From the NCBI GenBank assembly GCA_010015805.1, contig ML978131.1:930001-994000 (forward strand): a stretch of 64,000 nt of DNA, written 5' to 3'. The notes beneath the pieces were generated by a model, which was not told where the DNA came from, made no database searches, and saw nothing but the letters and a program-made list of their open reading frames with translations. The position numbers and the translations under genes are program-made. Positions 1 through 64,000 of this stretch are shown here, piece after piece (positions within the stretch are counted from its first letter, which is position 1; each line of letters starts with the position of its first letter). Origin of the DNA: Rhizodiscina lignyota. Its lineage: Eukaryota.

Positions 1-744
1 CACAACGTGATCCTCGTTAGCCGTGGAAGAGTAGTCAAAGCCCCTTAGCTTCACCACGAATTTTCGAGTGGCGTCTTTGCAGACAACCAGGTTCGAGGGC
101 TTAAGATCTCCATGAATGATTCCACATTCGTGGAGCGCTTGAACTCCGCGTGCAGCATCAATGAGGATGTCCAGTTTATCTTCGATTGATCTAGCGTAGC
201 CTTGCTTCTGATAGCTCTGGACACTGCCCAGTTCCGGGTATTCAAGTACCAAAGCTGGAAGTATGTGACTGTTGCCATATTCTCCTGCATCGAAGTACGC
301 TATAGCTAAGAGGTCGACAACGTTTTCATGCTTTCGGATGGGGCCATGTCGAAGAATCTGAAGCTCCGTGGCCATGTCAGAATACATGTCTCCGTTCTCA
401 ATGGCATCTCCAGGTACTCGTGGGTGTTTCGCTATGACAAATTCCCTGTTCTTGAGAATATCTTTTTTCAATCCAGGGGGACAGGTGCTTGTTCGGACTT
501 TTCGAACGTGACACAACGATCCTCCACCCATGCTTGCGTCATCGAAACCTGGGTCTTTGTTCAACAGGAAAGGATAAAAATCGACAGATACATCTGAATC
601 ATGTTGAAAACAAATAGCCAGGAAGGCGATGAGGTCTGGGCATCGGGAAATGCGCTTCGTAACGGCTCCAAGTGGGTTTTGCAGATTCTCAGAGGCCTCT
701 TGAGGTTCCGTTGCGGCCAAACAGGACGATTCGCTAGAGTCCAT
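1..744 (-). CDS. Protein kinase-domain protein, 3' end outside the window; DFG replaced by GFD
   Basis: Manual translation from ATG at 744, open to position 1 (absent from the ORF track because no stop is in the window): MGGGSLCHV (Gly loop), VIAK, ATELQIL (helix C Glu), HENVVDL, LVLEYPELGSV, IIHGDLKPSNLVV, VVKLRGFDYS. Confidence 0.85.
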   Translation of the reverse strand, partial: MDSSESSCLAATEPQEASENLQNPLGAVTKRISRCPDLIAFLAICFQHDSDVSVDFYPFLLNKDPGFDDASMGGGSLCHVRKVRTSTCPPGLKKDILKNREFVIAKHPRVPGDAIENGDMYSDMATELQILRHGPIRKHENVVDLLAIAYFDAGEYGNSHILPALVLEYPELGSVQSYQKQGYARSIEDKLDILIDAARGVQALHECGIIHGDLKPSNLVVCKDATRKFVVKLRGFDYSSTANEDHVV

Positions 745-1201
745 CGAAATCAATGAGATCAATTTAGAATAGCCTTCAGAACATGGAATGAGGACAGAGG
801 CAGAAAGGAATTTTGGACCTGGGATGAAATGGCACACAAACAAAGCAGTTGCGGTCGAAACATCGTCGCAAAATCAGAACGATGAGGAGTATTGCGGCTT
901 CCGTTATTGGATTGTACATAATTCAATGCTGCAGTGGTCCTTCCAATTATTTTGTGATCTTTGACAATGAAGCTGGATCTACTTGCGTGATTTAGATGGT
1001 CGATGATTTTTCACCGTTGAAGCCCCTAAACTCCTGATTTTCTGACTCTGCCTCGCCTGAAAGTATGTAAGGAATGCCGGATATGTCGACTAAAATCGCT
1101 TCCTTCGACGAATCGCGCTTATTTGCGGAGTTGGAGACTACTTTAACGTTCAACTCACGGACCTGAAGCAATGTCAGCACACCAGTGAGACACAATGATA
1201 T

Positions 1202-1516
1202 ATGCAAGGAAAAAGAATATGGACAGATATCTGGGCGCTCCTCAAAACTATGATTGAGAAAAAGGAGTGGGAAAGCCTCGCCATCCGAATTGCAACAGAC
1301 CTAACCATGATTAGATCCATGATCGGGCAATCCAATATGGACAGACCAACGCATGTAACGTATAACAAATGCATTGAGTACTTCCGCGATAAGCATTTTA
1401 TGTATATCAATACATCAAACAGGGGTGCTCCGATGAAAGACGGCCGCGTCGTGACGATGCTCTCCTGGAAGACAAAGGATGGCACCAATGAGGGGCTACA
1501 GGAGCCATTTTTATGA
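1202..1516 (+). CDS. Hypothetical small ORF or gene remnant (104 aa)
   Basis: ATG-initiated ORF with protein-like composition but no recognisable motif. Confidence 0.25.
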   Translation: MQGKRIWTDIWALLKTMIEKKEWESLAIRIATDLTMIRSMIGQSNMDRPTHVTYNKCIEYFRDKHFMYINTSNRGAPMKDGRVVTMLSWKTKDGTNEGLQEPFL

Positions 1517-1690
1517 GGGATAAAACAAGGCACTGAAGAGGCAAGTTGAGTGCCAGCACATAATTGAATAGGAGGTCAACCTCCACGCGCGATTTAGAAG
1601 GTTAGGAAGTGTACTGAACCAAAAGGAAGGTATCAATTATCGTTGACTCTAAATTTTCGGGGTCGGGTTCGTAGGTATCCTAGATGATCC

Positions 1691-1717
1691 CCCTAAATTT
1701 GGGTAGGGTTAGGGTTA
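1691..1717 (+). repeat. Short interstitial telomere-like repeat (CCCTAA...TAGGGTTAGGGTTA)
   Basis: TAGGGTTAGGGTTA at 1704-1717, preceded by an inverted CCCTAA at 1691-1696. Confidence 0.45.
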
Positions 1718-2863
1718 CGATTTGAACCTGCGAGCTTTCTTGCTTCCTCTGTATCCCTTGGACGGTCTTCTGAAAAGCACCGTGTTCCACCGATGGATCC
1801 TGTATGCGCATGAAGCTAACCATTGAAAGCTTCCAGGTCACCGTAGTCTTTCGCGCGAGCTGACTCATCGTTCTTAAGGCTTCATGTTTCATATCTTCCA
1901 AATCTTACGGAGTTAGCACTCCGTCTACCTTTTCCATTGAAAGGATGATGCCGCTTCAAAGCCTTTCGGTTCCTGACGAAGACCAGGCGCCATAATTCTG
2001 AGATAAATATACCTCGAAGCCTACTCAAACGGATGTGGGATGTAATGTATCATTTTGTACTCCATAATCAGAGTACCCAATCTCCGTGCTGATCCCGCAC
2101 AGTTCACCTCATTCAGGTCGTTGATAGATCCTATCTGACTCATGAACAGCATGTGTCGTACACACAAATTCCTAAACAAGTCAGCCAAGCCCTCGCTGAC
2201 ATGCCCAAAAAATCCGCTAGTGCTTTGTTCTGTATTGTCATTCCAATCGCGCTCCTTTCTATTGAGCCCTTCGGGTCTCTTACCCTTGATTGTTACTCGC
2301 GCGACTCCTACGTTTGACAGCAGCTACTCATCTGCATAGGGATGTTTTGGAATTGAAATGTCGAGTTTCCTATCTCCGTGGCTGCTAACGGCTCTTATGG
2401 CCGCAGCCTCTGCATAATGCTTGCCATCATCGGCGGTTGAATGTGACCTGTAGGGATCATAACGTTTAAGCTTATTTTCTGTTACCTCGCATAACTAACT
2501 TTATCAGGTTAAATGGACCTATATCAAGCAACTAATACGAAGGTACCAGGGCCTGAATTCAAAAAACTGATGTCCGCTTGCAACCAAAGCGGACTGCACA
2601 TGCAGGCTGAACTCCCCGCATCTTCGATGAGGAGAAGATTCCGGCAGGGGCCAGCGGTGTCGCGGTTGTCGCACGAAACCGCCCTATCATAAATAAACTC
2701 CATTGGAAGCAACTATACCAGCGGGAAGCGCGGAACGAACCCGCACACAGCGGCATTACGCCCTTGGTCTGATGGCCAGTGCAATTTCCAACTGTATAAC
2801 AGCTGGCTTGCTACTGCTTCTCTTTTGTTCAGACAAGTAAAGTGAAGGAGAGGGCAACCAAAG

Positions 2864-4943
2864 ATGGCAAATTCACGAGCGAACGAGATCGATGGGCACA
2901 TGAATGGAATTGCGGAAGAATACGACTACATTATCTGCGGGTAAGTCTCTAAATGCTGAAACAGAGCGATGAACTATCGTTAATCACTTTGTAGCGGCGG
3001 AACTTCAGGCTGTGTAGTTGCCGGCCGTCTAGCCGAGGATTTGAATGTAAAGGTCCTCGTCATTGAAGCTGGTCCAGATAATGCGAATTTGGAGAATGTT
3101 CACATGCCGGCCGGGTACTACTGACCTTATAGCACCATGTATTCAGTGTGTTCTAACATTTGACAGATGGAATCAAAACTTCGAAAAAGAGACAGATTGG
3201 AACATCGTCGGCACACCACAAGCATCCTTGGATGGACGACAAGTCAAGCAGAGCAGAGGCCGCTTCCTCGGAGGTAGCAGTGGTGTCAACGGATGTCTTT
3301 GCCTAAGAGGCAGCAAACAGGACTACGATGACTGGGGTTTGGAAGGCTGGAGCGGCGATGAGATGCACAAATATATGGCAAAGGTTGACTGCCCACGAGT
3401 TGTCTCGGGTCACCGTATTGATAACTTCCCAGGCAGAAACACTTCATACAGAGCCATGGTTCAAACCCGCACCTGGTGAACATGGAACAACTGGCCCACT
3501 GCAACTTGGTCCACACAAGAACGCCCCCATATCAGATCTCTTTATGGAATCGTACAAGAGCATGGGTCTTCCGTATTATGACGACATGTTCACGGTTGGC
3601 GCTCCGCCGAATGGCTGCGGCCACGTGTTGAGGACCATTCACAATGGCATTCGCTCTACGGCAGCGGACTTCATCACAGTGGGACATCGACGGGACAATA
3701 TTACGATACTAGTCGATACTTCCGTTGACAAAGTCCTAATCGAAGATGCGGACGGTGGGCTCAAAGCTACCGGTGTTGCAATTGTGACCAAATCCGGGGA
3801 GAAGAAGACATTGCGTGCCCGCAAGGAAGTTATCGTGAGCGGCGGCGCTTATTGTAGCCCAGCGATTCTCATGCGCTCTGGTGTCGGAGCAAAGGAGGAA
3901 GTAGAAGCGCTCGGGATCCAGTGCAAAGTAGATCTCCCCGGAGTTGGCAAGAACCTTATGGACCATCCTCTCCTATTCTTCTTCTACGAAACTGACAACC
4001 CCGATGTCTCTTACGACCATTTGCTCTATCATGGCAACAGCCTCGCGTCGACGTACGAACTCTACAAGACCACCAAGACTGGCCCGCTTTCTGTCTTCCC
4101 CTTTGGGTCCTTCGCCTATGCCCGCATCGACGACCGCCTCTCCCAATACCCAGAATGGCGCAATGCTCCGTGCAAACCGGGCCGGGATGCGATGGGCCAG
4201 ACACCGAATCAACCGAATGTTGAGTTTTGGAACACTGAGGCTTACGGTGGACCACTACAGTATACCAATTTTCCGATAGACAATAAGCACACTTTCGGTC
4301 TCGTGTGTATCTTGATGAATGCAAAGTCGAGAGGTACCGTGACGATCAACAGCACAGATGTGAATGAGATCCCGACTGTCGATCACAATTACTTGTCCGA
4401 TCCATTGGATATGCTGGTGCTGAGTGAGGGATGCCATATGGGGAACGAGATCGTGACGAAGGGAAAAGGCACGAAGGACTTGGTGACTGGCAGCTGGCCG
4501 AGGAGTGAGTCACATCACTCGTACAAGACGAGAGAAGAGTGGGTGCCGTTCGTGAAGAGGTTTGCTACGACTTGTAAGTGTAACTCCCTGAATCTTGTGG
4601 AATTCAACAATCCTACATTACTAACAATATCGCAGGCTACCACGCCGCTGGCACCTGCAAGATGGGCAAGGCGGATGATCCAATGGCTGTATTGGACGAG
4701 AAGCTGCGAGTCAAAGGCGTTCAGGGACTCAGAGTAATAGACGTGAGCGTTATGCCGAGTAAGTCTATCAGCTTTTCTCCTTGAACCTCTTCGAACAGTG
4801 TTGTCTTCGAACTGTTCTGGAATCGCGACATTACTAACAGCACTAAAGACCTAAATAATGGCCATACTCAGATGCCTGCATACGGCATCGGCGAGAAGGG
4901 TGCGGACCTGATCAAGGAGGCAGCCTTGAGCGCTAAGGCGTAA
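2864..4943 (+). CDS. GMC oxidoreductase (AA3-like FAD-dependent dehydrogenase/oxidase), about 6 exons
   Basis: Spliced N-terminus [21 protein letters not shown] (FAD-binding GxGxxG), [39 protein letters not shown], and C-terminal YHAAGTC and [13 protein letters not shown] (His/His pair). Introns approximately 2941-2994, 3114-3166, 3383-3433, 4574-4635, 4759-4848; TAA at 4941-4943. Confidence 0.93.
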
Positions 4944-5246
4944 CTTGACAACACTGTAATAGAAGGCGAAAGGGTAGCATTGAATATTTGAAAATCGTCC
5001 GTTATTATGCGCAGCATTTCAACTTGCTTTTACGCCTATCTTCACAAGCCAGAGAAAGCATCATGTAAAGAGCAGGGTATTTATTGCGCCATTCCACTTT
5101 TTGCCTTGCAGTCCAAGCCCAAAACCATGAGCTATCGTGCAAAGGCAGATCCCTTAGTCCATGACCGACCCCTCATAATTTTAACAGTGCAAGAGAATCA
5201 TATCTCAATCGTTACTTCATGGTCATGAGCCCCATCGAAACCATTT

Positions 5247-7908
5247 TCAATACCAGAAGTGCGGCGAATTCAGACCTGCGCCAATACCGCCCGGTTGTGT
5301 CGGACCAGGCAAGCCATTCAGCAACGTTTCTGTGCCGGGCTCATTGATCCCTCCAAACTGGGCAACCATGTCATCCCAGCTTGGCCAGTTTACAACCTCC
5401 GCCATGATCTCGTCCTGTCCAGTGCTGGTCGGGCTGATTTGGTTGTTCGGGTCATCCAAGAATGTCCAGTCCAGTGGCACGTCCGGCTGCACAGCGAAGC
5501 CATGAGACATGTCCTGAGACATTTCCTTCGAAGCGAAATTATTGGGAGCAACAGTTGTAGGTATGTTGGACATGCTGGGACTAGCAGAGGGATTCGTTGT
5601 TGATGCCGTCGGCATGCCATTACTAGACGTTGTGTTGGAGGAGCCAGTCGTTGATTGTGGAGTACCCTTCGCACTCATGGCCGTGAAGCCGGTCGGTAAC
5701 GGTGTGAGACCAGTCGGCATATTCAGCACTTCTGCGCTCGCCACAGGACTGCCGTTTCCACTTGGATTCTCCATGCCCAATCCGTAAGGTGGAGCGAATT
5801 GAAGATCCATTGCAACAGGCTCCTGAGCCTGTTGTCTGATATTTGGGACGCCATTTTCCTGCATTCTCTCCAGATTTAGCTTCTCGAGCTCCTTCCCCCT
5901 CGCTGCTCTCGCCTTGTTCATCAATCGCCTGAGAGGGCGCCACAAGTGACTCTTGAGCCTGTTGTTCGCATACTCCGCGCCCCATCGCCTACTTGTTACA
6001 ATCTCCACTGCTCTCCATGCTCTCTCAACGTACTCGCCCTGGGTCCGAACGCACAGCCCGTTTAGCAAAAATGCTATGGCGTGCCACTGCACGTACGTCT
6101 GGAAAAGCCAACCCCACTTCTTCGTCCGCTCCTCGTTCTCGAGCAGGAGGCTGTACTCAATATTTTCCAAACTTGTCAAGAACAGCTTGTCCTTCGTCTC
6201 TTGAGGTAAGCTGTTTCCCCCGTCCTGTCGCTGGAATGGATGATATATCATCAGCCACATCTTCGACATGATCAGACGCGCCACTGTTGCAATGACCCAG
6301 TAGAGCGGCACGCTCATATCGCAATGCTTGAGATAGCGCTCCTCAATGCGCGCATGGCACTCGCTGATCCACTCCTCTTTCTTTTCTAGCGTGACGGTCG
6401 CGAAGAATTGAGTACACGTTTTTGGTCCTGGGGGTACGTATTGAATCCTGCGGAGGAGCTCGACAATTTCAAATCGAATAAGGCCAAAGGTCATTTCTGT
6501 ACAGCCAAGTTTGGCATCGGGGAAGGCTATCATGGCGGGTGAGAGATCTGCATCGTCTACGTTGAGAGGCATTTGTGTGTCGAAGGATTGCTCCGTAATT
6601 GTAGGGTCACAGCCGTGATCTTCGGAAGCGCGAGAGTCTAGGATACACACTTGCCACCAGAGGCGCCGACGCATCTCGATATCGAACGGTGCGAGGTCGT
6701 AGTGCCCACCGTCTCGATGGATGCCAAGTGTCTGTGCCATGCGAACGACTAAGCCTGTCAGGGTCCAGATAATTCGCGCATCGTCGTTCCGTCGGAGACA
6801 GATGAGGAAGATGACGAATGCTTGCAAAACAATCATCTCGTCCGTCTGTAAAAAGTCCGCTCGTGCGAGAGCTTGTTCGCATCCGAACTTGTATTTCATA
6901 ACCAAGTCTAGCTTTTCTTCCCCAAACTTCTTTCGCACATCTTCATTTGTCAAGCTGGTGACGGCACCATAATATATTGCGAACAAAAGCGCTTCGAGAC
7001 CGCGATGGATCTGATCCAATCGATGACGCGACTCAAGAATGGTAGGTTCAATGGTAGGGACGTGCAAGACTTTCACCAAAGGCTCGACGCGCTCCTTGAA
7101 AGCCTCCCAGTATACAGGGATTTGGTCGGGCGGTGGATGAAGGGAGAGCATATCAACGGTCTTGGAATTATGAGAAAATATGTATCCAGGCATGTTCGAG
7201 GAGTAGGTTGCAGATCCAGGAGATGAGTAGGTGCCAAACTCGTCGTCAGAGTCCTCGTTCAGGATTCCTTTGATGTCTTCGACCTGTACAATTCATGTTA
7301 AAGTATTGCTCAAAGACATATTCGCGCATACAACTGACCTCATCGCTTAAGCTTGCCCAAAAACTCGGATTGATATACCGACTTCTGCCTTCATCTACCA
7401 CCAACCTTCCAAATCTTGATTCCAGACCCTTAGTGCTGTTATCCTCGCCCAGCTTCTCCCACTTCTTCCTCTTCAACTCTTTCACCTCTTCAATCTTCCT
7501 CTTCAACATCTCATCCTCTGTTTCGGGTTTGCCACCATTCTTTTCGTCGACATCGCCATCCTCGCTCTCTTCGTCTTCTGGTACATTGACCCCAAGACTT
7601 TGTACCACGCCCTCCAGCCTTCTCAGCCTCTCCATCAACTCGCCATCCTGCGGTTTTCTGGGCTTGCGCGGCGCTCTACCTGGCGCAGGGAATATACATT
7701 CGATGTGCGCCTTGCTGCAGTTCGTACATGGGTGCTTCTTGTCGCATTTGACCTTTCGCCTCCGACACGTTACGCAGGATCGAGGGTTGAGGCCCGAGGA
7801 ATTATTTGCGCCGGATGTGGGCGACGCATTGCTAATAGAACCGCTCTTTTGGATGCCCGAGTTATTCGTCTGGTGTAGGATAGAATCGTAGGTGTTGTCT
7901 TCGATCAT
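5247..7908 (-). CDS. Zn(II)2Cys6 transcription factor with fungal-specific TF middle domain, 2 exons
   Basis: [27 protein letters not shown] binuclear cluster; intron ~7284-7338 joins it to the 5247-7193 ORF, which has AQTLGIHRD and [14 protein letters not shown] (Fungal_trans) and P-NVDD. Confidence 0.95.
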
Positions 7909-8914
7909 CGTGTCGCCAACTTCGATTTCTCCAATTCGGAGACCTGGGCTCCACAGGGCCCTGTGTGACGTCGTTCGAGCTTATTCGCCGGTTGTATTCA
8001 AATCTCAGCACGCGTACGCCTTGCTGCCTGATTCGCGCGACCGCTTATATCAGAGCTGGGGTAGGAAAAGTAATCGCAGGGCGAACTCGGGCAATAGTTA
8101 TGAGCGCGGCTGACGGAGGATAGTGTTGAGTATGAGAGAATCGAAATGTGTCCGGAGGGTCAGATTAGATGCGGCCCAGAGTTTGATCAAAAGTTGGACC
8201 GAGTCACAGACTCACAGCTGCATAATAGACTTGACATGGGGTAAAAAAGTGCCTAAGAGGGTGCATGGCGGGTGGGGTGAAGTTAGTCAGTGTGGCGTCC
8301 GGAAACGGACTCTAAAATATCCCGCCCTCTCTCCTCTTTCGCAGGTGTTTCAGGAAATCGGCGTGTATATGATTAGCTACATTAACAACCTGACTCGCAT
8401 GGCCTCTTCATTTGCTTAGTCCAAAAATACCGCATTCTGCGTCAATATCGGCGTTAAACGGATATTGAGTTGGACTGAACCTCATGTAGGACACACAGTC
8501 ATGATTCATCGCTGACTAAATCTCGGAACTTTACTTATTTAGATTCTATATCTTGGCCAGGGGAGGCATCCTCTATGGTATGGACTTCCGCCAGCCAAGG
8601 TACAACGCGACGAGGTCATCCATGGACACGGCATGCTTCTCCCTTCTCGGGCCCATACGTCGGGTCCGAGTCCGAGTCCGAAGTAATATAACGCCGCAGA
8701 GACGCCGTTCGGATGTTCAAACCGAGCGTCTAGGGTTTTGGACGACTTCTGATGGGTGTAATCTTACATATGTAAGATACACTGTACGGATACACCGCAG
8801 GTGATCGCAGAATCGGGGGAAGTGCCCGATCCCTCAAGCTCTCAAAATCATCTGACCGGCCAAGAGAGATATTAAACTATGTGTGACATTTTTCGTTCCG
8901 CGGAACTTCTGCTC

Positions 8915-10543
8915 CTATCTACATGTGGTGAAGTCGCTCACATTCACCACCGGAACGCTAAAGGTCGGCAAACAGAGCCGAATGTTTTCTCCTTTTAGGG
9001 TATTCCCAAAGACTCTCCCGTACTCTCTTTGCGTTATTTTCACGAATTCGTCATAGATGCCATCCTTATGCATCTTCATCTTCGAATACTTTGCAACTCC
9101 TCCGAGCAACGCATTTACCGTAGTGATCTTACTATCCCAGCTCACAAACGCTGATATTCCAATTCCATCTCTTCTCTCACTCTCAGTACTCCCATACCGA
9201 TTCTGCATCCCCTTTCCGTCCAGCATGTTCTTGTACCAGGCCAATCCGATACCTTCATCGAATAGCACAGTCGGAAACACACTGTACGGCGTAATGACAT
9301 CGAGCTCCTGCACTGTCTGATTCGACACCTCTGGGACGCCAGCATTGCTGATATACCCGGGGATCTGGCCAGTTACAGGATCGGTGATGTTGTTCACGCT
9401 CGCAAACATGCCTGGATTCCGGCCCATGAGGACAGAGTTGCACGTCCGCACCCGCTCCGCATTGTTATAGAGACGCTTCACAATCGAAACATCGAAATAC
9501 GGAAGTTCGAGGACTTTCCACTGCTCGTGGGAAGAGAGCCAGAAGCCTTCTTGCACAGTAATAGGGCCAATGTGTCGGGATGTTACCAATGCTCCAGAAT
9601 AGTTCACCTGCGCGCCGGAATGGTACGTCGACGAAGTATCATACGACCCAACGTATTCCTTGCGAACAAGCTGTGGTCGCTTGACCTCCCACAGAGCATT
9701 CTTATCAGATGACGAAAGGCCACCAAAGAAATAGAGCCACCACGTAAAGAGTTCACCTTCGTAGGGATCATTGATCAGACCCGTTCCTTCGCAGGTATAG
9801 TTCTGACTTGGAGAGTTCGGAGGAAGCGATTGGTCGCCAAGATCCGCGACTGCACATACACGTCCAGTCCCATTGTAGAAAATACGTGCTGCATTGGAGG
9901 CTGTATAGTCGAGCCACGTCTGCCATGCTTTCGCAAGAGTCTTCCACTCACGATTCGGAGATGATTCAAGGACTTGCACTGCGGCGTACACGGACCAAAT
10001 GAGCTCGCCATTGTCGAGTGCGGGAACACGGTTGACCCAGTCGCTAGTTGGTTGGATGTCTGCCTGGTCAGCGAGGAACCAAGGCAGGAAGCCACCATAG
10101 CCTGGGAAGGTCTGGTTGAATTTGAGATAAGTGTTCAGCTTCGTTTTCAAAATATTGGCTGCGATCCCAGGAGCTGCTTTTTGGTTCGTCGGGCTCAGGA
10201 ACGTTGCTGCCCTGGAGTCGCCAGCGAGAGCATGAACATATACCATGATCTGGAGCGATTCTTTTGAGGCCGCCGAGAATGGATGTTTGTCAGTTGCTAT
10301 CCCGGTGGTGCCATTAATCAGAGTTCCGTCATAGCTCATACCATTTGCGGTATTGTAGCCAATATTGTTGGCATGAAAGTGGCCCTCCCAGTAGAGGATG
10401 TCATTCACAAAATTTGTTGGGTTGTTTAAGATCTCTTGCTGCGAATGGCGAGGAGAAAAGCGACATGGCGGAGCTTGGAAGCAAGAGACAAGAGAGAGCA
10501 AAAGTGTGACGACGACCAAGAAACCTCTTAGAAATGCCATCAT
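8915..10543 (-). CDS. Secreted endo-beta-1,2-glucanase-like protein (GH162), intronless
   Basis: Signal peptide; motifs HPFSAASKE, GGFLPW, VPALDNGEL (D177), NDPYEGE (E262), SSHEQWK and VSWDSK resemble Talaromyces funiculosus TfSGL as recalled. Confidence 0.8.
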   Translation of the reverse strand: MMAFLRGFLVVVTLLLSLVSCFQAPPCRFSPRHSQQEILNNPTNFVNDILYWEGHFHANNIGYNTANGMSYDGTLINGTTGIATDKHPFSAASKESLQIMVYVHALAGDSRAATFLSPTNQKAAPGIAANILKTKLNTYLKFNQTFPGYGGFLPWFLADQADIQPTSDWVNRVPALDNGELIWSVYAAVQVLESSPNREWKTLAKAWQTWLDYTASNAARIFYNGTGRVCAVADLGDQSLPPNSPSQNYTCEGTGLINDPYEGELFTWWLYFFGGLSSSDKNALWEVKRPQLVRKEYVGSYDTSSTYHSGAQVNYSGALVTSRHIGPITVQEGFWLSSHEQWKVLELPYFDVSIVKRLYNNAERVRTCNSVLMGRNPGMFASVNNITDPVTGQIPGYISNAGVPEVSNQTVQELDVITPYSVFPTVLFDEGIGLAWYKNMLDGKGMQNRYGSTESERRDGIGISAFVSWDSKITTVNALLGGVAKYSKMKMHKDGIYDEFVKITQREYGRVFGNTLKGENIRLCLPTFSVPVVNVSDFTTCR

Positions 10544-10931
10544 AAGGACGTGGAGCGACGGGATTGAGGATGAAGAGAAGTGTCAATGAGTGAAGTGAAG
10601 CTGAGGACCTACCGTTAAGTAATGGCAATGCATCAGAGACACGTTCATTGCCTTGATTCAGTATGTGGCTGCACGCTTGTCGGTGGTTGAATTGGCGGCA
10701 TTTGCGGGGAAGTTCGTGATCGTCTCGCAATGACGAGCCGTTCCTGCATGAAACTCCGCAACGGACCGGTAGAAGCTCAGAATTGGGCCGACGTCATTTT
10801 CGCTTGAATATTCTGGGTATGGACCACTGGAAGCAGCGTCAAGGCGTGCAAGTTTGGAATTCCGAGAGATCGGGGAAATGGGCATATCCTAGGGATCTCA
10901 TCAGATTAGATATGATCAACCCCATATCCCC

Positions 10932-11402
10932 CTAACCAAACCAACACTCCTCAAGCGAAACACCATCCCCTTCAGGTTCCTCAAAAGTGTCCATGTGCGG
11001 ATTACCCGGGTCGCCGCAGCGTGTTACGCCTAAGCAAAGAACGTTAATTGTTGACTAATAAGGCATACGAGCGCACTCACGAAAGAAGATCAGCCCTTTG
11101 CGATCCCCTGCCTCTGCGTCATCGTAGTACCAAGCACAGTTCTCCACGCGTTTGCTTCCAACATCTATATGATAGAAGCGAGCAGTGCCATATTTCCTGT
11201 CTTTCGTCGTTTTGTCAGAGGAGGTGTAGTATTTTTCCAGCATGCTCTCCACATCTTTGCGCTGCGCCTGTAATAGCTGTTATGTCTCTATTGCTAGATG
11301 AAGTTCATCGGCGCTCACATAGTAGCCGCCGTCTCCTTTGCCATAACTGTCTAGCCAGTCCGTAATGGATACCCCATTCAGTTTTATGATGCCTTCGGTC
11401 AT
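10932..11402 (-). CDS. DUF427-like small protein, 3 exons
   Basis: Reconstructed MTEGIIKLNG...GGYY | LLQAQR...SDKTTKDRKYGTARFYHIDVGSKRVENCAWYYDD...GLIFF | RVTRCG...CWFG* across two GTGAG..AG introns; GTA-FY-I-V and NCAWYY match DUF427. Confidence 0.65.
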
Positions 11403-12925
11403 GTTGGATGAGTAAGACGGGGGGAATACGCCAGATAGATATCAAATGAGATGGGAAACAGCAACTTCCCAATGCCGGAGTGACAGGTAAAGTATTTTGA
11501 CCGTCTTCTTATCATACTTTCTCTCTTGTATTTAAGCTAACTTGGAGCCTTCAGAATGCGGCCTGAGGCATTGCTGTGCTGCATGGATCTCCGGGAGGCT
11601 GTGCAAAAATTCCCCCAAGCCGAATTGCACAGTCAACAGTCCACCTCAGGCTACAAGGCTGAAAGTACAGTGACAATGTTCGATATTATAAGTGCCTACT
11701 GCCGTAAAGCAGCTGCTACTCATACGAAGGAGCTAGTTTCCAGCAAGCGAACAGGCTACACGACCACTCTACTAGATCCGCTCCTAGCATCCCAAAGAGG
11801 CTTCTATATATTAGTGAGTTTACATTCGACGTTATCAAGGAGTGGTTTGCCAGGCCTGCCTTAGAGGATTTGCTACTCGTTGTTGCGGAAACGAGACGCT
11901 GTTGCAGGTCTCATACGCTCACGAGAAACTAGATCCTTCGTAGCATGGCTACTCTTCCGCTGAATCAGTTCAAAACAGCTGCATTCAGAGGTTAGATCTC
12001 GAACTGCTCATGAACCAAACAAGTGGCTAAGAGAAGAATTCGGATGGCAAATAAGAAAAAGTGTACTCCGCGGTAAACGAAGCGATCTCAGTCCTCCTCT
12101 CTGGGATGGGCTTGAAGGTTTTCTGTTCGAATCTGTACGTCTTTGCCTTTATGTAGAGATGGAATTGAAGCGGAAGACATGTTCCCTTAACTTAGTAAAG
12201 TACGGAGTACGAATTGAAATTATTAAGTTTTAATCCAAAAGTTTCCATATTCCCATCCGTGAATATAGAGTAGTCATTAGGTCTAATAGTTCGTATGAGA
12301 AGGTGAGCTTGTCGTATGTCAACCCTGTGTCGTCAGTAAAGCAGAGACATTCCTGATCAGATCGAACCGCGCGCTGCCACACAATCCAGTGGCTGGGCTC
12401 CTTCCTTCAAACTGCGCGTTCGCGTCTGTGACCGTCACGGCAGACGTTGCGAATGCGCCTCCATCGCAACTACACTAAGATATTGCAACGCACTTCAATG
12501 ATTCTACAACTCTGCTTCTGTACTCGAACACGCGTTAGGAAGGCCAACGTCACGCTTCACGAACGCGATCGCGTCGCCCAGCACAGCCACACTCCGCTCC
12601 GCCCTCTCGAACACTCTCGAGTCCGCAATGCTTGACGTGGCAAGCACTCCGCCTCAAAAGCTTGATTTTAGCATACCTTGGAATGACCAGTGAAACCATG
12701 CATCAGATTCAGGGTCGATTGGCGTTTTCGCCAAACATGTACGCGACAGCCGTGCGCAGCCGCCGCTGTGAGACGTCATCGGCCTGCCGCAGGTTGGAAT
12801 GATGTGACACCCTGGTTACCTACTTCAACGTGCTTTCATGATGTTTGAACTGGATATAAACTGACTGATAGTCACTGGAGATTTTCCGCTACATACAACT
12901 ATCTGCTAACTACAGAATACTCACA

Positions 12926-14644
12926 ATGGATTCCAATACAGCTTCCCATCCAACTCAGGGCTACTATGCTCCAGCAGATCAGCAGCAAGGACAGAGCTCC
13001 GAGCAATACCAAGCATATCACCCGCCTCAAGAGCAAGCTCCTCCACAAAGCCAACAACCTCAATTCCAAGCATATCATCCACCTCATGAGCAAGCTCCTC
13101 AGCAAGGCCAGCAACCTCAATTCGCTCCACCTCCGATGAGCCAGAATGATCAAGCACAGTTGAACCCAGCCACCCAATTCGCTCCACCTCCCACGAGCCA
13201 GGATACCCAGGCACAACAATATCCCCCAACTCAATTCGCACCGCCTCCAAACCAAAACGATCCAACCGAGCAGCAATTCTATCCTCCCCCACTATTTTCA
13301 GGTCGTCAAGACCTTCACCATCCTCCACCACAGACAGAGCAAGGACTGGGTACGACCGCACCAGGAAAAGCTGAAGCGCAAGCTCAAGGAGTGCCTCCAA
13401 CGAACTACAATGCACCTATTCAAGCCGAGCATGCCCCTCCATCGACAGGCTTCACAGGATACCCTCCACAGATACCTGGCGAAGCGGGCACGGCCGGCGT
13501 AGCTCCAGCAGTGGGACAAGAGGCTGCCCCTGGTCTTCCTCCACGTCCAGAAGTCTACAACCCACCTCTTCCTCCACGTCGAAACCCGCAGAACTTCGGC
13601 GAAGACGACCCATCGAATCCAATCCATTACATGCGAGACCCTCACAAGCTGATCGTTTACCTCATCCCATTCCCCAAACCTCAGATGAAAAATGTGGACG
13701 CTTCGAAGATTCCCGATCGATTCCTCATCTATACTCCTCCTCCACCGCCGTTGAGCAGGCCCAAAGAAGGCGAGAAGGAGGGCAAGTTCCACAAAGTGCA
13801 GCGGAAATGGCAGGAAGAAGTGCGCGAGGCGAAGACTTCCCAAGCAAAAACGGCAAGTTGGAAAGGCATCAAGGGCAAGGCGACCAAGGGAATTGATTGG
13901 GCGATGGCGAAGACAACTACGTCAAGTTTGGACTTTTTGAACCGCATTGAACATGACAAGAAGCAGAAGAAGGGTTCTCACTCGGACGACGAAGTCGAAG
14001 AAGGAGAGACAACGAAGCGCACTGTTGGGCTCGAAGAAATGGTCCTCATCTACCCTTCGACAGTTCCTGGCACTCAGGAAGAGCTGCGCACTGAATTCGT
14101 CAACTCAATGCTACGTTCCAAGTCCAAGGCGCAGCGAGACTCGGTGATCGCCACTGGTTTGCTCCCTGTTGGATTTGCCATTGATGTCCTGGCCACATTC
14201 GTCTGGCCATTCGGAGGTCTGGCGGAGATCGATTCAGTCTGGCTATATTCATCGCTCCGAGGAGCAAAGGTCGCCCGCTCAACCACCAAGCGCCTCACTT
14301 CATCTTCGACCTCCGGTAATCACGAGCAGGACAAGCTTCGCCTTACGTTTACGCCCTCGCAAAGACTCGAGGTGCTCAGGAGGTATCTTGCGGCACGCTG
14401 CCACGAGCGCGAGCCATATATCTTCCCTACGGCGGGTCCGGTACCAACCGAGACACAAGTTCTAGAGGCAATTGGCTGGGCGCCAAGTCAGACGGGTGGA
14501 GAGACGAAGAATTGGGAAGATGAACAGTGGGAGATTAGTGAGGTAAAGGAAGATTTGAAGTCGGTAATGGGCAAGGGATCTCGGGAATGGGAGAAGTGGT
14601 GTAAGGCTTTTGAGAAGGACCCGGAGAAGGCGTTGAAGAAATGA
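12926..14644 (+). CDS. Fungal hypothetical protein with Pro/Gln-rich repeat N-terminus and probable hydrophobic hairpin (572 aa)
   Basis: Long intronless ORF; low-complexity N-terminus, globular-looking C-terminus (RDPHKLIVYLIPFPKP...), hydrophobic VIATGLLPVGFAIDVLATFVWPFGGL. Confidence 0.85.
   Translation: MDSNTASHPTQGYYAPADQQQGQSSEQYQAYHPPQEQAPPQSQQPQFQAYHPPHEQAPQQGQQPQFAPPPMSQNDQAQLNPATQFAPPPTSQDTQAQQYPPTQFAPPPNQNDPTEQQFYPPPLFSGRQDLHHPPPQTEQGLGTTAPGKAEAQAQGVPPTNYNAPIQAEHAPPSTGFTGYPPQIPGEAGTAGVAPAVGQEAAPGLPPRPEVYNPPLPPRRNPQNFGEDDPSNPIHYMRDPHKLIVYLIPFPKPQMKNVDASKIPDRFLIYTPPPPPLSRPKEGEKEGKFHKVQRKWQEEVREAKTSQAKTASWKGIKGKATKGIDWAMAKTTTSSLDFLNRIEHDKKQKKGSHSDDEVEEGETTKRTVGLEEMVLIYPSTVPGTQEELRTEFVNSMLRSKSKAQRDSVIATGLLPVGFAIDVLATFVWPFGGLAEIDSVWLYSSLRGAKVARSTTKRLTSSSTSGNHEQDKLRLTFTPSQRLEVLRRYLAARCHEREPYIFPTAGPVPTETQVLEAIGWAPSQTGGETKNWEDEQWEISEVKEDLKSVMGKGSREWEKWCKAFEKDPEKALKK
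13004..13291 (+). repeat. Coding tandem repeat, 57 nt (19 aa) period, about 5 copies
   Basis: Units start CAAT(A/T)C at 13004, 13061, 13118, 13175 and 13232, with a partial unit at 13274, encoding Q(Y/F)QAYHPP / QFAPPP / QFYPPP. Confidence 0.8.
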
Positions 14645-14941
14645 GACTTGATCAGTCTCTACTTGGGTTTTTGGATATCTGAATTTCTTTGGTATACCCT
14701 GACTTTGGGAGTTAGATACGTCAAAGCTAGCGAACTTGGACCATGATTCTACAGCTTCTTCAGATGGCATGGAGTTAAATTAGTATTTGAAGCATCAGTG
14801 TGCAATTCAATCTGTGATTAAGCATTCTATTGCCGCAGGAAGATCGAATAATGTCTCAACTGAAGTATGTGCTAAAATACAATGCCTAGCATTGAGCTTC
14901 TATCTTCTACTTCTATCTTCTAGAGAGTATACTAGATAAGG

Positions 14942-16137
14942 CTAATCGTCCAAACTGTCGCCTCGAATTTCACTCCACCACCTGGACGCACTCCACATTT
15001 CACCGTCCTTCTCGCCAACCAGAAACCAGTACTTGCGCAGAAACCACGGCTTGGGCTCCCAACTCCTTGCATCCCACGGCACTCTAGCCGCTGACCGGAC
15101 ACCGTCCGAATTGCAACTGCCCCAGCACACTAAGCCGTCGTCTGTCAGGTCGATGCAAAGCTCGGCCTCGTCGATCAGTGGTGGCGAGACCGATATTGCA
15201 GATAGAAGTCTTGCGCGAAACTCTGGGAATGGGATCACATCCTGGATATTCAGTCAACAGCCGAGCTTCGTCAGATATGGGTCTATTCACAAGATATGGA
15301 TGATGCTCTTGAGTTATCTGTGCTTCTACCGGTCTAAGTGCCTGCGGAATAGATGCATATCGAGCTAAGGACGTTCCTAGCTTCGTCGGATCATTGCCCT
15401 CTACCAGAGGGCTCACGTCGTCGTCGTCGAGGTAGTCCTCAAAATCGAACCCCAATGCTCTCGCGTTAGCATAAATTGCAGCGAAGAACGATGCTTGGAG
15501 TATGGGGAAATTATTCATGCGAAGATCCGGAAGCTTGGACTGTAAGTTGAGATCTTGAAGGAGATTAATATTGGGGGCGCCGCGGCCGTCCAGAAGCGGA
15601 TCTTGTAGAAGCGTCAGTATGTCAAGGTAACGTAGACCGTTATCACGGATAAGAGCGAACAATCGGCGGCGCTGGTCCCTCTTCAAGGCCCAGAAGCAAC
15701 GTGAGATACTTTTGGCTGAAAATGGTTGGCGGTGTGGGTCTTGTAAATTGAGGGCGTGGCTTCCAACGCCTTTGTTCGTCTCGACATGTTGGACAGCTTC
15801 CCCCGACACTGGTAAGGCGGACGAATCTATTTCCTCGACGGAGTCGCGCGATCGAGTCCCAGCGCCTTGAGACCCGCCTATTTGTCCCCTTGCGCTGTTC
15901 GCGGCATCTATCCGTGATATTTCATGGCCGACGGCAGGATAGGTCGCAACAATGGATTCCAGAAGCTGCAACTTTTGCTTTCGTTTCTCGCCTGCACATT
16001 ATCAGCAGGAGGATTTCAAATGATGAGACGTTCGACGAACGATAGTTCTTTGACGCTACTCTCCCCTGCCTCCTACGTTCCTCGCTCTTGATACCAGCAC
16101 GAGCTTTCTTTCCGCGAAGCACACTTGTGTCAGTCAT
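14942..16137 (-). CDS. bZIP-like transcription factor with C-terminal DUF3425 domain, 3 exons
   Basis: Basic region EERRRQGRVASKNYR|EKRKQKLQLLE; LRPVEAQITQEHHPYL|DVIPFPEFR; PWDARSWEPKPWFLRKYWFL typical of DUF3425. Introns ~15993-16041 and ~15243-15290. Confidence 0.88.
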
Positions 16138-16549
16138 TGTGCGTCGTCCGAGTGGTGTTAGCTCGAACACGAATGTATGGCGTCAGCATGCTTCGGTCTG
16201 AGGCTCTCACTTCAATGGTAAAAATGAGATGTGAAGGTGTTGTGCAAGATACCCTGTCATTCGTTAAGTCCGAACGTTCAATTCCGGAGATGCCAGGATG
16301 CTGACGCCAGTACGATACCCGCAAAAGCCGCATCTATCTGCTGGCGTCAACAATGGGTTTTGCGTACACTCAGTGGAACCAGACAGTTGATGCGTCCGTT
16401 TTACCAAAAGATATATGATTATCGCATCATCAAGCCTTGCCCAACATGAATATAAAATCCTTTACTTCTTGCGTTGCTGCGTGGGCTCCTCAAATAACAT
16501 TTACATACGCCTGATTGCACACCGATTTCATAGCTAATCCCTCCCCAAG

Positions 16550-17816
16550 ATGGCCTCTGCGAATGACCGCGAAGACTTGAAAGGGCTTCAGAGAGAAGCC
16601 AACTATGATCGGAGCCATACTTCCGACTCCATGGCCGCAAGGCTCGCCAATAGGATTGCTGGCAAATCTGGTAAGCTTGAGTCCGATCGCCTCGTCTTTG
16701 ACGACTTCTAGTAACGAGCTGTGCCAGTGGTTATCACGGGTGTTAGCCCACGTGGTTTGGGTGCCGATGCTGCCCGAGCAATATACAAGCACAACCCAAA
16801 GCTCTTGATTCTGGCAAGTCGCACTAAAGCGAACATCCAAGCTGTCATTGATAGTATCGGGAGCCCCGGTGCTGGAAATGTCGAAGGGATACTACTAGAT
16901 CTATCCAGCCTTGACTCGGTGCGAGCGGCAGCTGGCGAAGTACTCAAGCTCACGCCCGTTGTTGACGTCCTCATTAACAATGCCGCGGTAATGATGGTGC
17001 CGGAGTACACGACTACCAAGAACGGATTCGAGATGCACTTCGGCATAAACCATCTTGGCCATTTCTTGTTCACCAACTTGTTGATGCCGGCTCTGCTGAA
17101 GTCTGTCGACGGCGCTCGTGTCGTCAATGTGTCTGCCGCAGCACACCGGATGACGCTCGTGAACTTTGAGGATCCAAACTTCGCGGTATGTTCAACCTGC
17201 GCAGGGAACCGCAGCCATATCTGACCTGCCTGCTGCAAGAACGGGACAAAGTATGAGCCTCTGCTAGGCTATGCACAGTCCAAGTGCGCCAATCTTCTCT
17301 TTTCCCACGCTCTTGCCAACCGATATGGGAGCCAAGGGCTGTTGTCGTTCGGCGTGGATCCTGGCGGTCAGTAATCTCTGCAGCTTTTCTGTTGCCGAGT
17401 GACTAAAATCTGTGACAGCTGTCCCTGATACACAAATTAGCCGCTTGATCTCGAAGGAAGAGCTAATTCGCCAAGGTAATTAGCCGTATGCCGCGGAGAC
17501 GCTCCATGTTTCTGACCGAACTTTTGCAGGATGGTTCAACGAAGATGGAACCCCCAAGCAAGCAACGATACTCCCAAAGACCATTCAACAGGCTTCATCC
17601 AGCTACATCATGGCAGCGTTCGACCCGGCTATCCTAGGTTAGTCCTCCTACAGCCATTCAATACCAGTGCTTATGGGATTCCCAGATCATAACGGCGCGT
17701 GCATTACTTCCTGCATTGTAGATGATTCTGTGGCACCATACGTGCTCGATAGAGGAAATGCCGAGAAGCTCTGGGTATTGTCAGAGAAGCTCATTGGCCA
17801 GGAATTTGGTTCTTAG
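16550..17816 (+). CDS. Short-chain dehydrogenase/reductase (retinol dehydrogenase/WWOX-like), multi-exon
   Basis: IAGKS|VVITGVSPRGLG, LDLSSLDSVR, DVLINNAAVM, FEMHFGINHLGHFLFTNLL, GYAQSK (YxxxK) and NAEKLWVLSEKLIG; TAG at 17814-17816; divergent from the DUF3425 TF. Confidence 0.9.
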
Positions 17817-18537
17817 ATTGCTGTATCGTGTACGGGAACGCCCAAGAGTCGGACTTCGAAATTGCACCTGCAATGTTCCGCAGCAGTGTACGAGGTATTA
17901 AGCACCTGGAGGATCATTTTTCAGTCCGAAACTAGACGAAAGCCTTGTTCCGTTCGCAGCGTATCTTACATGTTCTGAGCCGTGTGGGCTTTGGATTCAT
18001 CCACTATCAGATCCTTTCCTTTCGTTGTTGCTGAACCACACCAAATCTAAATGCCTTCGACTTCGTAAAGACCGCTTAGTGTATCGAACGATTGAGCAGA
18101 GATAAGAAGCTTCTATGGGTTCAAAGGTAAGGATGTAGGAGAATATTCAATGTGAGGAGGCTCGGAAGAACATTACAAACTGGCATGCGTGATATCTAGA
18201 TTGATGCGAATGGAAAACACGAGAAAGAAAAGCAGAGAAAAATAATCAAGCCACGAACTGAGCCATAACGAGCGGCAATGGCCCGGAAGTGGGTCGTTGA
18301 TAGGATATCGACGCAATCCTACTGTGTAGACCAGTAGTAGCCCGTTTTTAGGCTAGACGAGGAGGATGTAATCAGTGATTAGAGTTGCTCAGGGCTAGCT
18401 CAAGCTTGACTAATGTAGCTCAGGTTCAAAGGCGGAAGTGGACTTTGGTGGGTTAGTTTGAGTGTAGAGAAAATGTCGCTTATACCGTACCTTCACCTAG
18501 CCCACCTCCTCCCTTTCCCTATTAAGTTAGCGCCGTA

Positions 18538-18843
18538 TCACGTCTTTGTGCGCAAAATTACGCGCTGGCTCAACATCGGCTCTGCTGCAAGAAGAAGAGA
18601 GGTGATAAGACCTGAGGCGAAGTCGACTTCAATCATACTTGCTAAGCGACCAAAAATTGCAAGTGCATAGGTAATATCATCATCCTTGGGCCCTAGAAAA
18701 GCCAGGAGATTTCTGGAGTATCGGTAGATGCCGCCCATCATTAGAACTTGCTGAGCCCGTTCGGCATAGTCGCTTTGGTTAATGTACAAACACCAAAAAT
18801 CTACGAGAAGGGCTACTAAGTCGACATGATGGCAAATCGTCAC
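18538..18843 (-). pseudogene. Degenerate HET (heterokaryon incompatibility) domain fragment
   Basis: FWCLYINQSDYAERAQQVLMMGGIYRYSRNLLAFLG matches the HET core W-DA-CINQ-D--E---QV--M--IY--A--V--WLG with eroded key residues; no ATG start and multiple stops downstream. Confidence 0.7.
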
Positions 18844-19012
18844 TTCCCCAGCTTTGCATTACCGGCAGTCCCCACTCAGTCTAGAAAAACCATGACAATC
18901 CTAATAAAGTGTGAAGATTCGTGTTGCATCAAATTACTGTAGTGGTAACGGTACGCTCAAGAAGTCATTGTGCAGGATTAGATTCGACTCTAACTAGGTC
19001 AATGCTAAGAAG

Positions 19013-22000
19013 TCACCAAGGAAGTACCAAGGTCTCCTCGTACCTAATTAGAGCGGTCCTTGAACCTCTTGTGTACGATCGAGGCATTGAGCCTACTCTC
19101 CATCTGAGTTCAGGAGGAACATCACTGCCCTTCAAAATCCGTTTACCCTCACTGTAATACGAGCTTCGATGCCACCCGGGCTTCTTGTCTTTTACAACGT
19201 CACTGACCTTGGTATAAGCATCCTCGTATGATGAACCATGTATCATACAGTGCAGTAGCAGCTGAAGGTTGCTCCAGTAATCCATCTCTTTAGCTCCCTC
19301 TGGAGGATCTGGAATTGTCAATCCTTGGAGTTCAAGTATCCAGTTATAACAGTCAAGCCGTTGTTTTTTGGTAACAGAGCGATAGGGTGGAGGAAGATTC
19401 CAGACGGTATCTCCTAGAACCACACGTTGTGAATAGAATCTCCGCGGCAATGGATGCCTAATAGTGTGGAACATGTGGCTACTTTGTAACAGGTCTTCAA
19501 CTACAACCGCAAGTGCGAAATTGTTATCGATCTCAGATGCAGCATCGAACACGAACAAGCAGATATCGTGATTGTTGTATGGCGTAGAAGTCAAATCCAA
19601 AGTCTCAAGGAGGACCATTCCATAGCCGGAAATCCTCGACTCGTCGTCCCGACAGAATGTGTAGTCCTGTTCGTACTTCTGGCTGACATGGCGACACCTT
19701 TCACATAGTTGAACCGTATGTTCTTGTTGCAAAGAAGTGACTTGCTTTCTTCGCGAAACCCTCCTGAAGGTGAGGTCCTCTGGCTTGGGTATTATATCGC
19801 GTTTGCGTTTAAAGCGTTCAAAACGTATGCCCAAGTTCGCCTTCTCTAGCGAATTCATTCTAGTGGGGATCAAGAAGCTCTTAGGTGCTCGTTGTGCTTC
19901 TCCGAATTTGTGAATCTTGTCAATGAATGCTCTTAACTGGGATCGTCGAAGATATCCAAAACCCAAAGCTTCAGTTGGCGGAGAATGGTCGAGGCGCTTT
20001 CGGTCAGGGAGCGAATACAGTGTGAGGAGTGCGCAAGTGACAGCTGCCGAGAAATGCTGCCAGGGCGACCCAAGTCGAAGACATTCAACGGTAGCTCGCC
20101 AAACTTGGTGACTGCATGGCCGAGCCTTCCTGTGCATAGAGTCTAGAGTCTCTGGAGGCTTTTGGAATTCCGCCTTCTTGAACAAGAGTTCCAACGCCTC
20201 TTTCGACACAGCGACGTAAGAAATTTCCTTCACTGTCTCCCATGTGCTGGTGATGAACGTAGAATATTCTATGAGGACATAGAATGTTACTGTTCGTGAT
20301 GCTGTTGATGCGCGACCTTCGGCATGAACATCCCCCGCCCAAGAGTCTTCAAGGTAGTCAAGATCTGCCTCGGAGATCGCAATTAGCTCATCCCACGTAG
20401 ATATAAAGTTAACTATATCTCGAGCAGCCCTCCTAGATTTGTCGTGTTCTCGGGCAAGTCCGCCAGCAAATTGCAGAATCTTTTCATAATTGTCCTCTGT
20501 CAATCGGAGGCCGAAGATACGGGACTCGAATATGGAAGCTGATTGCAGGGAACCCCGTTGAGTATTTGGTATAGGTATTGCGAGCACGCTTTCGTGCGGA
20601 ATTGGTGCTTGCACCCAGTCAAAATCTTCAAGAGGTTCCAATGTTTCCATGACCGTTGGAGGAGCCGGTATCCAGTGGGCTATTTGTCCTCGGCGAGAAA
20701 GAATTTCGCTTTCGACGCTTACGCTGGCAAGATCGTAGGGGGTACCAGTTGTGAATGACTTCAGCTGCCTAAGAATACCGGGCCGATAAACGTCCCTGGC
20801 CCAATCAGCGATGTAATCGATGATAAGCAGCAGCTGCAAAGAATCGTCTTTCTCCATTAAAGACCCACTCCAGAGCTGAACAATCTCCTAAGCGGCCGTC
20901 AGCTGAACTTCAACTAAACACATGGACAAGGAAAGCTCCGAAAAGAAGCTACAAGCCCAGTTCATTATGTGTCCGCTATCGTTTAGGGCAGCGAGGAAGA
21001 GCTTACGTATGAATTTGGGCTCTCATCAGTTGTATAGCAACTGTAAACTCTCCAGTTGTCTCCTTTACTTGCAATAAACCAGACCAAAGGGGCAGTGCTG
21101 TGTGTTTCCTGTGAACTAGTGACCCTTATGTTCTCCTGCAACGAGAGAAGTTCACGGATAGGAAAAGCGGTCTGTGTTTGAATCTCCTCGAAGCCCTCTG
21201 AGCTCTTCTCTCGTTTGGCTTCGAGAACCAAAAATGGGAACAGCAAGGGGTCCTGGCTCTCAACAAATGGAGTTGATCTGATATCGCTAGAGCTGGATGC
21301 ATCAAGGAGGTTGGCAAATGCACGTGTCTTTTTCAGCCCAACTACTCGGTCAGGCCTCCTAGGGACATCGTGTTGTGAGACAAGAGGGTCGTACATGACC
21401 ATCTCTTCGGCGCGGTTGTCGAAGAGCGGATTCATACCGAGGTCGTAGCTAGATCCAATAAGAACATGGCATGAAGGTCGCGTTTTGCACTCACGACGTA
21501 TCTCCGGCACGAATCTCTGGGGGACAGGTGCAAGACATTCGACTCTCTCGTCGCGCCTGAAGATCTCTGGTCACTGTATCGTTCGCCTCTATGGCCGCCT
21601 CGATCTGTGATCGCCAAATTCGTGCCCTACAGTGGGGGCTAGTGGAAGGGTTAGAAGCCTTGAACAGGTGAACAGGGTGCTGGGGAAGCTACCATGCGAC
21701 CTCCACCATGAACATATGAAGGACATCATTTTCTAAGTCGAACCGCCAACCAGCTTCGTTCCGTTGCTGATTGAAAAGCGTCGCAGCACGGGTTGAAAGC
21801 CATTCGGCTCGGCGTTTAGTCTGAGCCGTCCATGGCTCTTCATTCCGAATGACATCTCCTGCAGAGTAACCGTTGAAGCGTATGCCACGAATGAGACGAA
21901 TTTGATTGAACGTATTTTTGTGGCGAGATGGCAGTTCCGCATGACTTGGAGGCTTGAAGGTAATGCGAAACTTCTTAATGAGTCGACGAAGATCCCGGTC

Positions 22001-22015
22001 TTTTTCACTTGCCAT
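19013..22015 (-). CDS. PD-(D/E)XK nuclease-like domain protein with Cys cluster, 4 exons (~927 aa)
   Basis: Exons 22015-21693, 21638-21495, 21448-21007 and 20887-19013 splice in phase. Motifs EVACPHCR...SCTCP, RRPDRVVGL, FPFLVLEAK, IQTQTA, PLVWF...GDNWRVY, LWSG...LQLLLIIDYIADWARD. Confidence 0.8.
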
Positions 22016-22905
22016 GTCAACTCAAGAACATCAAGGTCTCCGTCTGGCTAAAGCCGTTACTATGAATGCGAGGACTTGTGCTGCCGTTGCGTTGGAGCAC
22101 TTGACAGGTGTCACGGCATCACTGACTTTAAATTGGCACAGGGGCTGTGGAAGGATCAGACACGTTCTGTTTCGGCCATCGGAACCCCACGTCCTAAGAC
22201 TGACACTGACAACAGGGAAATAGTTACATTGGCTGAGTCGAGCAGGCAAATGCGAAAATAAAACTCCTCAAAATCAAGAGGCACAATCTTCACGGATTAC
22301 AAGTAGGTCATTGTGTTTCAATGGGAATATGTGCATACTGAATCGAAAGCCGAGCGCCAAGGGCGCGGACATAAGTCCACCTTATGCCAGGGACTACCGC
22401 TAGACCCCTTTCAGTCACGAATAATAATGACTGCGCAAGCAACGCCGAGCCTTGAATTTTTAAAAAGAAAATTGGCGAAGAGAAGGGTGGGGCATAAAAG
22501 ACAAGCGACGCAAACCGGAGGCGGTTTGCCTGGAAGAGATTTGAGCGACGAACTCAAATCGGGTAGTTGCTCATCAAGGCCCACAACGCGCACACAGGTC
22601 CTGCAGCATCTGGTTAGGAACACATCGCAAGAGATTAGATTCAGGAAAAAGATTTGTTAGCCCCTCCTGTATTTTGCACGGATGAGTAGCCATTAGTTTC
22701 CAGCGCAATACTCGTTCGTTGCTGAAACGGATATACACTCATCGATGGAGGTCCGATGATGAAGGATAAGACAAGGAAGAAACGAAAGATTCTCGGATGT
22801 CGCGCTCCAGTAATCCTTTTACTCAGAGGAATTTGCGCTTCCAGTGTACCTCAAGTGATGGATAAACATGTTTAAGACACTGTGTATACTAGAGCCGATG
22901 AAGAA

Positions 22906-25201
22906 TCAAGTCGGATCCAGACACTGGCAATCACTCACGTCGCCTTCAATCCGTTTCCCACTCAAGTTTGTGGGACACTTGAGCGCGATATCCAATTCCG
23001 AGCACTGCAGCAAAACAGACCACAGTCTCTCTAGGGTAAAACCAAACAGCGGCGCGCTCATTTCATCAGGCCGACCTTGCAGATACGGCTCGGTATGGGC
23101 CCAACTCTCTGGATCAACGAGGGCGTCATGCAAGCGCTGGTAGACGGTCGCGTCGATGCCTCGCAAACGTTGTGCAGAAGCTATGAATTGCCCTTTGTAC
23201 GAGAGAAGCGCTGTTGAGCAGGTCGTGTTGTACACATCCGCGTACAGTGACTGGAATCTGTCCTCTCTCCATCTCCAGCGATCGAAGCAGTTGCCGCAGT
23301 CGCAAGTGTACCCTGAGAAACCAAGACTGAGCATTCCTGTGCTTGGGACGAAATACTGGTCTATGCGACGGTGCATTTCCCACGGGTTGTGGACGTGTGC
23401 TTGGAGGAAGAGAGTATGCGTAGCTAGGTTGTCCCGCCGAGAGAGGATATGGTAAAGGTATGTCTCACCCTCACGGCCGATATTTGGGCGATGGATGAGC
23501 CGAGTATTTTCCAGATGATGCTCAAGGTTGAAGGTGAGGTCACTTGCGCCTTTGTAATATATGAATATGCGGGTGGATCGACGCTGGATAATCGGTAGTG
23601 CTTTCAAGTCAGTAAGCATTTCTACGACAGATGCAGGCTCCTCGTTGTACATGCTGATGACAATATCCAGGTCGAATTGGCTTTGGTAGACCGAGTCGGT
23701 GATTGGGACGCTCCTGGGCTGCAAGGGCATTCCCAAACGGTGGTAGTTGAGAAGGCAAAACCCAATCCAGACGACCAACAACAAAGTCATTATGACGGAC
23801 GTCAACGTCATCGACACAATACGCTTTGTAGCCTGCCTGTGATGCCAATTGGCTATATGCGATTCCTGCGGGTTGAAGATATCCGATTCAGTTACAGGTG
23901 ATTCCATCTTGTCCGCAGAATGAGCGTCAACTTCGTCATCTCCGCCCACAGACGTTGTGGTCATTGACAGTTGGTATTCAGAAAGGTGAACAACTTGCTC
24001 GAAATCGTTACTGGGTGCTGAAGTTCCTGTAAGGAAGAATAGCAAGCAAAACGCTGAAGAAAAACAGCCGATCTGTATTGTGCTTGAGAGGAAAGGGATT
24101 GTGAACGCCTGGTTGAAGAGCGCACAAAGGCCGGCGAACAAGAAGATATGAGTACGGTTCCAGTTGAGTTCGAGCTTCTCTGTCCGGTCAGAGTCGAAGA
24201 GGAAATGATGACACAGTCCCCTAGTTAAGGTATAGGCAACCGCTGTGACATTGAGCAGCAGTAACCATGGGTCAATCACACCCAGTGACTTGACGGCATT
24301 TGCGGTGCTTTCGCTACACAAGACCCAGGTTCCGGCGATTATCGGGCTCGTAAGCAGGGCTACATCGAGAATCCAGCGTTCGGAGCCCCTTACTAAGTTC
24401 CGACTCTGTTCGGTTTCCGTGACACGTGTCTGTCTGCAGAAACGGACGAGAGTCTTTGACAGGAAAATTCCGACTATTGCGGGCGCTCCAAATAACAGGC
24501 CTTCAATTGTTAACCGATGTTCGTCATACGAAACAGATCCTGTTGCCATAGCCACAATTGAAAGTGCAAATAGCTTCTGTCGTGAGGGGAGCGAGGTGTT
24601 GCGGATGGAGTCTGCGAGCGCGACCAGGCTCTAAAGGCGCAGGTTAGTAAAGAGAGCTGAATTCAAGGATCTGATACTTACCAGGACCATTGCAAGTGTC
24701 GTGAGATTAGGGAGATGCAAAAATGCCTGAGAGAACAATGGCAAGGTAATAGACAAAGACATGATGGCCGTACCAGCGAGGACACGTCCTCTTTTAGTGA
24801 CATGTTGAAAGTGATTGAAAGGTAGGGCAATATGACCTGTCTGCGGATGATCGACGTCGAAGTAGTTATACAATACCTCCCAAAGCAAACTGCCCCATGT
24901 TGCCAGTAATTGGGTGAGAAGGAGATGCAAGGCTTTGTTCCCATCAGTTGGCGTACGAGGTGGTGCGATCTAGGAAAATTACTCACGGTAATCTGGGTTG
25001 TTAGAACATACGCTCGATAGGGTTGAATGATGACTTACAGTATCTCTGCTGGAATAGAATGCACTTCGTGCTCCAAAACGCAAAGGATGCAACGGTAGTA
25101 TCAACCAAGTTAGTGAATGCCAGATCGTTCGATGCTATCAGGCCGTTCCAAGCACCAAAAGACGTTTGTAAAGCCTTGTGTTTGCAGTGCGTGAGCGACA
25201 T
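22906..25201 (-). CDS. Multi-pass membrane protein (degenerate TPT/nucleotide-sugar-transporter-like N-terminus) with C-terminal DUF3431-like domain
   Basis: Exons from ATG 25201 to 25039, 24992-24987 (6-nt microexon), 24932-24682 and 24630-22906; many TM segments; C-terminal LDIVISMYNE, RPNIGREGETYLYHI, TLFLQAH, GQFIAS and FTLERLW match DUF3431. Confidence 0.75.
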
Positions 25202-26577
25202 GACAGAGAAAGAGAAGAAGTGAAAATGCGTTCTCAAGATCTTAGATGCCACCCACAACGCGACCACCGACATACTGAACAACCAGAAATAGACGAAAGT
25301 CATCCATACGGCGGTTCTGGTATATCCCTTACTCCACCCTCGCTTTGCCACACTCTCAAGGTCATGAATGCTCAGCATGTCTACGCCTTCCCTCGAGAGG
25401 ACGTCCCATACGTAATCTCTATAGTTGGTTGGCCAAGATGGTAGATCATAATACCGTGACTTCAAATTACTCTTCTTCGCGATATAGACTTGTTCCCTGA
25501 CAGCATTGAGTTGTTTTCGGCTAAAGCCCATGCGCACTGAGCCAATAGCTTTATTGAACGAGGCTGACGCAAAGTATGCTTCATCAGCATTGTCCAACTG
25601 ACTCGATCCTGTCCACACCATGCCATTAGCCAAGCCTTGTGTGAACAGGTTTCCATTTGGAAGCACCTCGAGCGGCGCATCATAGAAAGAGTCGTGATAT
25701 TCGTAGTGGTCGGAGCTGGTGTAGCCGTCCACTTCAATGCTCGGTCGGCTAAATACGTATCTTCGATAAGCATCTCTATTCATATTTCCTGTTCCCACAA
25801 TTGTGATTGGGCCTGGCCACATGTCTTGTTTCTCTCGGTAACCTGGCGCTGTGTGTACGACCTCAAACCGCGTGAGGAATTGATTCGCTCGCAGCGGCTC
25901 CAGCTCGGCTGTGACTATTTCCCAAGTCTTTTGCGGATCCGTCTTCACGTTAACGAGAAGCGTGAGAGGAGTATTGGGCTGGGTTGAGAAGACGCCACGA
26001 GCGCGATCGTACACTGTGTGGTTAGCCCACTGCTCATCGGGGTTTTGTTGGATGAGAATTTCGAGGAGTGGGTCTAGAAATACGGTCCTAAGCGTTCGGT
26101 TAGGGTGTAATTCTGAGGGATCGTACCCTACGAGCAAACTGGTGCCATCAAGCCAGACATCTACCTCGACGCCCATACAACCAGCGCCGAGCGCAAAAGA
26201 CACAAGATCCGGCCGCCAGTAATCATTATATGAATGACACATAATTGGAATAACAGATGTAAAAAAGTCTTCCTTCCAACGACTCAATCCATCAACTGGC
26301 GGGATCTCGGTATTGTTAGGTTGTTTGGCAGTGAGGTTTGCTCCGGGCGTGTACATGGAGAGTGGTCGCGGCGTGATGAGGAAATAAAGGATTGTCCTAC
26401 TCGAGAGTTGGATCAGCAAAGCAGTTTATGACTAAAGTCTCAACCACAAGGACGGACAGCGTACATCGTGGTGGTGATTCCAATAAAAGTGACTCCAGCC
26501 CAGCCTGCCATCTTCCTTTTTGAGCCATGTTGGAAGTCTGTGCTAATCTTCCGATAGCATGTATGCGGGGCGTTCAT
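25001..26577 (-). CDS. AIM6-like PLC-type phosphodiesterase-fold membrane protein; runs in frame into the downstream gene
   Basis: PIMCHSYNDYWRP, ALGAGCMGVEVDVW, LLVGY, RTLRTVFLDPLLEIL, LLVNVKT, GPITIVGTGN, DAPL, RYYDLPSWP; upstream exon 26577-26465 encodes part of a TM anchor. Confidence 0.8.
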
Positions 26578-26991
26578 TATGAGTTACGACTCCTTCGGGC
26601 CTCGCCGCTGCTGCCGTGCATCCTTTTGAAGGTAGCTGTCCTCTAATGATGATACTGAGGTCGAAGAAGGGTCATCCATTATGTGAGGGTGGAACAAAGT
26701 AAGCGCCATAATTAACCTTACCTTAGTACCTGTACATGCTGGTCTGCGACTGAGCCGAAGTTGAGCCGAGCCTTATTTTCAGATACGACAAGTTGATTAT
26801 AGGAGCTGACCCTCAGCCATAAAGAAACGTTGTCAAGTGCCCTGCACAGAGCATGCCCACTTGCAAATGTCTTCCATTTGAAAAAGCCTGTTTACGAAAC
26901 TTCTAGAAAATAGGAGGCTTTGCATTGTGATATCTACTCCACCAAGAGCTTGACGAGGGCGAAACTATGTACACCTCACACCCTGCCGCTT

Positions 26992-28000
26992 TCATTTCTT
27001 CGCCGCTCCCCTCTCTGCGTCCATAATCCTCCGTGCCTCCCTAAACGCCAGCGGAACCTCAGTCTCTGTATCCACATTCGTCGTGCTCCCTCCCTTCGGC
27101 GGATCGATATTCCACTTCGGAATCACTCGCCTTTGCGGCCCATTATTCGCCATGACCTCCAGTGCCGTCCCGCCACCATATCTACCCTCCTGCACCAGGT
27201 CGATCATCGCCGCCGCAATATCGTCGGGATGCAGCGCGTCAAACGCTTCAAAATTCACCTGCTTACGCTTCTCGACATCCCAAAGAGGCGAGTCTACGGC
27301 CCCGGGGCAAACGGTCACGACCTTGACGCCTTCGTACCGCTCAGCTAACTCCATGGACTTGACGAAGCCCATGATGCCGTGCTTTGTGGCGATGTACAAT
27401 GGACAGTGGTACGTGCCTGCGATTCCGCCAACTGACGCGATGGGCAGGATGACGCCAGGCTTATCGTGCGACACGAGCTCACGCATGCCGATGCGGGCGA
27501 GCTTGATGGGATGGTTCAGATTCACTTCCACAGTGCGATAGCGATCATCTTCTTCAGGGTCGTGCCAGAAGGATGAGACTTTCTGACGGGAGTGTCAGTG
27601 GCTCGGTCAAGTGAAACTCAAAGCGGAACTGACTGGTGGTTCGAAGACGCCGGCACCACCGACGTATACGTCGGGTGTGGAGCCGAACTTTTCTTTTGCG
27701 ACTTTCACGAGGCGGTGAAGTTGGTCCCACTTTGTGCAGTCTGTCTGCTGGAAGACAACATTATCGTAGCCGGACAGCAGCTTCTCGCCTTCCGGCGTCA
27801 TTTTGAGGTCTGCATTGACGACCTTTGCGCCGAGGTCGGCACAGCGTTTGACAAAATACGAGCATATACCTGTTAATAACTTCTTAGAGGCTTGAATCCT
27901 GTACGAAGAGAGGTAAGAATGAACCTCCACCACCTCCAGTGACTACGACGACTTTATCCTTCAAGGGGAAGTCGCCAACTTTCCTATTAGGGACTGCCAT
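26992..28000 (-). CDS. Short-chain dehydrogenase/reductase (15-hydroxyprostaglandin dehydrogenase-like), 3 exons
   Basis: LKDKVVVVTGGG.GI, NADLK, DVYVGGAGVFEP, EVNLNHPIKLARI, YIATKHG (YxxxK), VCPGAVDSPLW. Confidence 0.9.
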
Positions 28001-28723
28001 TGTAGAAGATCAACAATTTCGGATTCAAATTGAGGAAACAGTAAGCAACATATGTAAAGAAGCGGAGCATATCAATCAATAAGACATATATTGCCGTTGG
28101 CTTTATATAAGACGAATGAATAGTAGCCGAGGGGGTTGAATGTCTAGTGGGCGGGGAAGAAGTAGTACGTACTTTGACAGTTTACTCTCTAAGTTTCGCT
28201 TGTCCTAGATTTCGTCAATGATATTCTATACACCTGAAAACTTCAAAGGAGATGAAGTCATTCAAGCAGATCTACTAACGTCGAGGCAGTAGGTTTGAGT
28301 TTTCCAATCCATCCCAAACAGGTACCTTACATAGTAGAAACGCAGACGAAATGTATCGACCAGCTAAATGCATACAATTAAACCCTCAAAACCCTGAGGC
28401 AAAAACCTCGAGGATCCGAAGTAAGCCATTGTGTTTCGATGCGAATATATACATCCATGTCGTCGGTGATTAAGATTCTTATCATGACTGGGACCGTAAG
28501 GGGCAACCATGTCTCACATGTCGGCGTTTAGCGCGCCAAGAAATCCGGGGAAGTTCACCCTCGCCACCCGACTGTCTCGTGCACACTTTCCTCCATCACT
28601 CCACATTTCCCATCCTATCCGCCCGCCACTCTCCGCACTCCTTCAAACACCTCAACCAGTCAAGCATGTCTTATCGAGCTACGGCATTCAGTCGGTGACC
28701 TCAATTTCGCGCTGCCATCCAAG

Positions 28724-29578
28724 ATGGTCAAGTTTTACACCACCAATTACTCCTACGACTTCCCCCTCCCTACCGTCAGCCTCGCATACTTTCTCCGCTA
28801 CCCTAATCCGTATAGCAAACATGTCGTCTCGAGCGACGTCATTGAGCGGAGATTTGATTCGGAGACACACAGACTACATACGACACGACTGCACCTGAAA
28901 AAATCGAAGCTCCCATCCGCTGTCCTGCGGCTGCTTCCGAAGAGCTTTATGGGCTCAAAAGAGAAGGGTGGAGATGGTGAGAGCTATATTCTGGAGACAA
29001 GTACGGTGGATATGAAGAGTGGTTACATGGTTACGGAGAGCCGGAACCTGGATTGGACCGGTGTGCTTAGCGTAGTGGAGAGACAAGTCTACACATCAGC
29101 ACGAGACACCTCGACACTTTCGGAACATTCCTCGGACTCGAGGAGACCTCTCTCATCGGATGGGAGAACAGACGTTGAGACAACAGTAACACTGCGGTCC
29201 CCGTTCGGCGAGCAGAAGTGGAAGCAACGGAGATCAAGGGATTACGGGCCGGATAGCAATCTTCCTTCCGCTCAGACCACAACCTCTTCATCTTCCTTCG
29301 AGGTTGAGGCTCCACCTAAGATTGGATTTTTCCGGTCGTGGGGCACACAGAGCCTCCAGCGAAGCATCGAGACGCTGGGACTGCGGCGTACAGAGAAGAG
29401 CCAACCGAACGCTACTGAAGGAATGAAGGTGGTGTTGGAGAGATTTAGACAAGGTGGAACAGTGGGCGTGATAGAAGGCATGAGGAAGGATCGCCCGGAG
29501 ATGTTTGCTGGTGCTGGTGCCGGTTCGGCATGGAGACATGTCAAGGGTCCGGACGATGGCGATTCTGACATTGTCTGA
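28724..29578 (+). CDS. UPS1: PRELI/MSF1 family mitochondrial lipid-transfer protein, Ups1-like
   Basis: MVKFY...VSLAYFLRYPNPYSKHVVSSDVIER, TTRLHLKKSKLP, SYILETS, TESRNLDWTGVLSVVERQ. Confidence 0.88.
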   Translation: MVKFYTTNYSYDFPLPTVSLAYFLRYPNPYSKHVVSSDVIERRFDSETHRLHTTRLHLKKSKLPSAVLRLLPKSFMGSKEKGGDGESYILETSTVDMKSGYMVTESRNLDWTGVLSVVERQVYTSARDTSTLSEHSSDSRRPLSSDGRTDVETTVTLRSPFGEQKWKQRRSRDYGPDSNLPSAQTTTSSSSFEVEAPPKIGFFRSWGTQSLQRSIETLGLRRTEKSQPNATEGMKVVLERFRQGGTVGVIEGMRKDRPEMFAGAGAGSAWRHVKGPDDGDSDIV

Positions 29579-30161
29579 TCATTAAGGATCATGGATTTTC
29601 ATTTGGTTTGAGGATTTGAACCTCATCACGACATTTGCAGGCGCTACAGTGACTCTAGAGCCACGTGCTCGAGGCCGGGCGGAGTATCAGGAAGGGCTTT
29701 GGGACACGAGCTACTCCACTTTGTTTCCATATGGGCTTACCTTCTTGTAGCATACCGTTCAGAGTTGTACATTAAAAAGTACAATGATACGACATTTGGG
29801 ACGCAATCGGATCCGTTCGTCATGCTCGTGACTATGTGAACTTGAAAATCTGGTGATTCCGTCTCGCAGACCAAATATATATTAGCATGTCACAGTTGGC
29901 AACGCTCTCTGTATGGTCAAGCCTCTACACTCAACCCCAGTACAAGCTCTGGCGAATCCACTGAACTACTCGACTAATAAGATTGTATGAGCTGTGCTTC
30001 TCATACATATATATGCCTGCGCGTGTATTGGCACCATGGTAGCACTTATTCTTATGAGCTTTAACTATATGGCAATAAACCCTATTTACAATATCAAATG
30101 AAGGCCTAATGCATTACCTGATTCCCTCCAAGCTTCACTCCACAGTATATCCTCCCAGTCT

Positions 30162-30657
30162 CTAAAATGCCAGCGTGGCAGCCTTTGCAGTCATGCCCAG
30201 CAGCACGAAACTGCTGCAAGCGAATATGCCAAACCGCACCATGATCGTGTTGGTTGTACTCTGGACAAAACTATGCGCGACTCTCATCCCAACATACGTC
30301 CAAGCCAATCCCGTGGTCAAATCGTCGTCTCCGGCGCCCAGTAGTGCCAAGGTAATCGCAATTGCGTAGAATTGAGTCGGTCTGCCATCTCTATGTCAGT
30401 TGCTACTCTAAATGAAATTCCACACCAATCCACAATGTCCGTACGTACTGCTCAAACAAGTGGTTGTAGTTGTCCGCCTTCCACTTGATCTGCGGTGGCA
30501 GCTTGTCCATCTCCTGCTGCGCGTTGTACGGTGTCACCTCCCCGCAATACTTGCTGATACCCGGGATGCGCGTCGCGTACATCCACGCCTCCATGGAGAA
30601 GGTCCATATGTTGAGGGCGATGACGGGGCGGAGGAGGGAGGCACCGAGGAGGGACAT
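30162..30657 (-). CDS. MAPEG family membrane protein, 2 exons
   Basis: WMYATRIP, KWKADNYNHLFEQ|PTQFYA, LAWTYVGMRVAHSFVQ, IMVRF. Confidence 0.88.
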
Positions 30658-31209
30658 TTTGGTGGTTAGAGCTGTGGGGGATGATTATGTGTGCAATTTG
30701 ATGAGATTGAGGAACTTTGAGAGTTTAGAGTGAAATTTGAGGGATAGGGAGACGGCCTGAGGAATCAATCGAAACTACGAGAGAGCAGTTGGAGGAGCTG
30801 GAAATCTTAAGGGAAACGGCTGCCTTATGCTACGTACTCAGCTCAGCTACGTCTCCGAGCATGGGAATGAGGGGATTGTGCATGACTCGTTCCGCTTGGA
30901 AGCAGCCAGGTCCTGAGGTCCACTTTTGGGCTCATCACAGGCTTCCTTCCCATTAATTTTCATCTGTTGTAGCTTGATGGAAGAACAATGGTGAGGAAGG
31001 GAGCAGAAGAGACGAACATTTGTTTCGATAGGTGCTGAAAGTGGGCACTTCCTGTTCAGTAAGCTGCGGCGCGCGAGTCATGATGATCAGAAATCGACGC
31101 GTCTGTGGAGCGTGTTCTTGCAGCCTCGTGTCATTCTTTGGCTCAAACCTGGATCTTTGGGGTCGCTAAGCTTTCGCTCACTGCTATCTGCTACTTAAGG
31201 CTCGTTGAT

Positions 31210-31773
31210 ATGACTATCCTTGTCGAACCGTACGATCGAGAATGGCCTCATCAATTCGCTGTCATTGCACTGGAACTGAAAAGAGCGCTCCAAGGTATTG
31301 ATATCATCAGCATCGAGCATGTAGGAAGCACTTCAGTCCCTGGACTTCACGCAAAGCCAATTCTCGACATTGACGTTATTGTCACGCGAGAAAATGTCAT
31401 GCCAGCCATTGGCGCTTTGGAGCGGAACCTGGAGTATGAAAACAAGGGCGAATGGGGCGTTCCAGAACGCTGGGCACTCCGCAAACCGTCTGCACTACCA
31501 GAGCGCAACCTCTACGTTTGTGTCGAAGGATGTCAGTCCCTTCGGAATCACCTTGGAGTGCGAGATGTGCTAAGGGCCGATCCCGCTTTACGAGACGAGT
31601 ATGGCAGAGTGAAGATGGAACTTAGTACCAAATACACGGATGTGAACGAATATTGCGAGGCAAAGAACGACATTCTGGAAAAGATTCTTAACAGGGCCGG
31701 GATGACTGAAGGCGATCGGAGAGCGGTCAAGCTTGCGAATACATTGAATCCATCCGCGGATGTGTTAACTTGA
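31210..31773 (+). CDS. GrpB/UPF0157 family protein (nucleotidyltransferase-like fold)
   Basis: VEPYDREWPHQF, IEHVGSTSVPGLHAKPILDID, RNHLGVRDVLR, EYGRVK, YCEAK; intronless. Confidence 0.9.
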   Translation: MTILVEPYDREWPHQFAVIALELKRALQGIDIISIEHVGSTSVPGLHAKPILDIDVIVTRENVMPAIGALERNLEYENKGEWGVPERWALRKPSALPERNLYVCVEGCQSLRNHLGVRDVLRADPALRDEYGRVKMELSTKYTDVNEYCEAKNDILEKILNRAGMTEGDRRAVKLANTLNPSADVLT

Positions 31774-32003
31774 CCCTCTTTACTGTTTCTGCCGTCATTG
31801 AGATGAAAACAACTGAGTGTGCTCCCGTGGCTCTTGCAATCCGGCGAATGTCATCACACTTGTCCGCGGCAGGTGTTCAGTCAAATACAGACGACATCAT
31901 AATATCGGAACTCTTGTACTCCGTTTATAAAGAAACGCATCATTAGTTACTCTCACTCTCGCAAGGGCACCTTTCAAACAAGTTACTCAGCCTCTCGCCC
32001 ATC

Positions 32004-34469
32004 ATGAAGTCGCCAGCTAGCTTTTTTGTCTTAATTGCGTTGCTTTGCACATCGCCATTGTCAGCTCTCGCTCGCATTCTGGAGCCGATTCGGCCGAATG
32101 ATCCTCGACATCCTGGCAGTTCCTTCACCAAGAGAGCAGATCAATGTGATCTAGACCTCATGGAAAAGGATTCGCTTTACTGGGGAGAGCATGGTAAGGC
32201 GTTCAAATGTGTCTTCGAATTATATGTCCACACTGACTGCGCATAGGTTCACCTCCAATGGCAAACTTGACCATGTACGCACAAGAACATCACATTGGGG
32301 TTCTGAACATGGAGACATTCATTCAGAGACTTGATTGCGTTCAGTGTACCAACAAGACAATTGCCGTGCGCTTCAAAGATCGTGCCGACATCGACTGTGT
32401 TTTGCAGGCCTGGGATCGCGTCAACGGTGCCGACAATGTCTCATTCGTCTTGTTCATTGGTAAAGGCGATTGTGGATGGAATTCGGATCGCATGCCTTTT
32501 ATCGTCTCGAGATTCAGATACGATGAGCAAGAGAGCACAGCCGCTCTGATTGGTGATGCCTCGGACTTTCGCACCGTTATGCAGGCTTACGAACTATATT
32601 TCAGCGGGGTTACAACTACAAACACCGATTTAGCACGACACAACATTTTCGGTGACATCTTCGGAGATATAACATCTGCCATAGTGGGTTTCGGAGAAGG
32701 TATCGCCAGTACCGCTGAAAGCATCGAGAGCGTAGCTACAAGCGCAGTAGCCAGCGTTGCGACAAGCGAAGTGGTACCAGCAGTCACGAATGCGGCTACC
32801 GTAGCAGAGTCCATCGGGAAGAGTGATGTAGTAGCTCCCATAACGAGCTTCGTTAAAAGCGAGCTGAGCCAAGTCATTTCATTCGTAACCTCAGCTGTCT
32901 CGGACGCCAAAGTCATCGTCAACCAAGTTGGCTCCGGAATCACCCGCGTCGTGGATGCTGATCCTCTCGAGGGCTTCGGAGGAGGGATTTTGACCCTGAA
33001 TAAGACCCTCTTCGACAGTGGTGATGGTGTCAATGTTGGGGTTCATTGTAACGATTGTGGCATCCACGGCGGTGTCGGTTTCAACTACCACTTCGCCGAG
33101 AATCTGAGCGGAGACATTAAAGAAGCAGCAGATGGATTCAAAAATCTAAATTTCAAAGAAGGATTCAAAGGTGTCGAAGATTTGGCCAAAGCGCTGACTG
33201 CTGGGACTATACGAGTTCGGCCAGAAAACTTGAGCTTTACTCTCTCACTGAGCTTCAATGTTACCAAGTATAGCCCGAAAGGCGCTTTGATTGCAAATCC
33301 TCAGTTCCCGCCGATTCCTCTGGATCCGTACTCCATCCCTGGCGTTGCCGATATTGGTCCAGAATTGATCTTCGGCCTCGTCCTCGAGATGGACCATGTT
33401 TCGCGGAGTGCCTCAATCGAGACGGGAGTTACAGTTAGCATCGACAACGCTTCCTACGTCGAATTGGATCTTTTCAGACCAAATACAAAACCTGACTTCT
33501 CAGGCTGGGTGCCAAAAGTCGAGTTCCATCCACCGTCGGTGGATGCTCGCGACTTTGAAGCCGAAATAAAAATCGGCCTGGAAACCTCGCTGGTCCTGGC
33601 TGCACAGATTGGCCGTAAGTCTTTCGGCGCAGACGTTGATGGTGCAATTTCTAACAATTTGACAGCGAAGTTGGGCATCGATACCGGGTTTGACTTTGTG
33701 GTTCCTGAAGTAGATCACCAATTTAAAACTTTCCAAGGTTCGTGCCGCCTCATCATGTCGTATATGCGGCTCACGTAATATATCTAGGAAGCAAGGAAAC
33801 TGCCGTTCAAAAGCATCAGCTCAACGAATCGAACACTGAGTGTCAATATGTGAATGGCTCCGATCTACAAAAGTCTACGTCGGACGGATACCAGTGGGGC
33901 CTCCAAGTCGAGCGCAATTTCGCCGCAGAAATCGATTTCTCAGTCCGGAGCAAGAAAGATTCAACCCATCCTTTCGTCAACTTTACGCTTTATGTATGCC
34001 ACTGGTTTCATCCAGCCCTGGTTTGATCCACGATGCAGCTGACCTGTCGCAGAGAGTTGAATCACAGTCGTCCGAAACCTGCGGATTAATCAAGAAATTC
34101 GATCATCAAAGTTTGCTCTCCAAGTTCGACAACGGAACTCAACTCAATTCGACGTCCTCATCGTCGCTTGTCAAACGCCATGAACCTACCAATATCTTCG
34201 ACATAAGACGCCAAGACTCTATGTTGACGCCATGCATGCTCACCGGCGGCAGTGTGGGATTTATGACTCATGTCTTTGCTTGCTGTGCGAAAGACGGTAT
34301 ACCACAGCACAGCCGTTGCGTAGAAGGAGAAATGAATAACAAAGTTGAGGTGAGTAGAATGCTTTCCCGAATCGTTGAAATCAGTTACGCTGTGACACAG
34401 TGCTGTACTCCCGATCCGGACGTTCCGCATACTCACATGCCAGCGGGCACTGTTGATTTCTTGATTTGA
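32004..34469 (+). CDS. Secreted multi-exon protein (DUF7029/DUF7223-like) with Ser/Thr/Val/Ala-rich insert and Cys-rich tail
   Basis: Signal peptide MKSPASFFVLIALLC, KR site, VLNMETF..LDCVQC, CGWNSDRMPFIVS, CNDCG, P.SIPG...IGP; several GT-AG introns; exact exon boundaries uncertain. Confidence 0.7.
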
Positions 34470-34658
34470 TTACAACCATTTATTCCGATGCGGCATTGGG
34501 GCGGCTAGATCTTCTTGAGATGTGGTCTTGATATACAGTGCGGGTAGTCGCAAACAAAAGCTGTATACAACGAACATTTGTTATCCTGCAGGTTACAATC
34601 GTTTCACACATTATATCTGAGTTGCATCATTTTGTTTCTCCTTCGCTTCGTCTTCTTA

Positions 34659-36342
34659 CTACCGCCCCTTTAGCGGATCCCTTTCCCTTGCCATTTCTGC
34701 TTCTTCGTTTGCAATCTTCAATCGTTCGTCCCCCCGTACTTTGAGATCAAATGGAAACCACTTTGGCTGTGCATTGAAACCTGCTGTATAATCGTACAGT
34801 GGTACTTCTTCCTCCTCGCCCGTCGCAAGCGTCTTCTTCTTGACTTCACAAGCCCATGCAATCCTTGCAATCAAGAGGAACAGTGAACGCTCCGCAATGT
34901 TCAGCCCAGGACAGATACGGCGGCCGAAACCGAAAGCTGAGAAGCCTTGGAGGTTTGGATATGTTGAAAGCGGCTCTTTGTACGTCGGATATTTTGGATC
35001 AAGCCAGCGCTCTGGTTTGAATGTTTCGGGTTCTGGGTACAGTTCTGGATCGCGGTGGATAGCCCTAATCATGTCAGTCTGGCTCTTGAGCAAGAGAAAG
35101 GCGCAGTTCAAACCATTGGTTCGCATGTATATTCGTTCCGGCAGGAATGAATGTTCCATTATACACGTCGTCTTTTGTCAACAGATGCGGGACTCCTCCC
35201 GCAGTGACTGGTCTCCATCGCAGCGTCTCCTTCATTGTAGCACGAACGTATGGTAGATCTGGCATATCTGCAAACTGAGGGAGTCGCTCTGATCCAATAA
35301 CCCTGTCTAGTTCTTCGTGAACTTTTCTTTGTTCTTCTGGATGGAGTACCATGCACAACAAGAACGACATCATCCCAGCAGCTGTCGTACCACTTCCAGC
35401 TTCGAACATGGTACCAATCACATATGCCAGCTGATCTGGCGTAAGGCCAGATTCTCCCTCTTTCTCAACCGCGACTTTCTCCCAGCAATCTGGCGCTGTG
35501 CCCGCATCGATCTCCACGCGGATGTCATCTCTCAGCTTCCGGAACAGAGAAAGCTCCTCCTGATGCAAGTCTTCCAGCTCTTGCTTGAATGGTGCAAGAG
35601 GTTTGGGCAGCATCATCAGCGATGGAAATGTATCAACCAGATATGCGCCTGGCGAAGCAATGCGCTCCAAGTTTTCGAGGACTTTGTAAATCCGGCGGAC
35701 TTCCGGCTCCTTCCCAGTCGTAATCTTCCGTCCAAACGCCAGGCGCAACATCAACCCAGAAGAATACTGCTCAATCCATTGTTCGTAGTCCGTTGGCGAG
35801 CGAATTAGGTTTTCCAGTAACCAAGTCGATAACATCGCCTGCGTCGGCTCGTACGTAGCTGCCGCGCTCGGCATGGCGAGGAGATGCATCAGTCGTCTCC
35901 CATTCCGCCAGACATCATCGTATGGTAGCAACACAGGCCTCAACCCACGACTTAGTAGAACTGCGGCTGCGGGGAGTTGTTCTCGGCTTGAGTAGATGTT
36001 GCCACGCTCTCTAAGTAGATCATTGGCGATTTTCTCCTTTGAAACGACGTAGTGCTCGCGGCCTGCGAGATTGAGACGGAAAATAGGGCCGTACTGGTCC
36101 GCCCATTCTTTGAATTTCAGCCAGGAGTGCTTCGGGGGAATATCAGGTAGATTGCCGATCAGTGGTTTTCCTATGGAGCACGTAAGTTACAGGCAGGGTG
36201 TATTCTGAAGTCAACTGGCACTACCTGGTGGACCTGGAGGCAACTTTGTGCCCGGCGGACATCGTGGATTGGAATTTAGAAGCTTGAAAATGAAGAATAT
36301 CAAAATGGGTAGCAGGAATCCCGCATAAACTGTGGAAGACAT
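34659..36342 (-). CDS. Cytochrome P450 monooxygenase, 3 exons
   Basis: N-terminal TM anchor plus PPGPP|G.PLIGN, EAGSGTT (I helix), KETLRW (ExxR), FKPERW, FGFGRRICPG (heme Cys). Confidence 0.95.
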
Positions 36343-37405
36343 TGGTAGAGAAAATGAAAGAGAAGAACGTCACGCCTGGGAGTTCATGTAACGTGCAATT
36401 AAGCTTATTACATGGCTTTATGCCGAGCTCTACGGAATTGAGCTTCAGTTCCGAATTACTTTAGACCAATGACAGGATTTGGAATCCTTCCAAGAGATGC
36501 ACAGTTTAGGTGATGCACACATCGACCAGCTTCCCCTCTTGCCCCGAGGTTCGACCGCCACGGGATCTGGGGAGATGGAAATCGACCGCTGGAGCGATTC
36601 CTCTCCAGATATGGGGCTAAATGTATCAACATGAGGCGACGCTGGTTCCGTGTTCATACGGTAAGTCGAAGGTTAGCGTTAGATCTGTCGGTGGAACGGT
36701 GGTCCGCGGTATTCCACAACCGGAAGCTCTCACGAAAGCCGCGTCTAGACGAAGAAGGATAATCGGCCAGTCAATCATACCTTGATACTCGGCATCATCC
36801 CTCTCAATAAGTAATTACCTGGGAGCCAACATACATATCAATCAGCCTGTTAGGGGCTGAATTGGTGAACGCCCTTCCATGACTAAGCTTACGTCGAGAC
36901 ATAAGCCATTTCCTCTCTTGCAAAGAAGACATAAATGAAAGCGTCCATTCGAATGTTTGAACTCTCGTGCGAGAAGTCAAATGTAAGCATAGTTTCCTAA
37001 GCGCATTGGTTTTTGGTGGCGGAGATTATCAAGATTTCCGCCCGCCTTGACTGCTTTAGAGTTACTGGGTGTTTTGGAAACAGAACCCACTTAGCCAGAG
37101 ACATAGCACAAGCACACTCTTGCGATCTGCATGTGTTCAATTAATATGAAAAGTTATATCATTATTACTCCTAGAAACCCACTACCCGAATTTTCAACCG
37201 ATCTAAAGAGAATAACTCTATGACATACTCTATCGATAATGCTTGAATAAAGCTGAAGTAGCAGGGGGAATAGAATATGATTAAGAAGGCTGGTACAGAC
37301 TTATCTTGTGACCTGTCACAAATTGCGAATTCTATTGAATTACCCTCACAACTGATCGTCTGAACAGAATAAGTGATATCCTTCACTCGGGGCCACAAAA
37401 CAGCT

Positions 37406-40306
37406 CTACGAAATCACAGCCTCCCTGTATGGTGACAGAACAACTGCACCAACAACACCATAAGCCTGCCGTGTCGCGATACCATACACTGCCGGATCTG
37501 TTGTCCGCAGCCTGTTCAGCAGCGTTGATGCGAATTCAATCTCGATCGTATTCTGCCCCGACTTGAGGTATCGGCCAATATCGTGACTCGCCGCTGTCTG
37601 ATCTGACGACGTGATACGTTTGTCGTTCACAGTGATAGCGAACGAGCCGCCAGAAACAGTGAAGCTAATCATAGCTCCTGTGTCACTGGGCCAGCTTTTG
37701 CCTAGGTCGAATTTTGTTGTGTACGTTCCGATTCCAGAAACATCCTGCAGCTCTGTAATTTGGGACCACGGGAGAAGAGAAGACAGCTTGAGGCTGTGCT
37801 TCTTGATCACAGTTGAGCTGTTTGTGCTTCCTGGGACAAAATCTTGGACGTCTAATTGCCAGGAAGTCAAGTTGAGGCTCGCCGGCACAGTGCCAATTTT
37901 GCTGGCCACCTTGCGACCATTCTGCAACGTCGTTGTGTACGTTCCAGTCTTATTTGCGCGAATCTTCATCTTTAACCCATCATATCGCACTGATTGAGCT
38001 GTAGTACTTGTCGCATGATTGAGGAGACTCGCAAACGGCACCATGCTGATCATTGTCGATTGTCCCCCTTGCAGAGCCATGTGGAGTTGTATGCGATTAT
38101 CGGGTAACTCCCGATACAAAGCAATCGGAGTGATTTCTCCAGTCCAGAGATTCAGCAGCACGGGTCCTTGATCCAATGAGCGTCTGAGAATTGTAATATC
38201 GACAACGGCGGCCTCGCTAGTTGCTGCCACTGCTTTGGATGTTGCGCCTCCGACAAAGAAGTAATGATCCATCAAGCCGTCCTCACGATGAAGGTAAATG
38301 AGAGAAGAATTGTCGTACTGAACAGCTGGTGATATTCCGAGGTCAGCAACACAATTTGGCATATCAGCCCTTGAAGCGGCATTTACAACGCTCGGTTGCT
38401 GGAGTAGCTGCTTCACTGTGTTTGCTACTTGAGCGGCTTCAGAAAACTCGCTGAGTCCATAAGGTAACGGAGCTGACCAGTTCCCAATGGCCATTATCTT
38501 CAAGCCTTGCTTTGCGTATTGAAGCAACTTTTCGGCGGTGTCTAAAGGTAGACCTGTTTCTTGATTGGAAAAGGCGTCGCCTTCGAATGTCAAAAGCTCG
38601 AAGTTTGGACCCTTCGGCGCAAGACGTTTCTGTGACACAGTCGCTGTTGGTAGATCCAGAAGGCTCGGAGCTAGGAAATTCAAACTCCAGCCCGCTCTCA
38701 TACCATCTTGGCTGAAGTACGAGGCTCCGAACCCGGAGGCGATGTAGCCTTTCTGGCGCAGAAATGCCACGTCGTGCCGAGCAACACCTTTCCTCATCAT
38801 CATCTGAACACGGCCGAAGTACGTCGAGATGTCTTTTGCATGGACCCATTGAGGCTGACGCGGACCCCACGCCTCTGAATAACCGATTGATCCATGATAT
38901 GGAGAAAATGCTGCAAATCCGGGCCAAGGTGAAGTCGGAGCATCCTTGTATGCGAATCCGTGAAAGACGTTCATGTTGACCCCGGCTGCCATGGCCGGGT
39001 TGACAATCTTGAGCACCTGATTCCAAGTTTCGCTGTATGCGCCTCCGTTGACTGCTGCAGCTTCGCACGAAATTCTCTCGTGAAGTGCCATGTTGTTGCC
39101 TCCGGCTAGAGATCGAAAGTCGTCAAGATTCTTGAACCCAAGCGTTTCACCTTCACCGATGTCAAAAGCGGCTGCGGCAGCCATTGAATCAGTCTGAAGA
39201 CCATATGGTTGCACACGCAGACCCATGCCGAATCCATGTGCCCATTGTTTGACAATATCGACGTGGTCTGAGATGTATAGGTTTCCCATGACGGTCCAAT
39301 AATCGTTCAAAGCTCCACGCGTAATCTCCGAATTGCTAAACGCGAAGACTTGGTTTTCGTCTTCTCGAACAATGGCAGGAAGGATAGATGTGATGTCGTA
39401 ATTCATTTGGCTTTGGAATTCTGCAGGTAGATTTGGTGTCCAGAACGTAGTAGCGTCTAGCTCTAGAGAATCCTCGAATATGTTACCGCCATCAGATTTG
39501 AACCGACTACGAAGATCTTTGTAACTGAGGATATGATTGTCCCAATAACTGGTAATAGCATTACTGCCATCCTTGGAGAAATGATCGATAACATAGGCAG
39601 GCGGCACGGTGTGCGGTCCGGCTTCGGGCTGTTGACCACTACCACGGACTCTGTAAGATAGTAGTAACCAAGTGGCGTTCCCAGGTGGAGTCCACGTTAT
39701 ACGGCCGTTTTTCACGTTCTTCGTCAGGTCAATGAGACTGTCGTGATCAAGCAACACCGTCTTCGCACTTGGACTACTGGTCGAGTTGATGCGCCATGCT
39801 TGGAGGGCCAAGAGAGTTGCAGTTGTAACACCGCTCTCGGCAGCTTGAAATGGTGCTGGTATAGCATCGTCATATGTTGTTTCCCCGTGGACAACAGCCC
39901 TGCCGTGCACAAGCTCCTTCGCGGCTCCGACGCTGTTGGGCGTTATTGATGGGATGGCAGCTGGCCAGGAAGGTCCAATAGCTATATCAATCTGAAAGTC
40001 ATGTTTGCTCGCTTCATCAAGTGCTGCAGAAACGGCGTCCAGCCAAGGCGCGGTCCCCCATCCATGCCCGGCCGGGTCCAGAATTGAGCCATTGTCGATA
40101 CTATGATGGACGTCCTGTATCTCTGCTCCCCCAAACCCGGCTTTAGCCATTTGACTGACTTCAGCCCTGATCTCGGTAGTCGAGACTAGTCCGCCTGGGA
40201 GCCACCATCGAAACATTGGTCGCGCTGATACTGGAGGACTTGCAAAGGTTGAAAAGGAGGAAACGAGAGAAGGAGACACTGACTGAAAAGCTGATAGAGC
40301 CGCCAT
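37406..40306 (-). CDS. GH106 alpha-L-rhamnosidase-like glycoside hydrolase, intronless
   Basis: FASPPVSARPMFRWWLP, GFGGAEI, WGTAPW, DIAIGPSWP, IDHFS, FEDSLE, EGETLGF, ISCEAAA, GVNMNVFHG, WPGF and C-terminal jelly-roll VSGIGTYTTKF...LKSGQNTIEI. First ATG is at 40306 (the ORF track starts at TTG 40324). Confidence 0.85.
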   Translation of the reverse strand: MAALSAFQSVSPSLVSSFSTFASPPVSARPMFRWWLPGGLVSTTEIRAEVSQMAKAGFGGAEIQDVHHSIDNGSILDPAGHGWGTAPWLDAVSAALDEASKHDFQIDIAIGPSWPAAIPSITPNSVGAAKELVHGRAVVHGETTYDDAIPAPFQAAESGVTTATLLALQAWRINSTSSPSAKTVLLDHDSLIDLTKNVKNGRITWTPPGNATWLLLSYRVRGSGQQPEAGPHTVPPAYVIDHFSKDGSNAITSYWDNHILSYKDLRSRFKSDGGNIFEDSLELDATTFWTPNLPAEFQSQMNYDITSILPAIVREDENQVFAFSNSEITRGALNDYWTVMGNLYISDHVDIVKQWAHGFGMGLRVQPYGLQTDSMAAAAAFDIGEGETLGFKNLDDFRSLAGGNNMALHERISCEAAAVNGGAYSETWNQVLKIVNPAMAAGVNMNVFHGFAYKDAPTSPWPGFAAFSPYHGSIGYSEAWGPRQPQWVHAKDISTYFGRVQMMMRKGVARHDVAFLRQKGYIASGFGASYFSQDGMRAGWSLNFLAPSLLDLPTATVSQKRLAPKGPNFELLTFEGDAFSNQETGLPLDTAEKLLQYAKQGLKIMAIGNWSAPLPYGLSEFSEAAQVANTVKQLLQQPSVVNAASRADMPNCVADLGISPAVQYDNSSLIYLHREDGLMDHYFFVGGATSKAVAATSEAAVVDITILRRSLDQGPVLLNLWTGEITPIALYRELPDNRIQLHMALQGGQSTMISMVPFASLLNHATSTTAQSVRYDGLKMKIRANKTGTYTTTLQNGRKVASKIGTVPASLNLTSWQLDVQDFVPGSTNSSTVIKKHSLKLSSLLPWSQITELQDVSGIGTYTTKFDLGKSWPSDTGAMISFTVSGGSFAITVNDKRITSSDQTAASHDIGRYLKSGQNTIEIEFASTLLNRLRTTDPAVYGIATRQAYGVVGAVVLSPYREAVIS

Positions 40307-41735
40307 GATGAGATGTAAGACCAAATTGAGTCAGCTGCAAATGAGAGGAATGCGATCCTTTCTCCAGAGCGCTATAATAATCAACTGCCAGAACTGGAAC
40401 AGATATATGCTAATTACTTGCCCGTCAGGAGACCGGAAAATTGTGTCCGACGTCGCTATTTCCTGGGATTCTAAATGTTAGCCAAGCCATGCATGCAGAA
40501 AATGTGCTACAAGGTGAATGCAAGACGGGTGGGCATCTCCAATGAAGATATATCACTGACAAAGGTTAGTACAGCAACTTCTATTGCAAATCCGGCAGGC
40601 AAATAGTCCTTGAATTAGTATACTACCGGATCGAGAGGACACCTGGAAAGCTTTGCCGAGAGAACAGTTTGTCTCTGAGAGGAGATGAAGGCGGGCTGAG
40701 GCACAGTCCCCTCCACTGGTGCGGATACGAGTAGCCAAGACATCGCAGAATTCTAACATGGAGAGTTGGTTATATTCTAGCATAAGAATGTGAGAAGTTC
40801 GGGCCCATATCGCCCGGATTGTCCAGCATGAGCTGGTTAGGAGTCGCTTAACTTGGGGTAAGCAACCCCACGGGGTAGCTCTAGTACTGAGAATTTGAGA
40901 CTTCCGCGTGCCTGACGGGGGGATGCAAGCGAAGGGGAACGCATCCTGGTGGCCTGCAGTTGTCTTCAATAATACGAGATATGTCGAGGCTAATGACTAG
41001 CACCGTGGACATGAGGAATGATTAAATATAGGAGACGTCGTATCTGCGGAATTTCGGTGCAATGAACCCCGGACAATTCGATCGTACCTGCAGCGGCAGT
41101 CATGATCCTTGCCAGTAAAGATGAGAAGTGAACGGATGAAGTTCACCTCTCTGCAAAGCATGAATGATGAGTTTGACATTGCGTGAAAATGATGGCAGAG
41201 AAGTGGAGAAGATTTGCTTGACGCGAACTACACACGTCCAAAATTGTGACCATTCCGTTTATGGACTAGGCGCAACACGTCCAAGCGTCTGGCGTCTAGC
41301 ACCAAGGCCTATGCCTTCTATCAAATTATCAGTGTTGGCGTTACGATACGGAGTATCGTTGAGCTAGCCTCTGCGTTGGGTTCACTGTTGTATCCACAAC
41401 AATTCGAGGAGACATAGCCCTTATTCAAACTTCACAACATCAAGAAGGGAGCCTGCTTCAAGCTGTACCCAAACATGTGTCTACTTGGTATGTTGTGTAC
41501 TTTGCATTTTGCAATCATCATTACTGACTACTTGACTTGAGGATCTACCACCCTACGCCTCAATGTGTTGGTGTATGATTGCCCCCGCAAGCCAACACCT
41601 GCGACACTTGTTCAGTACCAAACTTCTCCCTAGCGATGGTGATGGGAACACAACAGCAGCACAGTCTCTTGACACATCTGCTACCAACGCCTCACAAGAC
41701 CCTTTCTGGATAACACAATAAGTGCCTGCTGTTTC

Positions 41736-43169
41736 TTAGAAAGACCCCAGGTGGAGATTGAAAAGCTGCATCGCCGCAGCTGTAATGGGCATAGCAGCGC
41801 CCACTAAATTCGCTTTCGACAACGCTTTTGCCTGTAATTGAAGTAAGAGGTGGAAAATCGCTTGTCAGTAACTGATTCGTATGGGCTGACATAAAAGAAA
41901 GCAAGCGTGAAATGCTCGACATACCAGTTTCTGACCGACGTCTTTAGCACCCTCGACGTCTTTGAGAGACCAAGTGGGCTTCTTCATCTTCGGTACATTC
42001 TCGATGAATTGCACATTAGATCCAGCGCCCTTGCTAATGATATCGTACATTAAATCAGTCTGCAAACCCACAGCTTCAGTAAAGCCCATGGCTTCAGCTG
42101 ATATTGCAAGATTCGCTCCTACGAAGATATCGATGATATCCTGGACAGTGATCTCGGGATTCCGTGGTACCACTGAATTCTCGCCTTTCGTCAATTGGTG
42201 TACAAGATGATCTGGATAACCAGGCAGATAGAGGCGCGTGAGGCGCGTATCGTCGTCCTTTATCCAGCCAGCATGTATGCCGGCCTGGAAGACCGTCTCC
42301 GCTGCTGCGGTTAGGAACACGGGAAAGTGCACAATGCGCGATTCGTTCACTATGATAGACTAGTAGCGATCAGCTGCGAATGCGACCTCAGAGTCGACGA
42401 GCCTTACTGTGTCCTTGTGGCTATTGGCCACGGCAGAGTAAATGCCATTATCTCCTTCAAGCATGTGTGGAATTCGATTCCCATTAACCCAGCTTGCGCC
42501 ATCACTGGCCTGCACTGCATCAAACACCTCCTGCGTATTCAGCCCGGCCCTTGCGGCAAGAGCCATTACCTCCGGTGCCAAACCGATTGCAACTTCTGCC
42601 GACACCTGATGGCACATTTTTGCTCTGGAGCCATTTCCGATGCCACCTGGAATCTTGTAGAGCTTGGCGCTCATAGCGTCGAGGACTGCATGAGCACTTG
42701 GAAGCTTCAAGCCTTCTTCTGGTCCGGAACTGAAAATCGAAAGAGTACCAGCGGCAGCACGAGGCGTTCCTCCGGAGACGGGACAGTCCAGCAAGTGTAT
42801 GTCGGACCGTTTATATTCGTTGTCGAGCCTTCCGCGCACTTCATTGGAATACTCCGGAGGCACGGTCGAGCTTATGATGATGATAGCATCTCGGGGAAGA
42901 GTGTTTATCGCTCCGGTGGTCTTTTCAAAGAGGACTTCTGTGACTTGGGAATGGCTTGTGACCATGATCACCAGGACTTCAGCATCTGCTGCAGCTTCAG
43001 CAGGTGAGGCTGCCGGCTTGCCTCCTGCCGCTACCAGCCTGTCTACAAAAGGCTTGTAGATGTCGAATCCCTTTACTATGAAATTCTGTTTCGCCAGCTG
43101 CATCGCCATACCACCACCCATAGCTCCAATGCCGCAAAATCCGACACGGGGATGTGTCTGACCTGCCAT
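41736..43169 (-). CDS. Beta-hydroxyacid dehydrogenase (LtnD/6PGD-NAD-binding family) with duplicated C-terminal helical domain, 3 exons
   Basis: VGFCGIGAMGGGMA, SSTVPP, LDCPVSGGTPRAAAGTLSI, GSRAKMCHQ (catalytic Lys); second helical repeat GANLAISAEAMGF...MYDIISKGAGSN; last exon AKALSKA...LHLGSF* ends at 41736. Confidence 0.9.
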
Positions 43170-43639
43170 GGTTACGATGTTTGAAGAAGGCGTACAGACG
43201 TCAGTAAAAGAAATTAGAGAGGTGAAGATTCATAAAATTAATGTTACACTCAGAATATTTTTTAGGGTCTTGCCTTTTCGAATGAGATCCTATTCATTTG
43301 CGATGCGGACCTGAATTGTCCGGGTGTCATGAGATTTGTGTTCCAGTGGCGGTTCAGTATGCAGCTCTTCGGCCTCTTCCCCGCTCGTACGGGTTGGATT
43401 TGTATGCCAATGACTCAAATGGCCGAGACAAATGATGCGTTCCTTGGATTCGACATTACGTCTTTTGTTGTCAGATTTGCACATTCTGATTGCCAGGTTT
43501 CGAGAAACGTTGCATAAAAAGCAATTTGTACTCTTTTTGGAACGTTGCTGCGTTTGTAACCGGGCGTCTCAGCCTTCCAAATTTCAGTCTCGCAGCACAA
43601 AACATAAGTACAAGTCTGCATTTTCGTCCTCTCGCGAGT

Positions 43640-44696
43640 ATGGGCCACGAAAGGCTCGAAAACAACAAGACCATTCAGATTCTTCGAGCGGCATCAAAGG
43701 GGAAATATGGAATTCCTGCTCCACTTGCGTATGTCACGGGGAAACCCAAGACGATAAAGTCAACTCTGTGATCACTAACCGAGACTCCAGGTTCAACATC
43801 GAACATATACTTGGCTTTGTGAAGGCGGCAGAACGAAAAAGATCGCCTCTCATCATCCAATTGTTCCCATGGGCAATTACTTGGTCCGATGGACTCCTTG
43901 TGCATGCGGCAGCACATGCCGCTCGCAATGCTACAGTCCCAATCGCTGTTCACCTCGATCACTGCCAGGAGGAATCAATGGTTAAAAGAGCCGCTGAGTT
44001 GCCGTTCGATTCGATCATGGTCGACATGTCACACCACTCCAAAGCGGAGAATCTCGCGAAGACAAAGCAATGGGTGGCGTATTGTCACGCACGTGGAAAG
44101 GCAACTGAAGCGGAGCCAGGCAGAATCGAAGGTGGCGAAGATGGAATAGCAGACACAGTTGATTTGAGTGGAGTAATGACTACTCAAGAAGAAGCGCAAC
44201 AGTTTGTCGAATCTGGTGTGGATATTCTCGCCCCAGCGTTTGGAAACGTTCACGGCGAGTATGGCCCTCGAGGAATCGTCCTAGATTGGGACAGGTGAGT
44301 TGAACCCCTCTCAGTCTTCGTATATTCCTTTATTTAATTTTCTCATATGAAGAGAATTCCTTAGCATTTTTGTCCATTCCATACGCTCCCATTATCAGAA
44401 AGGCTAATGAGACGAGCATCAGACTAGCGACCGTCCAAAAAATAACTAGTGCTGGCGATGTTCATCTTGCTCTTCATGGTGTCCTATTTTTCTCAGAGGA
44501 ATTGACAAGAAATCTGATTGAGGCTGGCATAACAAAAATCAACCTGAATCGCGACACCCTGGTAGATTATTACGATCACTTGAAGAAGAATGTTGGCAAG
44601 ATTCCTTTCACTCAGTTGTTAGAGGAAGCGGTAGAGGTGTTAGCAGAAGCAACGGGAAAACAAATGGATATTGCTCTCTCGACTGGCAAAGCTTGA
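43640..44696 (+). CDS. Class II (metal-dependent) fructose/tagatose-bisphosphate aldolase-family protein, 3 exons
   Basis: AASKGKYGIPA..|FNIEH, RSPLIIQLFP, VHLDHCQ, FDSIMVDMS, EAEPGRIEGGEDG, APAFGNVHG, LALHG, KINLN. Confidence 0.92.
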
Positions 44697-44879
44697 TGGA
44701 TTTGAAAGTATTGCTGTCTCCATCGAACACTGACACGTCTGCCTCTGCGGCAAATGTAGCAACGCTTGCACGTGTATTAACTTTATACGCCATTTATCAT
44801 GGGACCTTTCCTTCCATAAATGTCTCTTCGGCGAAAATGTGTTCGTATGTCTAGTTTCCATCTACACATGTGACCGATC

Positions 44880-46046
44880 TTAAGCCTGGATCCGAGCAGC
44901 AGTAGCGGAACGGCCTCTAATGCGAACGGGGCATTTGAAAATACCACCCGCATAACGTGCAGATTCCGGATACTTTTCGGGGTCCGATTCAGCTGCGCTG
45001 GTGATATAGAGATCCTCTCCAGCAAAGGCAGTGCACTGTGATTCCATGTTAGCCCATCCAGAACTAAAAGAGCCATGACTCTGAAAGTTCGAACAGAAGA
45101 TGCTATACAGTGATATTGCGAGTTGGTAATCGTATATCCCCTAGTACCTGTCCACTCGGCGAAACTCGAATCACTCGCCAGCCTCCGTAAAGAGCGATCC
45201 ACAAGTTACCATCCTCGTCCTGCGAGTGGCCATCGGGAACAGCACCTGGTTCTTCGACAGTGAAGAACGTTCGCTTGTTCGAAATTGAACCAGTAGCAGC
45301 GTCATAGTCGTATGCGAAGATGCTCTTCGTCGGCGAGTCGGTGAAATAAAAAGTCTTGTCATCTTTCGACCAGCTCATACCATTGGCAATTGTTACCCCT
45401 TCAATCATCCGATGAAAGCTCCCGTCGGTATCAAGTCTGAAAACAACAGCTATTCGATTGGTTTAGTTCAAACAAGAAATCCACGAGACGAGGGCCGACT
45501 TACCTTCGGGCGAGAATTTGGTGACCTGAGGATCGTTGATGGCGCTGATCCAGAATCTCCCTTGGCTGTCGACGGCTCCGTCATTGGCTCTCATGCGCTC
45601 TTCTTTGCTTTCTCTGAGCTCTTCCGAGTTCCAGAAGCGTTGGATATAGCGATACTCGTTGCTATTCTTCTTCGCGATGCCAATTCCATGCTTCCCACCG
45701 AACAGGAAACTGTCTCCAGATGACGCTAGTTCAGCGGTGATCCTTACACCCCAAAGATTAGTAAAAGGGTTTCTTAGACCTTGCATTCACTGCGACTTAC
45801 CCCATTGAGATTTCATACTCCACTTTCTGCAATGACGACGGTCCGACATTTAGGTCCACACGGAACACCGTCTTGTTCACAATATCTACGAAGCGCAATA
45901 TATTTGCATCTTTCTCCCAGTATGGGCCTTCCGAAAGGGCGCAATGGAGATCAAGGAATGGCTTTCATGTTATTGTGACGTTAGAACGCTCTATTGTCAC
46001 TAATTTTGCAATCAAGCCTCACCTCCGTTACCGTAAAACTTTGCAT
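44880..46046 (-). CDS. SMP-30/gluconolactonase/LRE family lactonase, about 5 exons
   Basis: MQSFTVTE|PFLDLHCALSEGPYWE, MRANDGAVDSQGRFW, IANGMSWSKDDKTFYFTDS, VPDGHSQDEDGNLWIA, NIT|CTAFAGEDLYITSA; TAA at 44882-44880. Confidence 0.92.
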
Positions 46047-46325
46047 GGCTCCCGTCAATTGACCCCACCAACAGACAATGACAATAAGTACAGCAGACTG
46101 GGAAGAGTACGGCGGCGATAAGGCGATCACGATATTATCGTGCGAGGCGAAGGAGTGAGGAAGTGATGTCGATGAGACAAATACTTAAATCATAAGTGCC
46201 GAATAGCATCCAAACTAGGCTTAGCGTATCACCCTTGATGATAGGTATACTCTCGTGCCCCTATTTCCCCTTCAAATTCGAAAAATTCCAATCGTCATTC
46301 AATTAGACATATACACATCGTCCAT

Positions 46326-47108
46326 TCAGATCCATCCTGCATCAACCCTAATGCTCTGACTCGTGACAGCAGAGCTGTCATCTGCAGCTAACCACAACGC
46401 CATTCTTGCTACATCGTCTGGCTGCAACATTCGTTTCACCGCCTGCCCCTTCAGGATATCTGCTTCGATCTCAGGTGTGTATATCTCTCGCTTCTGTTTC
46501 TCAGTCGCAATGGCGCCGGGCATGATACTATTGACTCTAATTCCCTTTGGTCCAAACTCTTCTGCCAGCGCTTTCGTCAACCCTACGATTCCGGATTTAC
46601 TCGAGACATAAGTAATGAGGCTAGGAACAGCAACCTCCCAGGAAATGCTCCCCATGTTGATCACAGAGGCAGACCCTCCAGTAAGCAATCCTGGCATTAG
46701 AGCCTGTGTGAGAAAGAAGACGTGTCGCAGATTCACTGCAATTCCTTGATCCCATTGTTCCTGAGTGACTTCCAACGTTGGTTGTCGAACATCATTGGCG
46801 GCATTGTTAACCAAGACATCAATACTAGGAGAGCTCTCTAGAATTTTGGCTGCTACTGGCTTCAATTCGTCGTCGATTTTCGTTACGTCGCATTGATGGT
46901 AGACAGGAGGATGTACCACGTTGCGGTCGCGTAGCTTTTGTATGAGCTCGGACGCAGCCTCAGAGAGAATGTCCAGTATCACCACTTTTGCACCTTGCGT
47001 TGCAAAGGCTTCTACCATCGAAGCTCCAATCCCAGTGGCTCCGCCGGAAATGACCACGATTCGACCGAAAAGGCTCGGATAAGTGGCATACTGTCCTTGA
47101 GCTGGCAT
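46326..47108 (-). CDS. Aldose 1-dehydrogenase-like SDR (Caulobacter XylB-like), intronless
   Basis: ATYPSL.GR.VVISGGATGIG, DVLVNNAAND.R, WD..IAVNLRH.FF.TQA, VINMGSISW, YVSSK, TEKQ...YTPE.EA.I...Q and VDAGW are colinear with the recalled XylB D-xylose dehydrogenase sequence. Confidence 0.85.
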   Translation of the reverse strand: MPAQGQYATYPSLFGRIVVISGGATGIGASMVEAFATQGAKVVILDILSEAASELIQKLRDRNVVHPPVYHQCDVTKIDDELKPVAAKILESSPSIDVLVNNAANDVRQPTLEVTQEQWDQGIAVNLRHVFFLTQALMPGLLTGGSASVINMGSISWEVAVPSLITYVSSKSGIVGLTKALAEEFGPKGIRVNSIMPGAIATEKQKREIYTPEIEADILKGQAVKRMLQPDDVARMALWLAADDSSAVTSQSIRVDAGWI

Positions 47109-47450
47109 TTTCTGGGAGACTTTGGCCGTCTATGACAGCATTATCGGCTTTGAAATACAGGACATAAATTGAAGATTCTCGACATACCAATAAGCCCCGC
47201 AGCCGTTGGGTTAATTATTGTGTTTCTCTTCACGGCTCTGTTGGCAACTTTGTCATGTAGATATACCCAAAGTGGCTTAGCGACGACAACAGTTCTGCAA
47301 GGTGTCGGCCCGAGTTGAACGGCTCGAGGATCGTCTGTATTTTCGCGTCTTCTCCATATTTATTCTGTCACATGTTCCGGGAAAATTCCCTTGATGTGTG
47401 AACACCTCGTCAGCTATTGAACTATCCAATTACCCTACAGGACGCACAAT

Positions 47451-48506
47451 ATGGCGGATCAGACAACCTCCGCAGCTCCAAAGCCTTACAAGGGCAAGCT
47501 TGGAATTGTGACAGGGGGGTCACGGGGTCAGTCCGACTGAGATATATCGAGGTACGATGTTCATTGTGTGCCTTCTGATGCGTTTCAACAGGAATTGGAG
47601 CAGCCGTTGCACGAAGGCTAGCCGCAAAGGGCTGCGCGCTTCTCCTCGTCTACACATCGGAATCTTCGAAGCCGTTGGTTCACCAGCTCTGCAGCGAGCT
47701 GCTATCTTCGCACAAGATCCCCTGTTCATACGTTCAGGCCGACCTGTTGCATTCGGAAGAAGCGGCGGCGCAAATCATTGAAGCAGCAAAGCATTTCTTC
47801 GCGTCTTACAACCCAAATGGCCAATTTCAAGTCGATATTCTGATCAACAATGCCGGAGTATCCTCAAACCAGCATTTGAATGATCCCAAACGTGGCCCGA
47901 TCAATGCTGCAGAATTCAACAGAGTGTATGAGGTGAACGTGCTAGCACCTTTGCTTCTGACGCAGGCGGTTGCACCATTCCTGCCAAAGGATCGCTCGGG
48001 TCGGATCGTGAATGTATCGAGCGTTTCTTCATCCATCGGGTACCAGGGCCAATCAGTATATGCGGGCAGCAAGGCAGCCATCGAATCAATGACGGTAGGC
48101 TCTCTTATATTATACACAGATACCCCAGACCTTTGCTAATTTGCTCTGCGTAAAGCGCTGCTGGAGTAGAGAGTTGAGCTCCCAGGCAACAGTGAATGCG
48201 GTGAACCCTGGCCCGGCATGGGGCGACATGTATGCAGAAGCTGGCCAAACGTTTTGGGATATCAATCAGCCATATGTTGATGCGGCTCCTCTCGCAGACT
48301 ATCATGGAGAACCTGAGGTGAAGGAAATGGCAGGCGAGGACTTCGAGAGATTCGACAAGACTGTAAGAGAAAATATGGGCGGGCAGAGGCCAGGATTCAC
48401 TCATGAGATAGCTGGAACAATTGACATGCTTTGCTCAGAGGAAAGTGGTTGGACCACAGGTAGTGTTATCTGTGCAAATGGGGGCATGAAGATGTCAATT
48501 GCATAG
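47451..48506 (+). CDS. Short-chain dehydrogenase/reductase (FabG-like), 3 exons
   Basis: KGKLGIVTGGSRG|IGAA, DILINNAGV, GRIVNVSS, YAGSK, VNAVNPGP, WTTGSVICANGG. Confidence 0.9.
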
Positions 48507-48908
48507 AGATTCATTACTATGAGAGGAGCCTGTTGAATCTCCTTAGCTGTACGTGTGTATGAGAAACCTCGAGATTCGAATTCTGTGTACAGATTGGTCA
48601 TATCGCTTACCATTGCATCCAAGGCGTAACTTTTCAAGGATCTCTGATACGGAGGTTGTCAAACCAATAATAGAGGAAGAAAAGATGGAGTGCCCCCCGC
48701 ACGGAATCCGCTACGACACACACCACGACATAGCTCTTGCACTGTTTCTTTTTCATTGCACATAAACTTCAAGAAGATTCCACGTTCAAAAAGATCACAT
48801 ATATTCCGTATTCATTAAGTAAATAAATCAATAGTGTGGATTAAACGTGTCCGGCATCGCATTCCTCGAAACAAGACATTCAACATTGACGCAGCTGTTC
48901 ATTCGAAG

Positions 48909-50028
48909 ATGTCTATAGAACGAAAGGGATTGAGCGGGTATAGCGGCAAAGTTAACATTTTGAATACTGGGGCAGCCATACCAGCAATTGGCTTAGGGAC
49001 ATTTCAAGATCCCGACGAGCAAGAGATGTCGGTCTATACAGCTTTGAAACTTGGGTACAGGCACATCGATACAGCCCACAAGTGCGTCTCCTTGAAATTA
49101 ACAGCAATATGGCGTCAGCATGAGACACTGATTTGCTCTAAACATAGCTATGGCACTGAGCAGCAAGTTGGCAGAGGGATCAAGCGTAGCGGCATACCAC
49201 GAGAGCAAATATTCTTAACGACGAAGCTCTGGTGTAACGCTCACCACCCGGATGATGTTGAACCAGCATTGGATGCATCTTTGAGAGACTTGGATACTGA
49301 TTATGTCGATTTGTATCTTATGCACTACCCATGCGCATTCAAGCGTGGAGATAATTTCCTTCCCTTCGATTCCAATGGAAGGATGATCACCGACACTACA
49401 CCATTCATCGAGACCTGGAAAGCAATGGAGAAGCTGTTGGAGACCGGGAAGACCAGGGCTATTGGCGTCTCAAACTTTAGCCAAATTGAAATTGATAAGA
49501 TACTGAATGAAGGCAATGTGGTAATCTCCCATTCCATCATGAATCTGCCCGAAACTAGGCATTGACTCTGCTCGTTCTTCTCCATAGGTACCAGCCGCTC
49601 ACCAAATGGAGCTACACCCGTACTTGCAGCAAAGGGATTTTGTCAATTGGCATAAGTTGAAAGGAATCCACCTCATCCAATTCAGTCCTTGCGGTAATCT
49701 CAACGACTTTTACCGAGAGGTCTCTTGGGGGAAGGAAATTGCCAAGATGGCGCGTCTGGTCGACCACTCGACTTTGTTGGAGACAGCAAAGAGACACCAG
49801 AAATCTCCAATCCAAGTTGCATTGGCATGGGGTGTTGCTAATGGCCGCTCGGTTATCCCGAAGAGCACCATCGAGTGGCAGATCAAACAGAATCTGGAGG
49901 CTGATTTCGAATTGAGCGATGAGGATATGGATGCGATTGCGAGCATGGATAAGAAAGCTCGGTTTAACGATCCCAGTGCGGACTTTGGTTATAAGCTATA
50001 CGTCGGCTTGGAAGGCGCGGCTCTTTGA
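48909..50028 (+). CDS. Aldo-keto reductase, 3 exons
   Basis: LNTGAAIPAIGLGT, GYRHIDTA, YGTE, TTKLW, DLYLMHYP, IGVSNF, QMELHPY, SVIPKS. Confidence 0.93.
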
Positions 50029-50056
50029 GTATCAGTGTCAGATTGCATTGAGTGCT

Positions 50057-51725
50057 TCATATTTCATCAATGTATTTCCTCGTTATGTTTCTAGTGCCGC
50101 TTTCCGTTCCTTCCGTCCAGGCTACGGTCCAGTTCGTTCCCGGACATACAAGCTGCGCAATCTCTCTCCAGACCCGCCAGTGTTGCACAAAGAGCGGATG
50201 GGTATCTGGGTGCGTTTTCTTGATCTGTGAGTCTGCATCAGTGCCAGCTTCGACGCATTCGGATGAGTTGACCAACCTCCTCGACCTTTGCCGACCATGG
50301 TTTCCCGCCGAATGTGAAATGTAGAGCGTACGAAACACGATGGAGATCATACAGCGGTGCGTCTAGTTCTTTTTTGTTTATCTCCTCTTTCTTCGGTTGC
50401 TCAGGAGGCTGCTGCATGTCAGGTTGTTCTGTGGCTTCGTGATGTTCCTGTTCGCTTGCAATCTCTGATCCATCCTTTTTCTCGTCTTTAGCTTTGTCCT
50501 GTTTCTCATACTGCTCGCTGTTGCCATTTTCAATTTGATTACTCTCTCCCGGCCTGGGTTCATCTACAACACCATCTTGTGGTCCATCTCCTCGTGGCTC
50601 AGAAGGCATCTGTGTGCCCGACACATCGTTTTTCTCCGGTTGGTTCGCAGATGCGTCCGACTCTGTCTGACGCTTGAAAATTGTCCTTTCAGCTGAGTTT
50701 TCCTGGTCCTCTTCTGTTTCTGCGTCGGTCTTCCATTTCTTGATAGCAAATTCCAGATTGGCAAGCTTCCGCAATTCTTTTGCATCTTGTTTCACGAAGC
50801 CAGTCTTCCCAGTTGTACGGCCTATCTCCTCCATGACTTTAATTTCCTCAGGTCGAAACCAGTCTGGCACCGTCCACTCTGCCCAATGACTATTGAGCGC
50901 CGCATAGCTGCCAGGCAGCACCACTACCGTCTTCCCAAGGACTTTGTTTACAATGTCCATGTCGTATACGTCCTTCTTGACTTTCTCGAGGCTCTCTTTG
51001 ATCTGAGCCCATAGGCGATCGCTTGGGCAGATAAGGAGGAACGTTGAAGCGACTGCATCTTTACCAACCCAGTAAGCGCGAGGCGCAGCTAGGTCCACTG
51101 GTGGCAGCTCAAAGATGTGATCGAGGTTTCGGAGGATTAGTTGATCGGCCTCAAGGGAAAGAAGACGCTTGACGGTCGGATCGATCTGGTGCATTCTGAA
51201 GGAGAGGAGCTTTAATAGGCAACCATCGTAATATAAATTACTCCCTTCTGCGATTTTGGGAGGCTCTTCCGTAATGATTGTAGCATTGAATTTGCGGAAA
51301 GCTTGGAGAAACCTTTCCGAAATAACCGGGGTGACAAGAACGAAGACTCGGTGTCGTGTTCGAAAAACGTTTACGAGGCGGTCGATGTTGACGAGTACAG
51401 CGCAGGCGTAATCGTCTTGCGTAGCATAGAAGACGAATGCATACGGAGAAGGTTCTTGCGGTATCGGCTTCGGGCGGTGCTCCGTGACACTCGCAGAGGT
51501 ATGATTTCCTGATTCGGTGCTGTTGGATGAGCATAACGCGACTTGCTCTTTGTCCTGACCAATTGACAAATAGTCCGGGAAAATCCAAGATGATGTCCAA
51601 TTTCCGCGTGGAATATGTGCCCACCCATGCAAGTTGGGGCGGACATTCGTGACGCGGATGACAAACGACAAGCACAAGAATAATAGTAGAACCACTCCAA
51701 CGCCACGGAAAGATCGAACCAGCAT
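50057..51725 (-). CDS. Glycosyltransferase family 8, GNT1-like N-acetylglucosaminyltransferase, type II membrane, 2 exons
   Basis: TM anchor, YAFVFYATQDDYAC, LLKLLSF, LEADQLILRNLDHIFELP, APRAYW, YDMDIVN, HFT..GKPW; an intron after VEE joins HPLF..WR..A..VCP, ending at 50057. Confidence 0.85.
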
Positions 51726-53396
51726 TGCGAATAGAGATTGAATAAGATGCGAGATAATTTGAGAAGAGATAGAGCGCACTATGTAAGTGTAGAAGAAAGG
51801 GATGACGCGGGGAATGGAAGGAGAGCTCCTGTGGAATTCGCCATCATACCAGTCTGTCAAATCGAGCGAAATATGCTTCTATGACGAAAAATGAGAGTTC
51901 AATGATTGCAACTGAGTCTTCGCACAATTCTACTCCGTAAGCTTGTCTGGTTTCATTGGCGCTTTGGCACCGCCACGGTATACGTGGTTGGATGATGCTG
52001 TTCACCGTCCTGATGCTCTGCGGGGTGGAGCTCAATCCGGTGACAGATAAGGCGCGTAAGTCTCATTAAATTTTAGTTTGAGGCATATGTTATACTTGGA
52101 GGTCGTAGTCGGAAGTGAATTGCTTGCGGAAGAGCTATCCGGACCTTTTCGTGTCTATTTTTAGAACTCGGTGATTTCCTTCCTTCCTTTTTCCCAAGCC
52201 GTCAGCGAACTTCACTTCTCAACTCTATTCTTCTAAATAACCATAAGATCTAAACTGGACACGATATTTAGTCACTGAAAGAGACTTTCAGCAGCTTTAG
52301 TTGTACAAACCTTCTCACTATGACTGTCTCATTACGCAAACTCTCCTTCTCCATAAAGGTTCTCCCTTATCCGCTACGGTCCATCTTCTTCTGATTTGTT
52401 CATTGATACCGAACTTTGGGGTTGTACTTTGCTATATTCTCTCAGGATGGCTTTCTTATCTCACATGGGGTTCATTTTCGCTTAAGCTCACAAACAGTAT
52501 GGCGACGTGACAGCACAGCTGTTTGCCTTCATACCCGCCCCGCCACATCGGCTCACGAAACGCGTATGTACCTTGAGGTGCTGCTTGAAGACACACAATT
52601 GCTGCCGTCATTTATTTGGATGCTTTCTCTACTCATCACCGGTTTAGACGGAATGAGACACCGCACAGTCTTCGCCAACTCAAGCGGGAGGCTCGATCCG
52701 CTGCATGGTTTTCATCGGGCCGCCATTTGATCATGGCAGTGACTGCAGAGCACGCAAAGTTTAGGTGGTAGCAAAAACTTTTGTGTTTGATCAAACTACT
52801 CCCCGTGAGATATCCTTGGTACCCTGGGCACTGTACGCAGGATCACGTATCCAACTCTGTGCTATCTCTTGGTGCAAATAAGGTGAAGATGGCCCATTGC
52901 AGTACTAAATATGGGGTCGATTTAACCTTAAACTCAGATGATCGTTCCGGCTGCACTGGCCGTCGTACAAGGAGCACGGATATTGGGAAAGTCTACGACT
53001 GAGTCAACACATCCTTTCCGCTCCATTATCTGCTCACATCAATTCTATTACAATTGCTGTTTTCGGCTCCCGGTCAATAGCATCAGCAATCTCATCGGCA
53101 TAAGAATTTGTACCGGTGGCAGTGCAGGCAATCCACGCCGATGGACAATTACTGCCACCCTTGCCACGACATACTCCAAGGGGGGCTGCTCAGATATATA
53201 TATGCAAATCATCTCAGAGGCTAATGCGTATCTACTGACCAAGAGTTTGTCATCGTCATTCCTTAGATTTCCAGAGCTCTTTCTGTCCAACTTTGGTTTT
53301 CTTGCACACGATATCGATCAGTCTGGTTTAACAAGCTTTGCATGCCGTTTCGATCCTCCACGTTTACCAAGAGAAGATACCTAGTTTCATCAAAGC

Positions 53397-53723
53397 ATGT
53401 GTCAAGTTTGCTACCCGCACTACACTGGCTGCGGCCACACGATGCGAAATGAAATGTATGAAGGCCGACAATGCCGCCGCGTTTTCAACCAGCTCATGCG
53501 GATTTACGATGATCCTTATGGCCCTTTCATCCCTTTCGGAGTGTCGAAAAGTCCGTGCATAACGCGTCGCTCTTACGTTACAATGGACGGCCGATGTTCG
53601 AATTGTGATCCCAGAGCGGATCTAATGCACCTTGGTTATAGCCCAAGCAATGCGCAAGGAATGTATCCGCCGGGGATGGAGTTTCGACATGGTCAGAGAC
53701 GGTCGGGATGGAGGAGGGGTTGA
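53397..53723 (+). CDS. Small Cys-rich fungal protein (MC..Y..CGH type, putative Zn-binding)
   Basis: MCQVCYPHYTGCGH...C...C...CSNC pattern common to small Pezizomycotina proteins. Confidence 0.55.
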   Translation: MCQVCYPHYTGCGHTMRNEMYEGRQCRRVFNQLMRIYDDPYGPFIPFGVSKSPCITRRSYVTMDGRCSNCDPRADLMHLGYSPSNAQGMYPPGMEFRHGQRRSGWRRG

Positions 53724-54022
53724 GACACATTTCAACGTTAATTACTATGTTGAGTAATGAGTTCTTTAACGGCCACGCGAGACTCTGGCAACCAGTCTTA
53801 CCACGAGAAAATGTAAAGTCAGAGTCCAAGACCAATCGGATTGCCTCCGATGCTTCTCGATGACATCGTCGTTGCTTGTATAATTTTTCATGATGGGAAT
53901 TAGAGACTTACAGCTGTTTCTTAATCACTGATACCATTTCATCACATCAATTCCATCAAAACTTCCTTTCATTCTCCAAAGTTATCATTCCATCAATAAA
54001 AGTGTGACCAACGCGTATCAGC

Positions 54023-55267
54023 ATGGCGACCATAGCCGCTGAAGGATTAGATTTGACTCCAAAGGAACAAATAATCTTGGAGCATCGGCTGTGGGCAATG
54101 GACCCCGAGGGATATCCGCTAAGACACCACGAGGAGAACAGAAGACAACTTGAGTACGTGCTTAGCCAAAACGCATGTGCGCTTTCACAGTCTATCGAGT
54201 CTCCCGATCCGTCCAACGCTATCTATGGACTGAAGGATCTTATTCTGGAAATGTTTGCTGACGCAGACTTCGACTTCGAACCGGCCAGTGGCTCCGAACC
54301 GGCGAGATGGGAGGAGCTGCTAGAGTACGTAATAAATGTCGCGACGGTCAGCGAGAAAACTGGTAAAGAGGTGGAGGCATTCGAGCTGATATGGGCGGTC
54401 AAAATTTATATGCTTCCGAAGCATTTTCTGCAGAACTGGGAGTGCGACTTTGATGACATTGTACTGCACCTTGCTCGGAAGGCTCGGGAGAAGTTGGGAG
54501 AGAAAATGGACTTCGCCGAGCTTCTCAGGGACCTCGAGACGTTCGGCCTCACTGCAGAACACTACAAAGACATGACTATGATGGATCTAATGATCTATCA
54601 GCATCCTATTCTCTGCCAGACGTATCAGGGATGCGAGCAACGTTACGCGAGAATCTACGCATTCTTCCAAGAATGTCTCAACATTGACATCGTTAAAGCG
54701 TTACTATTTTCGCTTGACACGAGGCTTCCTTCCGAATTGGTCGACATGGTGCTTGATTTCGCAAATTTGAAGACGATCCCACTTCAGCCAAGCGATGGCG
54801 TTGTTCGGCAAGATCTTTCAAGTATTCTCGCAGCTATGGAGGATGAAGAACGGGGAACATTTAGCAGAGACCAAGCGGAAGAGATCGCTCGTTGTTGTGA
54901 AATCCTTCCGTGGTATCTCCAGTGCTCTGAGAGGCAGAAAAGGGAGGTGTTGCATGATAGATTCCGTGCACCGCTGCCAACACGCGACAACGATGAGGGT
55001 GTTCTTGAGGTGGACGAGGATGCGGTTGCGCTGCCAATGTATAGTCGAGTTGCTACAGGGAGAGATCCTCAAGATTTCGTGGAAGCGGCGAAGATATTTG
55101 TGACATGGTGGAATGCTGACTGGGCGATGGTCAAACATCTGAATTTTGGGTTGAAGTTTGTTATATTCTGTGAAGATATACCTTACAATTTCCCGTGGGC
55201 AGAGTCTTATTACGCTGGGCCATATGAAATACGGTTTTACAAGCGCGAGGGCATGTTTAAAGGGTAA
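54023..55267 (+). CDS. Hypothetical protein (414 aa), intronless
   Basis: Long ATG ORF, acidic and helical, with an internal F-box-like RLPSELVDMV segment. Confidence 0.75.
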   Translation: MATIAAEGLDLTPKEQIILEHRLWAMDPEGYPLRHHEENRRQLEYVLSQNACALSQSIESPDPSNAIYGLKDLILEMFADADFDFEPASGSEPARWEELLEYVINVATVSEKTGKEVEAFELIWAVKIYMLPKHFLQNWECDFDDIVLHLARKAREKLGEKMDFAELLRDLETFGLTAEHYKDMTMMDLMIYQHPILCQTYQGCEQRYARIYAFFQECLNIDIVKALLFSLDTRLPSELVDMVLDFANLKTIPLQPSDGVVRQDLSSILAAMEDEERGTFSRDQAEEIARCCEILPWYLQCSERQKREVLHDRFRAPLPTRDNDEGVLEVDEDAVALPMYSRVATGRDPQDFVEAAKIFVTWWNADWAMVKHLNFGLKFVIFCEDIPYNFPWAESYYAGPYEIRFYKREGMFKG

Positions 55268-55412
55268 ACGAACAGGCATGGTGTACTTGAACTCTCTTCC
55301 TCAAAGTTTGATATTGTTGTTCTGTCTTGGCATACGATACCCGGTGTTATGTACAGATTGCAGAAGATACGTTTATATACAAAAGTTAATTTAGCAGCTA
55401 ACGGATCGAAAA

Positions 55413-55557
55413 GGCAGTATGGCTCAAGGGGTTAGCCCCGACTTCACCTGAGCTGTACTTGCTCCTCCTGCACACCTCCAACCAACCGGCTGGGGCTGTC
55501 AGGTCTGGGGAATAGGTTCGACTCCCGCGGGGATAGGACCTATTCTTTTGCATTTTT
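55413..55557 (+). ncRNA. tRNA-like / Pol III-type element (pseudo-tRNA or tRNA-derived RNA) with TCA at the anticodon position
   Basis: A-box TGGCTCAAGGGG (55420-55431), CT-TCA (TCA at 55444-55446), B-box GGTTCGACTCC (55515-55525), T-runs at 55546-55557; the acceptor stem does not pair. Confidence 0.5.
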
Positions 55558-55707
55558 ATTTTACCTTTTTTTTCTTCTATTAGTCCTCTATTTGCTGGAC
55601 ATATTATAAGCGTCATAAATAAATAAATATTTTTTTGAAGGGAAGAATTACCGAGAGCCTGTACTCTAATTGCGTGTTGTAGAAAAGTACTGGACGGGCT
55701 CTACTAT

Positions 55708-55717
55708 ATCACGTGAC
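55708..55717. promoter_or_regulatory. Cbf1-type E-box (ATCACGTGAC) in the RPS21 promoter
   Basis: RTCACGTG consensus about 140 nt upstream of the ATG; Cbf1 sites are known at fungal ribosomal-protein promoters (e.g. Candida albicans). Confidence 0.5.
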
Positions 55718-55856
55718 GCACAAAAATCTCGCCAAGCCCGAATTGCAAGGGTGATTTTGATGCATTGAAGAACTTCACACCCCGACGTCGCAAACATACG
55801 CCAATTCCATAACCCGACCTCATCTACGCTACAGCTCCTCTTAAACCTTGTTCATC

Positions 55857-56205
55857 ATGGAAAACGAACGCGGCGAACTCGTAGACCTGTGAGCACCTCC
55901 ATTCTTAGTCTTCCGCGCAACTGTATCAATTTTGAACATCACGCCTCGTTCTTGAACTGACACTTGTGCTCAACAGCTACGTCCCTCGCAAATGCTCTGC
56001 TACCAACCGCATCATCAAGGCCAAAGACCACGCTTCCGTCCAGATCTCCATCGGCAAGGTTGATGAGAATGGCCGCTACACGGGCGAGAACCACACATTT
56101 GCGCTCTGCGGCTTCGTGAGGGCGATGGGTGAGAGCGACGACTCGATGAACAGGCTGGCACAGAGGGATGGCTTCCTGAAGGGTGTTTGGAGCGCGAGCA
56201 GATAA
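55857..56205 (+). CDS. RPS21: 40S ribosomal protein S21 (eS21), 2 exons
   Basis: [34 protein letters not shown]...[15 protein letters not shown]; intron 55889-55976. Confidence 0.98.
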
Positions 56206-59200
56206 CTGCGATATTCATGATGGGCAGATGAGTGAAAGGTGTGTATTCTGCAGCCTATCTCTGATATCCTCCGCTGACCACGGTGCAGTTTCGGATGGAC
56301 ACGAATGGAACTGGCTTCATGGCATTAGACACGTCTTCATCTTCGGATTGTGCAGCAGTTACAAGTGTGGCGCAAGGACAGAAGTTCTTCAGGCAATTAA
56401 ACAACATTCTCGCCAACCTCTCTCTCTCAAATTCGACCCATGCATAATACTTTCAGTGACATATACAGCCCATTCAAACTCCGGAATAGTGCGGTATATC
56501 AAGGCCTCCTCATTCAGCTCTCCATGAACGAGGAGGTAGGGACATTTCAACCGCTAGACCAAATCCATTCGCCTTTGAAGAGCTACGGCGGCCAGGTCCT
56601 GCGCATCTCGTACAGATGTCCGCGGGACATATCGTCACTGTAGATAATATTCCGGGCAAACATACTGCTCGCGTGAGATGCGATTTCGTCGGCGTGGTAG
56701 AAAACCCAGTAACCGTAGAATGCCCATTTCAATGGCGACGAGACGTCTTTATGCATGACAACCATTTAACATATAATCATGCGAGGGGCGTAGTTTACAA
56801 GTATTGTTGAATTAGTACGTAGTAGATTAGACTTTTATGCTTTCGTTACTGAACTATGCGATCGAGCGTTTCTGCCATGTCTCCGCCAGGAATCTTTCCA
56901 TGCCGGACTGTAGCACAGCAAATCGAAGATCGATTATAATCTACAACGGCTAACGAGGAAAAAGGCATACGAAAAGGCAAGAGGCAGAAAAGGGTCAAGG
57001 GAAAACAGAAAGAAAGCACCGAGGCATGGTGACAATCGCTGCAAAGCACGTTGATCCATTAATCTCATCGACGAACGCCCGTAGCCGAGCTTCATCATCT
57101 TCCATAGATGGGATCGAGTGTTCGAAATACAGTTTCGTTCATTGAAGCTTCATCCTGAGAGAGCGAAAGCCCTGGTAAATGGAATGGATTATGGACCGCA
57201 AGACCAAGTAACTTTTTCTTTGTTTGATTTTCTCTCTTACTAAGAACGGAATGGTTCTTAGGCTTCAGTATTTTCTTGATTCACTATCCACATAAGAAAT
57301 GTCAGAGAGCGCTCTTAGCTTCAAATCGAGTACCGAGCACCAAGCACCAAGCACCGAAAATTGGAATTAATACCATATGATCTACAAGCTATCGACTATG
57401 CCTCTCATAACGAGAGCAGTGGTAAGTAGACAAGTGCTGAAGCTATTCTATCAATTTTGACTGCTTCACGGCTCCGCGATATAATGGAATACGATCGATA
57501 TGGACCACTGTTCGATTCACTGAAAATTGCGAAGAGCTCTTGAAGGCAATGGAAGACAAACCCAAGGTCGCGAAAAGAGTCGAGGCGGCAGCGGAGAGCC
57601 CCGGGGAAGACGTGAAGTTGGCAAAGAAGCATGAGAGGCACCAGAAAGTACCTGATCGGAAGGCTTTTATAGCCTCGTTCGGGAGGAGGAGATAGAAGAT
57701 GCGGCATGTGAGAGATTTGAGGGGATTCTGGACCATCGTGTGTCCGAGGTTTGTCTGCAGAAGGAGAAGACGCCCTCAAAGATAGAAATAGGACCTGACG
57801 CGTGGGAGGAATTTGAGGGGATTGTGGAGCATGGGCATCAGTTGACGAATAATCAAATTCACTATGAACTTGCCTCTGTCTGCACGGAGAAGGGAACAAG
57901 CTGTGGAAAAGACGGCGCCAATGGATGGAAACTGAGCATGAAGTGATGGAGCCTCGTATTATAAGAGGCGAGATTGACGAAATTCCATGGCGTCAGATTT
58001 GGGAAAACTAAAGTTTGCGGAAGCGACGTGAGTATTTGGGGAGGCACAGAGCGGCATGATTGAGGCAGCAGGACTAAGGAGATACGCTTCTCATCGTTCA
58101 GCTTTCGGCTCTAATGCTGTCAAAGCACGGAGTGGTTTGAATCAATTGTATTCTTTTCGACCTCGTCATGATTGATGCCGCAATTCCTTGGTGGAGTAAT
58201 ACGATGACTGTACCCTTCCTGGTACGGCCACCCATATGTCTGACCAAGTGAAATCGACCTTCGTCTTACCTCTACTGGAACCAGGGTACAGTTCAGCATC
58301 GGCTCTTCTATCTCTAGGTATTGTGGACTCGCTGTCTAGATCTCGTTGAGTTCATCGATTTCAAGGGGGATACGATTGAATCCCATCATCCTGTTGTATC
58401 ACTGCCTCGCAAAGGCTCACAAAGGCATAAGATATCCACTCTCAAACCATTCAATTCGTTCAAGCTGCAACGGCAGTTGCTCCGTACTTATCCTGTGGTC
58501 CTCAACAACATCTGCCGAAACCAGCCCCATCATCAACACCATCCTCATCGTATCGTATCTTAATCTATATCCCCACGCCCCCAAACACCACCCCCAACGA
58601 CAACCCCCAATCCGTCTAGACCAAACGATCACCGCACCAACCTACCCCAAGCGAACAACCACGATTCCCATCCGCATCGCACAAACCCACCAGCCAGCGC
58701 ACGCCCCTCTCCGCTGCCCGTGGAGGCTCATCGGGCCTGGAAGCCGCGCACCCGGAACACGGGGTCCCGCAGCGCTGGGCCGGAATCACAGCGACGATCC
58801 ACACAACGGCCGCCGTTCGCGCCGCGTGGCGGCGGTACATGGCTGGTACATGGCGGTACGCACGCCGTAGATATCGCATTCTGCCCTTAACAGCCCAGGT
58901 TTCAGAGTGCCCGCTGACAAGGCCTGGCGGCCACCTGGCGCGCCCTGGCAAGGCTTGTCTCTTATTCCCGGCAGGAAGCGCGGAGAGGTGTAGCATGCCG
59001 GACCGGGGTGCGGTTTGCTCTGCTGCGGCGTCGGTAGCCGACTTGCGCGCTGCCACATATCAGCCCTTTGCGATTAGAGGTAGGACGATTCATGGAAGAC
59101 ATGGAAAGCATGAGATGATTTTTCTTCCTTCTGGCTCTGGACGCAGACGAGCAGGGTCGCGCGATTCGACTGGAAGATCGGGGGTGGAGGTTTGCCTGGA

Positions 59201-61629
59201 TGTGGAAAGTGAGGTGTGCGTGATTCAGCGTGAAACATATCCATTAACCGCAGATGGCACTCAAAACAACATTGCTATCGTCGCCGGCATGCAGCCTATA
59301 TCGTGTCAATCCTTCTGCTCGAAAAATTGCTCTTGTATGGAGCGAATAGCAGCGGATGGAGCAGCGCACCGGGCGGCGTATGGAGTCGCGGTTCGTCGGT
59401 TCCAGAAATCCAGGAGCAGGCACTGGTCTACGCCTGAGGTCGAGTCCATACAGCTGTAGCGGGAAAGTCGAATGGAGTATGCTGTGCAACCAGTGGGCGA
59501 CGGACGTGTTCGATGGCACCACCGCACCAGCAGTCATCAATTGGCAAAGACGCTCAGTCGCGCGCGCGCTGGCAAAGGCGGTCACCTCGCACAGCATGTC
59601 GCGGAAGCTCTGCCGGTCAAATCGGACTCCTGCGGTCGCGCGGGCCGTTATTGGAGTGTCTGCTTTGTTAGAGACATGCGTTGCGCGGTGCGCGCTGTAA
59701 CGTGCGCTCCATTCGCCGGTGAGGCATGAGGTCTTGTCTCAGAATCAGAAGGAAACCGGGTTTTTGCTTTTCCCTGACGCGTGTGGGTTCGTAACAGCAG
59801 CAGACATGCCATCTGTGCAATGCGCGATGTACATGTTGACTCTACTGCAGCATGCAGGTAGGCCTTCGGGCCGCCATTTGGGGATCGGGCCGGCCGCTAG
59901 CCTCGCGTCAAGACCAGTAGGCAAGGAGAAAGTCGTCCGTTTTGTTGGATTGGTCCATTGGCCATGCGTGTCTCGCGGTTGTGCCGGAATTTAAAAGGCA
60001 AAAGAAATAGAATCGGATTAGCACGGATCGGCCAGCGAATATATGCAAGGGAGCGACGAATCCGCGCCAGTCTGACAGGAAAATGGCATGCTGCGAATTC
60101 TGGGATTGGCGCGGACGGCGTGAAATGCGTTGCGCGCCTGGCTGCAATTCAGTACAGATGAAGGGCAGGCGTCGGGCCTTGCCCGGACTGGCAAAACGCC
60201 ACATGCCTTGCCGCTTCCGGCAGTTTTGGCTTGAAAAAGCTCCGCAACTTACCGAGCTAGGGCAAACGCTAGCGCGCGTAAGGTACGATCCGATTCCGAC
60301 GTGTCGCTCCTTCCTTCTTTCATGCGCATGCATAATTCCTGCGTCTGTGAAAAAGTGCTCCGTGTGCGATTCGCCAGGACGGACTAATAGCATTGCTTCG
60401 TCCTGACGATTCTGTTGCAATTCTGCGCGATACCATGCAGGATCGCTGCGTCTCGAAAAGTCTTTGCGCATTGGGCCCTTGTCGCGATTGGATCTGATAA
60501 CTGGCTTCTCGACAGCATGCGGTAAGGGAAAGACGTGCGCGCCAGGAGCAACGAAACATGCGCTGCACGATTTCTGCGTCTCGAAAAATCTTTGCATTTC
60601 GCTTCGTCGGGACTGGCCTACCTAATACCTTAGCTGTTTCTTCGTCGAAGGGCGGTGAAAATGCAAAATGCGTCATGAAGGGCCTCGTCGGCCGGGTCGT
60701 CGGCGTTAAGGGGGAAGAAAGTGGAGCCGATAAAATGTCGGTGCATCTGGCTCGGCAATCGAGAAGGTGGCCTTCATCTGACACGACATCTGAGATCAGA
60801 TGGTGTCACCAGCACCGTGTCACCCTCAGTCTGCGATCCGTGCTTTATTGAAGTTGAGCCTCAACAAATGCGCAGTGCTCCACCCCATGTGCGGTGTGTG
60901 TAGGAGCGTTGTAGCAAAACATCTTTTGCATTTATGTTCAGTCTATAACATCCACTTGCCATCGCCATCGCCATCGTCCATGGCACTGATTGGGGAGCCT
61001 CCTCGCTTTTTCGTGATCATGTGCCTTTTGCCTGTCCACCATGATGTGTGTGCACCGATGCAGCTCGAGAGCCCGATTGAGGCTTCTCTGCTAGAAACAA
61101 CAAAGTCGAAAAGCAAAACCAGCAAGGGGGCTAAGAGAGGAAATCTTGTGCAATGCCGGGCTGTAGGAAAACCAATAACCAGATAACAAGTGCAACCGCA
61201 TTTTGTACTGTTGCAGAACGCAGTCAAAGCCGAAAGTCAAAAAGCCACAACCAGAAGAAGAAAAACCGAAACGGCATGGATGGTCGCCAAGGTGTTTTTT
61301 GTCGCCGCTCTAAGCCATGAATGTAAAGCAGACAGCCAACCCTCCCCTTTTCGTGAGAAGTACCCTCGTTTCAGCCATTAGCGTGAGAAAAGAGCCTGAG
61401 CTCTATACCGTATAAAGCAGAATGTGATGTTGAGCATGGGAAAAACCGTCATGTCGACGTTAAAGTTAAAAGGCATAGGAATGGGGTGTCGAAAGCAGCA
61501 AGCAGTTTTTTGTGAACCGAAACTGGACATGCTTTTGGGACGTTGCCTGGTGGCAATGTCAAAGAAAAGAAAAATGATGAGATTCCCCGTGGGGGTTTTC
61601 ATGGTCGTCGTATTCATCCGATTCAATGA

Positions 61630-64000
61630 TCAGTGATGTTTGTGGTAGTTCTCGGGACTCGTTCGTCCCTCTTCGTGTGGTGATGGAGGAGCGTCAATGG
61701 CGTCTCTCGGCTGCTCTCTATTCGGTTCTCTGGGACTCGATTCCCTAGTCTCTTTCGGCGATGTCTGCTGAGAAATCTTCTTGCCTTCATCTTCGCTTGT
61801 GCTCGCGCTGCTCTCACCCGACTCGATACCCATCATAGCGGCATCCTTAGACTCCTTACGAAGTCGGTCTGCCTTGCCTTGTAATCTCGTCGCCTCCTCC
61901 GCCGCTCGCTGGGCACGTACCTGCTTTCTCCACATGCTGGCATATCGTCCTCTCTTTGCCAAGAGCTCATCGTGAGATCCGCGCTCGGCGACCCGGCCCT
62001 CATGCAAGACTAGGATCTGGTCTGCCCTAACAATGGTGCTGAGTCTATGCGCGATGATGAGCATTGTTCTGCCCTGGCCAAGCGTTGTCAGAGCGTCTTG
62101 GATGTGCTGCTCCGTCTCAGTGTCTAATGCAGCGGTAGCCTCGTCCAGCAGGATAATGCGAGGGCCTTTGAGAATCGTGCGTGCGATAGCAACACGCTGC
62201 TTCTCACCCCCGGACAGTCTGAGGCCGCGGTCGCCGACCTTTGTCTCATATCGGTCGGGGAATGCCATAATCTTGTCGTGGATGCTGGCAGCCCGGCACG
62301 CTTCGTAGACCTCCTCGTCTGACGCGCCGGGGTTGGCATATTTGAGATTGTACATCAGGGTTTCGTTGAAGAGAACTGTGTCCTGAGGGACGACGCCAAT
62401 GTGCTTTCGCACTGATTCGATTGATAGACCTTGGACATCATGGCCGTCAACTTGGATGCTGCCGTCTTCAGGGTCATAGAAGCGGAACAATAACCTGAAG
62501 ACAGTCGACTTTCCGCCTCCAGACTCACCGACCAAGGCAGTTGTTGTGCCTGGTTGGCAATCAAAGTCTAGACCCTTAAGAGCCGGCTTCCTCCCATCGT
62601 ACGAGAACTTGACGTCGTCGAAGCGAATGTGGCCTTCACAGAAAGGTAATTCTTGCACTCCCGGCTTGTCGATCACAGTTGGTTGTTCCTTGAAAAGTTC
62701 TAGCATCCGCTCCGAGTTAATCAGCGATGACTGTATCACGCGGTAGAATGTTCCGAAGTAGTTGAGTGGCGACTGCAGCTGCGCCATGTACGTCAGTAGC
62801 GTGACGAACTTGCCCACTCGGAGCTGGTCGGTCGTGACTTGATAAGCGGCGATGAAGCATGTTATCATAAGGCCAATCATGAAGATGGAGTTTTGAGAAA
62901 CGTTCATCAGGTTCAACGACAGCATGACCTTGTACTCAGCGGACTGATACATGTCGACTGCCCTCCGATACCGTCTGAACTCGTAGTCTTCGGCATTGAA
63001 GTACTTGACAGTTTCGTATGACACCATGGAGTCGTTCCTGGCACGTGTTAGAGCTTTAGAGAACATTAGAACATTACGAAACTCACTTGACAGCGTCTTG
63101 TTCTCTGTCTGCATTGACCATGACGCGTCGAATTTCGGCCCTCCACTGTGCCATGCGAATGGTCAAATAGATGTACCAGAACACAATGACCGCGACCACG
63201 AGCGCGTAATAGGCGTCAAACGCGATCAAGAAGTAAGCGACGGCCACGAACATATCCACGATGATCGGGACGACTTGAAAAGTGACCTGTTCCAAGAATG
63301 TGTTGATAGAGCTACCCTTTCCCATCGCAGACAGTACTTCTCCGGTCTTCTTGCCAAGGTGAAAGTCGAGGCTCAAGCTGTGGACATGTTCGAACGTCGC
63401 GATTGAGAGTTCTCTGTACGAGTACTGTCCCACCGGTATCCAGAGTACGGCTCGAGCGGCTCCAAGGATGCCATTATTGCCCTGCAGGAAGCGGTACACG
63501 ACGTACAGGACGATGGCCGTCCATGGCATGCGCACTTCGCCATTCTCACCAGAGAGATCATCTGTAATTAAACCGACTTGGTATGGGACTAGCAAGTTCA
63601 GTCCTCGTTGCAGGATCACGATCAGGACGCAGAGAACCACGACAAGTTGGAGCTTTCGGTCTTTCGATGGCCAGAGGTATGGCAGGAAAATGGAGTAGCC
63701 ACGAATGTACTCCCACCACGTCCGCGAGGGTATCTGAGTTGGTCGCACCCAACTTGGTTGTTCTTGTTCCTCGGGGCTACCCTTGCTCGCTGTGCCATAC
63801 CCATGACCGTTTGCACTTCCATTGGGAAAGCCGTTCGGCGTCTGTTGACCCGACAACAAGCCCGTCGTCTCTTCTGCGTCAGCTCTCTGTTGTTTAACTC
63901 TTGCTACAACTAGGAAAAGTACGTAGAAGCCAATCAGGGCACCGAGGAGGAGGATACGGAGTATGTCCAGAACCACCTCGGCAATCTCCCACTTGGACGC
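61630..64000 (-). CDS. HMT1: Heavy-metal tolerance ABC half-transporter (HMT1/ABCB6-like), 5' end outside the window
   Basis: PYLWPSK, FEHVHSLSLDFHLGKKTGEV, SYETVKYFNAE, Walker A GESGGGKST, signature LSGGEKQR, Walker B ILLDEAT, H-loop IAHRLST; intron ~63039-63086. Confidence 0.92.

Follow-up and report, generated by a model that had tools for sequence, protein, structure and literature searches.

On the genomic evidence, four adjacent enzyme genes (G1 to G4) are a co-inherited cluster and more than chance neighbours, because the block is conserved in a metagenome contig (L001). They probably constitute one dehydratase-free route in which G2, a class II aldolase-fold protein, would cut a non-phosphorylated oxo-aldonate. 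The genes lie in the window, the whole stretch of 64,000 nucleotides of DNA that was analysed, and the claim of co-inheritance covers G1 to G4, excluding the two enzyme genes beside them (G5 and G6).

ORFs and Pfam matches place six adjacent enzyme genes between the stop codon of G1 (position 41736) and that of G6 (position 50028), and all of them bear introns except the single-exon G4 (Table 1). The gene models were built by hand from stop-to-stop ORFs with scripted GT..AG introns and are predictions from DNA alone. All six predicted proteins read without interruption, and the SDR, AKR, HIBADH, and SGL motifs are intact as judged by eye. These outer limits are identical to those of the earlier note, whose six genes with two divergent pairs were borne out by the ORFs, Pfam, and the intron models. 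The start codons are 470 bp apart in the G1(-)/G2(+) pair and 342 bp apart in the G4(-)/G5(+) pair. The gaps among the six genes measure 184-402 bp (470 bp from start to start for G1/G2), so there is no space for a further gene within the cluster. No k-mer of 8-10 bases from the presumed G1/G2 promoter region recurs in the remaining promoters of the cluster or in L001.

Table 1. Coordinates of the cluster genes, predicted exons, domain-bearing ORFs, and neighbouring features in the window.
Feature	Position	Strand	Basis
GH106 (alpha-L-rhamnosidase family) ORF, 974 aa	37409..40330	-	Pfam PF17132, E 3e-36
G1, LtnD-like beta-hydroxyacid dehydrogenase, 430 aa	41736..43169	-	Pfam, intron model
G1 exons	43169-42408, 42359-41925, 41831-41736	-	predicted introns
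G1 NAD_binding_2 + NAD_binding_11, then second NAD_binding_11	41865-43229	-	Pfam
G1/G2 intergenic region, presumed shared promoter	43170..43639		gene models
G2, class II aldolase-fold protein without phosphate pocket, 288 aa	43640..44696	+	Pfam PF01116, intron model
G2 exons	43640-43728, 43791-44294, 44423-44696	+	predicted introns
G2 F_bP_aldolase (PF01116)	43414-44696	+	stop-to-stop ORF, Pfam
G3, SMP-30/gluconolactonase-family lactonase, 306 aa	44880..46046	-	Pfam SGL, intron model
G3 exons	46046-46023, 45961-45801, 45742-45504, 45449-45109, 45035-44880	-	predicted introns
G3 SGL (PF08450)	45103-45786	-	stop-to-stop ORF, Pfam
G4, XylB-like aldose 1-dehydrogenase (SDR), 260 aa, single exon	46326..47108	-	ORF, Pfam
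G4 adh_short	46326-47129	-	stop-to-stop ORF, Pfam
G4/G5 intergenic region	47109..47450		gene models
G5, second, divergent SDR, 309 aa, adjoins core	47451..48506	+	Pfam, intron model
G5 exons	47451-47526, 47592-48094, 48156-48506	+	predicted introns
G5 adh_short	47579-48506	+	stop-to-stop ORF, Pfam
G6, aldo-keto reductase, about 328 aa, adjoins core	48909..50028	+	Pfam, intron model
G6 exons	48909-49081, 49148-49520 (or -49517), 49588-50028	+	predicted introns
G6 Aldo_ket_red	48819-50028	+	stop-to-stop ORF, Pfam

G1 consists of a HIBADH core with an additional C-terminal NAD_binding_11 repeat; among NCBIfam models it scores highest against L-threonate dehydrogenase (NF043037), the 254-aa first exon reaching 202.9 bits where the cut-off is 350, and 3g0o is the solved structure closest to it (E 1.7e-32). 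The top NCBIfam model of G4 is D-xylose 1-dehydrogenase XylB (NF053674; 290 bits, cut-off 400, runner-up model 185), and its PDB matches include sulfoquinovose 1-dehydrogenase 9gwu (E 4e-56). Solved relatives of G3 are regucalcin, luciferin-regenerating enzyme, and 7plb (Smp-30/Cgr1 family protein). The family labels assigned earlier are correct as best matches, though G1 and G4 score under the curated equivalog cut-offs.

L001 carries HIBADH(-), aldolase(+), SGL(-), and SDR(-) genes in the order and orientation seen in the window, with orthologue identities of 68% (G1), 77-81% (G2), 68% (G3), and 63% (G4). Sugar_tr, Fungal_trans, and Aldose_epim (aldose 1-epimerase) genes lie around this block, and homology between the window and L001 is limited to positions 41736-47099, plus one weak DUF3425 match. 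The proposal that an aldose dehydrogenase, a lactonase, an LtnD-like dehydrogenase, and a class II aldolase belong together is strengthened by this block in a second fungus, where genes for a mutarotase, a sugar transporter, and a transcription factor stand next to it. The combination is rare, however, since the complete four-gene block occurs in one (L001) of the 80 loci of the aldolase clade that were compared (823,747 bases with the window; many loci are short, and 37 of the 80 reach at least 8 kb).

The earlier note had also counted the second SDR and the AKR as pathway members, but both lie outside the conserved block. G5, for which there are no solved relatives at E 1e-15 or better, has no orthologue across the 80 loci, L001 included (best cross-matches 25-30%), and G6, which among solved structures is closest to AKR1A aldehyde reductases (E 8.5e-36), has none in the 80 loci either, the only matches being of 24-27% in L040 and L052. 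The neighbouring GH106 gene is a possible hint at the substrate source, yet it is not kept with the block, as none of the 80 loci, L001 among them, has a match to it. Pfam on ORFs revealed no gene for a transporter, regulator, mutarotase, Dak, RpiB, or TIM near the cluster in the window.

G2 matches the solved structure 3pm6 (E 5e-67). When 1.84 billion representatives were scanned, its matches at 50% identity or more were all shorter than 525 aa and are taken to be fungal-type orthologues. Next nearest were the C-terminal domains of NAD_binding_2/11 + SBD_N/NBD_C (DUF1537) + F_bP_aldolase fusions (domain make-up from Pfam on 13 long matches); these 2-OtnC-type domains share 37-46% identity with G2, only slightly higher than the 36-45% of ordinary bacterial class II aldolases. 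By this comparison, G2 is a member of a fungal clade, and the closest kin of that clade outside the fungi are the 2-OtnC domains of LtnD-DUF1537-aldolase fusions. The closest characterised relatives of G2 are 2-oxo-tetronate-4-phosphate decarboxylase domains, not aldolases. L-threonate is described as being converted to DHAP in three steps by LtnD, 2-OtnK, and the F_bP_aldolase-type 2-OtnC (PMC12540250, PMC12994016), and Otn-type enzymes as turning C4 to C6 acids into ketose phosphates shorter by one carbon (PMC12994016). In bacteria and plants, DUF1537 is fused or adjacent to LtnD and 2-OtnC, whereas it was found at none of the 80 loci of the fungal G2 clade.

The zinc histidines and the HLDH aspartate are retained in G2, and its HGVL and NLNR correspond to HG(A/G)S and NxxT in phosphate-using relatives. 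In YaSqiA, Ser211 and Thr233 are described as holding the 1-phosphate through their side chains (PMC10665668). At the positions aligned to this pair, both Ser and Thr are absent from 79 of 79 clade loci (those of the 80 whose alignment spans both sites); Lys or Arg takes the place of Thr in 75/79, and the window G2 has L and R. Fusion and bacterial comparison sequences mostly retain HG(A/G)SG and NxxT. Loss of the pocket across the clade fits a non-phosphorylated substrate. The active-site loop reads VLFF in G2 versus VNKF in its closest relative, L001, so G2 may be inactive or further diverged.

The earlier statement that the cluster holds no dehydratase or kinase agrees with our scans of the window. 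No Pfam match to IlvD/Edd, enolase-type, amidohydrolase, DUF1537, FGGY, or Dak was obtained in 114 window ORF pieces (13 + 32 + 69; short exons may escape such a scan), the 69 being taken from 138 window ORFs of at least 85 aa after ORFs overlapping longer ones were left out. Seven DUF1537 domains gave no tblastn match (E 0.01 or better) in the 80 loci and the window, and dehydratase families were absent among 292 locus ORFs (Pfam). No Dak, FGGY, or DUF1537 kinase was found in 75 of the 80 loci, many of them short. As to whether a dehydratase or kinase gene is a constant part of homologous clusters, the absence of dehydratases and DUF1537 favours the earlier note, whereas Dak or FGGY genes do occur in five of the 80 loci.

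Across these loci, the aldolase gene is accompanied by an LtnD-like dehydrogenase carrying the extra domain seen in G1 (17/80), an SDR (27/80; 24 by tblastn), a Zn2Cys6 factor (26/80), Sugar_tr (12-13/80), and SGL (five loci and L001). Together with the lost pocket and the absence of DUF1537 nearby, these recurrent LtnD, SDR, lactonase, and transporter partners make a dehydratase-free, non-phosphorylative oxidative route plausible. A Dak1/Dak2 kinase adjoins the aldolase in L002, L069, L070, and L075; RpiB is near it in L014, L069, and L070, TIM in L069 and L070, and FGGY in L023. Dak, TpiA-like, and RpiB-like genes make up the erythritol/erythrulose cluster described in Yarrowia (PMC5992420). 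Such neighbours suggest that the product is a ketose and that its phosphorylation comes later, so the route is possibly kinase-free only up to the C-C scission.

In the proposed pathway, G4, probably an NAD-preferring SDR, would oxidise C1 of a free aldose to give an aldonolactone, the SMP-30 lactonase G3 would convert the lactone to the aldonate, G1 would yield the 2-oxo-aldonate (possibly 3-oxo), and the zinc site of G2 would break a C-C bond in this non-phosphorylated keto acid. D-xylose, L-arabinose, D-glucose, D-galactose, and D-fucose are candidate sugars because their aldonates have the same C2(R),C3(S) stereochemistry as L-threonate. For the last step our preference, a tentative one, is decarboxylation to CO2 and a ketose one carbon shorter. 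As in 2-OtnC, the carbonyl would move from C2 to C3 via a metal-bound enediolate and C1 would leave as CO2, so that erythrulose would arise from a pentonate and dihydroxyacetone from L-threonate. The ketose would later receive a phosphate from a Dak-type or FGGY kinase whose gene lies elsewhere, or an AKR or SDR, for instance G6 or G5, would reduce it to a polyol. We infer all reactions, the substrate, and the roles of G5 and G6 from genomic data only.

The earlier note shared the upper pathway but ended it with G2 as a true aldolase that cuts between C3 and C4 to give hydroxypyruvate and an aldehyde, which we consider rather unlikely. The 2-oxo-aldonate would be bound like a ketose bisphosphate, its C1 carboxylate in the 1-phosphate place, and, by chemical reasoning, isomerisation would be unnecessary because the product of an LtnD-type 2-dehydrogenase already resembles a ketose 1-phosphate. 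Pentonates would give glycolaldehyde, hexonates glyceraldehyde, and 6-deoxyhexonates lactaldehyde, to be reduced by the AKR or an SDR. Such cleavage is in keeping with the retained zinc histidines and HLDH aspartate, and the Lys or Arg that has taken the place of the phosphate-binding Thr (Arg in the window) would suit a carboxylate such as that of hydroxypyruvate. This residue counts against decarboxylation and favours the retro-aldol reading, or else a phosphate bound differently. AKR genes, unrelated to G6 in the other loci, are immediate neighbours of the dehydrogenase-aldolase pair in three places (the window, L031, and L034) and are up to about 6 kb away from it in two others (L040 and L052). 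In L073, a 2-hydroxyacid dehydrogenase gene (hydroxypyruvate-reductase family) stands next to the SGL and aldolase genes. These neighbours are no less consistent with aldehyde and hydroxypyruvate products than with a ketose. Glyceraldehyde is also a substrate of Dak kinases, so their presence cannot separate the two readings. True aldolase action, however, is at odds with the nearest characterised relatives of G2, which are decarboxylase domains and not free-acid aldolases, and would leave the RpiB/TIM (L014, L069, L070) and FGGY (L023) neighbours unexplained. Neither G5 nor G6 is kept with the block, glycerate kinase and hydroxypyruvate reductase were found in neither the window nor L001, and our searches of the open-access literature brought up no class II PF01116 enzyme described as cleaving a 2-oxo-aldonate. 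The dehydratase-free passage from aldose to oxo-aldonate that was proposed earlier is favoured by the block, the pocket loss, and the absent DUF1537 and dehydratases, whereas its retro-aldol end is only one of two chemically sensible readings.

It is quite improbable that the six genes serve no single pathway, being chance neighbours, two independent pairs (G1 and G2 for a small acid, for example L-threonate; G3 and G4 for sugar oxidation or lactone detoxification), or the surroundings of a decaying G2 copy. SDR and AKR genes are abundant in fungi, the window has at least two more SDR genes (16715-17221 and 26995-27942), and the four genes are together in just one further locus; the odd VLFF loop, the failure to find a shared promoter motif, and the lack of conservation of G5, G6, and GH106 with the block also point this way. 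However, L001 retains the order and orientation of G1 to G4 amid different surroundings and among sugar-uptake genes, the lactonase and aldolase pair recurs as different paralogues in L012, L023, L067, L072, and L073, and all six gene models are open with their motifs intact.

Least probable is a phosphorylated oxo-acid or ketose phosphate as the substrate of G2, the locus being a fragment of an Otn-like route with its kinase (DUF1537, Dak, or FGGY) elsewhere in the genome: Lys and Arg are common phosphate ligands and could hold the phosphate at the former site, Dak or FGGY adjoins the aldolase in five of the 80 loci, the characterised PF01116 enzymes considered all use phosphorylated or sulfonated substrates, and a kinase distant from the searched window and loci is possible, but both phosphate-binding side chains are gone across the clade, DUF1537 is in none of the 80 neighbourhoods nor in the window, and 75 of these loci, many short, are without such kinases.

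If the dehydratase-free route proposed for G1 to G4 is true, it would be a so far undescribed form of sugar breakdown that proceeds without the usual dehydration or phosphorylation.

The window is fungal in character, with short GT..AG introns that break the reading frames and with Zn2Cys6 and Fungal_trans domains. Pfam searches with stop-to-stop ORF pieces placed six enzyme genes, G1 to G6, within the cluster listed in the table, and gene models were predicted by a script that used GT..AG introns restoring both frame and family alignment. None of the six predicted proteins contains an internal stop. The outer coordinates of the earlier note, 41736 and 50028, are the ends of these predicted models, and the two divergent pairs that it described are borne out, with 470 bp between the start codons of G1 and G2 and 342 bp between those of G4 and G5. 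The cluster has a GH106 (alpha-L-rhamnosidase family) ORF directly upstream and, directly downstream of the aldo-keto reductase (AKR) gene G6, an ORF with a long, acidic, low-complexity C-terminal part; the latter ORF matched no Pfam family at E 0.001 or better.

Features of the window and of the metagenome loci (L numbers) named in the text
Sequence	Feature	Position	Strand	Description
Window	Six enzyme genes (G1 to G6)	41736-50028		Pfam, stop-to-stop ORF pieces
Window	G1, LtnD-like dehydrogenase		-	NAD_binding_2 + NAD_binding_11, then a second partial NAD_binding_11 (Pfam); predicted 430 residues
Window	G2, class II aldolase-fold protein		+	F_bP_aldolase, PF01116 (Pfam); predicted 288 residues
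Window	G3, SMP-30 lactonase family		-	SGL, PF08450 (Pfam); predicted 306 residues
Window	G4, XylB-like SDR		-	adh_short (Pfam); predicted 260 residues
Window	G5, second SDR		+	adh_short (Pfam); predicted 309 residues
Window	G6, AKR		+	Aldo_ket_red (Pfam); predicted 328 residues
Window	GH106 ORF	37409-40330	-	974 aa, uninterrupted; PF17132, E 3e-36
Window	ORF downstream of G6	50241-51878	-	546 aa
Window	Further SDR gene	16715-17221	+
Window	Further SDR gene	26995-27942	-
Window	Cytochrome P450	34662-36186	-
Window	GrpB-family protein	31087-31770	+
Window	ABC transporter	61633-64000	-
Window	Extra NAD_binding_11, LtnD-like partner	41736-42359
L031	LtnD-like partner with extra NAD_binding_11	7672-9057
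L034	LtnD-like partner with extra NAD_binding_11	5845-7221
L069	LtnD-like partner with extra NAD_binding_11	7838-9343
L069	LtnD-like/aldolase pair with kinase and isomerase-type genes	7838-15680		near-identical in L070
L023	Large sugar cluster around a clade-B aldolase	2208-19310

Metagenome contigs were searched with the aldolase alignment; from the 307 confirmed matches obtained, the best 80 loci were retained. One of them, L001, contains HIBADH(-), aldolase(+), SGL(-) and SDR(-) genes in the same order and orientation as the window, with 68, 77, 68 and 63% identity, respectively, in tblastn searches with the six models. In the reverse comparison of L001 with the window, homology was detected only at 41736-47099, plus one weak DUF3425 match elsewhere. 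Because order and orientation are kept and homology is confined to the block, we conclude from these comparisons that G1-G4 form a co-inherited unit. The L001 block is bordered by genes for a sugar transporter, a Fungal_trans regulator and an aldose 1-epimerase, a setting typical of a sugar catabolic cluster. Orthologues of G5, G6 and the GH106 gene were found by tblastn in none of the best 80 of 307 loci, L001 included; the six-gene cluster proposed earlier holds for G1-G4, with G5 and G6 as candidate members only. No 8- to 10-mer was common to at least four of the seven intergenic regions of the window and L001, and the CGG..CCG pairs in these regions were scattered and patternless.

The best NCBIfam model for the 254-aa first exon of G1 was L-threonate dehydrogenase (NF043037), with 202.9 bits vs 133.8 for HIBADH and a cut-off of 350; the full-length G1-type partner gene in L031 obtained 300.8 bits against the same model, also under the cut-off. 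The best solved relative of G1 is 3g0o. For full-length G4, XylB D-xylose 1-dehydrogenase (NF053674) ranked first with 290.1 bits (next model 185), and since the cut-off is 400, G4 is no XylB equivalog; among solved structures it is close to a sulfoquinovose 1-dehydrogenase. The labels "LtnD-like" and "XylB-like" in the earlier note are fair as best hits, but both genes score below the equivalog cut-offs, with the figure for G1 referring to its first exon only. In G3, the SGL domain was detected by Pfam on two exons (E 1.9e-37 and 5.9e-08), and its predicted model shows the motifs SEGP, NDG, ANG and PDG, which we take to be the metal-binding Glu, Asn, Asn and Asp of SMP-30; solved relatives include regucalcin and the SMP-30 protein 7plb. 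The solved relatives of G6 are AKR1A aldehyde reductases, and the structure-database search found no close solved relative of G5. In the LtnD-like proteins that partner the fungal aldolase, the HIBADH core is followed throughout by a second NAD_binding_11 stretch, a trait of this subfamily; they measure about 430 aa in the window model and, in the loci, are encoded by ORFs without interruption (459-502 aa).

The exon pieces of G2 cover positions 24-191 (E 1e-53) and 186-277 (E 5e-11) of the PF01116 profile. Like FbaA, GatY/KbaY, SqiA and YdjI, G2 has the PF01116 fold, and its predicted model keeps the three zinc histidine motifs (HLDH, GNVHG and LHG, aligned with solved aldolases) and the GGEDG loop; unlike them, it lacks the Ser and Thr of the phosphate pocket. 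In YaSqiA, as described in PMC10665668, zinc is bound by His83, His180 and His208, whereas Ser211 and Thr233, through their side chains, and backbone amides hold the 1-phosphate. The residues of G2 at the equivalents of Ser211 and Thr233 are L and R, within HGVL and NLNR; the corresponding motifs of AgaY, YdjI and the fusion proteins are HG(A/G)S and NxxT. Among the 79 of the best 80 loci aligned across both sites, Ser and Thr were each found at these positions in 0, and the Thr position is Lys or Arg in 75. Judging from these alignments, the 1-phosphate pocket of class II aldolases is not kept in G2 or its clade. All curated NCBIfam aldolase models score far under their cut-offs, as in the full-length clade member of L031 (193.9 vs 343).

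Among solved structures, by far the closest to G2 is PDB 3pm6, which is labelled "putative fructose-bisphosphate aldolase"; the match is strong over exon 2 (E 5e-67) and modest over the C-terminal exon (E 3e-10). Since it carries the same kind of altered motifs (HGADPF and NVNR), 3pm6 belongs to the fungal clade and its LtnD-linked subclade; it falls in subclade A (HGADPF), whereas the window G2 is a member of subclade B. When 1.84 billion representatives were scanned in full by HMMER with G2 exon 2, the matches of at least 50% identity were all shorter than 525 aa and are taken to be fungal-type orthologues. The next relatives are long proteins with 37-46% identity, and ordinary bacterial aldolases show 36-45% identity to exon 2. 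When 13 of the long matches were scanned with Pfam, five contained the full NAD_binding_2/11, SBD_N/NBD_C (DUF1537) and F_bP_aldolase set, and three more combined DUF1537 with the aldolase. In a quick maximum-likelihood tree with SH-aLRT as its only support measure, all 81 fungal-type sequences were separated from the 8 outgroup sequences (support 100); the fungal clade splits into subclade A (HGADPF, 24 rows) and subclade B (HGTN, 55 rows), and the window G2 pairs with the L001 aldolase inside subclade B (support 98). In the ESM Atlas, a features search retrieved nothing beyond generic clusters of bacterial class II aldolases, with a score of about 0.90.

Scanning prokaryote genomes with the aldolase alignment yielded seven loci, six of them with 33-39% identity to G2 and one, L081, with 69%. 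The latter, a contig of 2.4 kb, was binned as an uncultured Stigonema (cyanobacterial) MAG; probably it is fungal DNA, perhaps from a lichen, that was assigned to a cyanobacterial genome in error. Two further database proteins carry the fungal-type aldolase joined with a terpene synthase C-terminal domain in one case (P0129) and with an SDR in the other (P0149); both are likely merged models of neighbouring genes, and P0149 hints at another SDR-aldolase adjacency.

Neighbours of the aldolase gene were counted in the best 80 of 307 loci by clustering of locus ORFs, Pfam analysis of 292 ORFs (representatives and whole loci) and tblastn. An SDR was present in 27 loci (24 by tblastn), a Zn2Cys6 regulator in 26, and an LtnD-like dehydrogenase with two NAD_binding_11 stretches in 17 (16 of subclade A, plus L001). 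Sugar_tr transporters occurred in 12-13 loci, other MFS transporters in nine, the SGL lactonase in five plus L001, Epimerase-family dehydrogenases in five and AKRs in four. Dak1/Dak2 kinases were found in four (L002, L069, L070 and L075), RpiB in three (L014, L069 and L070), TIM in two (L069 and L070), and an FGGY kinase (L023) and a 2-hydroxyacid dehydrogenase (L073) in one each. Independent counts are lower because of the near-identical pairs L040/41, L063/64, L069/70 and L076/77, and absences in short loci mean little since only 37 of the 80 loci are at least 8 kb long. The large sugar cluster of L023 comprises, besides the clade-B aldolase and the FGGY kinase, a zinc ADH, two sugar transporters, a regulator, several SDRs and an SGL lactonase gene divergent from the aldolase gene.

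The earlier note had also pointed to the lack of a dehydratase or sugar-acid kinase in the cluster, and the Pfam scan of 114 window ORF pieces agrees with it. These pieces (13 + 32 + 69, the last being a subset of 138 window ORFs of at least 85 aa from which those overlapping longer ORFs were left out) gave no match to IlvD/Edd, enolase-type, amidohydrolase, DHDPS, DUF1537, FGGY or Dak families, and the sole kinase found in the window was a protein kinase at its start. Scans of the window, L001 (24 ORFs) and the other Pfam-scanned loci (292 locus ORFs in all) likewise showed no sugar-acid dehydratase. DUF1537 had no tblastn match at E 0.01 or better in the window and the best 80 of 307 loci (seven query domains, 823,747 bases), and SBD_N and NBD_C were not found in Pfam scans of window ORFs and locus ORFs.

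These features were compared with known systems. In the L-threonate route to DHAP called "three-step", as outlined in PMC12540250 and PMC12994016, LtnD acts with the DUF1537 kinase 2-OtnK and the F_bP_aldolase-type 2-OtnC, and the plant LTD protein is a fusion of all three. The window resembles this pathway in having an LtnD-like dehydrogenase beside an F_bP_aldolase protein whose nearest non-fungal relatives are such fused forms, and would share its logic, in which a 2-hydroxy acid sugar is oxidised and a C-C bond is then cut at a zinc enediolate (PMC12540250, PMC12994016). It differs in the absence of a DUF1537 kinase nearby, the loss of the phosphate Ser/Thr and the extra NAD_binding_11 of G1. 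Given the kinship of G2 to DUF1537 fusions and the make-up of the three-step route, G1-G2 are thus an LtnD/OtnC-type pair without the kinase, and the coupling of this pair to an aldose dehydrogenase and a lactonase suggests that the input is a sugar and not a free acid. As in the upper Weimberg and Dahms pathways (XylB and the SMP-30 protein XylC, aldose to lactone to aldonate), the best model of G4 is XylB and G3 is related to 7plb; unlike in these pathways, IlvD/Edd or another sugar-acid dehydratase, KdxD and KGSADH were not found in the window or L001. The window Pfam scans also detected no member of IlvD/Edd or the enolase superfamily that could serve as the sugar-acid dehydratase of a Weimberg/Dahms or fungal LRA-type non-phosphorylative pathway. 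On comparative genomics, G1-G4 are therefore filed, provisionally, as an Otn-type acid-sugar module minus kinase and phosphate pocket, joined to an XylB/XylC-type upper pathway.

The erythritol/erythrulose cluster of Yarrowia lipolytica encodes the Dak-type kinase EYK1 and TpiA-like and RpiB-like isomerases (PMC5992420). This trio adjoins the LtnD-like dehydrogenase and clade-A aldolase genes in L069 and L070, where the L069 Dak1/Dak2 kinase scores above the glycerone-kinase equivalog cut-off, and single members occur in L002, L014 and L075; it is not in the window or L001, and its tie to the window cluster is by family analogy only. Two other fungal systems were rejected as counterparts. In the L-fucose system of Trichoderma reesei, the FDH1 that acts with LGD1 and LGA1 is protein 60517 (PMC12370193), whereas the relative of G4 there is protein 4682 (TRIREDRAFT_4682), for which no paper naming the gene was found in the open-access literature. 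The Weimberg work in Myceliophthora concerns an engineered bacterial pathway, the native XDH being of the Trxyd1 family (PMC9869559).

From family function and the conserved block, we infer that G4, G3 and G1 would convert an aldose to an aldonolactone, an aldonate and then an oxo-aldonate. For G2, we tentatively prefer an OtnC-like decarboxylation, in which the carbonyl would move from C2 to C3 and C1 would be lost as CO2, leaving a ketose one carbon shorter. This possible reaction is favoured because the nearest characterised relatives of G2 decarboxylate and because the Dak, RpiB, TIM and FGGY genes nearby would serve to convert a ketose product; the acceptance of C4 to C6 acids by Otn-type enzymes (PMC12994016) was also counted for it. 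The retro-aldol cleavage put forward in the earlier note, of a 2-oxo-aldonate to hydroxypyruvate and an aldehyde, is somewhat less favoured; on this reading the former phosphate site would take up the carboxylate. In its favour, the conserved Lys/Arg at the former Thr site would suit a carboxylate, and AKR genes and one hydroxyacid-dehydrogenase gene occur as neighbours. Either reaction is compatible with a zinc enediolate site that has no phosphate anchor. That the genes have no common pathway seems unlikely: the window abounds in oxidoreductase genes, so that SDR/AKR adjacency by chance is more likely, but the G1-G4 arrangement recurs in L001. A still-phosphorylative route relying on a distant kinase is quite improbable, with no DUF1537 match in the loci and with Ser and Thr both lost from the pocket.

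On stereochemical grounds, the candidate sugars are those with aldonates that match L-threonate at C2(R),C3(S), namely D-xylose, L-arabinose, D-glucose, D-galactose and D-fucose, a list based on the LtnD-type substrates in PMC12994016. The neighbouring GH106 gene hints at rhamnose-containing polymers as a source. L-Rhamnose itself was rejected as a substrate because GH106 is not conserved with the G1-G4 block, and the C2(R),C3(S) configuration, presumably not shared by L-rhamnonate, was counted against it as well.

In a wider reading, which we regard as somewhat speculative, filamentous fungi would possess a widespread family of zinc enzymes with the aldolase fold, derived from OtnC/ketose-bisphosphate aldolases, that acts on non-phosphorylated oxo-aldonates as part of a further oxidative pathway type. 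This pathway, in which an aldose dehydrogenase, a lactonase and an LtnD-like partner would also take part, would stand beside the Weimberg, Dahms and Watanabe routes and would take a pentose such as D-xylose or L-arabinose to the one-carbon-shorter erythrulose, or to hydroxypyruvate and glycolaldehyde, with no use of a dehydratase and with phosphorylation delayed to the very end.

Searches of the open-access literature turned up neither an account of such a fungal pathway nor a function for the aldolase clade. If true, the proposal would mean that fungi oxidise a plant-biomass sugar by a route running from aldose through aldonate and oxo-aldonate to C-C scission, without a dehydratase or a phosphorylated intermediate. 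To our knowledge, such a route is absent from known catabolic maps. It may also offer new enzymes for converting pentoses to C4 ketoses and polyols (erythrulose, erythritol) or to hydroxypyruvate and glycolaldehyde. The names that automatic annotation gives these fungal genes, such as "D-xylose 1-dehydrogenase", "sulfoquinovose 1-dehydrogenase" and "FBP aldolase", should be taken as putative only. For the family itself, the proposal would provide a function for a sizeable group of fungal proteins (307 confirmed metagenome matches) now annotated as "fructose-bisphosphate aldolase", including 3pm6, and an example of a class II aldolase phosphate pocket remodelled for an unphosphorylated substrate.
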